A DNA stretch of 64,000 nt. Source: Clostridiales bacterium. GTDB taxonomy: Bacteria; Bacillota; Clostridia; TANB77; CAG-508. Below, piece by piece: positions 1 through 64,000 of this stretch (position 1 is its first letter; each line of letters starts with the position of its first letter). The DNA lies in assembly GCA_003507395.1 (NCBI GenBank), contig DNVW01000006.1, positions 98,249 through 162,248 on the forward strand. The letters are read 5' to 3'. The notes below the pieces were generated by a model. The model was not told the origin of the DNA, did no database searches, and saw only the letters and a program-made list of their open reading frames with translations. The translations under genes were made by a program, and so were the position numbers.

Positions 1-736
1 TTGTAACATCTGCAAATCCTGCTCCATATATCGAATATGATGTTCCATCTTTCAAAGTTAAAAATTTGTTTACTTCCATATCCTGAATGCCTATATATGT
101 TAAGCTTGCCAATAATATAACTATTATAATAATATGAGAAACTAATTGTTTAGTGAAATGACTATTTCTTAGTATTTCTCTACTTACCCCATCAAAGAAT
201 ATGTTAAACGAAATTATATAATATATTACTGTATAAATTGTTAATCCTACTACAAGTAATAATATATATATTAGCATAAATTCAATAAAAGGTTTTTGAA
301 ATATAAAATAACTTATATCATAGCCAAAGATTGGATCTGCTATTTCAAATGATGCACTATTAAAGCATAACATGAAATTTTTTAGCATTATATTGGTTGT
401 TAATGCACTTATTATTATTGAGCTAATGAATGCAATTGATTTATTTACTAATTTAGGCATTGGCTTTTTATCATCTTCAAAAAAAGCTTTTAATCCCTTT
501 TTTATTTTTAAATTTGTCAAATATATTAATAAAAATAATACAATAAAATTTATGCTAAATGCTATAGCTGTATATTTAACATTTTGCCAAAATATTTCCG
601 TATACTTTTCTCCTATTTCCAATATTTCTAAATATTGACCTCTAAAATATATGTACCCAATTAGTAATACTAGTAATATAAAGGCTAATACAATTACAAT
701 TCTTTTGTTATTTTTTTTTGTTATCTCCTTTGCCAT
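1..736 (-). CDS. UPF0182-family polytopic membrane protein, N-terminal part (gene continues past the window start)
   Basis: Absent from the ORF track because it runs off the window. My reverse-complement translation from ATG 734-736 reads MAKEITKKNNKRIVIVLAFILLVLLIGYIYFRGQYLEILEIGEKYTEIFWQNVKY...FEIADPIFGYDISYFIFQKPFIEF... with several hydrophobic spans. It resembles UPF0182/COG1615 N-termini as I remember them. Confidence 0.6.
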   Translation of the reverse strand, partial: MAKEITKKNNKRIVIVLAFILLVLLIGYIYFRGQYLEILEIGEKYTEIFWQNVKYTAIAFSINFIVLFLLIYLTNLKIKKGLKAFFEDDKKPMPKLVNKSIAFISSIIISALTTNIMLKNFMLCFNSASFEIADPIFGYDISYFIFQKPFIEFMLIYILLLVVGLTIYTVIYYIISFNIFFDGVSREILRNSHFTKQLVSHIIIIVILLASLTYIGIQDMEVNKFLTLKDGTSYSIYGAGFADVT

Positions 737-754
737 TTTTTTCTTCCTTTCTTA

Positions 755-1660
755 TTATATTAATGCATTTACAAAATCTGTACTATTAAATATCTCCATA
801 TCATCAATCTGCTCTCCCACACCTACGAATTTTACAGGTACTTTGTTTTCTGAGACAATTCCTATAACAACGCCACCTTTTGCAGTTCCATCTAGTTTTG
901 TAAGAACTAACCCTGTAATATCTACTGTTTTCTTAAATGCTGCTACTTGTGATATTGCATTTTGTCCTGTTGTAGCATCTAAAACCATTAAAATTTCTTT
1001 TGAAGCATCTGGTAACTCTTTATCTATTACCTTTTTTATCTTTACTAATTCATCCATCAAGTACTTCTTATTGTGTAATCTTCCTGCTGTATCACATATT
1101 AGTACATCTGCTTTTTTTTCTTTTGTTATTTTTATAGCATCATAAACAACTGCAGCAGGGTCTGTCCCTTCTTCTTTTTTTACAATGTCACATCCAGCAC
1201 GATTTGCCCAAATTTCTAATTGTTCTACTGCTGCCGCTCTAAAAGTATCTGCTGCTGCTACTACCACTTTTTTTCCATCCTGTTTTAATCTATTTGCTAT
1301 TTTCCCTATTGAAGTAGTTTTTCCAACACCATTTACACCAACAATTAATATAACTGCTGGAGTTGTTTCCAGTTTTAAACTGTTATCTATTTCATCCAAG
1401 ATTTTTTTTATTTCTTCTCTTAAAGCTTGTCTTACATCTTGTTCGTCTTCTATTTTTTCTTTTTTTATCCTATCTCTTAAATTAGAAATTATTTTTGTAG
1501 ATGTTTCAACTCCAACATCTGACATTATTAATGCTTCTTCTAATTCTTCTAGTAGTTCTTCATCAACTTTTCTAAAATTGCTAAAAACATTATTTATTTT
1601 CTCATCAAATGAACTTTTAGTTTTACTTAAACCTTGTTTTAACTTATCGAAAAATCCCAT
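755..1660 (-). CDS. ftsY: Signal recognition particle receptor FtsY
   Basis: ORF 755..1825. The conserved protein begins at the internal MGFFDKLKQGL (ATG 1658-1660), preceded by GGAGG. SRP-GTPase motifs GVNGVGKTT, DTAGR and TKLD are present. Confidence 0.9.
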   Translation of the reverse strand: MGFFDKLKQGLSKTKSSFDEKINNVFSNFRKVDEELLEELEEALIMSDVGVETSTKIISNLRDRIKKEKIEDEQDVRQALREEIKKILDEIDNSLKLETTPAVILIVGVNGVGKTTSIGKIANRLKQDGKKVVVAAADTFRAAAVEQLEIWANRAGCDIVKKEEGTDPAAVVYDAIKITKEKKADVLICDTAGRLHNKKYLMDELVKIKKVIDKELPDASKEILMVLDATTGQNAISQVAAFKKTVDITGLVLTKLDGTAKGGVVIGIVSENKVPVKFVGVGEQIDDMEIFNSTDFVNALI

Positions 1661-1708
1661 ATATCCTCCAATACTATTATAATATTTTAAACAATACAAG
1701 TATAACAT

Positions 1709-1737
1709 ATTTAATGTAAAATGGCAACGGTTGTCAA
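1709..1737 (-). promoter_or_regulatory. Candidate sigma-A promoter for ftsY
   Basis: On the minus strand: TTGACA (1732-1737), a 17-nt spacer, then TTAAAT (1709-1714), about 50 nt upstream of the ftsY ATG. Confidence 0.4.
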
Positions 1738-1774
1738 TTGGTACGGAGATTTTGACAACAAAATTGACAAAAGT

Positions 1775-1825
1775 GTGAACAAAAGGACGGACTTTTTGTT
1801 CATAAAAGTCCGTCCTTTTGTTCAC
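1775..1825 (-). terminator. Perfect 22-bp-stem hairpin (palindromic repeat copy 1), likely terminator of the two-gene cassette
   Basis: GTGAACAAAAGGACGGACTTTT (1775-1796), loop TGTTCAT, AAAAGTCCGTCCTTTTGTTCAC (1804-1825). It overlaps the TAG stop of ORF 1825..2259 and is followed on the minus strand by a T-rich tract. Confidence 0.6.
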
Positions 1826-2259
1826 TATCTAAAAAATATATTTTTTATTTTGTTTACAAGTTTTTTTATTATTGACTCCTTATATTCAACAATAGAAAGA
1901 CTTTCTTGTGTAGGTTCTTTCTTCTTAAAAATTTCATTTGGATTAAATTGAACTTGTAAATATTCTTGATATCTTTTTTCATTTTTGGCATATACTTCTT
2001 TTAATCTTTTCTTTTCGTTTTCATCTTCACACCAATATTGTAAGTTAAGTAACGCAATAATACCTAAAGTTTCTTCTTTTAATTTTTGATTTTTTATAGG
2101 CACGTTTGGATTTATTCCTTTTATATAATTTGTATCCTTTTCTTCTCTAAAGAATTCTCTTAGTTTTTTTGGTATTTTATTTCTATGTTCATTACTTATT
2201 AATCCTAGAAATTCATCTACTTCAGAATATGCTTGTCTTGTGTTTATTGATACTCCCAT
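1825..2259 (-). CDS. Hypothetical charged helical protein, 144 aa (second gene of the cassette)
   Basis: ORF-track protein MGVSINTRQAYSEVDEFLGLISNEHRNKIPKKLREFF...LNLQYWCEDENEKKRLKEVY... Its ATG (2257-2259) directly abuts the TAA (2260-2262) of the upstream gene. No motif assignable by eye. Confidence 0.6.
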   Translation of the reverse strand: MGVSINTRQAYSEVDEFLGLISNEHRNKIPKKLREFFREEKDTNYIKGINPNVPIKNQKLKEETLGIIALLNLQYWCEDENEKKRLKEVYAKNEKRYQEYLQVQFNPNEIFKKKEPTQESLSIVEYKESIIKKLVNKIKNIFFR

Positions 2260-3480
2260 TTATTCAATTTCCACTCCTTTTGGTTCTCCACCTCTTTCAT
2301 TTGTTATTAATAGTTTGAAATTTTCCATCTGCGCATCCATCACTCCTGTTCTAGTTTTTTCTTCCGTTGTTTTTATAGCACTGGATAAAATAATATCTTC
2401 GTTGCTATGTTTTTCTATCATCGATACTAAATCTATTTTTTTATTTTCTCTAGCTGAATTTACAATTTGTTGCGGAGTTGGCAATTTGCCTGTTTCTCTT
2501 AACTGTTCTAAAGATTTATTATATTCATCTACTAATGACTTATATTTATCTATACCAATTCTACCAATTTCGTCACATAAATCTTCCATATATTTAGAAG
2601 AGTCTGGAAAATATAATGCATATTCTTTAGTTCCATTATCTATATTCATTTTTGAAAACAAATATTCGAAAAAAGCTCTCTTGTAAAAATCTTTTACTAT
2701 ACACCCGTTTTCAAAATCATCTTTTACATTTTCTAATTTGTCTAATTCATCATTTTGACCTGTAATAACACTCCAATGTAGTACTTGAGCTATATTCCTT
2801 TCATTGGCAACATCACGTATTGTTCGTCTAACTTCATCACTTGTATCAGATTTTATATAACCATCATCTTCTCTTGCTAACGATAAAGTTTCAGCAGTGT
2901 ATCTACCTTCTCTTATAAGTGCTTCATTTACAGCTTCTTTTAAATTACCTTGGAAAATGGTAACATTTAAATTTAATTTAGCTAGCTTATCTTTTTCTTC
3001 TAATGATAATGTTTCATATCTATCTTTATCTATTAAAATAGTAGCTTTATTAGATAAATTAACGTTTCCTTTTATTGCAGTATCAGTTGGAACTAGTGAG
3101 ACCATTTCAGATTGTTCTATTTGTTCTGCTAGTCCATCAATTATGGCACATGTTTTATCTGAAAAAGTATTGTTCATATCATCTGGAACTAAACCATTTA
3201 AAGACCATAATACCATAGAATTATAGTCAGAATTATATGGCACATATTGTTCTAAAGTTTTAGTATTTTCTTTACTAATCTTATTGATTTCATCCGGTTT
3301 AGTCCAATCTACTTCTTTTAATAAACCTTTCCTTCTTAATAAATCACGCATGGAGGTAGAAAACTCTGTATCTTTTTCTTTTCTCAGATACGGAACCGCA
3401 CTTATTGGACGTACTACTCCATCAACTGGAATGACATTGGTAGCCCTCACCAATGCTATATTCTTAATATCCATAAACAT
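2260..3480 (-). CDS. Hypothetical protein, 406 aa (first gene of the cassette), no recognisable family
   Basis: Long ORF with GGAGG upstream (AAAAAGGAGGGAATGTTTATG). N-terminal module ALVRATNVIPVDG...NSMVLWSLNGLVPDD...CAIIDG, then a highly charged helical C-terminal half. No Walker A, HTH or nuclease motif seen. Confidence 0.7.
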   Translation of the reverse strand: MFMDIKNIALVRATNVIPVDGVVRPISAVPYLRKEKDTEFSTSMRDLLRRKGLLKEVDWTKPDEINKISKENTKTLEQYVPYNSDYNSMVLWSLNGLVPDDMNNTFSDKTCAIIDGLAEQIEQSEMVSLVPTDTAIKGNVNLSNKATILIDKDRYETLSLEEKDKLAKLNLNVTIFQGNLKEAVNEALIREGRYTAETLSLAREDDGYIKSDTSDEVRRTIRDVANERNIAQVLHWSVITGQNDELDKLENVKDDFENGCIVKDFYKRAFFEYLFSKMNIDNGTKEYALYFPDSSKYMEDLCDEIGRIGIDKYKSLVDEYNKSLEQLRETGKLPTPQQIVNSARENKKIDLVSMIEKHSNEDIILSSAIKTTEEKTRTGVMDAQMENFKLLITNERGGEPKGVEIE

Positions 3481-3524
3481 TCCCTCCTTTTTATTACATA
3501 ATAATATTATTAAAAATATTATAT

Positions 3525-3553
3525 ATCATAATCGGGTGCAATATATTTGTCAA
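3525..3553 (-). promoter_or_regulatory. Near-consensus sigma-A promoter for the two-gene cassette
   Basis: On the minus strand: TTGACA (3548-3553), exactly 17 nt, then TATGAT (3525-3530), about 45 nt upstream of the 406-aa ORF start. Confidence 0.55.
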
Positions 3554-3601
3554 GTTTCTAAACAAAGGAGTGAACAAAAAGTCCGTCCTTTTGTTCACTA
3601 T
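3547..3601. repeat. Palindromic repeat copy 2 (deletion derivative of the 1775-1825 hairpin)
   Basis: GTGAACAAAAAGTCCGTCCTTTTGTTCAC (3570-3598) equals copy 1 minus its central 22 nt. The 25-mer AAAAGTCCGTCCTTTTGTTCACTAT is identical at 1804-1828 and 3577-3601. Looser similarity extends about 25 nt upstream. Confidence 0.65.
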
Positions 3602-3629
3602 TCACTGCTAATTGCTAAATTTGCACTTA

Positions 3630-3668
3630 TGGAGCGGTTAAGCTACAGCTTACGAACTACAATGCTCT
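3630..3668 (-). other. Possible degenerate tRNA-Thr-derived remnant
   Basis: On the plus strand, TGGAGC...CTACAGcTTACGAAc...GCTCT parallels the genuine tRNA at 7088-7140 (TGGAGC...CTACAGgTTACGAAt...GCTCT) in the same order and orientation. The T-arm is missing and the anticodon stem cannot pair. Confidence 0.3.
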
Positions 3669-3787
3669 CTTTCTAAAAACATTATATAGTAATTCCTATA
3701 TTTTTTCAAGGAAGCATGGGAATTTTTTGTAATTTATAGTATAATGTAATTGTATTATTCGCTGTAATTTATTGAAAGGAGAATAAA

Positions 3788-4192
3788 ATGATTTTTAACA
3801 AAGAGAATATTTTAAAAACACTAAATAAATATAATTTTGATTCACAAAATTATATAGTTATTAGTGGTGCAGCTTTAGTACTTCAAAATGTAAAAGAATA
3901 TACATCTGATATAGATATAACTGTTTCTAATGAATTATATAACCAATTATTAAAAAAATATAGTTGCACGTTTGAAAAAGAAATTGAAAATTATAATGTT
4001 TGGTTTATTGATAATATAATAAATTTTAGTAATCATTATTATGAAAAAATAGAATATATAGAATTATTCGGATATAAAGTACAAACAATAAAATCTGTAT
4101 TAAAATTAAAAAAGCAACTTAATCGTTCAAAAGATAAAAAAGACATTCAACACATTATGGATTTTTATAAAGATACAGACGAGGTTAAATAA
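3788..4192 (+). CDS. Small Pol-beta-superfamily nucleotidyltransferase-like protein (134 aa)
   Basis: The motif ISGAALVLQNVKEYTSDIDIT fits hG[GSA]x9-13DxD. The C-terminal ...LNRSKDKKDIQHI... recalls Lnu/ANT(2'')-type small NTases. An AGGAG RBS is present. Confidence 0.45.
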   Translation: MIFNKENILKTLNKYNFDSQNYIVISGAALVLQNVKEYTSDIDITVSNELYNQLLKKYSCTFEKEIENYNVWFIDNIINFSNHYYEKIEYIELFGYKVQTIKSVLKLKKQLNRSKDKKDIQHIMDFYKDTDEVK

Positions 4193-4212
4193 TAAATTAA
4201 CCTTGTTTTTTT
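4182..4212 (+). terminator. Rho-independent terminator of the NTase gene
   Basis: AGGTTAA / TTAACCT stem overlapping the stop codon, followed by TGTTTTTTT. Confidence 0.55.
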
Positions 4213-4381
4213 CTAGTTGCAATTTTTAAAAATTAAGGGGTTTGGGGATTTTCCCCATATAAGAATTTGTACGGGAGTATAAATTCAGTGCTGGCTAGAC
4301 ATTACTTTTACTCCCATATTGGTTAATATATAAAAAGAGGATTAAATTACTTTGCTAATTTTTTGCTCTTTTTTAAATTAT

Positions 4382-4735
4382 TTATATAAAAATATACTCT
4401 TTTAATATAATTTCTTCTGCTGTAATTTTATAATTATTCATAAGTTTTGCCCATTCAATATGATTTCTTTTTTTATTTTTTTCGAATAGTCTTTCATCTG
4501 ATTTTTTATAACTTTCCATCAAAGTATTTAATAAATCTTCTGAACTTTTACTTACTGAAATAAGATGATTAGTAAGTTCTTCTTTCATTAAAAGTGAAGT
4601 ATATAGTGCTTTTTTATATTCTTTTAAATAGGCTAATCTCATTCTTCCATATTTGTTTATAATTCCTTTTTTAGTTTCTTTTAAAGTTAAATCTGGCAAT
4701 AAATAATCTCCTTGTTTTGTATAAGTTATTTCCAT
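4382..4735 (-). CDS. tnpV: Transposon-encoded TnpV-family protein
   Basis: MEITYTKQGDYLLPDL...YGRMRLAYLKEYKKALYTSLL...WAKLMNNYKITAEEIILKEYI matches the TnpV pattern of Tn4451-type elements (from memory). It lies immediately downstream of the serine recombinase. Confidence 0.7.
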   Translation of the reverse strand: MEITYTKQGDYLLPDLTLKETKKGIINKYGRMRLAYLKEYKKALYTSLLMKEELTNHLISVSKSSEDLLNTLMESYKKSDERLFEKNKKRNHIEWAKLMNNYKITAEEIILKEYIFI

Positions 4736-4762
4736 AATAAAATCATTCCTTTCTTATTTTTA

Positions 4763-6553
4763 TTAAATATTTATAATTGTTTTTGGTATTAATAGTAGGT
4801 TATCTACTATGTTATTATCTTCAATATATGGACAATTTATAATTCCATCGTGAAAAAAATGTTGTTTTATTAGTTCCATATATAAAATCAAATCTGCTTC
4901 AGAATATTTATTATCTTCATATTTTTTTGTAGAAAATATGAAGTAATCTTGTTCTAATTTTTCTAATTCTTGCTTGTTGATTTGTTCTTTATATTTAATT
5001 CCAATTTCATTATTATTTAAAATTTCATTAAGATAATTTAAATATTCTTTATTACTTTTAGATATAAATTCATCTGTGAATTTTATATTTTTAATTTCAA
5101 TATTGTAATTTTTATCTCTTGTAATTTCTAAATTTGCTATTAATCTTTGTATTAATTCTTTCTTAGTTTTTCTATTTAAACTATCCCATAAAAATGAAAA
5201 TCCTAGTTTATTTTGAAATAAAATATTGTTATCATCTTGATAATCACAATCTAATTTTTTAAGTAATTCTACTGTATAATCTTTAAAGTCATCATCTGGA
5301 TCTAGTTTGTTTTTCTTTTGGTTTAGTTTATCTATTTCTTTTTTTATTACTTCATTTTTGTGGTTAATTACTTCAACATTTAGGGTAGAACTTAAATATA
5401 AATCTACTAACTTTTTCTCTTGTTGTTTTAATTTTTCAATAGCATTATCTATGTCTTTAATCTCTTTAGTTTTAGTAGAATTACAAACTATAATTTCATT
5501 ATCTGCATCATACATATATCTAGTTAATTCATTTAAAATACGTCCTAGTTTTTGTTCTATTTTATCTGAACTATAATGAAGTCCTTTTGATTTACAATTA
5601 GCATTTTTACAAGTCAAATGATAATAAACTTTTTCTTTTTCAGTTCCACTATTTTTAAAAGAATTAGTAGAAGAAAGTATTACACCACAATCTGGACACT
5701 TAACTATTGAAGTAAATAAATGAATATGTTCTCCATAATTAGAGTGTTTATTTTTCTCTAAATTTGCTCTTGTAACATTCCAAGTTTGTTCATCAATAAT
5801 AGGTTCACAATAGTTATTAACTCTTAAAACGTCTTGTGGTTTTCTTTTATATTTTCCATATTCAAATACACCTATATAAATAGAATTAGTTAATATTTTA
5901 TAGACTCGGTCACTTCGCCATTTACCTTGTTTCAAGTATGAATTATTATCTTTCATAATACTTGCTATGTTTCTTGTAGAATGTCCTTTTTTACATAGTT
6001 CAAATATTTCTTTAACTACTTGTGCCTCAATAGGTTCTATCTCTAAATGTCCTGTTTCTTTGTTTCTAATATAGCCATATGGTGCTTTACTAGGGTGTAT
6101 TTTAGATAATGCCATTTCTTCCATAGCTCGTTTAGTTCTTGCTCCAATTTCTTTTCTTTCTCTTTGCCCAAATACTAAATTCATTCCAAATATCATTTCA
6201 CCATTAGCAGTAGATACATCATAAGGTTCTAGTATTAATTCAATTTTTACATCGTGTTGTTCACAATAATTAAGTAGCCAAAAACCATCATAATTATTTC
6301 TAGTTAATCTATCTACTTTAATTGCAACTAATTTATCTATCTTTTTAGATTTAATATCTTTTAATAATCTTTGCATTTCAGGTCTCATTAAATCTTTTCC
6401 AGAATGTCCTGCATCATTATAGACATCAACTATTAAATAGTAGTTTTTCTCACAATATTCTTTAATCATTCTTAATTGTGAATCAATAGAATAACCATTA
6501 TCTCTTTGATCATCTGTGCTAACTCTTACATATACTGCACATCTATTACTCAT
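4763..6553 (-). CDS. Large serine recombinase (TnpX/TndX/phage-integrase type)
   Basis: N-terminal resolvase catalytic motif AVYVRVSTDDQ, a recombinase domain, a Cys-rich zinc ribbon (CPDCG...C..NC) and a long coiled-coil C-terminus. 596 aa. Confidence 0.9.
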   Translation of the reverse strand: MSNRCAVYVRVSTDDQRDNGYSIDSQLRMIKEYCEKNYYLIVDVYNDAGHSGKDLMRPEMQRLLKDIKSKKIDKLVAIKVDRLTRNNYDGFWLLNYCEQHDVKIELILEPYDVSTANGEMIFGMNLVFGQRERKEIGARTKRAMEEMALSKIHPSKAPYGYIRNKETGHLEIEPIEAQVVKEIFELCKKGHSTRNIASIMKDNNSYLKQGKWRSDRVYKILTNSIYIGVFEYGKYKRKPQDVLRVNNYCEPIIDEQTWNVTRANLEKNKHSNYGEHIHLFTSIVKCPDCGVILSSTNSFKNSGTEKEKVYYHLTCKNANCKSKGLHYSSDKIEQKLGRILNELTRYMYDADNEIIVCNSTKTKEIKDIDNAIEKLKQQEKKLVDLYLSSTLNVEVINHKNEVIKKEIDKLNQKKNKLDPDDDFKDYTVELLKKLDCDYQDDNNILFQNKLGFSFLWDSLNRKTKKELIQRLIANLEITRDKNYNIEIKNIKFTDEFISKSNKEYLNYLNEILNNNEIGIKYKEQINKQELEKLEQDYFIFSTKKYEDNKYSEADLILYMELIKQHFFHDGIINCPYIEDNNIVDNLLLIPKTIINI

Positions 6554-6710
6554 AAAATCATCTCCTCACTTCTTTCCAAACTAAAACGGAAAATAACAAC
6601 CAATTTTTGAAAATTTCTTTCAATTGTTTCCTAAATAGTTTTAATTTTTGCAACCCTAAACTAAAAATATCTCTCATTTGTTTCCTCTTTAAATAATAAA
6701 ATTGCAGACA

Positions 6711-6995
6711 CTAATTTGATAATTTTATGATAATTTGTTTGATTTCTTTGAGATTGTATTTCTCATTATGCTCTTTAATGTAGAATGGTTTATTTCTAAT
6801 CTCATTAACTTTGTATTCTAGTATTGTAAGAATAGTAGGATATGTAATTATGTACTCTATAGGTTCAACAAATTGCAGATTTGTTTTCAGTAAGTGTTTA
6901 ACTTTACCATTTTTAGTTATGTAAGTGTAGCTTTTGATGATTTCTAGAATTTCAGTATTTGGTTTTAATTCTTGTATTATTTTGAATTCAAGCAT
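6711..6995 (-). CDS. Hypothetical protein (94 aa) upstream of the recombinase
   Basis: ORF track only. No motif recognised. Same strand as the recombinase. Confidence 0.35.
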   Translation of the reverse strand: MLEFKIIQELKPNTEILEIIKSYTYITKNGKVKHLLKTNLQFVEPIEYIITYPTILTILEYKVNEIRNKPFYIKEHNEKYNLKEIKQIIIKLSN

Positions 6996-7087
6996 AAAAA
7001 ATGTTCTCCTTTCTAGAAAGAAAACATTATAGTTTTATATAAAATAAAAACTTACGATACTATATTGGTTCGTAAGTTGTTTTCAAA

Positions 7088-7163
7088 TGGAGCTACTGGG
7101 CAGAATCGAACTGCCGACCTACAGGTTACGAATCTGTTGCTCTACCAACTGAGCTACAGTAGC
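7088..7163 (-). tRNA. tRNA-Thr (anticodon CGU), CCA encoded
   Basis: The reverse complement folds as a cloverleaf: acceptor GCTACTG/CAGTAGC, D stem GCTC/GAGC, anticodon loop TTCGTAA, T stem GGCAG/CTGCC with loop TTCGATT. 76 nt. Confidence 0.9.
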
Positions 7164-7262
7164 ATAACAACTATTATTATATAGTTTATTTCATAAATAT
7201 GCAAGTATTTATGAAATAAAAGGAGTTGTTTTTTCAACTCCTTTTATGATTATTTTTATATT

Positions 7263-8828
7263 TTAGAAATGTTTACCTTTTTTTCTTTTTGTGTCTTCTT
7301 TTTCTTCTTCTTCCTCATAATAATTATTTTCGCTATTTGTTATTTCTTCTTCTTTTCCAAAATTCTCTAAATATTCTTTTTTATTTTGTTCCTTTTCATT
7401 TCCTATAGTATTTTCTTCATTTTTTTCATCTGTAAAGTCTTGTTTATCTTTTTTTGCTTTTGCTTTATCTCTTTTTATTATTTTTAATAAAATGATTAAG
7501 CTTATTATTCCTGCTATAATATAAAATATTTCTTTAGCAGAAATTTTAGGAAATATACTTTGTTTTTCTTCTTGTGCAATTTTTTTATCTACTGTTATTT
7601 GATATGTTGTTGTTTCATTTGTTTTGCTTGATTTAACTAATATTGTTATTACATTTTCTCCATCTTTTAAATTTTTGTTTCCTAATACTTCTACTATTGC
7701 ATCTTCATCATTTGTTGTAGCATTTACAATTAACTCTGTTATTTCTTTATTTTCTAATGTTGCTACATAGTCAAATATATCTGGTGAAAATGCAGGATTT
7801 AAATTAATATTTTCTATTGTTAAGGTTGCTAATCTTAAACTAGATGTAGCAGTAGCTTTTTCTTTTGTCGCTGTTATTATATATGTTCTAATAGTTCCAT
7901 CTTCTGCTGTTACAGCTATTTTTATTACATTGTCTCCTTCAACCAATTTATCATTTCCTGTTATTTGGACTTTAGCTTTACTATCTTCTGCCTCTGCTTT
8001 AATTTCTAATTTTTCTATATTATTTGCAATTTTTATTGTGTAATCTGTAACATCTTTTTTAAATTCTGGAGTTAGTCCTTCTGGTTTTACTTCTAATTTA
8101 GATAAATTTTTATTTGTTGATTTTTCTTCTTTTGCTGGTGTCTCTACTGGTTTTTCTTCTACTGGTTTTGTTGTTGTCAAATATTCGCTATATATATATC
8201 CTGTTGAACCATTAAATGTTACTTTGCTCCAACCATTGTCTCCTTTACCTATACGTGTAACACTTTTTCCTTTTTCTAAAGAGCCTAATATACCACTACT
8301 CGTAGACCAACTTTTTCTAACATTTACTTCTGTAGTTGCATATACGGTTTCATTTACAGATGTAAATTTAGGCTCTGTTGGTGTAGGCATTGGTGTGCTT
8401 CCACCTGAAGATGTATTTTTAGTTTTTACTGTAACAGTTGCTGTTGCCGATGAAGATGCTACAGAACCACCATCAGCATTTTCCATATCTTTTGAAACAA
8501 ATACTACTTTGTAAGTAGTATCTTTACTTACTGTTGGTGTTTTAAATTTATATGTGGCTATTCCATTTGTTATATTTTCTGCCTTCGCAAATGCTACTAA
8601 TGTTCCATTTACTGTACCTCCTGTTACACTTTCTAATGTTAAGCCTCCATTAGATGTAACATCAATTGCACCATTAGCTACAGGTTCTTGGCTACTGATT
8701 GTTATTGTTGCTGTTTCCCCTGAATAAACTGTAGGATCTGTTGTAATAATTCTTGCTTGTGAAGACGTACATAACCCTATTAAAATTAAAATTCCAAAAA
8801 TAAAAATAAATTTAATCTTTTTAATCAT
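7263..8828 (-). CDS. Secreted, membrane-anchored cell-surface protein (SH3b + cadherin-like beta-sandwich repeats)
   Basis: Signal peptide, an SH3b-like block (VNVRKSWSTSSGILGSL...GWSKVTFNGSTGYIYSEYL), two repeats of the L..L.V..G.L.P.F..D...Y type, a C-terminal TM helix and a charged tail. Confidence 0.7.
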   Translation of the reverse strand: MIKKIKFIFIFGILILIGLCTSSQARIITTDPTVYSGETATITISSQEPVANGAIDVTSNGGLTLESVTGGTVNGTLVAFAKAENITNGIATYKFKTPTVSKDTTYKVVFVSKDMENADGGSVASSSATATVTVKTKNTSSGGSTPMPTPTEPKFTSVNETVYATTEVNVRKSWSTSSGILGSLEKGKSVTRIGKGDNGWSKVTFNGSTGYIYSEYLTTTKPVEEKPVETPAKEEKSTNKNLSKLEVKPEGLTPEFKKDVTDYTIKIANNIEKLEIKAEAEDSKAKVQITGNDKLVEGDNVIKIAVTAEDGTIRTYIITATKEKATATSSLRLATLTIENINLNPAFSPDIFDYVATLENKEITELIVNATTNDEDAIVEVLGNKNLKDGENVITILVKSSKTNETTTYQITVDKKIAQEEKQSIFPKISAKEIFYIIAGIISLIILLKIIKRDKAKAKKDKQDFTDEKNEENTIGNEKEQNKKEYLENFGKEEEITNSENNYYEEEEEKEDTKRKKGKHF

Positions 8829-8840
8829 TTGTTTATCTCC

Positions 8841-11006
8841 TTATATTGATATATTGTTAAGGCCTACATAAGCTCTTAGAATTGTTGTTGAATCCGCAGG
8901 TGTTACTTTTCCATCATTATTTGTGTCTGCTGCTACTGTTGCTTCACCTGATAAGTTGACTAAACCTACGTATGCTCTTAAAATTATTGTTGAGTCTGCT
9001 GGTGTTACTTTTCCATCGCAATTTGAATCACCTTTAACTGCTATTATATAATCTTTTCCATCTATAGATATTTTATACCCTGTTGTTAAATTTCCTGTTG
9101 TTATGGTTGTATTGTCTTTTTTTATTACCGCATCACTATATGTAGCTTTAACTTTTTCTACTGTAGTATTTGGTATACATACAAAATTTGTATTTACTAT
9201 TTTAAAATCTTTTGAAGTAGTTGGATTGCTTGGTGATACTGGCTCTATATTTTGTTCATTTCCGCCTGCTCTTGCAGCATAACCTATAATACCACTTCCA
9301 GTTACAACCTTATCCCAAGTATATCCATCTTTTGTAGAAGCCGCTTTTTGTGTTCTTGTTAATATTGTACCTTTTTCTACTATTGTTAGGCATTTCGAAT
9401 TTATTCCTGGGCTTTCTCTAATTTTTAATCCATATTCACATACTACTTTAACTAACTCATTTCCAGATGTATCTGAGCCATCTGTTACAGTATTAAGATA
9501 TTTGTTAGCTAAATAGCCTTGTGTTCCATCACTTAATTTTACTCTATCCCAATCATATCCATTTAACCCATTATATTTACCCTTTTCTATTACAGTTACA
9601 GCCTGTCCTTCTGTTAATGTTGTAATAATTGTAGTATCTGTTGTACCTGGGCCATTTCTTAAATTAACATCTGTATTTGCTATAGCTTTTTCGTTGCAAT
9701 TTGTTATATCATCTACTTGCTTTAAATAATTTGATGTTATATATCCTTTAGTTCCATTTGCTAATACAACCTTATCCCACCTATTTCCACCTTCACTCGA
9801 TGCTCCTATTTCTATTCTTAATATTTTAGTTCCTACATTTAAGTTTCCTAAACTTTTAGCAGTAGATTTAGGCTCTTGTCTTACTGTAACAGTTGAATTA
9901 ATTATTTCTACATTTTGTGTCACTATAGTCTTGCTTCCTGGATAACGGCATTTTTCTTTTGGCATATTTTCATATACTGGTATTAAAAAATTAAATGGTA
10001 CTTCATTAGAAGAATTAACAAATCCCATTTTTTGATAAGTAGATTTCACTGTTTCTCCTTCTGTTTTAGCTGCAGATACATTTTGCATATATTGATGATA
10101 ATACAGCTCTGTTTCATAATCGTCTACAACATCAAATTTTTGTAAGTATAATGTACTTTGTCCATATTTTATATATTCTTTTGCTAAAAATTCGGCTCCT
10201 CCATAAATTGCTTTTTCTGGGGTTGTCCATCCTTTGTTTTTAGCATATTGTAATCCATTTGCCATAATATCGTCGCCAGTTGCTCCAATATTAAAGAAAT
10301 TATAGTAACCTCTATATGTTGAATTATAATTTCCAAAAACCATTTCTGTACCTGTCGTTCCTTGCTCTTGCACTATCCTACTAGCCAAATGATATGGGCT
10401 AATATTATATTTTTTCCCTGCCTCCATTAATACTTGAGCATATGATTTATTTATTGTTGCTTTTTTGCCTTCTGTTGTCATATATTCTATTTTATTGCCC
10501 TGTAAATATTGGCAATTAGCAAGAATTGTATTAACTCCATTTATTGTATGTAAGTCTTCATTATATCCTAATTCTTCAAATTGAAATATGTAGTCTTCGT
10601 ATAGAAAGTTTCTAGGATCCATATAATATGCTACTGCTGTTTCTGAAGCACCCTTCCATCTTCCTTCATCATATGTTTTTTTATTTGCTTCACAATATGC
10701 ACAAAGCCATTCTCCTGTTCTAGTCGCTGGTACTAAATTTCTAGCATGTTCTTCTGTTGTCTCGTTTTTTAAAACTTGGTTCCAATCTAGTCCTGTAAAA
10801 AATATAGTAAATGTCCATGTTGGGTGTTGTTCTTTTAGGTTATTAATTAATTCTGTATATCCAGGATAGTTTGATAATTTAGTAGTTTTGCTTTCTGGTT
10901 CTTTGTATTGTGCTGCTTTAACTTCTATTGACAAAAAATTTATAATTAAGACTAATAACATTATTATTATAATAGTAATACTTATTAATTTAGATAATTT
11001 TTTCAA
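8841..11006 (-). CDS. Cell-wall hydrolase: N-acetylglucosaminidase (GH73-like) + three SH3b repeats + dockerin-like C-terminus
   Basis: Signal/TM N-terminus; YHLASRIVQEQG...YNFFNIGA glucosaminidase block; repeated SH3b segments; duplicated DxNxDGKVTPADST.ILRAYVGL segments at the C-terminus. Confidence 0.75.
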   Translation of the reverse strand: MKKLSKLISITIIIIMLLVLIINFLSIEVKAAQYKEPESKTTKLSNYPGYTELINNLKEQHPTWTFTIFFTGLDWNQVLKNETTEEHARNLVPATRTGEWLCAYCEANKKTYDEGRWKGASETAVAYYMDPRNFLYEDYIFQFEELGYNEDLHTINGVNTILANCQYLQGNKIEYMTTEGKKATINKSYAQVLMEAGKKYNISPYHLASRIVQEQGTTGTEMVFGNYNSTYRGYYNFFNIGATGDDIMANGLQYAKNKGWTTPEKAIYGGAEFLAKEYIKYGQSTLYLQKFDVVDDYETELYYHQYMQNVSAAKTEGETVKSTYQKMGFVNSSNEVPFNFLIPVYENMPKEKCRYPGSKTIVTQNVEIINSTVTVRQEPKSTAKSLGNLNVGTKILRIEIGASSEGGNRWDKVVLANGTKGYITSNYLKQVDDITNCNEKAIANTDVNLRNGPGTTDTTIITTLTEGQAVTVIEKGKYNGLNGYDWDRVKLSDGTQGYLANKYLNTVTDGSDTSGNELVKVVCEYGLKIRESPGINSKCLTIVEKGTILTRTQKAASTKDGYTWDKVVTGSGIIGYAARAGGNEQNIEPVSPSNPTTSKDFKIVNTNFVCIPNTTVEKVKATYSDAVIKKDNTTITTGNLTTGYKISIDGKDYIIAVKGDSNCDGKVTPADSTIILRAYVGLVNLSGEATVAADTNNDGKVTPADSTTILRAYVGLNNISI

Positions 11007-11120
11007 TTATTACACCTCATTTGTTATATTTCGACAAATAAAGTATAGCATTTTTGTTCTTTTTAGTCAATTATTATAAATAAAAAGTAATATAATTGTA
11101 ATAATATTTAACATATGTAA

Positions 11121-11156
11121 AAAAGGTGAAGATCATATGTATAATTTTCACCTTTT
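11121..11156 (-). terminator. Terminator downstream of the 45-aa Cys-rich ORF
   Basis: AAAAGGTGAA...TTCACCTTTT stem with a 16-nt loop. A T-run follows on the minus strand. Confidence 0.5.
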
Positions 11157-11181
11157 CCTATTTTATTTTGAGTTATATGTT

Positions 11182-11319
11182 CTATCTACAGCAACATCCA
11201 AAGTTAGTAAATAATAGTAAAAATACTATTATAAAAAATAATATTGTATTATCGCTCCCATTACATCCGCATCCTCCAAATATTCCGTTGTTGCAACCAC
11301 AATTTCTATCGTCTTGCAT
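11182..11319 (-). CDS. Small Gly/Cys-rich membrane peptide (45 aa), YjcZ-like sporulation-type protein
   Basis: Manual translation: MQDDRNCGCNNGIFGGCGCNGSDNTILFFIIVFLLLFTNFGCCCR. GGAGG RBS 7 nt upstream and a terminator downstream. It is below the ORF-track size cutoff, and the overlapping plus-strand ORF 11126..11338 looks spurious. Confidence 0.6.
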   Translation of the reverse strand: MQDDRNCGCNNGIFGGCGCNGSDNTILFFIIVFLLLFTNFGCCCR

Positions 11320-11455
11320 TTTTTTACCTCCTTTTTAAATTTTTACTTACAATTCAAATGTATTTTTTGAACTGTAATTATTTTATAAATTTACTTATAT
11401 AATATTAGTATGCAAAACTTAAAATTTGTGTTACAATAACAGCGGAGGTTTTTAT

Positions 11456-13886
11456 ATGAGTAAAATTGAATTATTATCTCCGGTTGGAGATTGGAATTGC
11501 TTATTGGCAGCTGTTCAAAACGGTGCAGATAGTGTATATTTTGGATCAACACTTTTTAATGCTAGAGCTTCTGCAAATAATTTTGATATACCCACTTTAA
11601 AAAAAGCAATTGAATATTGTAAATTAAGAAATGTTAAAACATTTCTTACATTAAATATTCTAATTAAAAACGCTGAATTTAATGATGCCATAATATTAGC
11701 TAAAAAAGCTTACGAATTTGGAATTGATGCAATAATTGTGCAGGATCTTGGTCTTGCAAGATTCTTAATAAAAAACTTTCCAGACTTACCTATTCACGCT
11801 AGTACGCAAATGTCTATTCATAATTTAGAAGGAGTTTTAAAATTACAAAATCTAGGTTTTAAAAGAGTAGTACTTGCTCGCGAATTACCAATAAACGAAA
11901 TTCAGTACATATGCAAAAATACAAATATAGAAATTGAAACTTTTATTCATGGTGCTTTATGTATTTCATATTCTGGTCAATGTTTATTTTCTAGCATAAT
12001 TGGTGGAAGATCTGGTAATAGAGGCAAATGTGCTGGTCCTTGTAGATTGCCTTATGAATTATTACTTCATAATGATAATTCAAATAAAGATACTCTTCTT
12101 GATAAAGGATACTTATTAAGTCCAAAGGATTTATGTAGCCTTAATTATTTGCCACAGCTTATTGAAGCAGGAGTAAAATGTTTTAAAATAGAAGGTAGAC
12201 TAAAAAGTCCTGAATATGTGGCAGTAGTTACTAAAATATATAGAAAATATATAGACAAAATATTGAATAAAGAAAATTATGTGGTGGAAGATTCGGATAT
12301 GCAACAATTGTTGCAAATGTTTAATAGAGGTCGGTTTCTCAGATGGGCACCTATCAGATTTACCTAATAAAGACTTAATCTTTAAAGAAAGACCTAATAA
12401 TATTGGCTTGTATCTTGGAAATATTAGTAAGTTTAATAGTGCAAAAGGTCACATTACTTTAACTTTAAATGAAGATTTAGCTATTGGTGATACAATTTAT
12501 ACAGAAAATGAAAGTGTGAAATATACTGTTTCTGAATTAATGCAAAAAACCTTAAATCTTTCAGAAGCTCAAAGTGGCATGAAGGTAACTATTGGAAGAA
12601 TGAAAGGTAATATAGCTGTTGGAGATAAAGTATACAAATTAACTAGCAAAAATTTACTAAACTCTGCTAGACTTTCTTATACTAATTGTGAAAATAGGAA
12701 AATAAACATTAATGCAAATGTAATTGTAAAAAAAGGCACACCTATTAGTATGTCTATTAACTATAATAATAAACTTATCACTTCAACCACAAATGTTATT
12801 CCATCTCCTGCTCTCACACAACCTATTACAGCCGACAGAATTATAAAACAGATTTCTAAAACATCTAATACTCCTTTTAATTTTAAAACAATCAATGTTC
12901 AACTTGATGATGGTTTATTCATCCCTAATATTAGTGTTTTAAATGAATTAAGAAGAAATATTCTTGACAAGTTGCAAAATACTATAATATCTGAAAATGT
13001 TAGAACTTCTAGCTTAAATATTGATAATATTCAACAGCCATATGATATTGCTGAAAACCAAACATTAAAAAACAAAAAAATATCTGTTTTATTACGTAAT
13101 ATAAATCCTAAATTTGATTATACAAATTTAGATTTTAAAAATATTAATAATTTATACATTCCATTAAAAAGTTTTATTAGCAAAAACTTAAAGGAAACTT
13201 TATCTTACTTATCTGACAATATAAACACTTATATTTACTTACCTTCTGTCATAAAAAACAATTATAAAAATATAATAAAGAACTATTTAGAAGATATAAT
13301 AAAAAAATATAAAATAAAAGGATTTGTTATTTCAAATTTATCTAATTTAAAGTTCCTTGAAAAATACACAGATGATTTTGAAATTGTTGGCAATTCATCT
13401 TTAAATATCTTTAATAATTTTTCAATAAAGGAATGTGTTGAATATGGTATAAACAGAGTAACTTTATCCCGAGAATTAAGTAAAGCAGAATTAGATGACA
13501 TTCTTAAATACAATCTTAATGTAGATACAGAATTAATTGTTTATGGCACTTTGCCTATAATGTCTTGCAATTATTGTTTCTTAGGCAAATCTAATATGTG
13601 CTACCCTGAATGTAAAGCACTATGTTCGGATAATAATTCATATTATTTAAAAGATCGATTAGGATTTAAATTTAGAATAATTCCAGATAAAATACAATCA
13701 ATAACATCTATATTTAATAGCAAAATATTATCTATCCCGACTAAAACTTTAAATATTTCATCTGTCAGAATAGATATTTTAGATGAAAATATATCAGAAA
13801 TAAATAAAATTGTTGCAATTGTAAAAAGCGGTAAAACTTTAGAAGGAAAGAACTATACAACAGGAAGACTAGAAGAAGAAAAATAA
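11456..13886 (+). pseudogene. U32-family peptidase (collagenase-like), split by a +1 frameshift near 12332
   Basis: ORFs 11426..12367 and 12279..13886 overlap in different frames. Reading ...LQMFNRG then GFSDGHLSDL... restores one protein if the C at 12332 is skipped. The true start MSKIELLSPVGDW is at 11456, after GGAGG. Confidence 0.75.
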
Positions 13887-13887
13887 T

Positions 13888-13957
13888 GCCAAAGGGGACG
13901 GGGAATTTTGGCACATTTTAATCAAAAAGTGTGCCAAAATTCCCCGTCCCCTTTGGC
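13888..13957. terminator. Perfect 28-bp GC-rich palindrome between convergent genes (probable bidirectional terminator)
   Basis: GCCAAAGGGGACGGGGAATTTTGGCACA (13888-13915), a 14-nt loop, then its exact reverse complement (13930-13957), followed by a partial tandem CCTTTGGCA copy. Confidence 0.6.
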
Positions 13958-13971
13958 ACCCTTTGGCAACC

Positions 13972-14280
13972 CTATTGTGACACTGTCAATTTTATTAATA
14001 AATCCATATTGTCATCTTTTGCTGCTTTATTTCTACGTATTGCTCCGCATTTTTTACATTTGAATATTATTATATATCCTTTTTTTGAGTCTGGTTCTAC
14101 TCTTATAGGTTCTAAAATCCCATGACACGTTTCTTCCCTATCGCCTGGGTTTATATCTACATGTTTAGAATGTAAACAATAATTGCAATGATTTCTGCAA
14201 GAATATCCTAGTGGTTTTATTTTCTTACCACAATTTTCACATATAAATTCTTCATCTATTTCAAAAAATTTTTTTTTCAT
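13972..14280 (-). CDS. RNHCP-domain zinc-binding protein
   Basis: Contains the CRNHCNYC (RNHCP) signature plus additional CxxC pairs. Confidence 0.7.
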   Translation of the reverse strand: MKKKFFEIDEEFICENCGKKIKPLGYSCRNHCNYCLHSKHVDINPGDREETCHGILEPIRVEPDSKKGYIIIFKCKKCGAIRRNKAAKDDNMDLLIKLTVSQ

Positions 14281-14340
14281 TTTTCACCTACTCTATTTTT
14301 ATTTTTAATATAGTGCGTGTTTATAATGATCTTTTAAACT

Positions 14341-15984
14341 CTATTGTTCAAAGATACTTCCACCAATAAATTCTCTTAACAATGAATTTCTAGGAACTAA
14401 TTCATCAGGAATGTCCTCAAAATAATTTAAAAGATTATATAAATTTTTAGCTTCTGAAAATTCTTTTGATACATTAGTAATTTCTTTTAATAGTGGATGT
14501 GCATGTTTTTTTAACACGCATAATTCGTAAATCAAAGATGTATTAAACATACTATCTGCTTCCTCTTGAAAAGGATAAATATACTTTTCTTCCCCTTTAT
14601 TTACTGAAAGCCATGTTTGCAAAGTATGTAATGCACTATAACTTCTAAATTGATAATCTCTTACAATTCTTCTTATAAGTCTTGTATCTGTTGTTGAAAT
14701 TCTATTATAATAATCTATATTTAATACAGTTAGTGCACTTATATATATTTTATACTTTTGTTCTTTTGGAATTGACTCTGTCAACTTGTCATTTAAACAA
14801 TGGATTCCTTCCATTACTAATACTTCGTCATCTGCTAATTTCATTTTTTCTCCATGATATTCTTTGTTCCCAGTTTTAAAGTTAAATGTTGGAACGTCAA
14901 TTTCTTCTCCATTTAACAATTTAGTTAAATGTTCATTAAATAATTTCAAATCTATTGCCTCTATACATTCAAAATCATATGTCCCATCTGAATGTTTTGG
15001 ATTATCTTTTCTTTCTACAAAGTAATTATCTACAGATATTGTAACTGGTTTCAAACCATTTAATCTTAATTGTATACCTAATCTTTTAGCAAATGTTGTC
15101 TTGCCTGAAGATGATGGTCCTGCTATTAATATTGCTTTTACATTTTTTCTTTCTATTATTTTATCTGCTATATCCGAAATTTTCTTTTCATGTAAAGCTT
15201 CAGCTAAAGATATGATATCTTGTGCTTTTCCTTCTGATATAGCTTTGTTTAGTTTATATACTGTACCTATTCCCAATGTTTTATGAATATCTTCATATTC
15301 GTCTAACGTATTTAATAATTTTTTAGTTTCGTGATAATCATCTAAAGCATTTGGTGAATTTTTAGATGGATATCTTAGTAAAAATCCATCATGATATTTT
15401 ATAACTTCAAATTTTTTTATATATCCTGTACTTACTGGCATTACACCATAAAAATAGTTATAATATTCCTCACAAAAGTATAATGATACTTCATCTTTTT
15501 CTTTGTTTTCTAATTGTAATATTCCTCTTAATGTTTTCTCTTTTTCATAGAATTTAATTGCTTCTTCTTTTGTCATTTCTATCTTTTTTATTTCTAAATC
15601 TTTTTTTACAATATCATTCATTTTTTCACTTAATTTTTTTATAAATTCTTCTGTTATTTCCATATTTTCTATTTCACATAACATAGAATTAGATAATTGA
15701 TAATTTACCGTTAACAAAGCTTTTGGATATAGTTCATATAATGCTTTTGCCATTATATATAATAATCCTCTTATATAAACTCTTCTACCATCTCTTGTTG
15801 TTGTGTCTATTAATTCCACTTTATCTTCTGGCTCAACTTCATAATTTAAACTTTTTACTTCATTGTTACATTTACATGCAATAATATTATTCTCACTATT
15901 TTTAATTTCTTCCTTAAAAATATCTATTACTTTTTGTCTATTTTCTATCTCTAAATTTTTTTGACTTTTATATACTATTTTCAT
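14341..15984 (-). CDS. Nucleoside/uridine-kinase-family protein with an N-terminal TGS-like extension
   Basis: P-loop GPSSSGKTTFAKRL in the C-terminal half. The 547-aa architecture is typical of clostridial long uridine-kinase-like proteins. Confidence 0.65.
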   Translation of the reverse strand: MKIVYKSQKNLEIENRQKVIDIFKEEIKNSENNIIACKCNNEVKSLNYEVEPEDKVELIDTTTRDGRRVYIRGLLYIMAKALYELYPKALLTVNYQLSNSMLCEIENMEITEEFIKKLSEKMNDIVKKDLEIKKIEMTKEEAIKFYEKEKTLRGILQLENKEKDEVSLYFCEEYYNYFYGVMPVSTGYIKKFEVIKYHDGFLLRYPSKNSPNALDDYHETKKLLNTLDEYEDIHKTLGIGTVYKLNKAISEGKAQDIISLAEALHEKKISDIADKIIERKNVKAILIAGPSSSGKTTFAKRLGIQLRLNGLKPVTISVDNYFVERKDNPKHSDGTYDFECIEAIDLKLFNEHLTKLLNGEEIDVPTFNFKTGNKEYHGEKMKLADDEVLVMEGIHCLNDKLTESIPKEQKYKIYISALTVLNIDYYNRISTTDTRLIRRIVRDYQFRSYSALHTLQTWLSVNKGEEKYIYPFQEEADSMFNTSLIYELCVLKKHAHPLLKEITNVSKEFSEAKNLYNLLNYFEDIPDELVPRNSLLREFIGGSIFEQ

Positions 15985-16069
15985 ATCAATTCATTCCTTT
16001 CAGCATATTATATATCATATTTTTATTATATTATCAATATTACTTTATATTACAATTTAAATAAATATG

Positions 16070-16088
16070 GCTGGAGCACTGCTCCAGC
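16070..16088 (-). terminator. Terminator after the 58-aa Cys-rich ORF
   Basis: GC-rich hairpin GCTGGAG-CACTG-CTCCAGC, 5 nt after the stop. T-rich on the minus strand afterwards. Confidence 0.55.
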
Positions 16089-16092
16089 TATA

Positions 16093-16269
16093 TCATATTT
16101 TCCATCCACAACATAGTAATCTACCCCTGTTGCAATCACCGGTTCCTCTCTCCTCTTTTTTACAAGTAGGATAATGGCTGCATGGGTGTTTATCCCATGG
16201 GATCAATTTTTTTTCGGATGGAGGTTTGTAAGTAGGATCTCTATATGCCGGCCGTTTTTTGTTAGACAT
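16093..16269 (-). CDS. Small Cys/Pro/Lys-rich protein (58 aa), unknown function
   Basis: Manual translation: MSNKKRPAYRDPTYKPPSEKKLIPWDKHPCSHYPTCKKEERGTGDCNRGRLLCCGWKI. Locally GC-richer than its surroundings, weak AAGGA RBS, own terminator. Below the ORF-track cutoff. Confidence 0.5.
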   Translation of the reverse strand: MSNKKRPAYRDPTYKPPSEKKLIPWDKHPCSHYPTCKKEERGTGDCNRGRLLCCGWKI

Positions 16270-16358
16270 ACTATATTATCCTTTCTTTATTTTTTGCAAT
16301 TCATTGATTACAAGCAATAAATATTATATCATAAATTTCATTTTTTGTAAAATTTTTT

Positions 16359-18971
16359 TTATTTCATCTTTTCTTTTATCTTTACTAGTGTATTTAAAGC
16401 ATCAATTGGAGTCAAATTGTTCAAATCCACTTTGTCTAATTCATGTGCTATTTCAGCTAATTTGTAGTTATACATATCTAATTGTCCTGTTGCTACTTTT
16501 TTATTCTCTTTTTCTTGTTTTTGATTGCCGAGTATACTTTTTCTTTCTAACGTTTTTAATATCTCATTAGACCTTTTAGTAACCACTTGTGGGACTCCTG
16601 CTAATTTTGCAACATGAACTCCATAACTTTCATCTGTTCCTCCTGATACTATTTTTCTCAAAAATATAATATCTTCTCCTCTTTCTTTTACTGCGATAGA
16701 ATAGTTTTTTACTCCTTGTATTTTTTCCTCCAACCCTATTAGTTCATGGTAATGTGTGGCAAATAATGTTTTGGCTCCACATTTTTCTTTGTCTGACATA
16801 TATTCAGCCACTGCCCATGCAATAGATAATCCATCATAAGTTGAAGTTCCTCTACCTATCTCATCTAATATAACTAAGCTGTTTGGTGTTGCTTCTTTAA
16901 GTATTGTTGCAACCTCCATCATTTCTACCATAAATGTACTTTGTCCCATGCTTAAATCATCTGATGCTCCTATTCTTGTAAAAATTTTATCTACTACTCC
17001 TAATCTTGCAGAAGTTGCTGGAACAAAACTTCCACATTGTGCCATTAATGATATTAATGCAACTTGCCTCATATATGTAGATTTTCCAGCCATATTTGGA
17101 CCTGTTATTATAGAAAATCTATTATCTTCCTTATCTAAATATGTATCATTATCTACAAATGCACCACTTGGAAGTATTTTTTCTATAACAGGATGTCTTC
17201 CACCTTTTATATCTATTATTCCACTATTATCTACTATGGGCATACAATAATTCATATCTTCTGCTACAGTTGCAAAAGAGTTTAAAACATCAAGTGTTGA
17301 TATTATATCTGCTGTTTTTTGTATTCTTATTATTTGTTTTTCTATTTTTTCTCTTATATCACAAAATGCATTATATTCTAAATTTATTACCTTTTCTTCT
17401 GCTCCAAGTAATTCATTCTCTAATTTTTTTAGTTCCTCTGTAACATATCTTTCTCCGTTTGTCAAAGTTTGTTTTCTTATATATCTATCTGGCACTAAAG
17501 AAATGTTAGATTTTGTTACTTCTATATAATAACCAAATACTTTGTTAAAACCTACTTTTAGTCCTTTTATTCCTGTTTTTTCTCTTTCATCTGCTTCTAA
17601 TTGAATAAGCCAATTTTTTCCATCTGTAGTAGCAATTTTCAATTTATCTATTTCTTCATCATAACCTTTTTTTATTAATCCACCTTCTTTTACGCTAATT
17701 GGTGGTTCTTCTACAATTGCATTATCAATTATTGTATATATATCTTCTAATGTATCCAATTCCTCATATAATTCTTTTAATAAGGTACTATCTGCACTTA
17801 CCATTATTCTTTTTAATTCTGGTAATTGTTTTATTGAATTTTTTAAAGATATTAAATCTCTACCATTTGCATTTCCATAAGAAATTTTTCCCACTAGTCT
17901 TTCAATATCATATACTTTTTTTAGTAAATCTGTTATATCTCCTCTTAATATTAATTTTTCTTTTAGCTCTTTTACTGCATTTAATCTTTTATTTATTCTC
18001 TCCACATCTAAAAGTGGATCATTTAACCATCTTCTTAATCTTCTTCCTCCCATAGATGTAGATGTTTTATCCAATACCCACAATAATGTACCCTTTTTAG
18101 ACTTATCTCTTAATTTTTCTGTTAATTCTAAGTTTCTTCTAGCATTTATATCTAAACACATATATTTTGTATTATTATATAAAGTTATTTTATTAATATG
18201 GTCTAAACTTGTTTTTTGTGTTTCTAAAATATAAGTTAGTAATCCATTTATAGCACAAATGCAAAGTGTTTTATCATTAATGTCTTTTATTTCATTTCCA
18301 TCCTCATTTACAATATTATATTTATTTAATAATTCTTCTGAATTATTAGAAAATTTTTCTTCCTCTTATTTTGATATGTATATTTGAAATCTTTCTCTTA
18401 TTTTTGCAATCTCCTCTGTTGTTGCGTACATTAAGTCATTAACTACAATTTCTGCTGGAGAATATCTAGATATTTCATCTAAAGCCATAGAAAAATTATT
18501 TGTTTCTTTTATTTGTGTTGCTTTAAAATCACCTGTTGAAACATCACATATACTAATTCCAAAGTATATACCATTTTTATATATTGCCATTATATAGTTA
18601 TTTTTCTTTTCATCTAACAAATTACTTTCGATTACAGTCCCTGGTGTTACTACTCTTATAACCTCTCTTTTTACTATTCCCTTTGCTAATTTAGGATCTT
18701 CCATTTGTTCACAAATTGCAACTTTATATCCTTTGCCTATTAAACGTGCAATATATGTTTCTGCTGCATGAAATGGGACCCCACACATTGGTGCTCTTTC
18801 TTCTTGACCACATTCTTTACCTGTAAGTGTTAATTCCAACTCTCTAGATGCTAGAATTGCATCATCAAAGAACATTTCATAGAAATCCCCTAATCTATAA
18901 AATAAAATACAATCTTTATATTCTTCTTTCGTCTTTAGATAATGTTGCATCATTGGCGAATATTCTGCCAT
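16359..18971 (-). pseudogene. mutS: DNA mismatch repair protein MutS interrupted by one in-frame TAA (18366-18368)
   Basis: ORFs 18366..18998 (mismatch-binding domain, GDFYEMF) and 16359..18161 (clamp/ATPase, GPNMAGKST) share a frame, and all 69 codons between them are open. The likely start [11 protein letters not shown] is at 18971, after GGAGG. Confidence 0.85.
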
Positions 18972-19006
18972 TTTCTTTTCCTCCATTTCGCTCTTCATTT
19001 AACTGT

Positions 19007-20410
19007 CTAGTCGTTTACTTCTCCCTTCAAATACCACATATGTTCTGATACTATTTTTAAATTTATTATTTGTCCTATTAAATTATCATTTCCTTTAAAT
19101 ATTACTACTTTATTAGAATCTGTTCTACCTGTTAACATATCTTCATTGTTTTTGCTTTTTCCCTCTACTAATACTTTTTGTATTGTATTAATATATTTCT
19201 TATTTTTCTCTTCAATCTGCTCTTCTACTAATTTTTTTAATTTTTCAAATCTTATATGTTTTTGTTCCTCTGGGACTTGGTTTTGCATTCTATCTGCTGG
19301 TGTTCCAACCCTTCTTGAATATATAAACATATATACTTGTTCAAAATTCACTTTCTTTACTACATCTAATGTATCTTCAAATTCTTCATCTGTTTCTCCA
19401 GGAAATCCTACTATTATATCTGTTGAGAGAGTTAAGTTTGGTATTTCTTTTTTCATTTTTTCTACTAATTCTAAATATTGCTGTTTTGTATATTTTCTAT
19501 TCATTTCTTTTAATACTTTGCTATTTCCAGATTGCAATGGTAAATGTATTAACTTACATACTTTATCACATTTTTTTATTGCCTGTATAACATCTTCTGT
19601 AAAATCTTTTGGATGAGGAGAAATAAACCTAATTCTTTCTATTCCTTTTATTTTATTAACAGCATAAAGTAATTTCGCAAAAGATGTAATTTTTTCATTT
19701 TCATTTTCTAATACTTCATTTCTCATATAAGAATTAACATTTTGTCCTAGCAAAGTTATTTCTTTATATCCCTTGTCTGCTAATTCTCTTACTTCATTAA
19801 TTATATCTTCCGGTTTTCTACTTCTTTCTCTACCTCTAACATATGGTACAATACAGTAACTGCAAAAATTATTGCATCCGTACATAATTGTAACTGATGC
19901 TTTTATATTATCATTTCTTTTTATTGGCAATCCCTCTATTATTTCCCCATCTATATCTATAATATCTTCTATTCTTTTTTTGTTTAAAATTACATTGTAT
20001 AAATCTTGTGGAAATTTGTGTAATGTATGTGTTCCAAATACTATATCAAAAAATGGATAACTTTTTTGTAATTTATCTACAATGTGTTTTTCCTGCATCA
20101 TACATCCACCAATAGCAATTATAGTTCCTCTTTTTTCCTTTATTTTTTTTGCCTCACCCAATTTTCCAAATAGTTTGTCTTCAGCATTTTCTCTTACACA
20201 GCAGGTGTTAAATACTATTAAATCTGCTTCTTCAATATTTTCTGTATTTGTATAACCCATTTTTTCTATCATTCCAGAAAGTTTCTCCGAATCATTTTCG
20301 TTCAACTGGCATCCCATAGTTAAAATAATATATTTTGGATTTTTATTCAAATTTATTTTATTTATTTCTTCTATATATTCTTTTTGATTTTCTCTATTAA
20401 TTACTTCCAT
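19007..20410 (-). CDS. miaB: tRNA-i6A37 methylthiotransferase MiaB
   Basis: Radical-SAM CNNFCSYC motif, N-terminal UPF0004 cysteines, C-terminal TRAM-like domain. The miaB-mutS order is conserved. Confidence 0.9.
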   Translation of the reverse strand: MEVINRENQKEYIEEINKINLNKNPKYIILTMGCQLNENDSEKLSGMIEKMGYTNTENIEEADLIVFNTCCVRENAEDKLFGKLGEAKKIKEKRGTIIAIGGCMMQEKHIVDKLQKSYPFFDIVFGTHTLHKFPQDLYNVILNKKRIEDIIDIDGEIIEGLPIKRNDNIKASVTIMYGCNNFCSYCIVPYVRGRERSRKPEDIINEVRELADKGYKEITLLGQNVNSYMRNEVLENENEKITSFAKLLYAVNKIKGIERIRFISPHPKDFTEDVIQAIKKCDKVCKLIHLPLQSGNSKVLKEMNRKYTKQQYLELVEKMKKEIPNLTLSTDIIVGFPGETDEEFEDTLDVVKKVNFEQVYMFIYSRRVGTPADRMQNQVPEEQKHIRFEKLKKLVEEQIEEKNKKYINTIQKVLVEGKSKNNEDMLTGRTDSNKVVIFKGNDNLIGQIINLKIVSEHMWYLKGEVND

Positions 20411-20481
20411 TTTTTCTTGTTCCTTTCATAATTCAAACAATATTCTACACTAAATCACATTATTTTTCAAGAATATAAATT

Positions 20482-20505
20482 AAAACGTTCCTTAAGGAAC
20501 GTTTT
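20482..20505 (-). terminator. Terminator of rpmE
   Basis: Palindrome AAAACGTTCCTTAAGGAACGTTTT immediately after the rpmE stop. Confidence 0.7.
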
Positions 20506-20508
20506 AAT

Positions 20509-20709
20509 TTATTGTAATCCATATTTCTTTTTAAATTTGTCTGCTCTACCACCAGTTGTTTCTCTTTTTAAGTTTCCTGTCCAGTATGGATGGCATTTTG
20601 AACATATATCAACCTTCATATCTGATTTTGTTGAATTTGTTTTCATCACATTTCCACATGCACATGTTATTGTTGTCTCTTCATATTTTGGATGTAATCC
20701 TTCTTTCAT
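20509..20709 (-). CDS. rpmE: 50S ribosomal protein L31 (zinc-binding type)
   Basis: MKEGLHPKY...CACG...CSKCHPYWTG...RADKFKKKYG. Confidence 0.95.
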   Translation of the reverse strand: MKEGLHPKYEETTITCACGNVMKTNSTKSDMKVDICSKCHPYWTGNLKRETTGGRADKFKKKYGLQ

Positions 20710-20793
20710 TTTGTCTTCACCTCTCCCTTACTTTTTTAAAAACACTATTAAATATTTTAACACATAGTTTATTTTTTTTCAAGTGTTATATTA

Positions 20794-20952
20794 TTATTTA
20801 TCTGTTTCATTATTAATTTGTTGCATATATTGTGCTGAAGATAATAATTCTCTTTCTAAAGAAGATTTATTTACTAATTTAGTTATTATATTGAATATAC
20901 ATGCTATTATCAATACAAAGAATAGAATTTTTTTCCATATTTTTCCTAACAT
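20794..20952 (-). CDS. Small single-TM protein (52 aa)
   Basis: Manual translation: MLGKIWKKILFFVLIIACIFNIITKLVNKSSLERELLSSAQYMQQINNETDK. A GAGGGAGAG RBS lies just upstream. Confidence 0.45.
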   Translation of the reverse strand: MLGKIWKKILFFVLIIACIFNIITKLVNKSSLERELLSSAQYMQQINNETDK

Positions 20953-21079
20953 TTTTCTCTCCCTCACATAATTATACTTTATATTATACTATAAAATAAA
21001 AATTTGTCAATATATGTATGTGTGTAAATATTTTTTATTGGTTATAATATATATTAAATTTTATTGAAAGGATTTTGCT

Positions 21080-21670
21080 ATGAATAAGAAAATATATATT
21101 ATTTTATTGCTATTATTTTTATCTTTATTTTTTCTTGTGGGTTGTCAAAATAGTAATACTGAAAACAATTACAGTACTAATAGAACTACTTATGAAACTC
21201 AACCAGAGCCTGTAGAAGAGGAATTGTATACTTTTTCCACTCCTATAAAATCTGAAGATCCTAATAGACTTACAAATTTAAAAATAACTTCTTCAAAAAT
21301 AAATGGCACGATTGTTAAAGCAAAAAAAGAATTTTCTTTTTATGGTGTTATTGGTCAACCTAGTAGTAAAGATGGCTATAAAGAAGCTGATGCTTACGGA
21401 AAAAATAATGAAATAATTAAAGTAATTGGTGGTGGTAATTGCCAAATAAGTACTACTATATATAATGCTGTTCTTGGTGTTAAAGGATTAGAAGTAACTG
21501 AAAGGCACGAACATGATATGCCTGTTGCATATATTGAAGATGGAAAAGATTCTACTGTTTCTTATGGCACCCTAGATTTAAAGTTTAAAAATAATAATGA
21601 TTTTGATATTAAATTATATTGCGAAGTTAAAGACAATAAAGTAACGGTAAAAATTTTTAAAGTTCTATAG
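21080..21670 (+). CDS. VanW-family lipoprotein
   Basis: Lipobox LFFLVGC. VanW-like core ...GGGNCQISTTIYNAVLGVKGLEVTERHEH...DSTVSYGTLDLKFKN. Confidence 0.6.
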   Translation: MNKKIYIILLLLFLSLFFLVGCQNSNTENNYSTNRTTYETQPEPVEEELYTFSTPIKSEDPNRLTNLKITSSKINGTIVKAKKEFSFYGVIGQPSSKDGYKEADAYGKNNEIIKVIGGGNCQISTTIYNAVLGVKGLEVTERHEHDMPVAYIEDGKDSTVSYGTLDLKFKNNNDFDIKLYCEVKDNKVTVKIFKVL

Positions 21671-21716
21671 AATAAAAAAGATACTTTCGAATATTATGTT
21701 TTAGGAGGTATCTTTT

Positions 21717-22946
21717 ATGTTTTTTAAAAAATTACTATCTTTAGTTTTTATTTTTTCTTTATTTTCTTTTAATGTTTTTGCATATGGTGATTCTATCTTT
21801 GTGTGGAATAATAATTTAGAAACTTTAGAAACAAATTCAAATATTTCCGCTAAATTAGATTCTAATAACTTACAATTAGAATCAGAAAGTGGCATTTTAA
21901 TAGAACAACATTCTGGACAAATTTTATTTGAACACAATTCTCATGAAAAATTAAGACCAGCTAGTGTTACCAAGGTAATGAGCATATTGTTGATAATGGA
22001 GGCTATAGATTCTGGCACTTTGTCTTATACTGACAAAATACCTTGTACTGAAGCAGCTGCTGCCATGGGTGGTTCTCAAATTTGGTTGGATGTCAGAGAA
22101 GAACTTACTGTTGACGAAATGCTAAAAGCCATTTGCGTTGTTTCTGCTAATGATTGTACAGTTGCTATGGCTGAATATTTATGTGGCTCTCAAGAAGCCT
22201 TTGTTGAAAAGATGAATACTAAAGCTCAAGAATTAGGAATGAAAGATACCTCTTTTAAAAATTGTCATGGATTAGATGAGGATGGACATTTAACCTCTGC
22301 ATATGATATAGCATTAATGTCTAGAGAACTGTTAAATAAACATCCTAGCATAACTAAATATACTACTATTTGGATGGATACTTTAAGAGATGGAAAATCA
22401 CAACTTGTAAATACTAATAAATTAATAAGAAATTATAAAGGAATGACTGGTTTAAAAACTGGTTCTACCTCTCTTGCTTTATATAATTTATCTGCAAGTG
22501 CCACTAGAGATGGCTTATCTTTAATTGCAGTAATTATGAAAGGTCCTACTGGTGCAATAAGATTTTCCGAAGCCCAAAAACTTTTGGATTATGGCTTTAG
22601 CAATTATCAATATAAAGAATTAGCTGGAAAATACGAATGTTTAAAAAATGTAACTGTTCAGAAAGGTACAGAAGACAATTTAAACATATTATTTGATGAG
22701 GATGCTGGAGTTATAATAAAAAAAGGCGAAAACAAAAATATAGAACAAATCATATCTGTTCCAGATACCTTAATAGCACCAATTACTAAAGGTCAGAAAG
22801 TTGGTGAAGTTTCATATTGTTTAGATGGTGAAAGAATTACAACTATAAATATAATTGCAGAAAAAGAAATAAAAAAAATTAGTCTAATAAACTTTTCTAG
22901 TAAATTGTATAAAAGTTGGTTTTGCCTTTTGAGGGAAACAAAATAA
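21717..22946 (+). CDS. Serine-type D-Ala-D-Ala carboxypeptidase (low-MW PBP, PBP5/DacF-like)
   Basis: Signal peptide. Active-site motifs SVTK, SAN and KTGS. C-terminal PBP5 domain and membrane anchor. Confidence 0.85.
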   Translation: MFFKKLLSLVFIFSLFSFNVFAYGDSIFVWNNNLETLETNSNISAKLDSNNLQLESESGILIEQHSGQILFEHNSHEKLRPASVTKVMSILLIMEAIDSGTLSYTDKIPCTEAAAAMGGSQIWLDVREELTVDEMLKAICVVSANDCTVAMAEYLCGSQEAFVEKMNTKAQELGMKDTSFKNCHGLDEDGHLTSAYDIALMSRELLNKHPSITKYTTIWMDTLRDGKSQLVNTNKLIRNYKGMTGLKTGSTSLALYNLSASATRDGLSLIAVIMKGPTGAIRFSEAQKLLDYGFSNYQYKELAGKYECLKNVTVQKGTEDNLNILFDEDAGVIIKKGENKNIEQIISVPDTLIAPITKGQKVGEVSYCLDGERITTINIIAEKEIKKISLINFSSKLYKSWFCLLRETK

Positions 22947-23021
22947 AAACTATTTTAAAATTGTAGTATTCTTTTAATCTTTTGGGCAATAATAATTAAT
23001 AAATAATTTTTGGAGGTTTTT

Positions 23022-23459
23022 ATGGATAACCAAAATTTAAATATTCTAGATGAAATTAACAAAGGTGCTACAATGGGTATGGATGCTATTTCTTTTATAT
23101 CTCAGAAGGTTAATGATACTAAATTTAAAGATGTTTTAAAAACAGAGTATAATAAATATAAGGATATATCTACCAGAGTAAATAATTTGTACAATAAGTT
23201 TACTACCAGCAAAGAACCGCATGAGACTAATAACATGAATAAAATGATGACTTGGTATGGTATACAAATGCGAACAATAACTGATGATACTACTTCAAAA
23301 CTATCTGAATTATTAATGCAAGGTACAAATATGGGAATTATAGAAGGTAGACGTTTAATTAATCAAAATAATAATATTTCTCCTGATGTTAAACATATTT
23401 TAAATGATTTCGTTGTTATGCAAGAGGATAGTGTTGAAACATTAAAAAAGTATCTTTAA
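23022..23459 (+). CDS. Helical-bundle protein (DUF2383/ferritin-like, tentative)
   Basis: Start MDNQNLNILDEINKG follows GGAGG. All-helical composition. Family assignment is from memory only. Confidence 0.4.
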   Translation: MDNQNLNILDEINKGATMGMDAISFISQKVNDTKFKDVLKTEYNKYKDISTRVNNLYNKFTTSKEPHETNNMNKMMTWYGIQMRTITDDTTSKLSELLMQGTNMGIIEGRRLINQNNNISPDVKHILNDFVVMQEDSVETLKKYL

Positions 23460-23470
23460 TACCAAGGGTT

Positions 23471-23503
23471 GTCCCCAATTGAGCCAAATGGACAATTGGG
23501 GAC
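23471..23503. terminator. GC-rich hairpin between convergent genes (bidirectional terminator)
   Basis: GTCCCCAATTG / CAATTGGGGAC with an 11-nt loop, followed by the partial repeat TGTCCCTAATTG. Confidence 0.55.
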
Positions 23504-23519
23504 TGTCCCTAATTGTGAT

Positions 23520-25559
23520 TTAAAATAATGAGTACATTATAAATAATGTTGCTGCAAGAGATGATACCAGTGATACAACTGTTATTTGAGTATTTATTGA
23601 TGGTCCTGCTGTGTCTTTAAATGGATCTCCTATTGTGTCTCCTATAACAGCAGCTTTATGTGCCTCTGAACCTTTACCTCCAAAGTTTCCTGCTTCAATA
23701 TATTTTTTAGCATTATCCCATAGTCCTCCACTATTACTCATCAACATTGCAAGTAATAATCCTGATAATATATTTCCTGCTAAGAATCCTCCGATTGCTT
23801 GGACTCCTCCTATAAATCCAACTACTAGAGTAGCTATTATCGCAATTAGTCCTGCTGGTATTAATTCTTTTATTGCTCCGATTGTTGCTAAATTTATGCA
23901 TTTTTCATACTCAGGAGGTACATTTCCTTCTTTTACTCCTTTTATTTCTTTAAACTGTCTATGTATCTCTGTTACTAATTTTTGAGAATTTTTACTTACT
24001 CCAAATATTAATATAGCTGAAAATACTGCCGGAATGGCTACACCTACTAATGCTCCAAAAAATACCGATGGATTCATCAAATCAAATGTAATTTCTAGTC
24101 CTGTAGAATTTGATACGATTTCAGCAAATGCTGCCAATAGTGCAATAACAGTAAGTCCAGCTGCTCCTATAGCGAATCCTTTTGTTATTGCTTTTGTTGT
24201 ATTTCCTGCTGAATCTAATTCATCTGCTCTTTGTATTACTTCGTCTCCTAAATCTCCCATTTCTGCTAGTCCTCTCGCATTATCTACAATTGGTCCATAT
24301 GCATCATTTGAAACTATCATACCAACAATTGATAACATTCCAATTGCTGACATTGAAATTCCAAGCATTTCATATCCTGGTCCTATAGGCTCACATAACT
24401 TATATGAAATTAGTGCAGCTAACCCAATTCCAACTAATGCTGGTAAACTACTTATTAGTCCATATGAAAAACCAGATAAAATCGTAAATGCTGGACCTTT
24501 TTGTGAACTTTTTGCGACACTTATGACAGGCTTTTTATCATCTCCTGTAAAGTAATTGCTTGTTATTCCTATTACAACACCTATAATCATTCCTATTATA
24601 GCTGCTCCCCAAATTCTAATATTAAAATTGCAAAAATGTGTTGCTAAATATGTTAAACCTGTAAATATTAGGCATGTTAAATATGTTCCATTGTTTAATG
24701 CTCTTCCTGGACTTCCTTTTTTTCCTATATGTGAACAAAGTACACCTATTATTGATGCCAAAAGCCCTATAGCACAAAAACAGAACATCATATTAATTTC
24801 ACCAAGTGGTAGTGCAATAACTAATGTTGCTGCAATTGCTGCAATGTTAGAATCAAATAAATCTGCTCCCATTCCTGCTACATCTCCAACATTGTCACCA
24901 ACATTATCTGCTATAACTGCTGGATTTCGTGGATCATCCTCGGGTATTCCTAATTCTACTTTTCCAGTTAAATCTGCTGCCATATCAGCTGTTTTGGTAA
25001 AAATTCCTCCTCCGGCTTTTGCAAATAATGCTAATAAACTTGCTCCAAAGCTAAAAGCTAACAGTATATTTGGATTATTGGTTATTAAATACAACGCTGC
25101 AGCACCTGCTAAAGAAGTTCCAACAACAGCCATTCCCATAACTGCTCCTCCTCTGAAGCCTGCCATAAAGGATTTAGATAAACTTTCTTTTGCTAAAACT
25201 GCTGTTTTTACATTCGCAATAGTTGCAATGCTAATTCCTATAATTCCAGCTAATCCCGAAAAAGTTGAGCCTAAAATAAATGCTATAACCATTCCTATAT
25301 TAGTCATAATATTTTCTGTTTTCCATATAGGTTCTGGGAAGAATAATAAAATTACTACTGCTAATACACACATAATAACTGCTAACATTTTATATTCTTT
25401 TTTTAAGAATGTGAAAGAACCTTCTCTAATTAATCTTCCTACATTTTCTATCTTTTCATTTTTAGCAGGCAGACTTTTCACCCATTTATAAAAGTAAAAC
25501 GCTACAATGAAAGAAAGTACTGACACAAAGATTGAAACAATTGCCCAATCAATTTTCAT
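23520..25559 (-). CDS. hppA: Membrane-bound ion-translocating pyrophosphatase
   Basis: 679-aa polytopic protein with GDNVGDVAGMGADLF and DNAKKYIE signatures. Confidence 0.92.
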   Translation of the reverse strand: MKIDWAIVSIFVSVLSFIVAFYFYKWVKSLPAKNEKIENVGRLIREGSFTFLKKEYKMLAVIMCVLAVVILLFFPEPIWKTENIMTNIGMVIAFILGSTFSGLAGIIGISIATIANVKTAVLAKESLSKSFMAGFRGGAVMGMAVVGTSLAGAAALYLITNNPNILLAFSFGASLLALFAKAGGGIFTKTADMAADLTGKVELGIPEDDPRNPAVIADNVGDNVGDVAGMGADLFDSNIAAIAATLVIALPLGEINMMFCFCAIGLLASIIGVLCSHIGKKGSPGRALNNGTYLTCLIFTGLTYLATHFCNFNIRIWGAAIIGMIIGVVIGITSNYFTGDDKKPVISVAKSSQKGPAFTILSGFSYGLISSLPALVGIGLAALISYKLCEPIGPGYEMLGISMSAIGMLSIVGMIVSNDAYGPIVDNARGLAEMGDLGDEVIQRADELDSAGNTTKAITKGFAIGAAGLTVIALLAAFAEIVSNSTGLEITFDLMNPSVFFGALVGVAIPAVFSAILIFGVSKNSQKLVTEIHRQFKEIKGVKEGNVPPEYEKCINLATIGAIKELIPAGLIAIIATLVVGFIGGVQAIGGFLAGNILSGLLLAMLMSNSGGLWDNAKKYIEAGNFGGKGSEAHKAAVIGDTIGDPFKDTAGPSINTQITVVSLVSSLAATLFIMYSLF

Positions 25560-25626
25560 AAATAATTCCTCCTTTTCTTTTGTTACATTAATATATATTA
25601 TTTAAATTAATGTTAAAATTTAGTAT

Positions 25627-26355
25627 CTACTTACTCGTCGCTTGATATCTCTTTATAGCATCTTCTATATTGCCATCAAATACTATTTTTCCTGTTTCCA
25701 TAACCATTCCTCTTTTGCAAAATTCTGCCGCCATTCCCACTGAATGAGTAACAAATAGTAATGTAACTCCTTCATTTTTTATTATTTCATTGACTTTTTT
25801 ACTACATTTTTTTCTAAAATTTTCATCACCCACGCTAAGAGCCTCGTCTACTATTAAAATTTCAGGTTTAATATTTACATTAATCGAAAATCCTAATCTC
25901 GTCTTCATTCCGCTTGAATATGTTCTAATTGGTTGATCAATATATTCTTCAATTTCTGCGAAGTCAATTATTTCCTGCTCTAATTCTTTTATTTCATTGT
26001 TTTTTAATCCTAATAGTTGACCTTTCAAATATATATTTTCTCTTCCTGTGAATTCAGGGTCAAATCCTGAAGTAAGCTCTAATAACGCGCTTACTCTTCC
26101 TTTCACTGAAATTTCTCCATCTGTTGGATAGCACACTTCTGTTATCATTTTTAATATAGTTGATTTTCCTGCACCATTTCTTCCAAATATAGCTACTGAT
26201 TCTCCCTTTTTTATATTAAATGATACATTATTTACAGCGTGCTTTTCTTTATAATTTTTGATTTTAAATAGTGTTGAAATTAGTCTCATCTTGTCATTTT
26301 TAAAAAGCTTATATGTTTTAGTAACATTTTTAAATTCAATTACATTTATATTCAT
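25627..26355 (-). CDS. tagH: Teichoic-acid/polysaccharide export ABC transporter ATP-binding protein
   Basis: Walker A GRNGAGKST, ABC signature YSSGMKTRL, Walker B ILIVDEA. Adjacent to an ABC-2 permease. Confidence 0.85.
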   Translation of the reverse strand: MNINVIEFKNVTKTYKLFKNDKMRLISTLFKIKNYKEKHAVNNVSFNIKKGESVAIFGRNGAGKSTILKMITEVCYPTDGEISVKGRVSALLELTSGFDPEFTGRENIYLKGQLLGLKNNEIKELEQEIIDFAEIEEYIDQPIRTYSSGMKTRLGFSINVNIKPEILIVDEALSVGDENFRKKCSKKVNEIIKNEGVTLLFVTHSVGMAAEFCKRGMVMETGKIVFDGNIEDAIKRYQATSK

Positions 26356-26382
26356 CTATACGATTCCCCTTATCTAATAACT

Positions 26383-27189
26383 TTATAAAACGTCTGGTAT
26401 TTCTTTTCTTAGTTTCTTATAAACTATAATTGTTACCATCAATAGTAATGTTGTTACTATAATAAAATATAATAATCTCTTAGGTTGTTCCCAAATCCAA
26501 TTATGATATATAAAGCAATTTCTAAATCCATTTGTCAAAAAAGTTACTGGATTTATCATTAGTAATTTTTTTAACCATGATATATTTATTGTGTTTGCAT
26601 CCCACAATATTCCTGATAACCAAAATACAGCTGTTACCATTGATTTCACCAAATTACCAAAATCCTTGCTTATTGCTGATAATAGTGAGGCAAACAAACT
26701 CCAAATTGTGCAAAAGATAAACATAAAAAGCATATAAATTGGCATTTGTAAAACGTATATTGTTGGAGTATAATTCATTGCAATAAATATTGATATAACA
26801 ATTACCATTAATATGCAATGTATCATAAACTTTGAAATACTTGTAAATGTCGGTATTGTTGAGATAGGAAATTTCATCTTAGTTACTAGATAGCTGTATT
26901 TTCTTATTGTATCTACGCCCGATGTCAGCATATCACTTATATAGAACCATGGCACAACTCCTGAAATTAACCATAAAAAATACGGAAAACCTGACATTTT
27001 ACTTGGAGCTCTTAGTCCTATGGTAAATGCAAACCAATACACAAATATTGTTACCGTAGGTTTAATAATAGCCCAAGACCACCCCAATGCTGCTCCACGG
27101 TAAGTTTTCGCTAAGTCAGCCTTAGCTAATTTAAAGATTTGTTCTCTATATATACAATGTTCTTTAATTATATTTATTAATTCTTTCAC
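26383..27189 (-). CDS. tagG: Teichoic-acid export ABC-2 permease
   Basis: Six-TM ABC-2 type permease immediately upstream of tagH. Confidence 0.8.
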   Translation of the reverse strand: MKELINIIKEHCIYREQIFKLAKADLAKTYRGAALGWSWAIIKPTVTIFVYWFAFTIGLRAPSKMSGFPYFLWLISGVVPWFYISDMLTSGVDTIRKYSYLVTKMKFPISTIPTFTSISKFMIHCILMVIVISIFIAMNYTPTIYVLQMPIYMLFMFIFCTIWSLFASLLSAISKDFGNLVKSMVTAVFWLSGILWDANTINISWLKKLLMINPVTFLTNGFRNCFIYHNWIWEQPKRLLYFIIVTTLLLMVTIIVYKKLRKEIPDVL

Positions 27190-27216
27190 AATTTTTCTCC
27201 TTTAAAAAAAGTACTA

Positions 27217-27633
27217 TTACTCTTTCTCTATTTTATTAATGTATTCGTCAACTTTTTTTCTAAATGCTGTTGAAGACCATGTGAATGGCCTTTTAGTATA
27301 CCTTACCTCACAACATTTTTTTAATTTTTCAAATCTATCATCACCTTGCCAGTCACTTCCCATAGTTAATATATCTATGTTATATTTTTTTATATCTGAT
27401 TCCTTTTGGTTCCAATCCTTTTCTGGTATTACCTCATCAACATATTTTATTGAACTTAACACTATTTTTCTTTCTTCAAAACTTAGATATGAACTTTTAT
27501 GTTTAATTGCATTAAATTCATCCGTTGACAATCCAACTATTAGGTAATCTCCCATTTCTTTTGATTCCTTCAAATGTTGTATATGTCCTGGTGTAATCAA
27601 ATCATATGTTCCATATGTTATAACTTTTTTCAT
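27217..27633 (-). CDS. tagD: Glycerol-3-phosphate cytidylyltransferase
   Basis: MKKVITYGTYDL..PGH...DYLIVGLSTDEFN...IKYVDEVIPE is close to B. subtilis TagD as I recall it. Confidence 0.88.
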   Translation of the reverse strand: MKKVITYGTYDLITPGHIQHLKESKEMGDYLIVGLSTDEFNAIKHKSSYLSFEERKIVLSSIKYVDEVIPEKDWNQKESDIKKYNIDILTMGSDWQGDDRFEKLKKCCEVRYTKRPFTWSSTAFRKKVDEYINKIEKE

Positions 27634-28901
27634 TATACTGCCTCCTTAAATATTTCTTTTATAACTCTTTCACTTGCATTCCCATCATCTAGGTAATTAT
27701 ATTTTTTATTAAAATCCTCATACTTTCTTTCATATTTTGGAAACTCTGTTTCAATATTGATTATACATTTCTCCAATTCCTCTTGTGTCCTAGTTATTGG
27801 TCCTGGTAGCTCATCAAGTGATATATAAAAATCTCTCAATCTGCTTTGGTATAAATCATAATCATACATATAAAACACTATTGGTCTTTTTAAATTTGCA
27901 AAATCAAAAAATACACTGGAATAATCGGTCATTATAATATCACTGACTAAATATAGTTCATTGATTTCATCATATCTTGCAACATTTATAACAAAACCTT
28001 CATATTTGCTTAAATCTATACTATTGGCTATAAAATAATGCGGACTAAATAGGACTACATATTCATCACCTATAGCTTTTCTTAATCTATCAAAATCAAT
28101 TTGTAATTCATATGTATATCCAATTCCTGAGGTATGTTGGTTATCTCTAAACGTTGGTAAATAAAAAATTACCTTTTTATTTATCGGTATCTTTAATTTT
28201 TCCTTTATCAGAGTAATATCTTTTTGTGTCTTATTAAATAAAAAGTCGTTTCTTGGATACCCTTCTTCTATTATAATATTTTCTTTATTAAGTTTCTTCA
28301 AGTTAAAAGCAGAAATGAATTTCTCTGTGCAGTATTTGCTTGGTGAAATAAAATAATCAAATCTTTTAGCATCAATATCATTTCTTTTTCTTATTTCTTT
28401 AATTGTATTAAGTACAGAACCATCGACCTCAATATCACATCTTAATTTTTTTATAGGTGTTCCATGCCAACATTGAACATACACTTGTCCTTTTTTCTTG
28501 GTTAGACTTTCTTCCATAATGGAATTAACAATCCAATATTTAGCTATTGAACAATATTTATAATACTCTTTAGATTTTGACTTTACAATTGTAGTTCTTT
28601 TATCTTCTTTTACATCATGAATATCAGTATCCAAAAACGCCCATACAAATTTAAAATTTTTAAATTGTGGCATTGACAGCATTTTTTCATATATTGCCTT
28701 TGGAGAACATGTATAGTTTCTTCCACCGAATGCTTCAAACAGTATTGTTTCATCATCCATTTTATATTTTATTTTATACCATATGTATCTTATTTTTTTT
28801 ATTACTAAGTTTATGTTGCGACACATTTTTCTAAATAATATATTTCTTTTTGAAATATCAACCAACATCTTTTTCATTTTGTAAATTACCTGTTTTATCA
28901 T
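27633..28901 (-). CDS. CDP-glycerol glycerophosphotransferase family protein (TagB/TagF-like)
   Basis: LPTFRD and MTDYSSVFFDF motifs. 4-nt overlaps with both neighbours. Confidence 0.8.
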   Translation of the reverse strand: MIKQVIYKMKKMLVDISKRNILFRKMCRNINLVIKKIRYIWYKIKYKMDDETILFEAFGGRNYTCSPKAIYEKMLSMPQFKNFKFVWAFLDTDIHDVKEDKRTTIVKSKSKEYYKYCSIAKYWIVNSIMEESLTKKKGQVYVQCWHGTPIKKLRCDIEVDGSVLNTIKEIRKRNDIDAKRFDYFISPSKYCTEKFISAFNLKKLNKENIIIEEGYPRNDFLFNKTQKDITLIKEKLKIPINKKVIFYLPTFRDNQHTSGIGYTYELQIDFDRLRKAIGDEYVVLFSPHYFIANSIDLSKYEGFVINVARYDEINELYLVSDIIMTDYSSVFFDFANLKRPIVFYMYDYDLYQSRLRDFYISLDELPGPITRTQEELEKCIINIETEFPKYERKYEDFNKKYNYLDDGNASERVIKEIFKEAV

Positions 28902-30082
28902 AGTGCCTCCTCTATTAGTTTCATCATTTTTTGTGTACTATTTCCATCTAATTGTGATATGTATTTTTTTCTAAATGCATTATATGATGTAATATCATAT
29001 TGATTATTGTCTATTATCTTGATAATATCTTTTATATTTTTATATACGCAATTCTTTAACTCCTTAAATAAATCTATATTTAAGCCGTTTTCTTTTTCGT
29101 ATTTTTCATAATCATATACATATAAAAGTAATTTCTTATTCAATAAGCAAGCATCCATTGTTAGTGCTGAATAATCTGTAATAACATAATCCATTACTCT
29201 TAGTACATCATAAGTTAAAAACTCTTCTCTATTGATGCATATAACATTAGTTTTATTTATGTAGTTATTGTTTTTAGGGTGAAATGTTATAATCAAATTG
29301 TATTTTTCAGTATCTATGGCACTTATTACTTCCTCTATGTTATCTGTTCCATCACTTCTGAATGTTGGCGAATATAAAATATTTGTTTTTTTCTTAAGTT
29401 GAGGATACTTATCAAATAACTTTTTTACCATACTTTTATTTTCTTTTAATAAATAATCTGCCGAAGGCGTTCCAATATCCTTTACTTTTTCTATTGGAAC
29501 ATCAAATGCATGTGCGAAAAACAAATTCATCTCTTTTGAACCACTTATAACATAATCGTAATTTTTATGCATACATAAAGCTATAGCTATTTTTTTATTT
29601 ATTCCATCTTCATATCCAATTGATTGATATCCAAATTTCTTTATGGCTCCTAATGCATGCCATAGTTGGATAATTTTTGTATTTTTCTTATGTTTAAGTA
29701 TACTTACTACAATGTTATATCCATCAATTATAATAACTTTTGAAGAAGCAATTTGTTTCATTTGAGAATATAAGTTAAAGTAGTATTCTACACCTAATTT
29801 TATTTCTTTTAAAGATACTCTTTTCTTTTTTTCGTTTCTTATCATTGCATTTATACCTGTAGACACCTTTTTACATATTATGCTATACTTTATATTTCTT
29901 TTATCCAATTCTTCTATAAGCATTTTAAAATTGAGTGGCACTTCATTTGATTGTCTACTTAAAAAGAATACATTATTTTTTTGTTTATTAAATATTTTTA
30001 TAAAAAAATATATGCTCTTTAGATGCCATTTAAATATAGTTATTGCACCTAATAAAAAAACGTCTTTAAAAAAGCTCATCAA
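28898..30082 (-). CDS. CDP-glycerol glycerophosphotransferase family protein (TagB/TagF-like)
   Basis: YSPTFRSDG and ITDYSALTMD motifs. Confidence 0.75.
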   Translation of the reverse strand: MMSFFKDVFLLGAITIFKWHLKSIYFFIKIFNKQKNNVFFLSRQSNEVPLNFKMLIEELDKRNIKYSIICKKVSTGINAMIRNEKKKRVSLKEIKLGVEYYFNLYSQMKQIASSKVIIIDGYNIVVSILKHKKNTKIIQLWHALGAIKKFGYQSIGYEDGINKKIAIALCMHKNYDYVISGSKEMNLFFAHAFDVPIEKVKDIGTPSADYLLKENKSMVKKLFDKYPQLKKKTNILYSPTFRSDGTDNIEEVISAIDTEKYNLIITFHPKNNNYINKTNVICINREEFLTYDVLRVMDYVITDYSALTMDACLLNKKLLLYVYDYEKYEKENGLNIDLFKELKNCVYKNIKDIIKIIDNNQYDITSYNAFRKKYISQLDGNSTQKMMKLIEEAL

Positions 30083-30112
30083 AATTTTCTCCTTTTTGTT
30101 ATTGATACATAG

Positions 30113-32374
30113 TTATTTTAATAAATTAATGATTTTTCTTGCAATTATTTCTCTAGCATACTTCAAGGTTATTATATCATAATTCTTTCTATATGTTTCA
30201 ATGTTCAAATCTTTTACTCCTAATATTTTATTTAAAAGTTCTTCATTAGAGTGGTAATATGCCTCTGGAATCTCCTTAAGCACTTCTAATGATCCCACAT
30301 TTTCCTTTGCAAAAACAGGTCTTCCATTTAGAATGCTTTCTATATATGTCATTCCAAAAGATTGGTTGTTGCAAAAATCTACTACACAAGTACTTTCTTT
30401 AATCACTTTGTTTGGAGCATTAGTAACCCCGTTATATGAAATAATATCATCCAAATCATTTTTTAATATTTCATTAACAAAGCTATCCGCATAATCTCCT
30501 TGCCCGTATATATTTAATATAAGATTTTTAATTTTCTTATCTTTTAAATACTTTCCAAAATCTATAATATTTTTTATATCTTCCTCTCTATCTTTTGAGA
30601 GTCTTACTAATGAAACCACTTTTATTCTTCCATCAAATTCTGTTTGTATTTCTTTTTTTGATATCATTGCTCTACTTTCTAACGCATTTCCAATAATTTC
30701 AGATTTTTCGTAATTGTCGTAATTAAATATGTTTTTATACGACTCCCTACTTGCTTTTGTCACAAAAATGCAATTTTCAAGTTTTTCCTTTTTTATCTGC
30801 TCCATTAATCCTGGATAATATGTGTTTATCACTTTGGCATCAGTATGAAAAAAATACAATTTATTTATTACTTCCTTATTAGCAAACTTTTTAACAAATA
30901 AATGTATACTCTCTCTAGTAGATATAATTGTTTTGGAATTTGTTGATTCCAAATACTCTTTCAATTTCTTGCCAATGTATGGAATCAAATTTTCTTTGTT
31001 AATATCATAGTTAAAATAGTAATAATCTTTTTTATTCCTATATAGATGTCTTTTTATTCTATTTAACCATTTATTCTGCTTTTTATTGTAAAAGGCATTT
31101 ATCGTTAATCCGTATGGAAGCAAATAATTTGATTCTGTCATTTTTAAAGACAAAAGTTCTACTAAATATCCCTCTTCCAACATGGCTTCTGCTAAAGCTT
31201 TCGTAGCACTTACTGTTCCACCTTTTCCAGTAAAATTATATCCCAGTATTGTAATTTTATTTAACTGTAGTTTTCTAAAGTACTGGTACATTTTTTTTAT
31301 ATGTTCACCTTTTAATATATAGTCATAGTCTATATGCTTTGGAAGTCTATCTCTAAAAAATAGGTTTATATTATATTTTTCACTTATTATTGTTTCTATT
31401 AACTCGTCTACATATCTTATACTATACTTTTCTATTTCTTCTAATGGGTAATATGTATCTCTATGTTTAAAATATTCTTCTGCATCTGGTTGAAACAGTA
31501 TTACTGGTATATTTAATAATGTGCAATCAAATCCTACAGATGAGTAATCTGTAATCAGTAAATCACATGTTGCAAGTTCCTTCATTAAATTCATTTCGTT
31601 AGGTTTAACTAATTCTATATTATCTGTTCCTTTTATAGATTCTTTAATTGCACAAACCTTTTTATCATCATAAAATTGATGCATACATAATTTGATATCA
31701 ACCTCATTGTCTTTAATATATTTTAAAAATCTCGCATCTTTAAAAACTCTATTTAATTTGTTTAAAAATTTCTTTGTCTCAAAATTATCTCCAAAATATT
31801 CTCTCCAAGTTATAAAAAATAAGATTTTTTTTCTTTTAAGTTTTTGTTTTTTCTTCTCCATATAGTATTCAACAGTTTTTTTATATCTTGGATGAAATTC
31901 TCCATAATATAACTGATAATCATTGAAGTCATTTTCCATCTTGAAAATTTCTTTTATATCAGGATTATAATAAAGGAATCTAAACATATTATTATAATAT
32001 GAATTGCCCTTATACCCTATTTTTTTTATTCCTAGTGTTCCATGTTGTAAATATATTAATGGTTTTTTTATTATTAATTTAATTGGTTTTCCTAGTATTT
32101 CTTCTGGCAAAATGTCCCTATATGACAACGTTACAAAATACATATCTGCTTTTTTAAATAATTCCATATGTTTTAATGAATTTTTCCATACTATTTTATC
32201 TTGCTTGTCTTGTGGCAACGTTTTATAAAAATCTAGGTTTTGCTTATTTCTGGATAATATAAAATACTTGTTAATTTCATCTTTTACATTGCAAACTTCA
32301 TCCCAAAAGTAATACGAATTATTATTATATGTGTTTCCTAAATTTTCTCCAAAAAGCCATATGAATTTTTTCAT
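30113..32374 (-). CDS. Fusion protein: N-terminal CDP-glycerol glycerophosphotransferase domain + C-terminal GT4-type glycosyltransferase domain
   Basis: N-terminal half has LITDYSSVGFDC. C-terminal half begins ITILGYNFTGKGGTVSATKALAE and ends with the GT4-like ...QSFGMTYIESILNGRPVFA. Confidence 0.7.
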   Translation of the reverse strand: MKKFIWLFGENLGNTYNNNSYYFWDEVCNVKDEINKYFILSRNKQNLDFYKTLPQDKQDKIVWKNSLKHMELFKKADMYFVTLSYRDILPEEILGKPIKLIIKKPLIYLQHGTLGIKKIGYKGNSYYNNMFRFLYYNPDIKEIFKMENDFNDYQLYYGEFHPRYKKTVEYYMEKKKQKLKRKKILFFITWREYFGDNFETKKFLNKLNRVFKDARFLKYIKDNEVDIKLCMHQFYDDKKVCAIKESIKGTDNIELVKPNEMNLMKELATCDLLITDYSSVGFDCTLLNIPVILFQPDAEEYFKHRDTYYPLEEIEKYSIRYVDELIETIISEKYNINLFFRDRLPKHIDYDYILKGEHIKKMYQYFRKLQLNKITILGYNFTGKGGTVSATKALAEAMLEEGYLVELLSLKMTESNYLLPYGLTINAFYNKKQNKWLNRIKRHLYRNKKDYYYFNYDINKENLIPYIGKKLKEYLESTNSKTIISTRESIHLFVKKFANKEVINKLYFFHTDAKVINTYYPGLMEQIKKEKLENCIFVTKASRESYKNIFNYDNYEKSEIIGNALESRAMISKKEIQTEFDGRIKVVSLVRLSKDREEDIKNIIDFGKYLKDKKIKNLILNIYGQGDYADSFVNEILKNDLDDIISYNGVTNAPNKVIKESTCVVDFCNNQSFGMTYIESILNGRPVFAKENVGSLEVLKEIPEAYYHSNEELLNKILGVKDLNIETYRKNYDIITLKYAREIIARKIINLLK

Positions 32375-32392
32375 TTTATTGTTCTCCCCTTT

Positions 32393-33397
32393 TTATATAA
32401 AGGCTCTTAACCTTTTCATATCTTCTCCATACATTATTCCGATTCCAACATTATCGTTTATATCATATCCACTGTAAAATATATAATATTTTTCATTTTC
32501 ATATAATATAGAGCTTCTGTATAGTCCTCCAGCATCCCAGTTTTTGGTAGATGGCGTTATAATTTCTATTGGTGTTTCCCATTTTATGTTATCACTTGAG
32601 TATGAATAATAAACACTCATCTTTTCTCTATAGTTAATATTTTTGTATGCACACGCAACAAGTTCATATATTTTCTTATCATTATTATAAATTACATCTA
32701 TATGCCATGTTCTGTATCCATTTGCATATTTGATTTCTAACAAACGTGGTTTTGTAACTGTATCTCCAGATTTTTCAATATAATACACATTTTTTTTGTC
32801 AACATACCAAATCTTATACTTCCCTTTTTCATATATAATTGCCGGACTGACATAATCTAGCTTTTTCCTAACAGAAGATTTAAGAAAAACTGTTTTGGGC
32901 GTCCAATTTCTTCCATCTGTAGAAGTCTTAGTAAAAATAGTCACCTCTCCTTTTTCATCATCTACATATCTCCAAAATATTTCTAATTGATCTAAATCCT
33001 CATTGTATACAAGGTGTGTATCTGAGTTGTAATGTTCTTCATCAGCGTTTTCTGGTATATCTAATGGGTTTTTTATTCCTTCTGGTTCCTCCCATGTTTT
33101 TATATCATTGCTCACATTAACTACAGGATTTTCCTTGGTTTCATCCTTTTTTGGATATGGGGTAAAAGACATCCAATATTTATATCCATTCCACTCTTTT
33201 TCAAAAGAAATTACTTTTGGATGATATCCCTGATTATTATTCAATGTTGTATTCATTGTTATTTTATTGCTGTTCACTATATTATCGTATTTAATATTTC
33301 TGAAGATAACACTTGATGTAATCAACACAATTGAAAATATTAAAAACATTAAGATATAACTGTTTTTTATCCTATCTATTATATTACTTTTTTTCAT
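32393..33397 (-). CDS. Membrane-anchored beta-propeller-like protein (Asp-box/BNR-like, possible glycosidase), family unassigned
   Basis: N-terminal TM helix. Asp-box-like TSTDGRNWTP and YSSDNIKWETP. GYHPKVISFEKEWNGYKYWMSFTPYP block. Confidence 0.4.
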   Translation of the reverse strand: MKKSNIIDRIKNSYILMFLIFSIVLITSSVIFRNIKYDNIVNSNKITMNTTLNNNQGYHPKVISFEKEWNGYKYWMSFTPYPKKDETKENPVVNVSNDIKTWEEPEGIKNPLDIPENADEEHYNSDTHLVYNEDLDQLEIFWRYVDDEKGEVTIFTKTSTDGRNWTPKTVFLKSSVRKKLDYVSPAIIYEKGKYKIWYVDKKNVYYIEKSGDTVTKPRLLEIKYANGYRTWHIDVIYNNDKKIYELVACAYKNINYREKMSVYYSYSSDNIKWETPIEIITPSTKNWDAGGLYRSSILYENEKYYIFYSGYDINDNVGIGIMYGEDMKRLRAFI

Positions 33398-33443
33398 TAC
33401 ATTCCCTCTTTATATAATTTTATTTATAATATCATATGTATTT

Positions 33444-34529
33444 TTATTTTTCAACTTTCTTTTTGTTATCTCTATTTTTTTCCATTTTCTTTATGTCTTC
33501 ATGATATTTTTTTGAATTTTCATACCAGGCAGAACAGTTTAAATCTTGTTTTCTGTTTGGTATGTTATATTTTTCTTGAATTATTTTTCCTATGTATTTG
33601 CTTACTTTTTCAGCTCCATATACATTCAGATGATCTCCTCCATCAGCGGAATCTGTATTCCAGTCAAACCCAAAATCTTTATAGTTTAAATTCAGATCTA
33701 TGAAATCTAATCCCTTATTGTTTGCAAACTCCTGTGTTTTTTCACTTAAGTCATATGACCATGATTCTGCTGATGGTAATTCTATTAGCAGTAATTCAAT
33801 ATTATTTTTTTTGCATGTTGCTATTATTTTATTTAAATAGAAATAACACTTTTCTCCTATTTTTTCCTTTGAATCATCTTTTTTCATATATTCGTTATCT
33901 TTAACATACGCTTTTGTATCCACACTAATATCCATACCTTTGTACGCAAACTTCTTGCTTTCAAATGCTTTTTCAAAATCAACATCTTCCAACTCTGCCC
34001 ACCTTGAGTGAAACCTTGCTATTGGAAAAATATAACTTAATATTTCTTCCTTTTTATTTTTAAATACTGGATCTGTAATAGCTCTAATTTTATTTATACT
34101 CAGTTTCATGTTGTCAAATGTCTTTCTGTAGTTACTTTCACTACTTTGTGTTTCGTTAAATGCTGAATCCATATTTAATACAATCAACCTTGGTGTTTGA
34201 GTTTTTATGCATTCCTCTAATAAATAATATTCTGTCCACATTCTCTGTCCAGATGTTGAGTAATTGTAACTTGTTATACCATATTCATCCCACATTGTAA
34301 TTGGAGATATTCCTCTATATACATCACTATTTCCCATAAATATAACATCCAAGGAATTTTTGGGTTCTTCATAAAAGCCTCCAACAATGTATGACATTCT
34401 ATTATCTTCTGGCGTTATCCATTTTGGAATCAGTATTTTAGTTAAAACATGCAAAATTATAATTCCAATTATACCAAAACATATCACTTTTACTATTATA
34501 CTCATTGTTTCTTTCTTGAACTCCGTCAT
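33444..34529 (-). CDS. SGNH/DltD/AlgJ-like O-acyltransferase accessory protein
   Basis: N-terminal TM helix, block-I-like VIFMGNSDVY, C-terminal DGGDHLNVYGAEKVS. Immediately downstream of the MBOAT gene. Confidence 0.5.
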   Translation of the reverse strand: MTEFKKETMSIIVKVICFGIIGIIILHVLTKILIPKWITPEDNRMSYIVGGFYEEPKNSLDVIFMGNSDVYRGISPITMWDEYGITSYNYSTSGQRMWTEYYLLEECIKTQTPRLIVLNMDSAFNETQSSESNYRKTFDNMKLSINKIRAITDPVFKNKKEEILSYIFPIARFHSRWAELEDVDFEKAFESKKFAYKGMDISVDTKAYVKDNEYMKKDDSKEKIGEKCYFYLNKIIATCKKNNIELLLIELPSAESWSYDLSEKTQEFANNKGLDFIDLNLNYKDFGFDWNTDSADGGDHLNVYGAEKVSKYIGKIIQEKYNIPNRKQDLNCSAWYENSKKYHEDIKKMEKNRDNKKKVEK

Positions 34530-34560
34530 CTGTCCTTCTTATCCTCCTTTTTGCAATAAC

Positions 34561-36156
34561 TTAAAATTGACCATAAATAAAACTACTTGCTGAATAGCCT
34601 TTACCATAAATTCCAAATATAATAATTGAAAATATTATTCCATAATATAATGTCCATCTAAAGACTATGTTTTGCTTACTTATTTTCTCTCTTATACTAT
34701 ATCCTTTTTCTTGTAATAATCCAACTATAAACATTATAATTACTCCTACTATAATAACAATAAAGTCACTAGTTTCAAATCCAATTTTGAATAATTCTCC
34801 ATTAAATAATTTACCCATGTTTTCAAAAGTAAAAATTGACAAAAGCATTTGTAAAGCTACCTTCAATCTTTTAGCTCTAAATATTAGCATTCCAATTAAC
34901 ACTATAATTGTAGTTCTAATCATTTGCCACATTTTATATCCAAATGTTTTTGTATTAATATTTAGCTTTATTATTACTTGTTTAAATAATGGGGTAAGTA
35001 TCATTCCGATTATTGTCATAATATAATAATATAATCCATAAAAAATATATTTCCAACTAGCCCCATGCCAAATTCCATTTGTAAACCATACAAAAAACAG
35101 AGCAAACATTGCTGGTATTATTTTTCCTATGTATCCTTTAAATATTTTTTTAACATTTGTTGTTAAATTTATTGTTAGTTTTGAAAAAGATATTGGGTAA
35201 AATATATAATCTTTCAACCATTCTCCCAAGGTTATATGCCATCTTCTCCAGAATTCTTGAATACTTTTTGAAAAAAAAGGTCTTTTAAAATTTTCCGCTA
35301 ATGTAACTCCGAATATCTGTGCAACTCCCCTTACTATATCTATACAACCTGAAAATTCAGCATATATTTGAATTGTATATAATATAATTGCCATGACTAT
35401 TACAATTCCACTATATTCATTATATTTATTAAATACCTCATTTACATATAATGCTGCCCTATCTGCTATAACCATTTTTTTTAATAATCCCCACAATATT
35501 ATTTGTATAGCATATTTTACTCTTTTATAATTAAAATCATGAGGTTTATATAGTTGTTCTGCCAAATCTTCATATCTTCCAATTGGTCCTTCGAGCATTT
35601 GAGGAAAAAATGATAAGAAAAGAGCTATCTTACCCCAATTTTTTTCTGCTTTATATTTTCCCCTATACACATCTACAATATAACTTAACGCCTGTAACGT
35701 ATAATAAGAAATTCCAAGTGGTAGTATTACTTTTTTAAATGGAATTTTAGTGTTAATATTTAAAAGATTCAGTATTTCATTAATATTCTTGCTTATAAAA
35801 TTGCCATATTTTAAAAACAATAGTATACCAACATTTATAGCTATTGTTATAAATATTATTATTTTTTTCTTTTTTTCAGCTTCTCTTTTTAATACTTTTC
35901 TTGCTTCCTTATCTTTTCCATTGCAACTAATTTGTTTTTTTTCATCCACCTTATTCATTAAAATGCCTGACCAATATATTGTAAATGTTGTTACAACCAA
36001 AAAAATTGTAAGTTTTGCACTTGCTATAAAGTAATATATATAGCTTCCAATTAATAAGATACACCATCTAATTTTCTTCGGTACTAGAAAATATAATAGC
36101 ATCATTATTATTACAAATAACATAAACTTTAACGAAATTATTGTCATGATAAGCAC
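34561..36156 (-). CDS. MBOAT-family membrane O-acyltransferase (AlgI/DltB-like)
   Basis: Polytopic 531-aa protein with the FWRRWHITLGEWLKDYIFYP histidine motif. Confidence 0.8.
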   Translation of the reverse strand: MLIMTIISLKFMLFVIIMMLLYFLVPKKIRWCILLIGSYIYYFIASAKLTIFLVVTTFTIYWSGILMNKVDEKKQISCNGKDKEARKVLKREAEKKKKIIIFITIAINVGILLFLKYGNFISKNINEILNLLNINTKIPFKKVILPLGISYYTLQALSYIVDVYRGKYKAEKNWGKIALFLSFFPQMLEGPIGRYEDLAEQLYKPHDFNYKRVKYAIQIILWGLLKKMVIADRAALYVNEVFNKYNEYSGIVIVMAIILYTIQIYAEFSGCIDIVRGVAQIFGVTLAENFKRPFFSKSIQEFWRRWHITLGEWLKDYIFYPISFSKLTINLTTNVKKIFKGYIGKIIPAMFALFFVWFTNGIWHGASWKYIFYGLYYYIMTIIGMILTPLFKQVIIKLNINTKTFGYKMWQMIRTTIIVLIGMLIFRAKRLKVALQMLLSIFTFENMGKLFNGELFKIGFETSDFIVIIVGVIIMFIVGLLQEKGYSIREKISKQNIVFRWTLYYGIIFSIIIFGIYGKGYSASSFIYGQF

Positions 36157-36169
36157 TGCCTCCGTCCTT

Positions 36170-36394
36170 CTATTCTTCTTCCAGTTTTTTTACTAAATTA
36201 TATATAGCTTCTACTGAATTAAAATTTTCCGGTACAATGTCTCTTGCTGTTATTTGTATATCAAATTCCTCATCAACTGCTGAAACTATAGTCACTATAT
36301 CAAATGAATCCAAAATTTCTTCATCTATTAAATTATTATTAGTAACATCTATATCCGGTTTAATATTTTTCAAAATTTTTATTATTTTTTCCAT
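36170..36394 (-). CDS. Acyl/D-alanyl carrier protein (DltC-like)
   Basis: 74 aa, acidic, with a phosphopantetheine-site-like EEILDSFDIVTIV. Confidence 0.7.
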   Translation of the reverse strand: MEKIIKILKNIKPDIDVTNNNLIDEEILDSFDIVTIVSAVDEEFDIQITARDIVPENFNSVEAIYNLVKKLEEE

Positions 36395-36454
36395 TCATTC
36401 TCCCTCTTTCATTATTAAATTATTTTTAAAATTTGTAATCTTTCCTATCAATGT

Positions 36455-37963
36455 TTAATTTTCTAACATTTCCTTTAATTTGTTTCTATCTATTTTTCCA
36501 TTTGCATTATATGGCATACTTTGTAATTTAACCAACTCACTTGGACACATATATACAGGTAATTTAGCCCTAGTTTTTGCTAGTAAGTCTTTTTCATTTA
36601 GGTTTTCTCCCTGATAATACATAACTATTTTTGAATTATTCTTATCATATATGCATGCACATATAATAACTCCTTCTATGTTATTTACTGCTGCTTCTAT
36701 TTCTCCTAATTCAATTCTATAGCCCATATGTTTTATTTGAAAATCTTTTCTGCTTAAATACATAAGTTCTCCATCTTTATTATATTTTACTATATCTCCT
36801 GTTTTATATATAATTTCTGGATATTTTTTGTTAAGTGGGTTTTGTACAAAAGCCTTTAATGTTCTTTCCATGTTTCTATAATACCCTGATGCCAAAAAAG
36901 AACCTCTTACACAAAGCTCCCCTGCCTCATCTAGCTTAGCTTCTGTTCCATCTTCTTTTATTACCAAAATATCGCAGTTGTCACAGGCTTGTCCTATTGG
37001 AAGATTCTCTGTATTTTCAAATTTTCTATTTACAATATAATACGTGCATATATCAGTGGTCTCTGTGGGTCCAAATAAATTTGCAAATAATGCATCAGGT
37101 AATTTTTTAATCCATTCATTTAACTGTTTCGTTGGCATTACTTCTCCCGCAAATAAAACTTTTTTTAAGTTTGGTATTTCAACTTCTTCCAGCGCCTTAA
37201 AATTAGCAACTAAACAAAGCGCAGATGGCACCCAATAAATAGAATTTATCCCTTTTTCTTTTATAAATTCTAATAGTTTTATTGGAAAAGAAAAATATGA
37301 TTTTGGTATTATATGAAAAGTTGCTCCAGAGAGTACTGTGGAAAACACATCCGTAATTGACATACTAAAATAAAACGGTGTTTGACTTCCCCATATTGTT
37401 TCTGATGTGATATCAAAAGTTTTAGTAACCCAATTTGCATATGCTATTACAGCTCTGTGAGAGATCACAGTACCTTTTGGAATACCTGTAGAGCCCGATG
37501 TAAATAGTACATACATCGGATCTGTATCTATCATTTTACGTCGTATATCACATAGTACTGCACTTTCCATTTTTTCATTAATCATTTTTTCATATACATA
37601 TATATTTTGATCAACATATGTTTCAACTTTGCCTAAGTTTTTTTGGTCTGTAATAACAGCTATTGGCTCTAGAGTATCTAAGATTAGCTTTATTCTTGCT
37701 ATTGGTGATTTCGTATCAATAACCGTATAAAAGTTTCCACTGTATAATACCCCAAACATTGCTTCCAAACACTCAACTGTTTTATCAATAATTATAGCTA
37801 TTGGGCTATTTCTTGTATTTTTTTTAGATAGATGTGTGCCTAATTTTTGTGCATTTTCCATTATTTCTTTATAGGTTACTTCTCTATTGATATCAGTAAA
37901 AGCTATTTTATCTGGATAATTTTCCACTGTTTTTTCTAAATATTGTAATATATTTTTAACCAT
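36455..37963 (-). CDS. Amino-acid adenylation enzyme (DltA-like carrier-protein ligase)
   Basis: 502 aa. AMP-binding motifs FTSGSTGIPKG, YKTGD and GKIDR. Confidence 0.8.
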   Translation of the reverse strand: MVKNILQYLEKTVENYPDKIAFTDINREVTYKEIMENAQKLGTHLSKKNTRNSPIAIIIDKTVECLEAMFGVLYSGNFYTVIDTKSPIARIKLILDTLEPIAVITDQKNLGKVETYVDQNIYVYEKMINEKMESAVLCDIRRKMIDTDPMYVLFTSGSTGIPKGTVISHRAVIAYANWVTKTFDITSETIWGSQTPFYFSMSITDVFSTVLSGATFHIIPKSYFSFPIKLLEFIKEKGINSIYWVPSALCLVANFKALEEVEIPNLKKVLFAGEVMPTKQLNEWIKKLPDALFANLFGPTETTDICTYYIVNRKFENTENLPIGQACDNCDILVIKEDGTEAKLDEAGELCVRGSFLASGYYRNMERTLKAFVQNPLNKKYPEIIYKTGDIVKYNKDGELMYLSRKDFQIKHMGYRIELGEIEAAVNNIEGVIICACIYDKNNSKIVMYYQGENLNEKDLLAKTRAKLPVYMCPSELVKLQSMPYNANGKIDRNKLKEMLEN

Positions 37964-37977
37964 TTTTTCCCCCTTCT

Positions 37978-38985
37978 CTAGTCAAATTTTCTTTTTATAT
38001 AATTCCACGAATCTCTACACATATCTTCTAATGTTTTCTCGGCTACCCAATTTAACTCTTCTTTTGCCTTTGTTGCATCTGCATAGCATGTAGCTATATC
38101 TCCTGCTCTTCTTTCAGTTATTTTGTATTTTATTTTTTGTCCTGTTGTTTTTTCAAACGCATGAACCATATCTAAAACGCTATAACCTTTTCCTGTTCCC
38201 AAATTATATATATATATACCACTTTTTTCTTTTTCTAGTTTTTCTAATGCTTTAATATGTCCCTTAGCTAAGTCTACTACATGTATATAATCTCTAACAC
38301 CCGTTCCATCTGGTGTATTGTAGTCATTTCCAAAAATTGATAATTCTTCTAACTCTCCTGATGCAACTCTTACGATATATGGCATTAAATTGTTAGGTCT
38401 ACCTTGTGGTTCTTCTCCTATTATTCCAGATTCGTGTGAACCTATTGGGTTAAAATATCTTAATATACAAACATCCCATGTATTATCCGATTTATATACA
38501 TCTTTTAATATTTGTTCTATAAACAATTTTGAACTTCCGTATGGATTTGTTGTTCCTCCTATCTTACACATTTCTGTTAGCGGTACTACTTCTGGATCTC
38601 CATAAACTGTTGCAGATGAACTAAAAATAATTGTTTTTACATTATGTTTTCTCATAACATCTAATAAATTTAATGTTCCCGATACATTATTTGTATAGTA
38701 TTCAATTGGCTTCTCTACAGATTCGCCCACTGCTTTGTATCCTGCAAAATGTATAACAGAGTCTATTTTATTCTCCGCAAAAACTTTATCCATCTTTTCC
38801 TTATTTGAATAATCAAGTTCATAAAATTTAAAGTCCTTGTTTGTTATTTTTTTAATCTTGTCCAACATCTCTGGCTTGCTGTTTGAAAAGTTATCAACAA
38901 CAATTACCTCTTTATTTTCATTTAATAACTCCACAACTGTATGACTACCAATGTATCCTGCTCCTCCTATAACTAAAATTGCCAT
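37978..38985 (-). CDS. galE: UDP-glucose 4-epimerase
   Basis: GGAGYIGSH Rossmann motif and YGSSK catalytic motif. The start MAILVIGG at 38985 is preferred on RBS spacing. Confidence 0.88.
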   Translation of the reverse strand: MAILVIGGAGYIGSHTVVELLNENKEVIVVDNFSNSKPEMLDKIKKITNKDFKFYELDYSNKEKMDKVFAENKIDSVIHFAGYKAVGESVEKPIEYYTNNVSGTLNLLDVMRKHNVKTIIFSSSATVYGDPEVVPLTEMCKIGGTTNPYGSSKLFIEQILKDVYKSDNTWDVCILRYFNPIGSHESGIIGEEPQGRPNNLMPYIVRVASGELEELSIFGNDYNTPDGTGVRDYIHVVDLAKGHIKALEKLEKEKSGIYIYNLGTGKGYSVLDMVHAFEKTTGQKIKYKITERRAGDIATCYADATKAKEELNWVAEKTLEDMCRDSWNYIKRKFD

Positions 38986-39001
38986 ACACATCATCTCTCC
39001 T

Positions 39002-39937
39002 TTATATATTTATCTTTTTTTTAATTATATATTGAGGCCTTTGTTTTGCTTCATCATAAATTCTTACTAAGTATTCGCCTATAATCCAAAGAGAAAGTAA
39101 GACAATACCTCCTACAAAAGTTGTTGCAAACATAATGCTTGTCCATCCCTTTACCATGTTTGTCCATCCAAATATTTTTGATAATATAAAATAAAGTAAT
39201 ATAACTATAGACACTATTACAAAAGTAATTCCAAAACCACCTATTACTTTTATAGGCTTAGTTGAAAATCCAATTATACCATCAGAGGCTAATTTTAACA
39301 TTTTTTTTAATGGATATTTTGTCTTACCTGCATACCTTTCTTTTCTTTCATATTCATACTCATATTGTTCAAATCCAACCCAACTAAACAGTCCTCTTAA
39401 AAATTTGTTATGTTCAGGCAATGAGTTAATTACATCTACAACTTTTTTATCTACTAGTCTAAAATCTCCTGTATCTCCAGGTATATCTACATCTGATAAT
39501 TTATTTAGTGCTGTATAAAAAGCCTTTGCTGTAAGTAATTTAAATGCAGATTCTCCATTTCTTTTTTTTCTTTTGCCATATATTACTTCATATCCCTGCT
39601 CCCATTTTTCTATCATATCTGGTATTAACTCTGGTGGATCTTGCAAGTCCGCATCTATTATTATAATTGCATCCCCTGTCACATACTTTAGCCCTGCCGT
39701 TACTGCCGCTTGATGTCCAAAATTTCTTGAAAAAGATATTATCTTTACATTTTTATCAACTTTTGCTATGTCCTGTAATATGTCTAAAGTCTTGTCCTTT
39801 GAACCATCATTTATAAAAATAATTTCGTGTTCATACTTTTCTTTTAGTTCATCTAAGACTTTTTTTACTCTTTTATAACAAACTTCTGCAACCTCTTGTT
39901 CATAATACATCGGTATAACTACTGATACTTTTTTCAT
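39002..39937 (-). CDS. GT2 polyprenyl-phosphate glycosyltransferase (GtrB/CsbB-like)
   Basis: VVIPMY...NDGSKD...DADLQDPPE, plus two C-terminal TM helices. Confidence 0.8.
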   Translation of the reverse strand: MKKVSVVIPMYYEQEVAEVCYKRVKKVLDELKEKYEHEIIFINDGSKDKTLDILQDIAKVDKNVKIISFSRNFGHQAAVTAGLKYVTGDAIIIIDADLQDPPELIPDMIEKWEQGYEVIYGKRKKRNGESAFKLLTAKAFYTALNKLSDVDIPGDTGDFRLVDKKVVDVINSLPEHNKFLRGLFSWVGFEQYEYEYERKERYAGKTKYPLKKMLKLASDGIIGFSTKPIKVIGGFGITFVIVSIVILLYFILSKIFGWTNMVKGWTSIMFATTFVGGIVLLSLWIIGEYLVRIYDEAKQRPQYIIKKKINI

Positions 39938-39963
39938 ATATTACAACTCCTTTTCGAGTTAGG

Positions 39964-41046
39964 TCATGTCTCTTCCTTTTCTTTTCTGAAAACATCTTTA
40001 TACCCTACTGCGATAATTGCCACTACTAATAATGCAAATGATAACGCCTTCCATAACCCACTGTCTAATAATATTATTGCAAACATGCCTAGCGTTGCAC
40101 TTAGTCCATATAATATCAAAACTGCCTGTTTTTGTGTATACCCTTTTGCCATTAATCTATGATGTAAATGTCCCTTATCTGGCTTAAATACAGCTTTTAA
40201 TGACTTACCTTTGATTATTCTTCTAAAAATAGCAAATATTGTATCAAATATAGGTAATCCTAGTACTATTAGTGGCGCTATTAATACTAAAACCGTATAT
40301 GTTTTTGCCACTCCTAAAATTGATATTACTGCTAAGCTGAATCCTAAAAAATTAGAACCTACATCTCCTACAAATGTTTTAGCTGGATTAAAGTTAAATG
40401 GCAAAAATCCAACTATTCCACCGGCAAGAGCTGTTATTAATATTATAGATAATATTGATGAACCATTTGTTGCAAATATTATTAATAGTGATATACAAGA
40501 TATAAGTGAAATTCCTGAAGATAAGCCATCTAATCCATCTATTAAGTTTATTGCATTAGTTATACCTACTATCCATCCTATCGTAAGTATATATGAAAAT
40601 ACATTATTTAAAATTAGGTTTTTTTCTAAAAATGGAATTTCTATCATATCTATTTTTATACCACATGCAGTTACAATTATTGCCACTACCAATTGTGCTA
40701 GCAATTTTACACCTGCTGGAATATTTTTAGAATCATCAATAAAGCATGTTATTCCCAATATTATAATTCCAAATAGAAATCCCATTAGCTTTATTCCATA
40801 TTTTTCTGTTCCACCTAAGTCTATTGTTTTTTCCATATTCAGTATAAATAGTAAATATAAAACAGAAAGTAAAAAACCTGTTATTATAGCTAATCCACCT
40901 AGTCTTGGTATTGGCTTTTTATGTATTTTACGCTCCTCTGGGAGATCCATTGCTCCAACCCTATGAGCCAGTCTCATAGTGTATGGTGTTATGACAAAAC
41001 TTGTGATAAATGCTAGCAAAAAAGCTATAGTAATATTTCCCCACAT
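39964..41046 (-). CDS. Undecaprenyl-phosphate N-acetylhexosamine-1-phosphate transferase (TagO/WecA, MraY family)
   Basis: Polytopic protein with the NAINLIDGLDGL motif. Confidence 0.8.
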   Translation of the reverse strand: MWGNITIAFLLAFITSFVITPYTMRLAHRVGAMDLPEERKIHKKPIPRLGGLAIITGFLLSVLYLLFILNMEKTIDLGGTEKYGIKLMGFLFGIIILGITCFIDDSKNIPAGVKLLAQLVVAIIVTACGIKIDMIEIPFLEKNLILNNVFSYILTIGWIVGITNAINLIDGLDGLSSGISLISCISLLIIFATNGSSILSIILITALAGGIVGFLPFNFNPAKTFVGDVGSNFLGFSLAVISILGVAKTYTVLVLIAPLIVLGLPIFDTIFAIFRRIIKGKSLKAVFKPDKGHLHHRLMAKGYTQKQAVLILYGLSATLGMFAIILLDSGLWKALSFALLVVAIIAVGYKDVFRKEKEET

Positions 41047-41128
41047 TTTCTATCGCCTCACTCTTTTATTATCTTTTACATTTTATATCATTTCATATTT
41101 TTTGTCAATTTATATAGCTTTATTGTCT

Positions 41129-42274
41129 TTATTCATTTAATTCTGTCTCTAATTTATCATATAGTTTTTTTACTCTTGCAGGCATCTTAATTTTCATTTT
41201 ACTAAATAACCAAAAAATACACAGCCTTATCTTATCTATGAAAGTAAATGATAAAAACAATAGTATAGGAGTAGTTATTATAATTATTGATAACTTTTTA
41301 TTGCCTACATTAACAATAAATCTCTTAAATCCGTCCCATAAAAATATTCTAAAATATGGATTTTCATGTATCAGGTAAACTCCAAAAGTCGCCGATGAAA
41401 AGAAATAAATACACCTATTTATCATGTTCTGCTTAATGTTAATATTTAAGAAAAATAAAAATAGATTTAATGCTGCAATTAGTACCGTGATAGAAAAATA
41501 CCTATACAAAACATTTGGTTCAAATGTCTTTATGTTATACTTGTTTATGAGCCAATGAGCTAATACATTTACAAATGACATTAATAGATAAATAATAAAA
41601 TATGTAATCTTCCTATTCTTTTCATTTTTATAAAATCTTTTTATATATCCTGCAATTATATACAGACATACAAACCAACTAATACTATATCCTCCGCCAT
41701 AATTAATAGTTCTTGCAGGGTCTATTATAGTGCCCCATACTGAAAAGATTATAATTATTATAAACAATAGCATAGTATATTGTTCTTTTGACAAAGTTTT
41801 TATCAATTTATTCAAAAAAGGTGCTAATATAAGCAATACTATATAGCAAGTAACAAACCAATAGTTTTTTAATAGAACTGGGATGAAATTTATTAAAATA
41901 TCTGTTAATTCTTGCCTTATAATAAATGCAAAAAAAACATACATTAATATGGAATAAAAAAATGTCTGTACCTATAACTTAATTATTCTTTTTATTTTAA
42001 ATTTAGAATCTGACAAAAAATAACTTCCTATTAAAACATAACAGTCTACAGCCACAAAACAAAGTGATTCTAAGAACCATATCAAAAACCCTTTCAAAGT
42101 AGTTGTATTACTTTTTTCAAGTAATCCTCCAAAATTGAGCATATGTAATGTTACTACCATTAGCATTGCAATAATTCTTAGGAATTCTATATTACTATTT
42201 CTTTTCTTTATTTCTTGTGCTATTGTTTTCATATTTATATTTTCCTTACTCATAAATTTCCCTATAAATCTCAT
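41129..42274 (-). pseudogene. Acyltransferase-3 family membrane protein interrupted by an in-frame TAG (41972-41974)
   Basis: ORFs 41972..42274 and 41129..41944 share a frame: ...KFKIKRIIKL*VQTFFYSILMYVFF... The true start is probably the internal MKTIAQEI at 42232. Confidence 0.7.
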
Positions 42275-42836
42275 AGTCTCTTAATATTTTTCTTACATAG
42301 TTATTTGTTTCTTTAAATGGTATATTTTCTATATTAGTGCCATCTTTTTTTATTATTCCTTTTTGTATCCACTCTGTTACATTTCCTATTCCCGCATTAT
42401 ATGCTGCTAAAGTCATATTAAGATTATTGTCATATCTTTCTAAAAGTTCAGATAAATATTTTGCTCCTAATTTAATATTAATCTCTGGATTGTATAATTC
42501 TTCTTTTGAATTTATTTTTTCGTCAATATTGTCTGAAACCTCTAATGCTGTGTTTTCCATAAGTTGCATTAATCCTATGGCATTGCTAGATGAAGTGGCA
42601 TCTACTTTAAAATTACTTTCTGTTTTTATAACAGCAAAAACAAGCAACGGGTCCAAATTATAATCTGTAGCATATTTATAAACATATTCCGAATAATCTT
42701 TTACATATATTTTTTTCAAAATTATATCTTGTATATTAATCAGTTTTAAAAAAATTATTAGTGCTAAAAATATAAATAAATATATAAAACTTTTTCTCAC
42801 TATTTTTTCCTTCTGTGGTTCATTCATAAATATCAA
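42246..42836 (-). CDS. Lytic transglycosylase (SLT domain) with N-terminal membrane anchor
   Basis: IKTESNFKVDATSSSNAIGLMQL...AAYNAG. Confidence 0.8.
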   Translation of the reverse strand: MIFMNEPQKEKIVRKSFIYLFIFLALIIFLKLINIQDIILKKIYVKDYSEYVYKYATDYNLDPLLVFAVIKTESNFKVDATSSSNAIGLMQLMENTALEVSDNIDEKINSKEELYNPEINIKLGAKYLSELLERYDNNLNMTLAAYNAGIGNVTEWIQKGIIKKDGTNIENIPFKETNNYVRKILRDYEIYREIYE

Positions 42837-44300
42837 AATCTCCTATCGTTCCAGTCTTATTTTTGTTTTCTTTAACATAGTTAATAACTTGCAACGGTGT
42901 TTGCCAATTTTTATGATATTTATCTTGTAATATCAAATATTTAACATCTTTTGAACTTTCTATCTCTGCTATTATCTTTTCTTCCCCATCTTCTCCTAGA
43001 TTACCTTTTAATAATAAATCATAATTTTTATTATATTTATCAATTGGTATCATATATAAAGCTGCAGAAGCATCTAATATTTTTACATCATCTTTTGATG
43101 TTAATATAAAAGTATCCACTTTTTCTATATTCTCTTCTAATTTTTCGTCTACTATAATATATTGATAGTGTGCTAAATCAGAATAGTTGTGCTTATTAAC
43201 TAGGTAAGTTCCTGAATTGATAATAACATATGCTAACAAAGAAACATATATTGTAGCTTTCACATAATAAAAACAAAATCTATACATTTTGTTTTCTATT
43301 ATATTTGTTATCTTACTTGATAATAAATACGACATAAGTACTATTGTCGGTATTGCTCCTATATAAAAATGTATTTTGTCTGAAATTGGAAATGCAACTA
43401 CAAACATAGCTAATCCATATATTAATAAAAAATATAGTGCCTTATCTTTATCTCTTTTTATTATAATTTTATATATTACTATACCAAAAGTTATTGGAAC
43501 CAATAATGCGAATAATCCCGTTATATCTAATTTTAATAACTTTTTATATGGTATATAGTTACTAAATTCTGATACTCCTTTGATAGAATAATTAACAAAA
43601 TCATTAAAGCAATTATTATAGATTAAATATATTATCATAAGACTTATTAATATTAGAATTGGCATTAGCCTAAATAAAAAGCTTTTCAAATATTCTTTTA
43701 AATCTTGTTTATTTTTTATGAAAAATATTTTATTTGCTAACATAGCAATAATCACCAGTATTCCTGTGTTTTGCTTCAGCAATATAGCAATTCCCGCCAT
43801 AATTCCTAAAAGTATATCTTGCTTAATATTGGCTTTTATTATATTTTTGTCTTTTTTATAAAATTTAATCTCATTATATATTATTAGTAATACTATTAGT
43901 AAAGTAGCAAAGTTATAATCTAAGCAATAATATTCTAACATCAGTAAGGTTATTATACCAGTAATAAGAACTGCTAATTCTTTTTTAACATCCAATATTT
44001 TAATATTTTATAAACCAATACCATTATTGTTGCACACAAAAATCCTGCTAGAATTCTGGTTATTATTATTTCATTAAATGTATATTTTAATATGATCCCA
44101 GAAATAATTGGTAATAGTGGCATCTGTAACATGTTAAAGTCTTTATATGGTATTAATCCATCTGCAATATTTCTAGCGAAATTGTAATTCCATATTTCAT
44201 CTAAATTATTTATTGGCTTAGCTAAAATACTAAAAAATATTATTATAAATGCTATTATAAACAATATCAATTCATCTTTTTTCTTCATTTTTAATCTCAT
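42820..44300 (-). pseudogene. GT-C-fold membrane glycosyltransferase (ArnT/PMT/YfhO-like), frameshifted in a homopolymer
   Basis: ORFs 43974..44300 and 42820..43995 overlap in different frames. Adding one A to the A6 run (T6 at 43981-43986 on the plus strand) gives the continuous ...KYWMLKKELAVLITG... A first-loop LDEIWNY motif and about 12 TM helices are present. Confidence 0.6.
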
Positions 44301-44315
44301 TACTTTCTCTTTAAT

Positions 44316-47006
44316 CTATTTGGCTTCATACCAATTCTTTGCTTCTGATATTTCTACTTTTAGAGGTATACTTAATTTAGCCGCATTTTCCATACTTTCT
44401 TGTAGTATTTGCTTTACTTGTTCCTTTTGTTCTTTTTTACATTCTATTATTAATTCATCATGTACTTGCAAAATCAATTTTGCATCTGCTTTTGTTTGCT
44501 TTAATTTATCATCTAAATTTATCATTGCTATTTTCATAATATCTGCTGCTGTTCCTTGTATTGGAGTATTCATTGCAGCTCTTGCCCCAAACTGTCTTAC
44601 CATGTAATTATTTGAAGATAATTCTGGAATTTGTCTTCTCCTATGGAATAAAGTCTCAACATATCCCTTTTCTTTTGCCTCTTCAACTATATTTTCCATA
44701 AAATTTTTAATTCCTATATATTTTTCTTTGTATTGTTCTATATATTGTTTTGCTTTTTTCCTGCCTATTCCTAATTGTTCTGCTAATCCAAAGTCACTTA
44801 TTCCATATACTATTCCAAAGTTTACTGCCTTTGCTGCACTCCTTTGTTCTTTTGTAACCTCTTCCATAGGTACTCCAAATACTTGCGAGGCTACTTGTCT
44901 GTGTATATCTTCGTCATTTTTAAATGCATTTATCATATTTTCGTCTTGCGATATATGAGCTAATACTCTCAATTCTATTTGTGAATAATCAGCATCTATA
45001 TATATATATCCCTCTTCTGGTTTAAATGCTTTTCTTAATTGTTTTCCCAATTCTATTCTAGTTGGAATATTTTGTAAATTTGGTTCTGTACTGCTTATTC
45101 TCCCTGTTGCTGTTATTGTTTGGTGAAAGTATGAGTGTATTCTTTTTGTTTTTTTATTTACATATGGAAGTAATCCCTCTACATAAGTTGAATTTAGTTT
45201 AACTAATGTTCTATATTCTAGTATTTTTTCTATAACTGGATGTTCTCCTTTTAATTTTTCAAGGACATCAACATCTGTTGAATATCCACTTTTTGTCTTT
45301 TTATATACAGGAAGCTTTAGGTCTTCGAACAATACTTTTCCTAATTGCTGAGTTGAATTTATATTAAATTCTTGTCCACACATTTCATATATTTTATTTT
45401 TTAATTCTTCTATACTTTGTTTTATTTTATTTCCAAATTCAACTAATTCTTGCTTATCTAAATGAATTCCATTATATTGCATTTTTCCTAATACCTTAAT
45501 TAATGGCATTTCTATATTATTAAATAATTCCCAAGAATTTATTTCTTTTAATTTTTCTGATATTATATCTATTAATTTTTTTAATAAATATGTTTTCACC
45601 GCATTTTTGTATTTTTCTATATCTGTTTGTTCATTTGTTTCAAATAAAGTTATTTGTTGATTCTTCTTTTCATCTACACCCATTTTTTCTAAATAATCAT
45701 TTACATCTATATTCAAATATTGATTTGCCAATGTAGTTATATCATATTTTGAATTGGTTGGATTTATTAAATATGCTGCTACTTCTAAATCATATTTTAT
45801 ATTCTTAAAGTCAATGTTATTTTGTTTTAATATTACGTAGTCTTCTATTTGATTGTGTCCATATTTTTCTATTTTCTCATCCTCAAATATTTCTTTCAAT
45901 TCTTCTGCATTTGCTTTTAAATGATATACAATATTTTTTTCTTCATTATATATACTTATACTTGTTATTTCTTTTTTTATTATGTTTTCATCATTTTCGC
46001 ATTGTCTTTTGCCTAGAATATATATTATTTTATTTTTATTTTTTGCATATTCTATTATTGTAGAAATGTCTGTTTCTTGTATATCAATTACTGTTTCTAA
46101 CTCTTTGTCTGTTTCTGCACTTTTTAGTCCAAATCTTTCTATGAATCTATTGAATCTTAAATTTTTAAAAATTTCTAAAACTTTTTCATTATCCCACCCA
46201 ACAATTTTGTAGTCTTCTAAGTTCTCTTCTATGGGTACTTGTATATTAATAGTACCCAACTCTTTAGATAAATATGCCATTTCTTTGTTTTGCTTTATCT
46301 TTTCTCTTGTTTTTCCTTTTAGTTCATCAGTTCCATTGTCGACTTCTTTATATAGATTTTCTATCGAGCCATATTTTTTTACAAGGTCTAATGCTGTTTT
46401 TTCGCCTATTCCCGGAACTCCAGGAATGTTGTCCGAGCTATCTCCCATTAACCCTTTAACTTCTATTAATTGTTTTGGTATTACTCCATATTTTTCTATA
46501 ATGGCTTGCTCATCAAAATTTTCTGTCTCTGTTTTTCCTACTTTAGTATGTGGAATTCTTATTACTATATTTTTTGTGGCAAGCTGAAAAGTATCTCTAT
46601 CGCCTGATAATATTGTCACATGCAATCCTTGTTTTTCTCCAAACTTTGAGAGAGTACCCAAAATATCATCCGCTTCATATCCTTCTTTTTCTATTATTGT
46701 TATATTCATCGCTTTAAGAATGTCCTTTATTATTGGCATTTGCTCTGCAAGTTCATTTGGCATGCCTTTTCTTGTGGCTTTATATCCATCATACAGTTTA
46801 TGTCTTGCTGTTGGAGCTTTTAAATCAAATGCAACTACCATATATTCTGGATTTAAGTCATCAATTATTTTAAACATTATTGATAGAAAACCATACACTG
46901 CATTTGTATATTTTCCGTCTGGAGTTGTAAGCATTTTTGAACCCATTATTCCATAAAACGCTCTGTTCATAATACTATTTCCATCAATTAAAACTAATTC
47001 TCTCAA
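44316..47006 (-). CDS. polA: DNA polymerase I
   Basis: 896 aa. 5-prime nuclease N-terminus; polymerase motifs DYSQIELRVLAH and LQVHDEL. Confidence 0.95.
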   Translation of the reverse strand: MRELVLIDGNSIMNRAFYGIMGSKMLTTPDGKYTNAVYGFLSIMFKIIDDLNPEYMVVAFDLKAPTARHKLYDGYKATRKGMPNELAEQMPIIKDILKAMNITIIEKEGYEADDILGTLSKFGEKQGLHVTILSGDRDTFQLATKNIVIRIPHTKVGKTETENFDEQAIIEKYGVIPKQLIEVKGLMGDSSDNIPGVPGIGEKTALDLVKKYGSIENLYKEVDNGTDELKGKTREKIKQNKEMAYLSKELGTINIQVPIEENLEDYKIVGWDNEKVLEIFKNLRFNRFIERFGLKSAETDKELETVIDIQETDISTIIEYAKNKNKIIYILGKRQCENDENIIKKEITSISIYNEEKNIVYHLKANAEELKEIFEDEKIEKYGHNQIEDYVILKQNNIDFKNIKYDLEVAAYLINPTNSKYDITTLANQYLNIDVNDYLEKMGVDEKKNQQITLFETNEQTDIEKYKNAVKTYLLKKLIDIISEKLKEINSWELFNNIEMPLIKVLGKMQYNGIHLDKQELVEFGNKIKQSIEELKNKIYEMCGQEFNINSTQQLGKVLFEDLKLPVYKKTKSGYSTDVDVLEKLKGEHPVIEKILEYRTLVKLNSTYVEGLLPYVNKKTKRIHSYFHQTITATGRISSTEPNLQNIPTRIELGKQLRKAFKPEEGYIYIDADYSQIELRVLAHISQDENMINAFKNDEDIHRQVASQVFGVPMEEVTKEQRSAAKAVNFGIVYGISDFGLAEQLGIGRKKAKQYIEQYKEKYIGIKNFMENIVEEAKEKGYVETLFHRRRQIPELSSNNYMVRQFGARAAMNTPIQGTAADIMKIAMINLDDKLKQTKADAKLILQVHDELIIECKKEQKEQVKQILQESMENAAKLSIPLKVEISEAKNWYEAK

Positions 47007-47040
47007 AATTCAACCTCCTAATTTATTTTAAACAATTTTT

Positions 47041-47520
47041 TTAATACATAGTTTTATTTTCAGTTTTATTTTTATAATTATCAAAAGTTTTTATAGTTTC
47101 TTCTCTATCTATTTCAATAATTTTTAATAATTCTTTACTATCTTTTGGTGTTTTTTCCATTTCTAGATATTTATAAATGATGTTATCTCTAAATCCAATT
47201 TCGTCTGCATCTTCTTTTGTATTACCATAATATACTACTTTAATATTTGACCAAATAATAGCTGATAAACACATTGGGCAAGGATAACAATTAGTATAAA
47301 TTTCGCAACCAGTTAAGTTAAACGTATTTAAGGTTTTACACGCAGCTCTAATTGCTACTATTTCTGCATGAGCAGTTGGATCATTTTTTAATACTACTTG
47401 ATTATTCCCTTTTCCAACTATTACTCCATCTTTTACAATAACAGCGCCAAAAGGCCCTCCATGATTTGTTAAAATGTTTTGTTGGGCTAATTCATTCGCT
47501 ATTTTCATATATTTATTCAT
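47041..47520 (-). CDS. CDA-fold nucleoside/guanine deaminase (GuaD-like)
   Basis: GGPFGAVIVKDG...PTAHAE...PCPMC is very similar to B. subtilis guanine deaminase as I recall it. Confidence 0.7.
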   Translation of the reverse strand: MNKYMKIANELAQQNILTNHGGPFGAVIVKDGVIVGKGNNQVVLKNDPTAHAEIVAIRAACKTLNTFNLTGCEIYTNCYPCPMCLSAIIWSNIKVVYYGNTKEDADEIGFRDNIIYKYLEMEKTPKDSKELLKIIEIDREETIKTFDNYKNKTENKTMY

Positions 47521-47590
47521 AATTACTTAGTCTCCTTTATATTTAAATTTTCAATCTATAATCATAGCTATTTTATCATATATTAAAAGA

Positions 47591-47618
47591 AAAGAATAGT
47601 TCTTTATGACTATTCTTT
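47591..47618 (-). terminator. Terminator at the edge of the accessory islet
   Basis: AAAGAATAGT / ACTATTCTTT stem. T-run on the minus strand. Confidence 0.5.
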
Positions 47619-47704
47619 AAAAAAATTAATTTTCCATTTATTATTTTTATTTCTTTCTAATTCATATATCACATCAACTTTATCACAAACATTTTGCGAA
47701 TGAG

Positions 47705-48055
47705 TTACAATACATAATAATTCCTTGCAAAGTATTGAAAACTGATTGTTCTTATACAATAAGCAGTTGTCAAGTTTTCCTTGACAACTGAATTTTCATT
47801 TAATTCATTTTCATCAAATATATTTTTTATATGTAAACTTATATTTTGCTTTGTTGTATCAAATAGTTCTGCCATTGAGTTTTGAGTAAGCCAAACATTT
47901 TCATCTTCTAATCTTACTTCAATTTCAACTTGTCCATCTTCTGTTGTATAAATTATTAATTTATTATTATTCTCTATTAATTCATTACTCAAACCAAGTT
48001 CATCTCCTTTAAAATAATAACTTGTAATTTGTCTATTTCCTTTTACTAACTCCAA
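47705..48055 (-). pseudogene. Truncated RhuM-family N-terminal fragment
   Basis: ...KLIIYTTEDGQVEIEVRLEDENVWLTQNSMAELFDTTKQNISLHIKNIF... parallels the N-terminus of the full RhuM-Doc protein at 51021..51986 but ends after about 115 aa. It overlaps the upstream gene and has no good start. Confidence 0.5.
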
Positions 48056-49112
48056 GTAATAATTTATTTACTATTGGTATTCTTTTTAAGATTTCTGTAA
48101 CTATTGGTAATATAATTATTGTACCTATAAATAAAATTATATAATTAAACAAGAAATGACTAAATTTAAAATATTCTACTAAAACAAATGCTATAATAAT
48201 TTGTATAGTATAATGTAACACATAAAAACTAAAGTTGTTTTTATTCATATACTTTGTAAATTTATTTTCAAAATCCAAAAATTTCTTTGCAAGTCCAAAT
48301 GCTGAAAGAATTACAAACCATATATAAATATTAGTAAATATGTTAGTTAGAAACTCATTTGAGCCAAAATTAGCACCATAATTTACAATTGTAAATGTAA
48401 TTCCAATAATAAATGTAATAATTCCCATTTGTATTGAAATTTTTTCTAATTTTTCTATAATCTCATCATCTGAAAATATGTAATATCCTAATAAAAACAT
48501 AAGCAAATATATTCCAAATCTATATACAGTTACGACTGGAGTATTTAGTATAAATGATGATCCCCATACTAATAATACCAATGAAAACAATAAAGGTAAA
48601 TTAATTTTACTAAACAAAATATCTAGTTTTTTATTTTTATCAATTTTTCTAACTAAAACAATAAGCAAAGATGCTATAAACAATACATGTGCATACCAAA
48701 GTGGACCAATACCAATTAAAGAGAATATTATGTATTTAATTGGAACTGGAATCATACTTCCATTTCCTGCAAATATATCGCCATAGTAATTTGTTGTCCA
48801 TCCACTTATCCACCCATAAACAAATATTCCTATTAAACTTGGAACTAATATTCTTTTTGCTCTATCTTTTATAAATTCTTTATTTGTTTTGCTTTTTAAC
48901 GAATAATTAGTAGATACTCCTGATACAACAAATAATAAACACATAATCCAGGGGTAGATAAAAACACATATACTATCTAATTCTTTAATGCCTGTTACAC
49001 CTATATTTGAAACTACACCACTTGAATTAAATATATAAAATATATGATATATAATTACAAAACATAATGTAATCCATCTTATATTGTCTAAATAATGCTT
49101 TCTTTTCTCCAT
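48033..49112 (-). CDS. Acyltransferase-3 family membrane protein
   Basis: 359-aa polytopic protein. N-terminal YLDNIRWITLCFVIIYH, typical of the family. Confidence 0.7.
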   Translation of the reverse strand: MEKRKHYLDNIRWITLCFVIIYHIFYIFNSSGVVSNIGVTGIKELDSICVFIYPWIMCLLFVVSGVSTNYSLKSKTNKEFIKDRAKRILVPSLIGIFVYGWISGWTTNYYGDIFAGNGSMIPVPIKYIIFSLIGIGPLWYAHVLFIASLLIVLVRKIDKNKKLDILFSKINLPLLFSLVLLVWGSSFILNTPVVTVYRFGIYLLMFLLGYYIFSDDEIIEKLEKISIQMGIITFIIGITFTIVNYGANFGSNEFLTNIFTNIYIWFVILSAFGLAKKFLDFENKFTKYMNKNNFSFYVLHYTIQIIIAFVLVEYFKFSHFLFNYIILFIGTIIILPIVTEILKRIPIVNKLLLGVSKRK

Positions 49113-49114
49113 TT

Positions 49115-49318
49115 TTACTTATCCCCTTTTTGAAATACTTTATCTGATAAATCTTCTATTATATCAGATTTAATAAGTGCAATTCCTTGCTTTTTATCAC
49201 AAAGTACAATAATAGAATCTCCAGATTTTATATCAAACATATCTCTTGCTTCTTTTGGAATTACTATTTGTCCTTTTTCTCCTACTTTGCTTATTCCTAC
49301 AAACTTATCTCTATCCAT
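49115..49318 (-). CDS. AbrB/MazE/SpoVT-type swapped-hairpin DNA-binding protein
   Basis: KVGEKGQIVIPKEARDMFDIKSGDSIIVL. Its stop lies 2 nt from the downstream acyltransferase start. Confidence 0.75.
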   Translation of the reverse strand: MDRDKFVGISKVGEKGQIVIPKEARDMFDIKSGDSIIVLCDKKQGIALIKSDIIEDLSDKVFQKGDK

Positions 49319-49508
49319 TTTTATCCTCCTTAATTTATACTTGTTATACTTTTCATACTTATTATACTTTGTTGGAATAAAAAAAGCAATAGAATTCTTA
49401 AAATTTCTATCACTTTTTATTTATTACCTCGTTCAGAAAATTACTTATGTTACGAACATCTTGCTAAATGACAAATTACTATTAATCTCACACATTTATT
49501 GTAATTTT

Positions 49509-50117
49509 TTACTTACTTAAAGTCTTTCTTTGCCAACTTTTCTTGTTACATTTTGGACATTTCATATATCGTGTAGTTCCAGAATGCATTGCAAAATATA
49601 CTTGGCTATATTTTGGTACATATTTATAATGACATTTTTGACATTCATAATAACCTGTTTCTGTTTCTATTTTTAATGCAAATGAAACACCTATTATTAA
49701 AAGAATAAATGCTAATATAAATAATACTATTTTCGCTATATTATTCTCTACTAAAAATGATGTAACAAAAATTAGTATTAAGAAAGATATTGCCGAACTA
49801 AATCCAATCACATTTTCATACATCATTAATTTTTTATTTTGCATTTCTTCCTTTTGTGCCATTTCTAATAATGTTTTTTCTGCAACTTCATTATAATTAT
49901 TCATTTCAATCAACTCCCCACATAATAATTCATTTACACTTATTTTAAGTTCATTACATAAATCAAGCATTATTGATGAATCAGGCATTCCTTTTCCGTT
50001 TTCCCATTTAGATATAGCTCTATCTGTAATGTTTAATTTCTCTGCAAGTTGCATTTGAGTTAAATTATTCTTTTTTCTACATTCAGCTATAAATTTTCCA
50101 ATTTTAATCTGATCCAT
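49509..50117 (-). CDS. XRE-family HTH regulator fused to TM segments and a C-terminal zinc ribbon
   Basis: The start MDQIKIGKFIAECRKKNNLTQMQLAEKL follows GGAGG. Two hydrophobic helices, then CQKC...CPKC. Confidence 0.8.
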   Translation of the reverse strand: MDQIKIGKFIAECRKKNNLTQMQLAEKLNITDRAISKWENGKGMPDSSIMLDLCNELKISVNELLCGELIEMNNYNEVAEKTLLEMAQKEEMQNKKLMMYENVIGFSSAISFLILIFVTSFLVENNIAKIVLFILAFILLIIGVSFALKIETETGYYECQKCHYKYVPKYSQVYFAMHSGTTRYMKCPKCNKKSWQRKTLSK

Positions 50118-50254
50118 ATCATTTACCTCCTTCAAATTAAGTGTAAATTATTATCTAAAAAAAGTACACATACTAATCGTTGAGTATAGGGATTTTTCTT
50201 TATCAACGATTAGTTGAATTGTTATAATTTGTGCGATAAATTACTATTTTTGTT

Positions 50255-50665
50255 TTATTTTTTTAAATCTTTTGAATAACAATACATATCTATACAATGT
50301 AAATCACCATCCCATATTTCTTCATCATAATTTTCAACAAAGAAATTTTTTATTGTCTTTTCATATTTATCAAATCCTTGCTTAACATAGAATGGAATAT
50401 TGTTCTCTGTTGTTCCAACTAACATCTTTTTATATTTTTGTTTATAATTATCAGCTAAATATTTTAGCATTTTCTTTCCATAACCATTTCCTCTAAATTC
50501 TTTTTTGGTTGCTATATTTTTTAACTCTGCTGTATCTTCATCTATTTTTGTGACTACTGCAATACATGCTACATCATCTTTATATGTTAATACAAATAAT
50601 TCTCCATTTTTTAAATAATTATTTATCATATCTTTACTTGGATCTGCTTCAAGTAATAAATCCAT
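50255..50665 (-). CDS. GNAT acetyltransferase, paralogue of the C-terminal domain of the QueH-GNAT fusion (possibly 5-prime truncated)
   Basis: About two-thirds identical by eye to the fusion C-terminus, including the identical 27-aa block MLVGTTENNIPFYVKQGFDKYEKTIKN. The frame stays open 67 codons upstream without ATG, GTG or TTG. Confidence 0.7.
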   Translation of the reverse strand: MDLLLEADPSKDMINNYLKNGELFVLTYKDDVACIAVVTKIDEDTAELKNIATKKEFRGNGYGKKMLKYLADNYKQKYKKMLVGTTENNIPFYVKQGFDKYEKTIKNFFVENYDEEIWDGDLHCIDMYCYSKDLKK

Positions 50666-51020
50666 GTATTGTTCATTGTTATCTTTTTCTTTTTTTATAT
50701 TTATACTTCTTTTTACAGGAAGAAATTCAAATCCATCTGGTAATTTAGGTTTGTTATTTGTGTGGGCTAAAAATATTTGTGCCTCTGGACTCTTCCTATT
50801 TAACTTTTGAAATTTGTGTACCCTGACATTACTCCTTAAAATAGTTGATATAACAACTTTTGGAGTCTATTTCAAGTCGCCAAAGCCACAGATTTTAGCC
50901 TATTTTCAAAATTCATCTTTTCCTTTATATTTAAAGGTTTGTCCGTTTTTGTGGCTATAATATATAACCTCCCTAAAACTAATCGACATTATATTAATAA
51001 TAAATTCATTTCAAATTATA

Positions 51021-51986
51021 TTACTCATTATTTAAAAAATTCATCACCAAATCTATAATAACTTCTTTTTCTTTTGGATTTGATTCTGCTATTAATAGTG
51101 TTAATGCTGTTAAAGTGTTATTATCAATCGTTTGCTCTCCATCTTTGTATAAAATACCATAAAAATTTAAAAAGTATATAAATAGTGTTGCTGCAATTCT
51201 CTTGTTACCATCTGTAAACACATGATTTTTTACTATTAAATATAAAAAATTTGCCCCTTTTTCTTCTATGCTTTTATAAATATCTTGTCCATCAAAACTT
51301 TGATAAATATTTCTTATAATTGACTCTAATCCTTTATCTCTTTCTACTGCAAATAATGAACTTTCTTCATTAAATCTTAACTTATTTATTACTTCTATAC
51401 ATTCTTTGTATTCAATTTTTCTTTCATCTATATTTCCATCTATTTTCTTTAATGTTTTATGGTCATAGTCATCTAACAAATCAAGTGCTCTTGAGTAATC
51501 TCCAATTACTTTTAATATTTCTTTTGCATCATTTCCTTCTAATTTTTCATCAATACGATTAGCAATATCTATTAATTTTATTGTTTTTTCTAAATATTCT
51601 AATCTTCTTTGATTTACTGCATAACCTTTAATTAAATATTCTTTCAAAATTTTATTTGCCCATTTTCTAAATATGACACCATTATTACTTTTAACTCTAT
51701 AACCAACACTAATAATCATATCAAGATTATAATATTCTACCATATGAGTTTGTGTTTTGCCTTGAATTGCACCGTGTTCAGTGGTATTCTCAAATTTTGC
51801 GACAACCACTTCATTTTTTAATTCTTCTTTAAGTGCATTATTAATATGTTTTCTAATTGTCTTGTAATCCCTACCAAATAATTGTGCCATTTGTTCAGAA
51901 TTAAGCCATACTGTTTCATCTTTTAAATTTACTTCTAATTTCACTCCTTGATTTTCAAATAAAATAATTTCATTTCCTTTTTTCAA
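51021..51986 (-). CDS. RhuM-family N-terminal domain fused to a Fic/Doc domain
   Basis: RhuM-like N-terminus (...VWLNSEQMAQLFGRDYKTIRKHI...VGYRVKS). Doc-type active-site motif HVFTDGNKRIA near the C-terminus. Confidence 0.8.
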   Translation of the reverse strand: MKKGNEIILFENQGVKLEVNLKDETVWLNSEQMAQLFGRDYKTIRKHINNALKEELKNEVVVAKFENTTEHGAIQGKTQTHMVEYYNLDMIISVGYRVKSNNGVIFRKWANKILKEYLIKGYAVNQRRLEYLEKTIKLIDIANRIDEKLEGNDAKEILKVIGDYSRALDLLDDYDHKTLKKIDGNIDERKIEYKECIEVINKLRFNEESSLFAVERDKGLESIIRNIYQSFDGQDIYKSIEEKGANFLYLIVKNHVFTDGNKRIAATLFIYFLNFYGILYKDGEQTIDNNTLTALTLLIAESNPKEKEVIIDLVMNFLNNE

Positions 51987-52156
51987 ACTATCACCTCCCT
52001 ATTTTAAATATAGATTTCTGTATTTTATTATAAATTTTCTTTAATTATCGCCTAATTTCTTTTTATCCTTAATATTGTTTTTTGTTATAAAACTAACTTC
52101 ACTTTTTTATTTTATACATTATTAAATTCATACCATTCTCTATAATTTGTAAGTTG

Positions 52157-52854
52157 TTATACTCCTATACCTTTTTCTTTTTGTTGGTTCTTTAATCTTC
52201 TCCAATTGTAACTTCCATATATGTCATTTATTAATAACAATATAGGACCTACTAAAACCGATATTAATTCTATTTGACCACTTATAATAGGAATTAACCA
52301 TAATGTTATTATCACTAGATCATTTGCAATATAGCAAAATAGTGATAATTCACTTCTTCTTGCCTCAAAATAACTAGCTAGGACACTTGTTACAACTGAC
52401 ATTGTACTTATTACTAATAAATCTGTATTAAATGCTTTTAATATGAAGTAATAAATCCAAAATAACACTAATTGAGAAAGTAATGCTATAGTTATTTCTT
52501 TTTTTGATAGAGAACTTATAATAACTGTATCTTCTTCTTTATCTTGATGTCTTAACCAAGATATAATACCTATTATCATTATAGGAAATGTTAAAAATGC
52601 TGTAATAATTAATTCCCCATAATAGCCTTGATTATATGATACTATTCCATAAAAAAACACACTAACAACCCTACAAAATAGCATTCTACTTTTCCTTTTG
52701 ACATTAATAATGCTGTAATTAAATAAAGTGATGTATATAATGTATCAATTACAGTCCCATTAAAAATAATAGATGATATTATTGATGTTAATAATCCACA
52801 TATTAAAAATGACTTTTCAAACTTATTCCAATCTTCAAAATATTTCTTTATCAT
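52157..52854 (-). pseudogene. pnuC: Nicotinamide riboside transporter PnuC-like, frameshifted
   Basis: ORFs 52642..52854 and 52157..52684 overlap in different frames. ...MSKGKVECYFVGLL joins to SVFFYGIVSYNQGYYGE... with a 1-nt shift around 52660-52672. Confidence 0.55.
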
Positions 52855-52889
52855 ATAAAATACCTCACCTACAACTTACTATTTTATGA

Positions 52890-53930
52890 CTAGCTTTTAT
52901 TTTTCTTTAAATCTTTTGAATAATAATACATATCTGTACATACTAAATCTCCATCTATGATTTCTTCATCATAATTATCTATAAAATAATTTTTAATTGT
53001 TTTCTCATATTTATCAAATCCCTGCTTAACATAGAAAGGAATATTATTCTCTGTTGTTCCTACCAACATTCTATCATATTTCTGTTTATAATTACCACAT
53101 AATGATTTTAAAAGTGTTTTTGCATAACCTTTATTTCTGTAATTTTCTTTTGTAACTATGTTCTTTAACTCTAATGTTTTTCTAGAAATAGGCAAAATTA
53201 CTGCAATAGAAATTAGCTCATCTTCTTTTTTTAATGCATATACATCTGAATCGTTCAAATACTTATGTATCATATCTTTTGAAGGATCTGCCTCTAAAAG
53301 TAAATCTATATAATCTTCTTTATTTTCTATTTTTTTAACCTGCATTCTAGGCTCTTTCGGTATCTCATAACCATTGGTAGCCCTCGCTTGTATAGGATTG
53401 CGGTTATAATATCTCATCTCCTCTGAAAAGACACATCCACAATATTTTTGCATGTATAATCCTAATTCTCTTGCTTTTGTTTGTCCCTCTCTAAAGCCTG
53501 GTCTAAAGTCTCTATAAAGAAAAGTTAAGCCATATTTTTTTGCAATTTCTTCACCTAAAGCTTTTAATTCTTCATGTTTTTGATATGGGCTTACCAATAA
53601 TGTTGTTGTAAAAGTATCATAGCCTTTTTCTTTTGCATATTTTGCTGTTTGTTCTAATCTAACTTTATAGCAATAATTACTACATCTATTTTTTAAATCT
53701 CCTATAACATTTTCACAAAACTTGTCTAAGCCATATTCTTCTTCGAATATGGCTTCTATTTCTATGCTTTTTGTATATTCTTTTAAACAATCTCTTCGTG
53801 CTTTATATTCCATATATGGATGTATGTTTGGATTAAACCAATATATAGTTGGTTCTATTCCTTCTTCTCTTAAGCTGTCTATACAATATACGCTACATGG
53901 TGCACAACATGTATGCATTAATAATTTCAT
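52890..53930 (-). CDS. queH: Epoxyqueuosine reductase QueH (DUF208) fused to a C-terminal GNAT acetyltransferase domain
   Basis: N-terminal LLMHTCCAPCS...WFNPNIHP...YCGCVFSEE. C-terminal roughly 140 aa form a GNAT domain that retains an internal MQVKKIENKEDY start-like sequence. Confidence 0.8.
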   Translation of the reverse strand: MKLLMHTCCAPCSVYCIDSLREEGIEPTIYWFNPNIHPYMEYKARRDCLKEYTKSIEIEAIFEEEYGLDKFCENVIGDLKNRCSNYCYKVRLEQTAKYAKEKGYDTFTTTLLVSPYQKHEELKALGEEIAKKYGLTFLYRDFRPGFREGQTKARELGLYMQKYCGCVFSEEMRYYNRNPIQARATNGYEIPKEPRMQVKKIENKEDYIDLLLEADPSKDMIHKYLNDSDVYALKKEDELISIAVILPISRKTLELKNIVTKENYRNKGYAKTLLKSLCGNYKQKYDRMLVGTTENNIPFYVKQGFDKYEKTIKNYFIDNYDEEIIDGDLVCTDMYYYSKDLKKNKS

Positions 53931-53946
53931 ATTTTTTACCTCTAAA

Positions 53947-54879
53947 CTACTCTATATTGATTTTTTTATCTATAATGTATTGTGGTCTGTTTTTGCTTTC
54001 ATCATATATTCTTCCTATATATTCTGAAATAACCCATATTGCTGTTAATTGGATTCCTGCTAATAATGTAATTGTAACCATTATTGATGTCCAGCCTTTT
54101 ATGATTGGTAATTTTGCCACATATGCCACTATTCCATATATTAATAATAATATTGATATTAATATTAGAGTAACTCCCAAACCACCAAAAATCTTAAATG
54201 GTTTTGTTGAAAAACCTACTATACCATCTGAAGCAAGTTTTAGCATTTTCTTTAGAGTATATTTCGTTTTTCCTGCATATCTTTCTTTTCTTTCATACTC
54301 TAATGGAACTTGTTTAAATCCTACCCAACTAAATAATCCTCTTAAAAATTTGTTGTGTTCTGGTAATGAGTTTATTACATCTATAACTTTTCTATCTGCT
54401 AAGCGAAAATCGCCTGTATCTTTTGGTATGTCCACCTCTGATAATCCATTTAATATTTTATAAAACATTTTTGCTGTAAAAAGCTTAAATACTGTTTCTC
54501 CATTCCTCTTCTTTCTTTTAGCATATATTACTTCATTTCCCTGTTCCCATAGATTAATCATTTCTAATATAACCTCTGGTGGATCCTGCATGTCTGCATC
54601 CATTATTACAACAGCATCTCCTGTTGTTTCTTTAAGTCCTGCTGTTACAGCTGCTTGATGTCCAAAATTTCTAGAAAAAGAAATTACTTTTACTTTTGAA
54701 TTTTCTTTTGCTATTCCTTCCAATATTTCTAAAGTTTTATCTTTACTTCCATCATTTACAAATACAATTTCATAATCGTATCCAATTAAACTATTTAGAA
54801 CTTCTACTGTTCTATTGTAACATTCATTTGCTACTTTTTCTTCAAAATACATTGGTATTACTACAGATATTTTACTCAT
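53947..54879 (-). CDS. GT2 polyprenyl-phosphate glycosyltransferase (GtrB/CsbB-like), paralogue of 39002..39937
   Basis: About 70 percent identical by eye to the other copy. DADMQDPPE motif. The start overlaps the ruvB stop by 8 nt. Confidence 0.8.
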
Positions 54880-55876
54880 TATACTTCACTCCTATATGTT
54901 TATATGCTGGCTCAAGTGGTATTCTACCTCTTGGTGTTCTTGTTATAAATCCTATTTGTATTAGATATGGTTCATACACATCTTCTATCGTATCAGCTTC
55001 TTCTCCTACTGTAACAGCCATTGTCTCTAATCCTACTGGCCTTCCACCATATTTTATAATCATTGCTTCTAGTAGCTTCCTATCTATATCATCTAAACCA
55101 TATTCGTCTATTTCTAATTTATTTAAAGCTGTTTTCGTTATTTTTAGTGTTATATTTCCATCTCCTAAAACAGCTGCATAATCTCTAACTCTCTTTAATA
55201 GTCTATTAGCAATTCTTGGAGTTCCTCTAGAACGTCTAGCTATTTCCATTGCAGATTCATCATCTATATTTACATTTAATATCTTTGCTGACCTTTTTAC
55301 TATTGTCGTTAAATCTTTAGTATTATACAATTCTAGTCTATGTACAATTCCAAATCTATCACGAAGAGGTGTTGTTAATGAACCTGCTTTTGTTGTTGCC
55401 CCTATCAATGTAAATTTAGGTAAATCCAATCTAATAGACCTTGCACTCGGACCTTTTCCAATAATTATATCTAATGTATAATCTTCTAATGCAGGATATA
55501 GAATTTCTTCTACACTTTTATTTAACCTATGTATTTCGTCAATAAATAACACATCAAATTCAGATAAATTTGTAAGTAATGCTGCTAAATCTCCTGGTTT
55601 TTCTATTGCTGGTCCTGATGTTATTTTTATGTTAGATTTCATTTCATTGGAGATAATGTTCGCTAGAGTTGTTTTACCTAAGCCTGGAGGTCCATATAGT
55701 AAAACATGGTCTAAAGGCTCCCCTCTTTTTTGAGCAGCCTCTATATATACCTTCATATTTTCTTTTACTTTATCTTGTCCTATATATTCATCTAAGACTT
55801 TAGGTCTCAATGAATTTTCCATTTTTTCTTCATTAATATCTTCTAATTCGGGACTAATTATTCTGTCTTCCTCCAT
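54872..55876 (-). CDS. ruvB: Holliday junction branch-migration helicase RuvB
   Basis: [12 protein letters not shown]..., Walker [10 protein letters not shown], Walker B FIDEIHRL. Confidence 0.95.
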
Positions 55877-55891
55877 GAAATCACCTTTTTC

Positions 55892-56587
55892 TTAGTTAAT
55901 TATTTCTATATTGTAGCTATTAGTAAATAATCCACTTTCAATGACACCTGTAATATCTTTTATATCTTTTTCTAATGTTTCATATATTTCTGTAAATCTA
56001 ACATCTAATATTAGATTATTATTTTCTGTAATTACAGGGCCATCTTTTTTTAGGGCTTGCCTTAATTTTATTTCTATTGCACCTAGTTCTATTAATTTTT
56101 CTTTTACACTATTAAGTGCTAGTGGATAACATTCAACTGGTATAGGAAAATTTGTGTCTAATTCTTTTACCATTTTACTTTTATCTACCAATATATATGT
56201 TATTTTTGAGTTTGCAATATTTAATTTTTCTTTAAACATTGCTGCTCCTCTCCCTTTTATTAGCCAATTATTTGCATCCACTTCATCAGCCCCATCAAAG
56301 CACCAATCTGGTTTATGTTCCATTATCGTAGTGGTTGGTATTTCTAGCTCTGTACACAACATTTTAATCTCATATGATGTTGGTATTGCTAAAATTTTAA
56401 TTTTTTCTTCTTTTATTTTTTTTCCTATTTCTTTTACAGCTAAATATGATGTTGAACCAGATCCAAAGCCTATAACTTCTCCATCTTTAACTTTTTGAGC
56501 TATTCTTTGTGCTATTTTTTTCTTTTCATCTTCGTTTGAAATATTTTCAAATTTCACTTGTTCTAGTATTTCTTTACACCATTCCAT
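55892..56587 (-). CDS. rpiA: Ribose-5-phosphate isomerase A
   Basis: GFGSGSTS, DGADEVD and KGRGAAMFKEK motifs. Confidence 0.8.
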   Translation of the reverse strand: MEWCKEILEQVKFENISNEDEKKKIAQRIAQKVKDGEVIGFGSGSTSYLAVKEIGKKIKEEKIKILAIPTSYEIKMLCTELEIPTTTIMEHKPDWCFDGADEVDANNWLIKGRGAAMFKEKLNIANSKITYILVDKSKMVKELDTNFPIPVECYPLALNSVKEKLIELGAIEIKLRQALKKDGPVITENNNLILDVRFTEIYETLEKDIKDITGVIESGLFTNSYNIEIIN

Positions 56588-56632
56588 ACATACCTCTTAT
56601 TCTTGAGAGTATATAAGCTCCCATATAATTAT

Positions 56633-57796
56633 TTAAACTATTTTTAAAAACTTATTCTTTCCAAATTGTAATGTTATTGGTTCTTCTAAAGTAATTATTT
56701 CACTTAAATTTTCTACTACATTACCATTTATTTTAACGCCTTTTCCTTGCACCATTCTTTTAGCTTCACTTTTGGAAGGTGCAAATTTAACTTTTACTAG
56801 CAAATCGCAAATACTTATTTCTTTTTCTTCATTACTTATATTAATTTCTTGAATATTATTTGGAATTTTTCCTTTTGCTACTTGTTTATATCTTAATTCT
56901 GCTTCTTCTATTTTATCTTCTCCATGATACATTTTTATAATTTCTTCTGCATATTTTCTATGTGCTAAAACAACATCTTCTTCTATCCACTTCTTAGCAT
57001 CTTCTAATTCTATATCTGTTGTTAATTTAAAATATTCTAATAAGCAATTATCAGGTATTTTCATGGCCTTTTCATACATAATTTCGGGTGCTTCATCTAT
57101 TCCTATGTAATTATCTAAAGATTTACTCATTTTTTCTTTTCCGTCAAGTCCTACAAGCAAAGGGAATGTTAAAACCACTTGTCTTTCTTGTCCATAATCT
57201 TTTTGTAGCTCTCTACCAACTAATAAGTTAAAAGTTTGATCTGTTCCACCTATTTCAATATCAGCATTTAATGCAACTGAATCATATCCTTGCATTAATG
57301 GATATAATAATTCATGCATTGAAAGTGGTAAATTATTTTCGTATCTATTTTTAAAGTCATCTCTTTCTAGTATTCTAGCAACAGTATACTTACTTGTTAA
57401 GTCTATAATATCTTTAAAATTCATTTTCCCTAGCCATTCTGAATTATATGTGATTGTAGTCTTTGCTGGGTCCAATATTTTAGTTACTTGCTTAAAATAT
57501 GTTTCTCCTGCTCTTCTTGTATCTTCAAATGTTAATGCTGGTCTTGTTTTGCTTTTACCTGATGGATCTCCAATCATCGCTGTAAAATCTCCTATAACAA
57601 ACACTACTTCGTGCCCCATATCTTGAAAATGTTTCAACACTCTTAGTACAACAGTATGTCCTAGGTGTAAGTCTGGTCTACTTGGATCAGCACCTAATTT
57701 AATTTTTAATTTTTTTCCACTTTTTATTTTTTCTTCTAACTCCTCTACTGAAAATATCTGTACAGCTTTTCTTTTTATTAATTCTAATTCTTTCAT
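56633..57796 (-). CDS. tyrS: Tyrosine--tRNA ligase (short, type-2 form)
   Basis: HLGH and KMSKS class-I signatures. C-terminal S4-like domain. Confidence 0.85.
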   Translation of the reverse strand: MKELELIKRKAVQIFSVEELEEKIKSGKKLKIKLGADPSRPDLHLGHTVVLRVLKHFQDMGHEVVFVIGDFTAMIGDPSGKSKTRPALTFEDTRRAGETYFKQVTKILDPAKTTITYNSEWLGKMNFKDIIDLTSKYTVARILERDDFKNRYENNLPLSMHELLYPLMQGYDSVALNADIEIGGTDQTFNLLVGRELQKDYGQERQVVLTFPLLVGLDGKEKMSKSLDNYIGIDEAPEIMYEKAMKIPDNCLLEYFKLTTDIELEDAKKWIEEDVVLAHRKYAEEIIKMYHGEDKIEEAELRYKQVAKGKIPNNIQEINISNEEKEISICDLLVKVKFAPSKSEAKRMVQGKGVKINGNVVENLSEIITLEEPITLQFGKNKFLKIV

Positions 57797-57822
57797 ATTT
57801 ATCCCCTTCCAATTTACAGTTT

Positions 57823-58935
57823 TTATTTTATATTAATTATTTTTTCCCACGTTAATTCCGATTTTCCAAAATGTCCATAATTTGTAGTTTTAGAATATAT
57901 TGGTTCTTTCAACTTTAAATAATTTATAATTCCATTTGGTGTAAGATCAAATTTTTCTTTTATCATTTTAATTATTTCCTCATCTGTTATTTTACCTGTT
58001 CCAAAAGTATTTACGTATATCGATAATGGTTTTTCTATGCCAATTGCATACGATATTTGAATTTCACATTTATTTGCTAACTTGTTTGCAATTATATTCT
58101 TTGCAATATATCTTAACATATATGCTGCTGACCTATCTACTTTTGTTGCATCTTTACCTGAAAATGAACCACCACCATGTCTACTATATCCTCCATAAGT
58201 ATCTATAATTATTTTTCTTCCTGTTAAGCCACTATCTCCTAATGGTCCACCTATTACAAATCTTCCTGTAGGATTAATATATATCTTTGTATTTTTATCT
58301 ATCATATTAGGCTCTACAACACAATTAATGACTTTTTCTTTAATATCTTTTTTAAGCTCTTCTAAACTCACATTTTCCAAATGTTGAGTTGATATTAATA
58401 TTGTTTCTACTCTTTTAGGTTTATCGTTTTCGTATTCAACTGTTACTTGAGTCTTTCCATCTGGTCTTAAATATGGAATAATATTTTCTTTCCTAGTTTG
58501 TGTTAACCTTTTAGCAAGTTTATGCGCTAAATTAATGGCATATGGCATATAGTTTTCTGTTTCGTCACAGGCATATCCAAACATAATTCCTTGGTCTCCT
58601 GCCCCACCTACATCTACACCTAATGCTATATCTGGGCTCTGCTTTGCTATATCAATATTTATTTTACAAGTTCTATAATCCATATCTGTTAGTTCATTAT
58701 CATATCCAATTTCTTTTATTTTATCTCTTATTAAATCTTCAATTTCTATTTGCGCTTTTGAAGTAACTTGTCCAACAACAGTTATATTATTTTTATGTGC
58801 AAAAACTTCTATTGCTGTTCTTGAGTTTTCATCTTTTTTTAAATATTCATCTAATATACTGTCTGCAATATAGTCACAAAGTTTATCAGGGTGTCCTTCT
58901 GTTACACTTTCTGAAGTAAAATAATATTTATTCAT
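57823..58935 (-). CDS. metK: S-adenosylmethionine synthase
   Basis: FTSESVTEGHPDK, GAGDQGIMFGYA and GGGSFSGKD motifs. Confidence 0.92.
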   Translation of the reverse strand: MNKYYFTSESVTEGHPDKLCDYIADSILDEYLKKDENSRTAIEVFAHKNNITVVGQVTSKAQIEIEDLIRDKIKEIGYDNELTDMDYRTCKINIDIAKQSPDIALGVDVGGAGDQGIMFGYACDETENYMPYAINLAHKLAKRLTQTRKENIIPYLRPDGKTQVTVEYENDKPKRVETILISTQHLENVSLEELKKDIKEKVINCVVEPNMIDKNTKIYINPTGRFVIGGPLGDSGLTGRKIIIDTYGGYSRHGGGSFSGKDATKVDRSAAYMLRYIAKNIIANKLANKCEIQISYAIGIEKPLSIYVNTFGTGKITDEEIIKMIKEKFDLTPNGIINYLKLKEPIYSKTTNYGHFGKSELTWEKIINIK

Positions 58936-58990
58936 TTTTTGGTATCATCCTTTCATTTTTTACATTATTAGTATATCATATACATCTTTT

Positions 58991-59560
58991 TTAGTCTATT
59001 TTATTTTTTGTTTTTCTTACGGTTGTAGCCATTTCATCGACTATTCTTCTTATTTCTTTTATTGTTTCTTCTTGTTGGTTTGCTTCTGTAACAACTCCTG
59101 TAATATTACAAGGAATTTTATCTATTATAAATGTATATCCAACTACATATGTATTAAACTTTACAGTTCGCCCACATATTAAAGTTCCTTCGTATCGATA
59201 CATTTCTATTTCATTAATCATTTCTGTTTTTTCTTGTTCTATTTTTAAATCATTTATATAAGTAAATTCTTTTACATTATCTTTTAATTTAGAAAATACT
59301 ATATCTTGTGCTTTTGATAATTCTGTAGCTTCCATACTCATTTCTGCAGTAACTGCAATGTATAATTTACTCTTTATAAAATATATTTTTGAATAACCAT
59401 TCTGCGTTTCTTCATATGATTTAGGTACATTTATATAAATAAGTTTCTGTGGTATTTTATATATCTTAGAAAGTTCCCCTTCTTCTATATTATTTGAACA
59501 TCCACAAAGACAAACAGATACAATTATTATTATAATACTTAAACATATTATTTTTTTCAT
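58991..59560 (-). CDS. Lipoprotein, unknown function
   Basis: Signal peptide with lipobox-like VCLCGCS. Confidence 0.6.
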   Translation of the reverse strand: MKKIICLSIIIIIVSVCLCGCSNNIEEGELSKIYKIPQKLIYINVPKSYEETQNGYSKIYFIKSKLYIAVTAEMSMEATELSKAQDIVFSKLKDNVKEFTYINDLKIEQEKTEMINEIEMYRYEGTLICGRTVKFNTYVVGYTFIIDKIPCNITGVVTEANQQEETIKEIRRIVDEMATTVRKTKNKID

Positions 59561-59703
59561 TCTTTTATATTTTCCCCTCTTAGAACCTATTTTACTATAA
59601 TTATTTTAATATAAGTGTTTTTCTTTTTCAACACTTTTCTTTATTTTATGTATAAAAACTGAATTTATAGGTAAAATAATATTAATGCAAGGAGGTGCTT
59701 TTT

Positions 59704-59802
59704 ATGTCAGAAAATAAAAATAACAATAATAATAAAAATAACAAAAATAACAAAAACAATAACAATAATAGCGAAAGAAATAACAACAACAATTGTAAAT
59801 AA
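59704..59802 (+). CDS. Asn/Lys-rich micro-ORF (32 aa), speculative
   Basis: GGAGG 8 nt upstream of the ATG. Translation MSENKNNNNNKNNKNNKNNNNNSERNNNNNCK. A terminator hairpin follows about 20 nt downstream. Confidence 0.35.
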   Translation: MSENKNNNNNKNNKNNKNNNNNSERNNNNNCK

Positions 59803-59823
59803 GTCTATTTTCCTATACAATAC

Positions 59824-59862
59824 AAAAAATGAATAACTATTTATTGTAGTTATTCATTTTTT
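59824..59862. terminator. Bidirectional terminator between convergent ORFs
   Basis: AAAAAATGAATAACTA / TAGTTATTCATTTTTT stem with a 7-nt loop, flanked by A- and T-runs. Confidence 0.7.
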
Positions 59863-59867
59863 TGTGA

Positions 59868-60704
59868 TTATTTTTCTATTTCTTCTAATCTACAGTTTTC
59901 AACAAAACTTTTTTGTCCTCTATCATATATATATTCGGTTTCATTGTAATTTTCGTCTATATATGTAATGTAATAATTCTCTAATCCACTTTTAGTTCCA
60001 TATTTACTTTTAGGCAAATTACATCTATTTTCTGCCTTAGTCATGGCACTAGAAAAGTTTACTCTTCCGCTATCACTTTTGCATGCTAACACGAATTTTT
60101 TATAGATGCCAAAAAGCTCTGTATCTCCCATTTTTTCTATATCTATATAAATATTAAAGCTTGCTAATATATATTTCAATTCTTCTTTACCTGTTAAGTG
60201 CTTTTGTCTAATTGTTTCTTTTAATATATGCCAGTAAGAATCTGTATAATCTCTTTTTGGGCTTATATAACCTAACTTCAAATCTATAGAACGTAAATCT
60301 GCACCATACATAGAACCTTTTGCAAAATGTGTTGTTCTACATCCAGATTGTATATTTTTTAAATCATCTGTTATATCTGCTGTATGCCAATCTCCTTGTT
60401 CATCCCAAAAAATTATATATGCATGTCTTTGTCTATTTTCTACAATCTCATTTTTTATTCCAGCCATTGTAAGCAAATTTGAATATTGTTTAGATAAGCT
60501 TTTACATGTAATGATGTTTGGATTCTCATATGGTTTATGGTCATACACTAATTCTTGTTCTTCATCTTCATTTAAATATTTATATGACACATCATAAAAA
60601 CTTCTTTTTCCTAATTCAATATATAACCATCTGGCTTTTTCCATTGTACTTTCTAAATCTTTTGGCATTTGTGTTATAAAGTCTTCTAAATTTCTTATTT
60701 GCAT
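59868..60704 (-). CDS. Hypothetical protein, possibly with a transglutaminase-like Cys-His-Asp core
   Basis: The ...IITCKSL...HAYIIFWDEQGDWHTADIT... spacing recalls transglutaminase-like cysteine peptidases. Weak call. Confidence 0.35.
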   Translation of the reverse strand: MQIRNLEDFITQMPKDLESTMEKARWLYIELGKRSFYDVSYKYLNEDEEQELVYDHKPYENPNIITCKSLSKQYSNLLTMAGIKNEIVENRQRHAYIIFWDEQGDWHTADITDDLKNIQSGCRTTHFAKGSMYGADLRSIDLKLGYISPKRDYTDSYWHILKETIRQKHLTGKEELKYILASFNIYIDIEKMGDTELFGIYKKFVLACKSDSGRVNFSSAMTKAENRCNLPKSKYGTKSGLENYYITYIDENYNETEYIYDRGQKSFVENCRLEEIEK

Positions 60705-60714
60705 TATTTTCTCC

Positions 60715-63555
60715 CTATTTTAAGTATTTTTTTAAGAATTGTCCTGTATAGCTTTGATTATTTCTTGCAATTTGCTCTGGTGTTCCAACTGCTACAATAT
60801 TTCCTCCATTATCTCCACCTTCTGGTCCTAAATCTATTATATAATCACATGTTTTTATCAAATCCAAATTATGTTCTATTACAATAATACTATTTCCCGT
60901 ATCTACGAGTCTTTGCAATATATCCACTAATTTATGAACATCTGCAATATGAAGTCCTGTTGTAGGTTCATCTAATATATACAATGTTTTTCCTGTAGGT
61001 TTTTTAGATAACTCTGTTGCAAGCTTAACTCTTTGTGCTTCTCCACCTGATAATGTTGTAGATGGTTGTCCTAATTTTATATATCCAAGTCCTACATCAT
61101 ACAAAGTTTGAATTTTTTGTTTTATTTTTGGTACATTTTTAAAGAATTCTAATGCTTCTTCTACGGTCATGTCAAGTACATCTGCTATTGTTTTTCCTTT
61201 GTATTTTACCTCTAAGGTTTCTTTATTGTACCTTTTTCCTTTGCAAACTTCACATGGCACATAAATATCTGGTAAGAAATGCATCTCTATTCTTAATATT
61301 CCATCACCAGAACATGCCTCACATCTTCCTCCAGATACATTAAAACTAAATCTTCCTTTTTCATAGCCTCTCATTTTTGCTTCATTTGTTTCTGAAAAAA
61401 TATCTCTTATATAGTCAAAAACTCCTGTATATGTTGCGGGGTTTGAACGTGGAGTTCTACCTATTGGAGATTGATCTATATTTATTATTTTATCTATATT
61501 TTCTATTCCAACAATTTCTTTATGTTTTCCTGGTTTTTCATTAGAGTGATTTATATATTTTGAAATTGCTTTATATAAAATTTCATTTACTAATGTACTT
61601 TTTCCTGAACCAGAAACACCTGTAACACATATAAACTGTCCTAATGGAAATTTTACATTTACATTTTTTAGATTATTTTGAGTTGCACCTTTTATTTCTA
61701 TCGCCTTTCCATTTGATTTTCTTCTTTTTTCTGGAATTTTAATCTGCATTTTTCCACTCAAATATTGTCCTGTTATTGATTCTGGTATTTGTTTAATCTC
61801 CTCTGCTGTTCCTTGTGCTATAACGTTTCCTCCATGTACTCCTGGTCCTGGACCAATATCTATTATTTGGTCAGCTGCATACATTGTGTCTTCATCATGT
61901 TCTACTACTATAACTGTATTGCCTAAATCTCTTAATTTCTTTAATGTTGTTATTAATTTTTCGTTATCTCTTTGGTGTAAACCTATGCTTGGCTCATCTA
62001 ATATATATAATACACCTGTAAGGCCAGAACCTATTTGCGTGGCTAAACGAATTCTTTGAGCTTCTCCTCCTGATAACGTCCCAGCACTTCTTGATAATGT
62101 TAAATATTCCAAACCAACATCCATTAAGAATTGCAACCTTTTGTTCAATTCTTTCAATATCTGTTCTGATATGATTTTATCTTTATTATTTAGCTTTAAT
62201 GAATTTAAATATGCCTTTATTTTGTCTATTGACATATCTGTTAGTTCATTTATATTCTTATCTCCGACCTTTACTGCTAAACTTTCTTTTCTTAATCTTG
62301 CTCCATTACAAGTAGGGCAATGACTATTGCTCATATACAATTCGTAAAATTCCTTCATTCCTTGTGATTTTGTTTCTCTATATCTTCTATCTAATGTTGG
62401 TATAACTCCTTCAAAAGGTGCAGTAAATTTTCTAACTCCTGCTGCTGATGAATATTCAAAATCAATTTTTTCATCACCCGTACCATATAATATTTTATCT
62501 AAAAATTCTTTAGGCAATTTTTTTATTGGAACATCTTTTATTTTGACTCCATAATGCTTTGCTATACTTTCAAAATACATTTTTGCCATTGTATCGCCTT
62601 TTTTCATAGTACTTGCACCAAAAGCTTTTATTCCATCATAAAGTGTTTTGTTTCTATCAGGAATTATAAGTTCTTCATCCATTTTCATTAAATATCCAAT
62701 GCCTGTACATGTTGGACAAGCTCCAAATGGATTATTGAAAGAAAACATACGAGGCGATAATTCTTCAAAACTAACTCCACAGTCTGGGCAAGCATAGTTT
62801 TGACTAAATAACATCTCTCTCATTTCCGAGTTGTTTGGACTTCCAACCACTATAAGAACTAGATTATTCGCATGTTTTAATGCTATTTCTATAGACTCAG
62901 TTAGTCTACTTCTTATATCTTCTTTTATTACTAATCTATCTACTATTATCTCTACAGTATGCTTCTTTTTTCTGTCAATTTCTATATCGTCTGTCAATTC
63001 TATTGTTTCTCCATCTATTCTAGCTCTTACAAATCCTTCTTTAGTAAGGTCTTCTAATACTTTTTTAAATTCACCTTTTCTGCCACGAATAATAGGTGCT
63101 AAAACTTGAATTTTAGTACCCTGTTCTAACTCCATAATAGTATCAACTATTTGGTCTATTGTTTGTTTTTCTATTTTCTTACCGCAATTAGGGCAATATG
63201 GTATACCAATTCTTGCATATAGCAAACGTATATAATCATATATTTCTGTAACTGTTCCTACGGTAGAACGTGGATTTTTTGAGGTTGTTTTTTGATCTAT
63301 TGAAATTGCTGGAGATAATCCTTCTATTAATTCTACATCAGGCTTTTCCATTAAGCCCAAAAACTGTCTTGCATATGAAGATAAGCTTTCTACATATCTT
63401 CTTTGTCCTTCTGCATACAATGTATCAAATGCTAAAGAAGATTTTCCGGAGCCAGAAAGTCCTGTTATTACTACCAATTTATCTCTAGGTATTGTTAAAT
63501 TTATATTTTTTAAATTGTGTTCTTTTGCACCTTTAATTATAATATTATTGTTCAT
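60715..63555 (-). CDS. uvrA: Excinuclease ABC subunit A
   Basis: Duplicated ABC ATPase ([18 protein letters not shown]) with zinc-finger insertions. The start [18 protein letters not shown] at 63555 follows GGAGAG. Confidence 0.95.
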
Positions 63556-63588
63556 TTTAATCTCTCCATGTATATCTTTATCATTGAA

Positions 63589-63613
63589 AAGAGCCACCCA
63601 CGGGATGGCTCTT
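63589..63613 (-). terminator. Terminator after the small zinc-ribbon gene, just upstream of uvrA
   Basis: AAGAGCCA(CCC)...(GGG)ATGGCTCTT hairpin, followed by TTTTC on the minus strand. Confidence 0.5.
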
Positions 63614-63620
63614 AGGGAAA

Positions 63621-63809
63621 TCAGTCCCCATTTAGATCTGTTCCCCTATACCTTGCAGACAATTTGTCCAACAAGTCCCAAGGAGTTCCGTCCTCCTCTG
63701 CATGTTGCGCTATACCTATACGGCAATACTCACAGTTTTTATAGTTAATATAACCACTTTCTTTGATCTGCCGCTCAGTACATTTTTTACATGCTTCATT
63801 GTCCATCAT
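63621..63809 (-). CDS. Small zinc-ribbon protein (62 aa)
   Basis: CKKC-x15-CEYC. AAGGAG RBS. GC-richer than its surroundings. Lies between uvrB and uvrA. Confidence 0.55.
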
Positions 63810-63848
63810 TTTACTCCTTTCAATTTTGGGTATTAATTATATTATACA

Positions 63849-64000
63849 TTATTTATAAAATTTTTCAAGCTCTTTTATCTTATCTCTAATTTCTGCTGCT
63901 TTTTCAAATTCCATGTTTGCAGCATATTTAAGCATTTCATCTGTCATTTTTGAAATTATTTCTTTAATTTCTACATCTTTATCTAATTTGTATTCTTCTT
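63849..64000 (-). CDS. uvrB: Excinuclease ABC subunit B, C-terminal end (gene continues past the window end)
   Basis: The reverse-complement translation ends ...MTDEMLKYAANMEFEKAAEIRDKIKELEKFYK*, the UVR domain signature. Confidence 0.85.
   Translation of the reverse strand, partial: EEYKLDKDVEIKEIISKMTDEMLKYAANMEFEKAAEIRDKIKELEKFYK

Follow-up and report, generated by a model that had tools for sequence, protein, structure and literature searches.

Genes A and B, two adjoining minus-strand genes in the window (the whole 64,000-nucleotide stretch of DNA that was analysed), form an autonomous 1.7-kb transcription unit downstream of a tRNA-Thr gene, and the proteins they encode match no described family or fold. 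Our leading reading, which we hold tentatively and with somewhat less than even confidence, is that this unit is an integrase-less cassette at a tRNA hot spot, carrying a new "tail plus binder" module that is probably toxin-antitoxin-like. The large serine recombinase found nearby did not bring the cassette; it belongs to a separate insertion between the tRNA gene and the cassette. Two protein families that run to hundreds of clusters in the gut Firmicutes of humans and animals stand here without a family, a fold or a name, and the cassette offers a well-delimited candidate.

Cassette layout and flanking repeats

Gene A (2260..3474, minus strand) encodes a protein with a pI of 4.9, and gene B (1825..2259, minus strand) a protein of 144 aa with a pI of 9.3. 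Re-reading of the sequence bore out the two minus-strand open reading frames originally predicted (2260-3480, 406 aa; 1825-2259, 144 aa) and their exact abutment: the TAA of A at 2262-2260 is followed immediately by the ATG of B at 2259-2257. The length of 406 aa stands for the open reading frame but probably not for the protein, because a GGAGG lies 9 nt upstream of the ATG at 3474 and 3 nt upstream of that at 3480, database versions of A are mostly 404 aa long, and aligned homologues begin at the third residue of the window's A with MDIKN or a close variant; the ATG at 3474 is therefore probably the true start, giving 404 aa. The near-consensus promoter that had been noted (sigma-70-type TTGACA-17-TATGAT; 3525..3553, minus strand, read from 3553 to 3525) matches 11 of 12 consensus positions and has homologues in two other lineages (L047 and L012). 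It is this promoter, together with the two coupled, abutting genes and a strong terminator, that makes the cassette autonomous. The base composition of both genes equals the genome background, and the idea that they are compositionally foreign was dropped.

The terminator of the A-B operon is a hairpin at 1775..1825 (minus strand) that is also the distal copy of a flanking repeat. It has a perfect 22-bp stem and a 7-nt loop, as had been predicted, and its folding energy of -36 kcal/mol (z = -9.3) was matched by none of 200 shuffled sequences; it begins at the stop codon of B, precisely where homology to other species stops. The proximal copy is a partial hairpin at 3569..3599 (minus strand; 13-bp stem, -16.5 kcal/mol, z = -2.7), which is separated by 8 nt from the L047-homologous block and follows a degenerate tRNA-Thr fragment at a distance of about 30 nt. 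Both hairpins score as terminator-like on the minus strand. The description of the second copy (near 3570-3598) as the hairpin less its central 22 nt also holds, the 51-nt hairpin minus 22 nt giving the 29-nt upstream copy; the palindromic nature of the hairpin means that this upstream copy can equally be read as a 28-nt perfect inverted copy of 1775-1802.

Overlapping these copies is the exact 25-nt direct repeat reported in the original prediction (1804..1828, which includes the TAG stop codon of B, and 3577..3601, both on the plus strand), for which the number of matches expected by chance is 0; an inverted copy with 2 mismatches lies at 1772-1796. The repeats do bracket the cassette, abutting the block homologous to other species at distances of 8 nt and 0 nt. 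The prediction had asked how many copies the genome holds, and the repeat is not scattered genome-wide: in the metagenome collection the 22-nt arm occurs at this locus only (2 contigs, 3 hits each), which rules out a genome-wide repeat or MITE. The window's distal repeat copy lacks any tRNA part. In strain L005 the downstream hairpin carries five substitutions, none of which restores pairing, and the perfect palindrome is thus not tightly constrained. A search of the region against RNA families returned sub-threshold generic hairpin matches only.

The tRNA locus, the recombinase island and horizontal exchange

The locus is anchored by a tRNA-Thr gene (CGT; 7088..7163, minus strand), and in related species the cassette comes directly after the tRNA. 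In the closest other species (L047) the order is tRNA-Thr, terminator, promoter, A and B, with no island. The window is homologous to that locus over 7105-7027 and 3561-3470 only, and because the homology breaks off at 7027 and resumes at 3561, the unmatched 3.5 kb between these points (3562..7026, minus strand) is an insertion separate from the cassette, lying between it and tRNA-Thr; we infer that it arrived later than the cassette. The island carries a 94-aa ORF (6711-6995), the large serine recombinase (4763-6553), TnpV (4382-4735) and, on the plus strand, a DUF6036 nucleotidyltransferase (3788-4192), and no plasmid match to it was found with blastn. The original prediction had placed the two-gene module inside an accessory island next to the recombinase, and here it must be corrected: the island comprises 3562-7026 only and is missing from L047, which keeps A and B.

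What occupies the same spot differs among relatives. A different recombinase is present in L041, only 27% identical to that of the window as against 75% for the A proteins of the two loci, and a Bro-N gene is present in L039; in L047 and L017 the cassette sits at the tRNA with no recombinase. Of about 17 contexts examined, 4 have a large serine recombinase within 5 kb, and such recombinases adjoin A-B or B-like pairs in L041, L048 and L051. A degenerate remnant of the 3' part of a tRNA-Thr, with anticodon loop and acceptor end (3630..3659, minus strand), has an equivalent upstream of A in L039 and is read as the relic of an older tRNA/cassette junction, and the upstream repeat copy falls in the final 40 nt of the inserted stretch. 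Serine recombinases are not known to make long direct repeats, so the producer of the flanking repeats must lie outside the window.

A tRNA gene lies upstream of the cassette, on the same strand, in five independent contexts representing four different tRNAs (Thr-CGT, Thr-GGT twice, Gly-TCC and Arg-CCT). The distance from tRNA to cassette is 24-49 nt in four of the five, and the ribosome-binding site begins no more than about 15 nt from the tRNA end in four loci; homologues of A that lack B are not adjacent to tRNAs. Direct repeats flank the cassette in three lineages: that of the window, L043 (61 nt, 82%, with a tRNA-Thr-like fragment preceding the distal copy) and L025 (68 nt, 71%, with 23 nt of the tRNA-Arg 3' end repeated exactly after the proximal copy). 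No repeat of the tRNA 3' end was found downstream of B in L009, L015, L017, L018 or L022. The neighbours in several loci are core genes (sigK, BofA, Obg, YchF, SecG), U32 genes recur near cassette loci, and at some loci there are toxin-antitoxin or Abi genes (PhdYeFM/ParE in L043, AbiEii in L051). A link to sporulation or sigma factors was considered and rejected: the upstream sigma genes, which we take from reading their sequences to be sigK-like in one lineage and sigH-like in another, are about 30% identical, and their adjacency is taken as coincidental.

In the window's species the cassette is a single fixed copy, with one arrangement in all 24 contigs read and no strain-level presence or absence among them. 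Comparison of the locus in relatives, proposed in the original prediction as a check, places the cassette at the same tRNA-Thr in all four related lineages sampled (L017, L039, L041/42 and L047), which counts against that first reading; the overall distribution of the cassette is patchy. The view of A and B as a discrete two-gene module fares better, because the pair is adjacent and translationally coupled in all 11 distinct contexts in which a B homologue was detected. Relative to homologues in related lineages, A and B have a dS of 0.22-0.49 and third-position identities of 0.75-0.88, compared with 0.71-1.13 and 0.51-0.58 for the syntenic flanking genes, a synonymous divergence two to four times lower. 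Such a deficit in dS indicates that exchange of the cassette among AT-rich gut Clostridia is more recent than the divergence of these hosts, and in this form the notion of a horizontally acquired unit survives. Searches of 50,697 phage genomes and 72,556 plasmids matched neither A nor B; the exception is one IMG/VR contig, read as inovirus-like, with an HExxH protein and a B-like gene.

Protein A, protein B and the acidic tail

Protein A consists of a conserved alpha/beta domain (residues ~1-200), a helical domain (~214-345) and a C-terminal tail (346-406; 2263..2445, minus strand), the last of which varies in step with B and is proposed to bind it. The tail is acidic (pI 5.1), and its residues 364-406 mostly have pLDDT below 50. 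A represents a new family that falls into 274 clusters at 50% identity; across its broadest extent the near-invariant positions are occupied by R, N, S, N, G and P, which form no acid/base catalytic set. The dN/dS of A is 0.27-0.38. Homologues of 356-357 aa, from MAGs labelled Bacilli, Firmicutes and Muribaculaceae, have neither tail nor B. The model of B comprises a five-helix bundle (5-110), a disordered linker (116-126, pLDDT below 50) and a basic C-terminal helix (129-142). Its family is broad and unnamed, and the relatives listed are of 109-162 aa, mostly 141-162 aa; all of these relatives, at least 120, stand alone, which does not bear out the idea of a fusion between B-like domains and XRE HTH domains.

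The original prediction could place neither protein, and the profile and structure searches that it proposed left both A and B without family or fold. Searches with Pfam, NCBIfam, PADLOC and PHROGs were uninformative for A and B, for 54 diverse homologues of A, and for the fused forms and alternative partners, and no P-loop, HTH, nuclease or peptidase family was matched in any of the four; the best NCBIfam match of B, KCU-star, scored 19.7 bits against a cut-off of 85. PADLOC-DB v2 assigned neither A nor B nor the tested B-like protein to a family, and for the alternative partners it gave two weak matches only (E 0.007 and 0.014), neither credible. No Panacea or immunity family was matched, nor were the Y1_Tnp, OrfB_IS605, DEDD or tyrosine/serine recombinase families of Pfam, TnpA and TnpB of IS200/IS605 giving no Pfam match at E up to 1 and no fold match. 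Sequence and profile searches of solved structures gave no credible match for either protein (best PDB sequence match of B, E = 0.53). With Foldseek, the model of A had a best PDB E of 0.12 (a crAss-like phage protein gave E = 2.6e-3 at TM 0.2) and matched no recombinase or nuclease fold, the model of B had a best E of 4.2, and no DNA-binding domain was detected in A with Pfam or Foldseek. Two specific identities for A were tried and rejected, namely an ADP-ribosyltransferase, from an R-S-E-like reading (DarT, 7omw: Foldseek E = 2.9, TM 0.21/0.40; homologues have N, Q, K or D in place of E125), and a serine recombinase, from a VRAT motif (hhalign probability of 0.1% against catalytic domains; no Pfam Resolvase match).

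The identity of B follows that of the A tail (Spearman 0.88) far more closely than that of the A core (0.39) over 66 comparisons in which shared ancestry was ignored; for L012, for example, the core is 77% identical, the tail 6% and B 33%. Wherever B-like genes were seen, they follow a translationally coupled gene with a related acidic tail, and the gene junctions in homologues and B-like pairs abut or overlap by 1 nt or 8 nt. Besides A, the upstream partners comprise HExxH proteins of two kinds, a protein that contains Cys, a protein of 130 aa and a peptide of 41 aa. These partners are otherwise unrelated and share similar-looking charged C-terminal tails, the homology of which across partner types is that of a short motif and its position only; the HExxH and Cys-containing partners match no known family. 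The tail evolves faster than B (dN/dS 0.39-0.79 versus 0.14-0.31). Taken together, the co-variation, the tails on unrelated partners and the tail-less A homologues that lack B suggest that tail and B behave as one portable unit on unrelated upstream proteins.

In the mechanism that we propose, B, as a small basic helical protein, would bind the acidic disordered tail of the protein translated just before it, and the module would operate in the manner of an addiction pair or a type II toxin-antitoxin system. Through its labile acidic tail, A would restrain the conserved basic B, loss of the cassette or of A would set B free, and the core of A would have an activity of its own, independent of B. 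If B does bind a transferable tail, the pair would be a simple natural "tag plus binder" system. A wider proposal is that A and B exemplify a class of mobile cassettes not described before, tiny, integrase-less and tRNA-flanking, in which a hyperpromiscuous, graftable acidic tail of ~40-60 aa and a basic binder of 145-155 aa provide host dependence or control of tagged proteins, and in which the 345-aa A core is both a new fold and a new enzyme family of gut Firmicutes; in this extended form we regard it as possible but doubtful.

Alternative explanations and known systems

The shared tail could also be explained if A and the variable upstream proteins were toxic or effector enzymes and B a promiscuous antitoxin, immunity protein or chaperone that grips it. 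A single conserved partner for many different upstream proteins and the raised dN/dS of A fit this idea, as do the HExxH motif in two kinds of partner and the cysteine of a third, such domains being common in effectors. It sits badly with the A cores that lack tail and B in several lineages, where A is evidently not toxic alone, with the tail-only 41-aa and 130-aa partners, which offer nothing to neutralise, and with near-invariant residues of A that supply no catalytic set; although the Panacea-domain antitoxins (PanAT) provide a precedent (PMC8832971), no Panacea or immunity family was matched, and we consider the explanation unlikely. We attach a similarly low probability to an ordinary cellular module, in which A would be a housekeeping or niche enzyme or a structural protein, B an adaptor that localises, stabilises or delivers it by the tail, and the tRNA a source of transcription as a tRNA-mRNA co-transcript. 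The cassette's fixation, background composition and absence from phages and plasmids are what such a module would show, and so are the core-gene neighbours, the recurrent U32 genes and the ribosome-binding sites close to the tRNA end; the folded domain, the linker and the short, conserved C-terminal helix of B are moreover an arrangement that occurs in adaptor proteins. An ordinary module would not be expected to have a dS far below that of the flanking genes, to occur at four different tRNAs in unrelated contexts, to be flanked by direct repeats in three lineages with a patchy distribution, or to have a large serine recombinase within 5 kb in several contexts.

A length of 1.7-2.1 kb with two genes, each end marked by a hairpin or repeat, the place of A beside a tRNA (where an integrase usually sits) and a basic B would all suit a minimal mobile element, with A as an unrecognised recombinase or transposase, B as a DNA-binding helper and the end hairpins as recognition sites in the manner of IS200/IS605. 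We nevertheless hold this to be highly improbable: A is acidic (pI 4.9) and resembles no transposase or recombinase in family, hhalign or Foldseek searches, the species has one fixed copy, and the homologues of A without B are not beside tRNAs. Very unlikely, too, is the original prediction, in which the neighbouring serine-recombinase element would carry the cassette as its cargo, with a role in anti-phage defence or toxin immunity. The recombinase does lie 1.3 kb upstream on the same strand, and recombinases adjoin related pairs in three other lineages, but the island-free L047 locus contradicts the idea, L017 likewise has a cassette without recombinase, and the recombinases of the window and L041 are far more divergent than their A proteins. 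A defence role also finds no match in PADLOC and no A or B among the phage genomes and plasmids searched. The cassette's fixation in the species and its absence from sequenced phages and plasmids count against our preferred reading, the mobile tail-plus-binder cassette, as well.

Of the known systems with which we compared the locus, IS200/IS605 elements resemble the cassette in length (~1.8 kb), in having genes of ~400 aa and ~150 aa, and in hairpins near both ends; they differ in that A and B are unrelated to TnpA and TnpB by sequence or fold, A is acidic and present as a single fixed copy, and the cassette has direct repeats, which IS605 does not make. Elements of the Tn4451/Tn4453 type resemble the island only, with its large serine recombinase (TnpX in Tn4451/Tn4453) followed by TnpV; the island has no Mob/TnpZ or resistance gene and no plasmid DNA match, and the promoter, A and B lie outside the insert, so the cassette is not its cargo. 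Polymorphic toxin-immunity systems share with the A-B partners a modular swapping of enzyme-like domains beside a small gene. The polarity is reversed here, the N-terminus being variable and the C-terminal tail conserved; A and B have no trafficking or secretion domain, and B is conserved rather than toxin-specific.

Closer to our preferred reading are the type II toxin-antitoxin systems. Like these, A and B are bicistronic and translationally coupled, with abutting or overlapping genes, and pair an acidic, mostly disordered upstream C-terminus with a small, basic, folded downstream protein; the faster evolution of the tail and the toxin-antitoxin or Abi neighbours in L043 and L051 point the same way. 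Unlike them, A and B show no toxin or antitoxin family, fold or catalytic signature, A has two globular domains, no recognised DNA-binding domain and a length of 404 aa, far above the usual size of an antitoxin, and what is conserved is a short tail attached to proteins that are otherwise unrelated. The likeness extends to combinatorial toxin-antitoxin networks (PanAT/NetFlax; PMC8832971, PMC10440598), in which Panacea-domain antitoxins pair with many unrelated toxins (PMC8832971): here, too, one component is conserved and its partner swapped, with mobility and a hot-spot location. If B does bind such a transferable tail, the module would be a new node in a network of this kind, attaching to enzymes rather than to DNA-binding domains.

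As a piece of DNA, the cassette compares best with a cis-mobilizable element (CIME; this term and accretion are defined in PMC5704250). Differences from a CIME are the small size (1.7 kb, two genes), the lack of a tRNA part in the window's distal repeat, the serine rather than tyrosine recombinase of the incoming island and the fixation of the cassette in the species; that missing tRNA part, and the five other loci without a tRNA-end repeat, also speak against reading the repeats as att sites. The layout nonetheless appears to match an integrase-less element with retained att sites that was later joined by another: in five independent contexts a tRNA gene has the cassette on its 3' side, the direct repeats enclose only A and B, neither of them recombinase-like, and, as in tandem accretion, a later element lies between the tRNA and the older cassette and has left a decayed tRNA fragment behind. 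The locus cleanly illustrates, in uncultured Clostridia, how insertions become layered at a tRNA hot spot, with the same layout found at four tRNAs.

Layout of the cassette and its two proteins

The cassette consists of two ORFs on the minus strand of a window with 27% G+C, gene A (2260-3480, 406 aa) and gene B (1825-2259, 144 aa), with the ATG of B directly after the TAA of A. The probable start of A is the ATG at 3474 (404 aa), given its better Shine-Dalgarno spacing, the 404 aa of most database versions and the starts of homologues (aligned homologues begin at the third residue of the window protein). A sigma-70-type promoter (TTGACA-17-TATGAT) lies at 3553-3525 on the minus strand. On either side stand a perfect 22-bp-stem hairpin (1775-1825; -36 kcal/mol, z = -9.3) and a shorter one (3569-3599; -16.5 kcal/mol), each terminator-like by score on the coding strand, and a 25-mer is identical at 1804-1828 and 3577-3601 (chance expectation none). 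The palindrome also allows the upstream copy to be read as a perfect 28-nt inverted copy of 1775-1802. ORF, folding and repeat analysis thus bear out the abutting ORFs, promoter, hairpins and exact repeat of the original prediction. The distal hairpin has five substitutions in one strain, none restoring pairing. The 22-nt repeat arm was not found outside this locus in the metagenome collection, and to us the repeats look like duplications of an att-type or terminator sequence at a hot spot rather than a dispersed element. The 5' leader (3481-3524) contains a perfect 12-bp AT palindrome, AATAATATTATT, and a stretch, AATATTATTATGTAATAAA, kept in L047 (the closest other species), features that could represent an operator or have arisen by chance, the genome being AT-rich.

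Both protein families of the cassette are new. For A, a word-indexed search gave 365 relatives and a full HMM scan 274 clusters at 50% identity; none has a name or Pfam domain, and 54 diverse members scanned singly gave noise only. The AlphaFold model of A (pLDDT 81.7, pTM 0.76) comprises an alpha/beta domain (about residues 1-200), a helical domain (about 214-345) and a tail in which residues 364-406 fall mostly below pLDDT 50; we refer below to residues 346-406 as the tail and to 1-345 as the core. Foldseek with this model found nothing significant in the PDB (best E = 0.12), and its best match in BFVD was a crAss-like phage protein at TM 0.2. In the broad A family N321 is invariant and R12, P18, N95, G96, S143, G178, A183, L188 and G309 are nearly so, with no obvious acid/base catalytic set. 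B is modeled (pLDDT 80.5, pI 9.3) as a five-helix bundle, disordered linker and basic C-terminal helix, with no fold match. The cassette can therefore still be called undescribed, as originally proposed. Some A relatives of about 705 aa have an HExxH domain inserted ahead of the tail, and locus L034 has a stand-alone gene for that domain two genes upstream of A (E = 3e-34).

Exchange of the cassette and its tRNA-linked loci

All 24 contigs read from the window's species (the index lists the window protein in 1567 blocks of the collection) share one gene order: U32 peptidases, SH3/dockerin protein, cadherin-like protein, tRNA-Thr, 94-aa ORF, serine recombinase, TnpV, DUF6036, A, B and ftsY. In L047, whose A is 84% identical, the order is tRNA-Thr, terminator, 38 bp, promoter (TTGACA-17-TATAAT), A and B, with no recombinase at this locus. 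Homology in the alignment to L047 corresponds to window 7105-7027 plus 3561-3470, so that 3562-7026 is an insert; this 3.5-kb island, carrying the 94-aa ORF, a 596-aa large serine recombinase, TnpV and, on the opposite strand, a DUF6036 nucleotidyltransferase, is an insertion separate from the cassette. Its genes are more AT-rich than background, whereas A and B match background composition. The gene call for the recombinase gives just 527 aa in strain L002, which may be decay.

The block homologous to relatives begins 10-80 nt ahead of the ATG of A and its other end coincides exactly with the B stop codon (1824/1825); the two repeat copies abut it at 8 nt and 0 nt. Against loci L039, L041/42 and L047, A-B has a dS of 0.22-0.49 (third-position identity 0.75-0.88), compared with 0.71-1.13 (0.51-0.58) for the syntenic U32, dockerin and cadherin-like genes on the same contigs, which shows recent exchange. 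By these sequence comparisons the cassette is a discrete, exchanged unit, in keeping with the repeat-bracketed module first proposed. Searches of 50,697 phage genomes and 72,556 plasmids gave no match to A or to B. One A homologue (P0050, on a 4.4-kb ENA contig) is a clean chimera, with residues 1-215 matching protein P0085 at 99-100% and residues 215-412 matching the window protein at 100%; this reflects genuine recombination between lineages or else an artefact of metagenome assembly.

Five unrelated neighborhoods have a same-strand tRNA gene upstream of the cassette. For the window lineage this is Thr-CGT. Thr-GGT occurs twice, once behind a sigK-like gene (loci L009, L018 and L022, at a distance of 24-25 nt) and once behind a sigH-like gene in L012, whose promoter is shared with L047 and the window. 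The other two are Gly-TCC in L015, located behind bofA and at a distance of 24 nt, and Arg-CCT in L025. Several junctions are short (L009 9900-10001; L015 8344-8442; L018 and L022 5907-6007; L017 177-302), with 24-49 nt between tRNA 3' end and A start and no terminator between, which implies putative tRNA-mRNA co-transcripts at these five loci. At the spot taken by the island in the window, other relatives differ: in L017 A begins 49 nt past the tRNA, in L039 a Bro-N gene lies between tRNA and A, and in L041 there is a different serine-recombinase/Mob_Pre/CitMHS element (the recombinases of window and L041 are 27% identical, the A proteins 75%).

Direct repeats surround the cassette in two further lineages. 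That of L043 is 61 nt long (82% identity, hairpin inside), with a tRNA-Thr-like fragment (2875-2919) immediately ahead of the distal copy, downstream of B. That of L025 is 68 nt long (71% identity), and each copy is followed by the tRNA-Arg 3' end, as an exact 23-nt match at the proximal copy and in degenerate form at the distal one. L025 also has a repeat unit of about 105 nt (5643-5790 and 7823-7925), in which the tRNA-Arg T-arm complement is joined by a hairpin and by the tRNA 3' end, a second time as an exact copy; it has no Rfam match. The window has a degenerate piece of the tRNA-Thr 3' end (3630-3659) some 30 nt ahead of the upstream hairpin, and L039 has an equivalent upstream of A (about 9945-9975). 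Tandem accretion at att sites displaces an older integrase-less element (cis-mobilizable element, CIME) from its tRNA (PMC5704250), and the tRNA fragments and intervening elements of the window and L039 fit the same pattern. We read the degenerate fragments beside the cassette (window, L039, L043) as relics of repeated hot-spot integration.

A large serine recombinase lies within 5 kb in four of roughly 17 distinct contexts (window and loci L041, L048 and L051), which we take as a sign of life in variable regions rather than of carriage. Related serine-recombinase/Mob_Pre/106-aa elements (38%, 61% and 31% identical, respectively) occur in the distant lineages L048 (169-6453) and L041 (4656-10737), directly upstream of a tail-bearing gene and a B-like gene. 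In six lineages U32 genes recur a few kb or less from A. Two surface proteins encoded at 7263-13886, the SH3/dockerin protein (721 aa) and the cadherin-like protein (521 aa), share just 33-44% identity with the syntenic proteins of L039 and L041, against 73% for the adjoining U32 peptidase N-part, indicating that the surface proteins evolve fast.

The acidic tail and B as a proposed unit

A B homologue directly follows A in 11 distinct contexts, fused forms included; loci L020 and L023 are clear exceptions, and A homologues of 356-357 aa (about 41-46% identical; MAGs labelled Bacilli, Firmicutes or Muribaculaceae) have neither tail nor B. The B-like family is larger than the A-linked B (680 matches to an L025-type query; each of the 120 listed stands alone, with a length of 109-162 aa and in most cases 141-162 aa). 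Wherever context was read, a translationally coupled gene lies upstream of the B-like gene, and its identity varies: the A family in the window and relatives, a 392-aa Cys-containing protein (L048), a 404-aa HEFAH protein (L051), a 385-aa HELIH protein on an IMG/VR contig (L053), a 130-aa protein (L054) or a 41-aa peptide (L057). Read by eye, all partner types but one of the six share a similar charged C-terminal tail, in which we discern the core motif hydrophobic-x-[S/N/G]-A-[I/L]; the exception is L053, whose tail does not show it. The only viral-collection match, L053 (672-2296), is the HELIH gene followed by a 150-aa B-like gene; the small contig also carries genes that to us resemble inovirus coat genes. 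In L051 (79-6444) the HEFAH/B-like pair shares a cluster with AbiEii, a radical SAM protein and two paralogues, each about 150 aa long and 68% identical to the other; a split serine recombinase comes next.

Across 12 A-B pairs (66 comparisons), B identity correlates with tail identity at a Spearman coefficient of 0.88 and with core identity at 0.39; L012, for example, has identities of 77% for the core, 6% for the tail and 33% for B. The core has a dN/dS of 0.23-0.38, the tail of 0.39-0.79 and B of 0.14-0.31. We infer that B may bind the tail, and that tail plus B form a putative portable unit.

Candidate roles and known systems

The best combined explanation, which we hold tentatively, is an exchanged, integrase-less cassette whose tail-plus-B pair would act as a type II toxin-antitoxin (TA)-like or addiction module in which the tail would restrain B; that specific mechanism carries less of our confidence than the explanation as a whole. 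The mechanism draws on gene order, translational coupling and horizontal mobility; on an acidic, disordered, fast-evolving upstream tail set against a conserved, basic, folded downstream protein; and on the tail-only minimal partner and occasional TA or Abi neighbors. The reverse assignment, with A as toxin and B as promiscuous neutralizer, would have its analogue in the Panacea-domain antitoxin (PanAT) pairs (PMC8832971); we consider it unlikely. A non-conflict adaptor or regulator seems to us doubtful to a similar degree, and we found no evidence for the defence role first suggested.

Carriage as cargo of the recombinase island, the original expectation, is highly improbable: L047 has A-B without the recombinase, and the insert excludes the cassette. 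The cassette occupies this locus in all relatives sampled, an outcome that the original proposal had listed as counting against it. Least probable is that the cassette is itself a minimal mobile element and A a recombinase of a new kind. The cassette belongs to none of the known toxin, antitoxin, defence, IS or recombinase families tested. What stands of the initial interpretation is a discrete, bracketed, exchanged and undescribed module; island delivery does not. In its working the cassette would most resemble a type II TA pair, here sitting on a CIME-like relic.

Follow-up and report, generated by a model that had tools for sequence, protein, structure and literature searches.

We find that the mutS gene of the window (the whole stretch of 64,000 nucleotides that was analysed) is interrupted by a premature TAA codon. 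We consider it highly likely that this represents a genuine and recent CAA to TAA change in one strain lineage, that the lineage is null for MutS and hence predicted to be a mismatch-repair-deficient natural mutator, and that the absence of mutL from the surroundings of the gene is unrelated. In the mechanism that we propose, a C-to-T transition would recently have turned a glutamine codon of mutS into a stop in one strain lineage. Translation would end after 210 residues, within the connector domain, and the mismatch-binding domain would thereby be detached from the domains of the lever, the clamp and the ATPase. Ahead of the 600-codon open reading frame (ORF) that follows, there are 68 codons free of any start and no evident ribosome-binding site, the predicted outcome being a MutS-null and thus mismatch-repair-deficient natural mutator strain. 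The host is an uncultured, AT-rich, small-genome Clostridia species of the human gut, 'Clostridium sp. CAG:798', with relatives that include CAG:492 (order TANB77). CAG-492 is a genus in this uncultured, reduced-genome order (PMC11680825).

The interrupted mutS frame

The mutS (MutS1) frame occupies 16359..18998 on the minus strand and spans 879 codons with one stop inside, as determined from the ORF list, from translation in one frame and from profile scores. An open frame of this length cannot have arisen by chance in DNA of 27% GC. The premature TAA (18366..18368, minus strand) takes the place of Gln211 in the 879-codon frame; the same residue is Gln202 in 870-aa numbering, which follows the gene calls on conspecific contigs (ENA and Logan) that start mutS at the ATG at 18971. 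On the plus strand, base 18368 is A in the window versus G in intact strains. Two minus-strand ORFs result, one of 210 aa (18366-18998) and one of 600 aa (16359-18161). Translation of 16359-18998 gives ...YMCLDINARRNLEL... as the residues flanking the internal stop, identical to the string reported in an earlier note on this DNA. That note had claimed that one TAA breaks an otherwise open mutS frame and splits the mismatch-binding part from the clamp and ATPase part; the one-frame translation, with its single internal stop, bears out the first point and the Pfam domains of the two fragments bear out the second.

More specifically, the N-terminal fragment (18369..18998, minus strand) holds the mismatch-binding domain I, with its GDFYE motif, and the first half of the connector domain II; Pfam profiles match it as MutS_I and as positions 1-70 of the 133 of MutS_II. 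The second half of domain II is encoded by 68 sense codons (18162..18365, minus strand) that belong to neither ORF and among which no ATG, GTG or TTG start is present. The C-terminal ORF (16359..18161, minus strand) encodes domains III, IV and V in 600 aa, with Walker A (GPNMAGKST) and Walker B (DEIGRGT) motifs, and is matched by MutS_III, MutS_IV and MutS_V, while the read-through protein contains all five domains. The stop thus separates GDFYEMF on its upstream side from GPNMAGKST on its downstream side. Near the C-terminus of the 600-aa ORF is a QLDMY stretch, which we take to be similar to the beta-clamp-binding motif. No Shine-Dalgarno-like purine run is visible ahead of the ATG of this ORF.

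To place the gene among MutS families, the intact conspecific allele (P0001) was scored against curated models and reached 1040.5 bits with TIGR01070 for mutS1 (cut-off 641.7) and 1099.3 bits with NF003810 (PRK05399; cut-off 480). The N-terminal fragment alone stays below threshold with the latter model (249.5 bits), and the C-terminal fragment scores 796.7 bits. The mutS2 model yields 173.7 bits versus a cut-off of 400, no Smr domain is matched and domain I is present. The curated scores, the ordered domains I-V with the Phe-X-Glu, Walker A and Walker B motifs, and the exclusion of MutS2 all identify a MutS1 gene. As in bacterial MutS1 at large, represented here by the E. coli structures 1E3M (639 bits) and 7OU2, the five domains align from end to end (639-643 bits); unlike them, the window protein is cut within connector domain II, where the alignment places the stop, and mutL does not follow the gene. 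The window strain does not encode a single uninterrupted MutS1 polypeptide, because of the TAA at 18366-18368, and its mutS is, judged from sequence, a pseudogene of a MutS1 gene. For the strain that carries the stop, we infer a loss of MutS function and a mutator phenotype.

mutS across the species and mutL across the clade

Among the best 120 database matches, 120/120 are full-length (868-879 aa) and 99-100% identical, and one of them is named 'Clostridium sp. CAG:798'. Glutamine stands at the position of the stop in 5/5 retrieved conspecific sequences (...ISKQEEEK...), and hundreds of conspecific contigs encode an intact MutS. Between 14223 and 20347, base 18368 is the sole difference between the window and one intact contig (L001, from JGI, 515,926 bp), and the lesion is therefore a single transition, C to T on the coding strand, converting CAA to TAA. 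The closest intact alleles, those of L001 and L016, show no other mutS difference from the window. Comparison with five relatives gives dN/dS values of 0.11-0.18 for mutS, indicating purifying selection in the clade. In another sample of the same species (L015:8333-10944, ERZ28646090), a second, independent disruption of mutS was observed: an A4 run at codon 234 has lost one base, which leaves products of 240 aa and 600 aa in a gene that is otherwise identical.

Directly upstream of mutS lies miaB (19007..20410, minus strand; UPF0004, Radical_SAM and TRAM domains), as in the canonical clostridial miaB-mutS-mutL-miaA order. Unlike in that order, mutL is absent downstream, both in the window and in 23/23 close relatives. 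Directly after mutS, in the place where other Clostridia have mutL, the window has a conserved, Cys-rich ORF of 58 aa (16093..16269, minus strand; …CSHYPTCKKEERGTGDCNRGRLLCCGWKI), which has no match to a known family. Gene calls also place it in the conspecific contigs examined, both intact and TAA-bearing, with a length of 57 aa in one of them. Next comes a protein of 547 aa (14341..15984, minus strand) whose N-terminus is ThrRS-N-like and which contains a uridine-kinase/PRK-like domain. No MutL match was obtained among the window ORFs or within 10 kb past the ends marked by UvrA and FtsY, covering about 84 kb. To compare gene orders, species-representative genomes were scanned, yielding 23 loci at 67-79% MutS identity and 26-31% GC (including Clostridium sp. 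CAG:492) and about 55-57 distant loci at 50-57%; the best match was 79% identical and none was conspecific. With the MutL HMM, mutL was found within 10 kb of mutS in 0/23 of the clade loci (67-79% MutS identity). In about 55 distant Clostridia it lies downstream of mutS and nearly always adjacent to it (about 1.1 kb away in L103). These gene orders indicate that mutS and mutL are unlinked clade-wide, and that this arrangement is ancestral in the AT-rich clade. Tetranucleotide similarity failed to separate species inside the clade. The ORF list and the MutL profile search agree with the earlier note that a 58-aa ORF and a kinase-like gene, and not mutL, follow mutS, and what it says of miaB-mutS-mutL as the usual order in clostridia is borne out by the distant Clostridia examined. 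The note had also read the missing mutL neighbour as a sign of repair loss; this part falls, since the arrangement is the clade norm, with mutL elsewhere in relatives, and therefore says nothing on repair loss in the window strain. An absent mutL neighbour in this clade should accordingly not be scored as gene loss.

Metagenome contigs were further scanned for mutL with a strict AT-codon motif pattern, a miss of which is uninformative, and 51 loci were recovered, none of them identified as the mutL of the window species. The mutL genes of AT-rich gut bacteria share the N-terminus MG(N/K)IVLLD(D/E)LTINKIAAGEV, and none of those recovered by the scan adjoins mutS. In both groups with called neighbour genes, miaA directly follows mutL, and the most prevalent group is that of Clostridium sp. 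CAG:452. One scan locus (L121) matches a clade mutS locus (L043) at 89% nucleotide identity over 1.27 kb, which puts the mutL of that relative some 11 kb upstream of its mutS. Full-length mutL is retained by relatives. Separately, in the L121 contig, from human gut, the mutL frame (L121:2720-5069) breaks at ATT CGG A, a TT-CGG-A context like that of the split genes described next; this is a single contig at 3.7x coverage, where an assembly error is possible. The many mutL frameshifts of another locus (L108) were rejected as real changes, being homopolymer errors typical of long-read assembly.

In two related AT-rich gut species, mutL is split at an identical site, ...ACA GAA CTT CGG ATA.... 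Species A, which probably differs from the window species, has fragments of 181 + 461 aa (L158:10001-12065; also L115, L125, L131, L134, L135, L139 and L159-L167), and its commonest C-terminal fragment occurs on 461 contigs. Species B, with a MutL that shares 75% identity with the species A protein, has fragments of 191 + 493 aa (L191-L196:2436-4482). A +1 shift at the split site restores T-E-L-G-Y-I-E-D, the exact sequence of intact relatives. For species A, with 16 loci compared, pN/pS amounts to 0.02 in frame 0 upstream of the site and, downstream of it, 0.085 in the +1 frame and 3.1 in frame 0. CGG is rare in species A, accounting for 6/198 Arg codons. The split site resembles the known +1 frameshift sites CUU-AGG-C of Ty1 and CUU-UGA-C of prfB. 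With its CUU ahead of the rare CGG, it is a candidate for programmed +1 ribosomal frameshifting in a mismatch-repair gene.

These observations bear on a reading by neutral decay, in which mismatch repair was already dispensable or broken (for example, with mutL lost or crippled) and mutS knock-outs drift freely. We regard this as clearly unlikely. The two independent mutS disruptions within the species would fit it, but the vast majority of conspecific contigs carry an unbroken mutS, and the gene is under purifying selection. Likewise, no mutL is found in about 84 kb around mutS, but relatives keep a full-length mutL and the search pattern for mutL is so strict that a miss says nothing. The split mutL of two related species could be taken as crippled genes; against this, they are themselves under strong purifying selection, with pN/pS of 0.02 and 0.085 for the two parts in their respective frames.

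Decoding, recovery and age of the stop allele

Bypass of the stop, whether by TAA being read through or recoded or by the two fragments reassembling, would preserve MutS function. The gene is otherwise unchanged relative to L001 and L016 and the 600-aa ORF starts with ATG, which would suit such a bypass, but a pristine sequence is also the expectation for a recent mutation. A protein begun at that ATG would miss the 68 codons of domain II that lie between it and the stop, and no ribosome-binding site is visible before it. Moreover, TAA terminates 31 of the 44 ORFs counted and is thus an ordinary stop codon, indeed the main genuine one, in the window, and the Gln codon of the relatives at this site is CAA, which speaks against both stop-codon reassignment and programmed read-through. 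We know of no functional split MutS1, and we judge a bypass to be exceedingly unlikely.

The allele was recovered repeatedly. The exact truncated product of 201 aa, counted from the second ATG, is on record from 14 contigs and the 600-aa fragment from 7. TAA was read in the DNA of ERR636349, in both its ENA MEGAHIT assembly and its Logan assembly, and also in the metagenome-assembled genome GCA_902461835.1, in SRR6487922, SRR28454918, SRR28455118, SRR28454821 and SRR27539041, and in ERZ27250446. ERR636349 belongs to PRJEB7369, the project used for a study of Swedish travellers (PMC5725903). Two further contigs (L008 and L011) also gave the 201-aa product but were rejected as TAA alleles: both stop at the variant base itself, which is C in them, and we count these as chance ends. 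An assembly or consensus error, with the genome truly CAA and TAA an artefact of one assembly, might be suspected where only one base differs and the source is probably a metagenome-derived assembly, but it is extremely improbable given that the same TAA comes from different assemblers (MEGAHIT k119/k127 and Logan) and from at least six separate run accessions, and that hundreds of other assemblies call CAA there, which argues against a systematic error at the site.

Over 1.3-21.8 kb, every TAA contig matches the window at 100% identity, including at sites where intact strains differ. Because of this identity, the allele marks one strain lineage and is neither a species trait nor a recurrent hotspot. 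Comparison of mutS across conspecifics accordingly finds intact alleles with Gln (CAA) and a change limited to one haplotype. The suggestion in the earlier note that the lineage may be repair-deficient thus needs narrowing: the stop is real and MutS is predicted to be non-functional, but this applies to one strain lineage in a species that is otherwise intact.

A mutational signature is associated with mismatch-repair deficiency (PMC11695600), and an excess of transitions and homopolymer indels would be expected on the lineage of a natural mutator. The comparison covered about 34 kb of comparable sequence, made up of a 19-kb core and a further 14.7 kb. Relative to 11 intact strains, the core contains 13 private SNPs of the window lineage, nine of which fall within one 46-bp recombination tract, and no private indels. 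Comparison of the additional 14.7 kb with ten intact strains yielded, as clean changes private to the window, one transition and two deletions of 1 bp, although one of these deletions proved to be present in other strains too. Over the total of about 34 kb, this leaves five clean private SNPs (four of them transitions) and one private A5-to-A4 deletion, numbers of low statistical power. In 10.9 kb compared with the nearest relative found (L184, SRR12459475), with L172 used for polarisation, 2 changes fall on the window branch and 3 on the sister branch. A clear excess of substitutions or homopolymer indels is thus not seen in about 34 kb, at low power. The nonsense mutation looks recent, which is the simplest reading of the missing footprint.

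Two genes of the window are broken by single-base deletions. The first encodes a conserved hypothetical protein of 493 aa (42820..44300, minus strand) and has lost one base of an A5 run at about 44002. The gene is whole in 21 other strains, the nearest relative L184 among them, and is split into 108 + 373 aa in L181 (ERZ27250446), the contig that also has the TAA; the deletion appears specific to the TAA lineage. The second is a pnuC-like NMN transporter gene (52157..52854, minus strand), in which the loss of one base at about 52669 leaves 70 + 175 aa in place of the 232 aa of other strains. The deletion allele occurs on 23 contigs, some of them from strains that differ from the window, and was for this reason rejected as a mutator scar; for the same reason the pnuC deletion is older than the TAA.

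Natural mutators and other features of the window

Natural mutS-null mutator alleles are known from isolates of E. coli and Salmonella and from Pseudomonas aeruginosa in cystic fibrosis. The TAA allele is a further example of this well-known type of allele: as in those cases, a single loss-of-function lesion is found in a minority of strains while the gene is under selection in the others. It differs from them in that the host is an uncultured gut commensal known from metagenomes, with a phenotype predicted from the gene, and in that the allele occurs in several runs on one identical haplotype. One could go further and propose that the TAA haplotype is a persisting repair-null lineage passing from host to host and shared by several people, in a clade with unlinked mutS and mutL and, in two sister species, a mutL dependent on a +1 frameshift at a conserved CUU-CGG-A site; we hold this to be rather unlikely. 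If true, natural modulation of the mutation rate in reduced-genome gut bacteria would become directly testable. Mutators speed adaptation and gene decay, and the putative mutS-null strain described here comes from a prevalent uncultured commensal. Alleles of this kind can be read straight from metagenomes, and the present one provides a concrete haplotype for tracking in time series. Annotation should mark this mutS as the pseudogene of an ordinarily intact gene, and not take it as evidence that the species as a whole lacks repair.

Several other features of the window were observed. A gene for a large serine recombinase (4763-6553) adjoins a tRNA-Thr CGT (7088-7163), and in relatives a TnpV gene lies beside the recombinase. 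This region may be an integrated element, and it occurs in other strains too. An Rfam scan of the window returned one tRNA and nothing else. An intergenic stretch of 165 bp (4228-4391), for which there is no Rfam match, is 82% identical to L115:7144-7303 of the split-mutL species. Finally, about 14 kb of the window (25613-39994) carry genes for teichoic-acid/glycan biosynthesis, namely Glyphos_transf, CTP_transf_like, ABC transporter, MBOAT, AMP-binding, epimerase and GT2 genes. Most other strains are without this stretch and have different sets of glycosyltransferases at the same place, and these strain differences point to a strain-variable surface-polysaccharide island.
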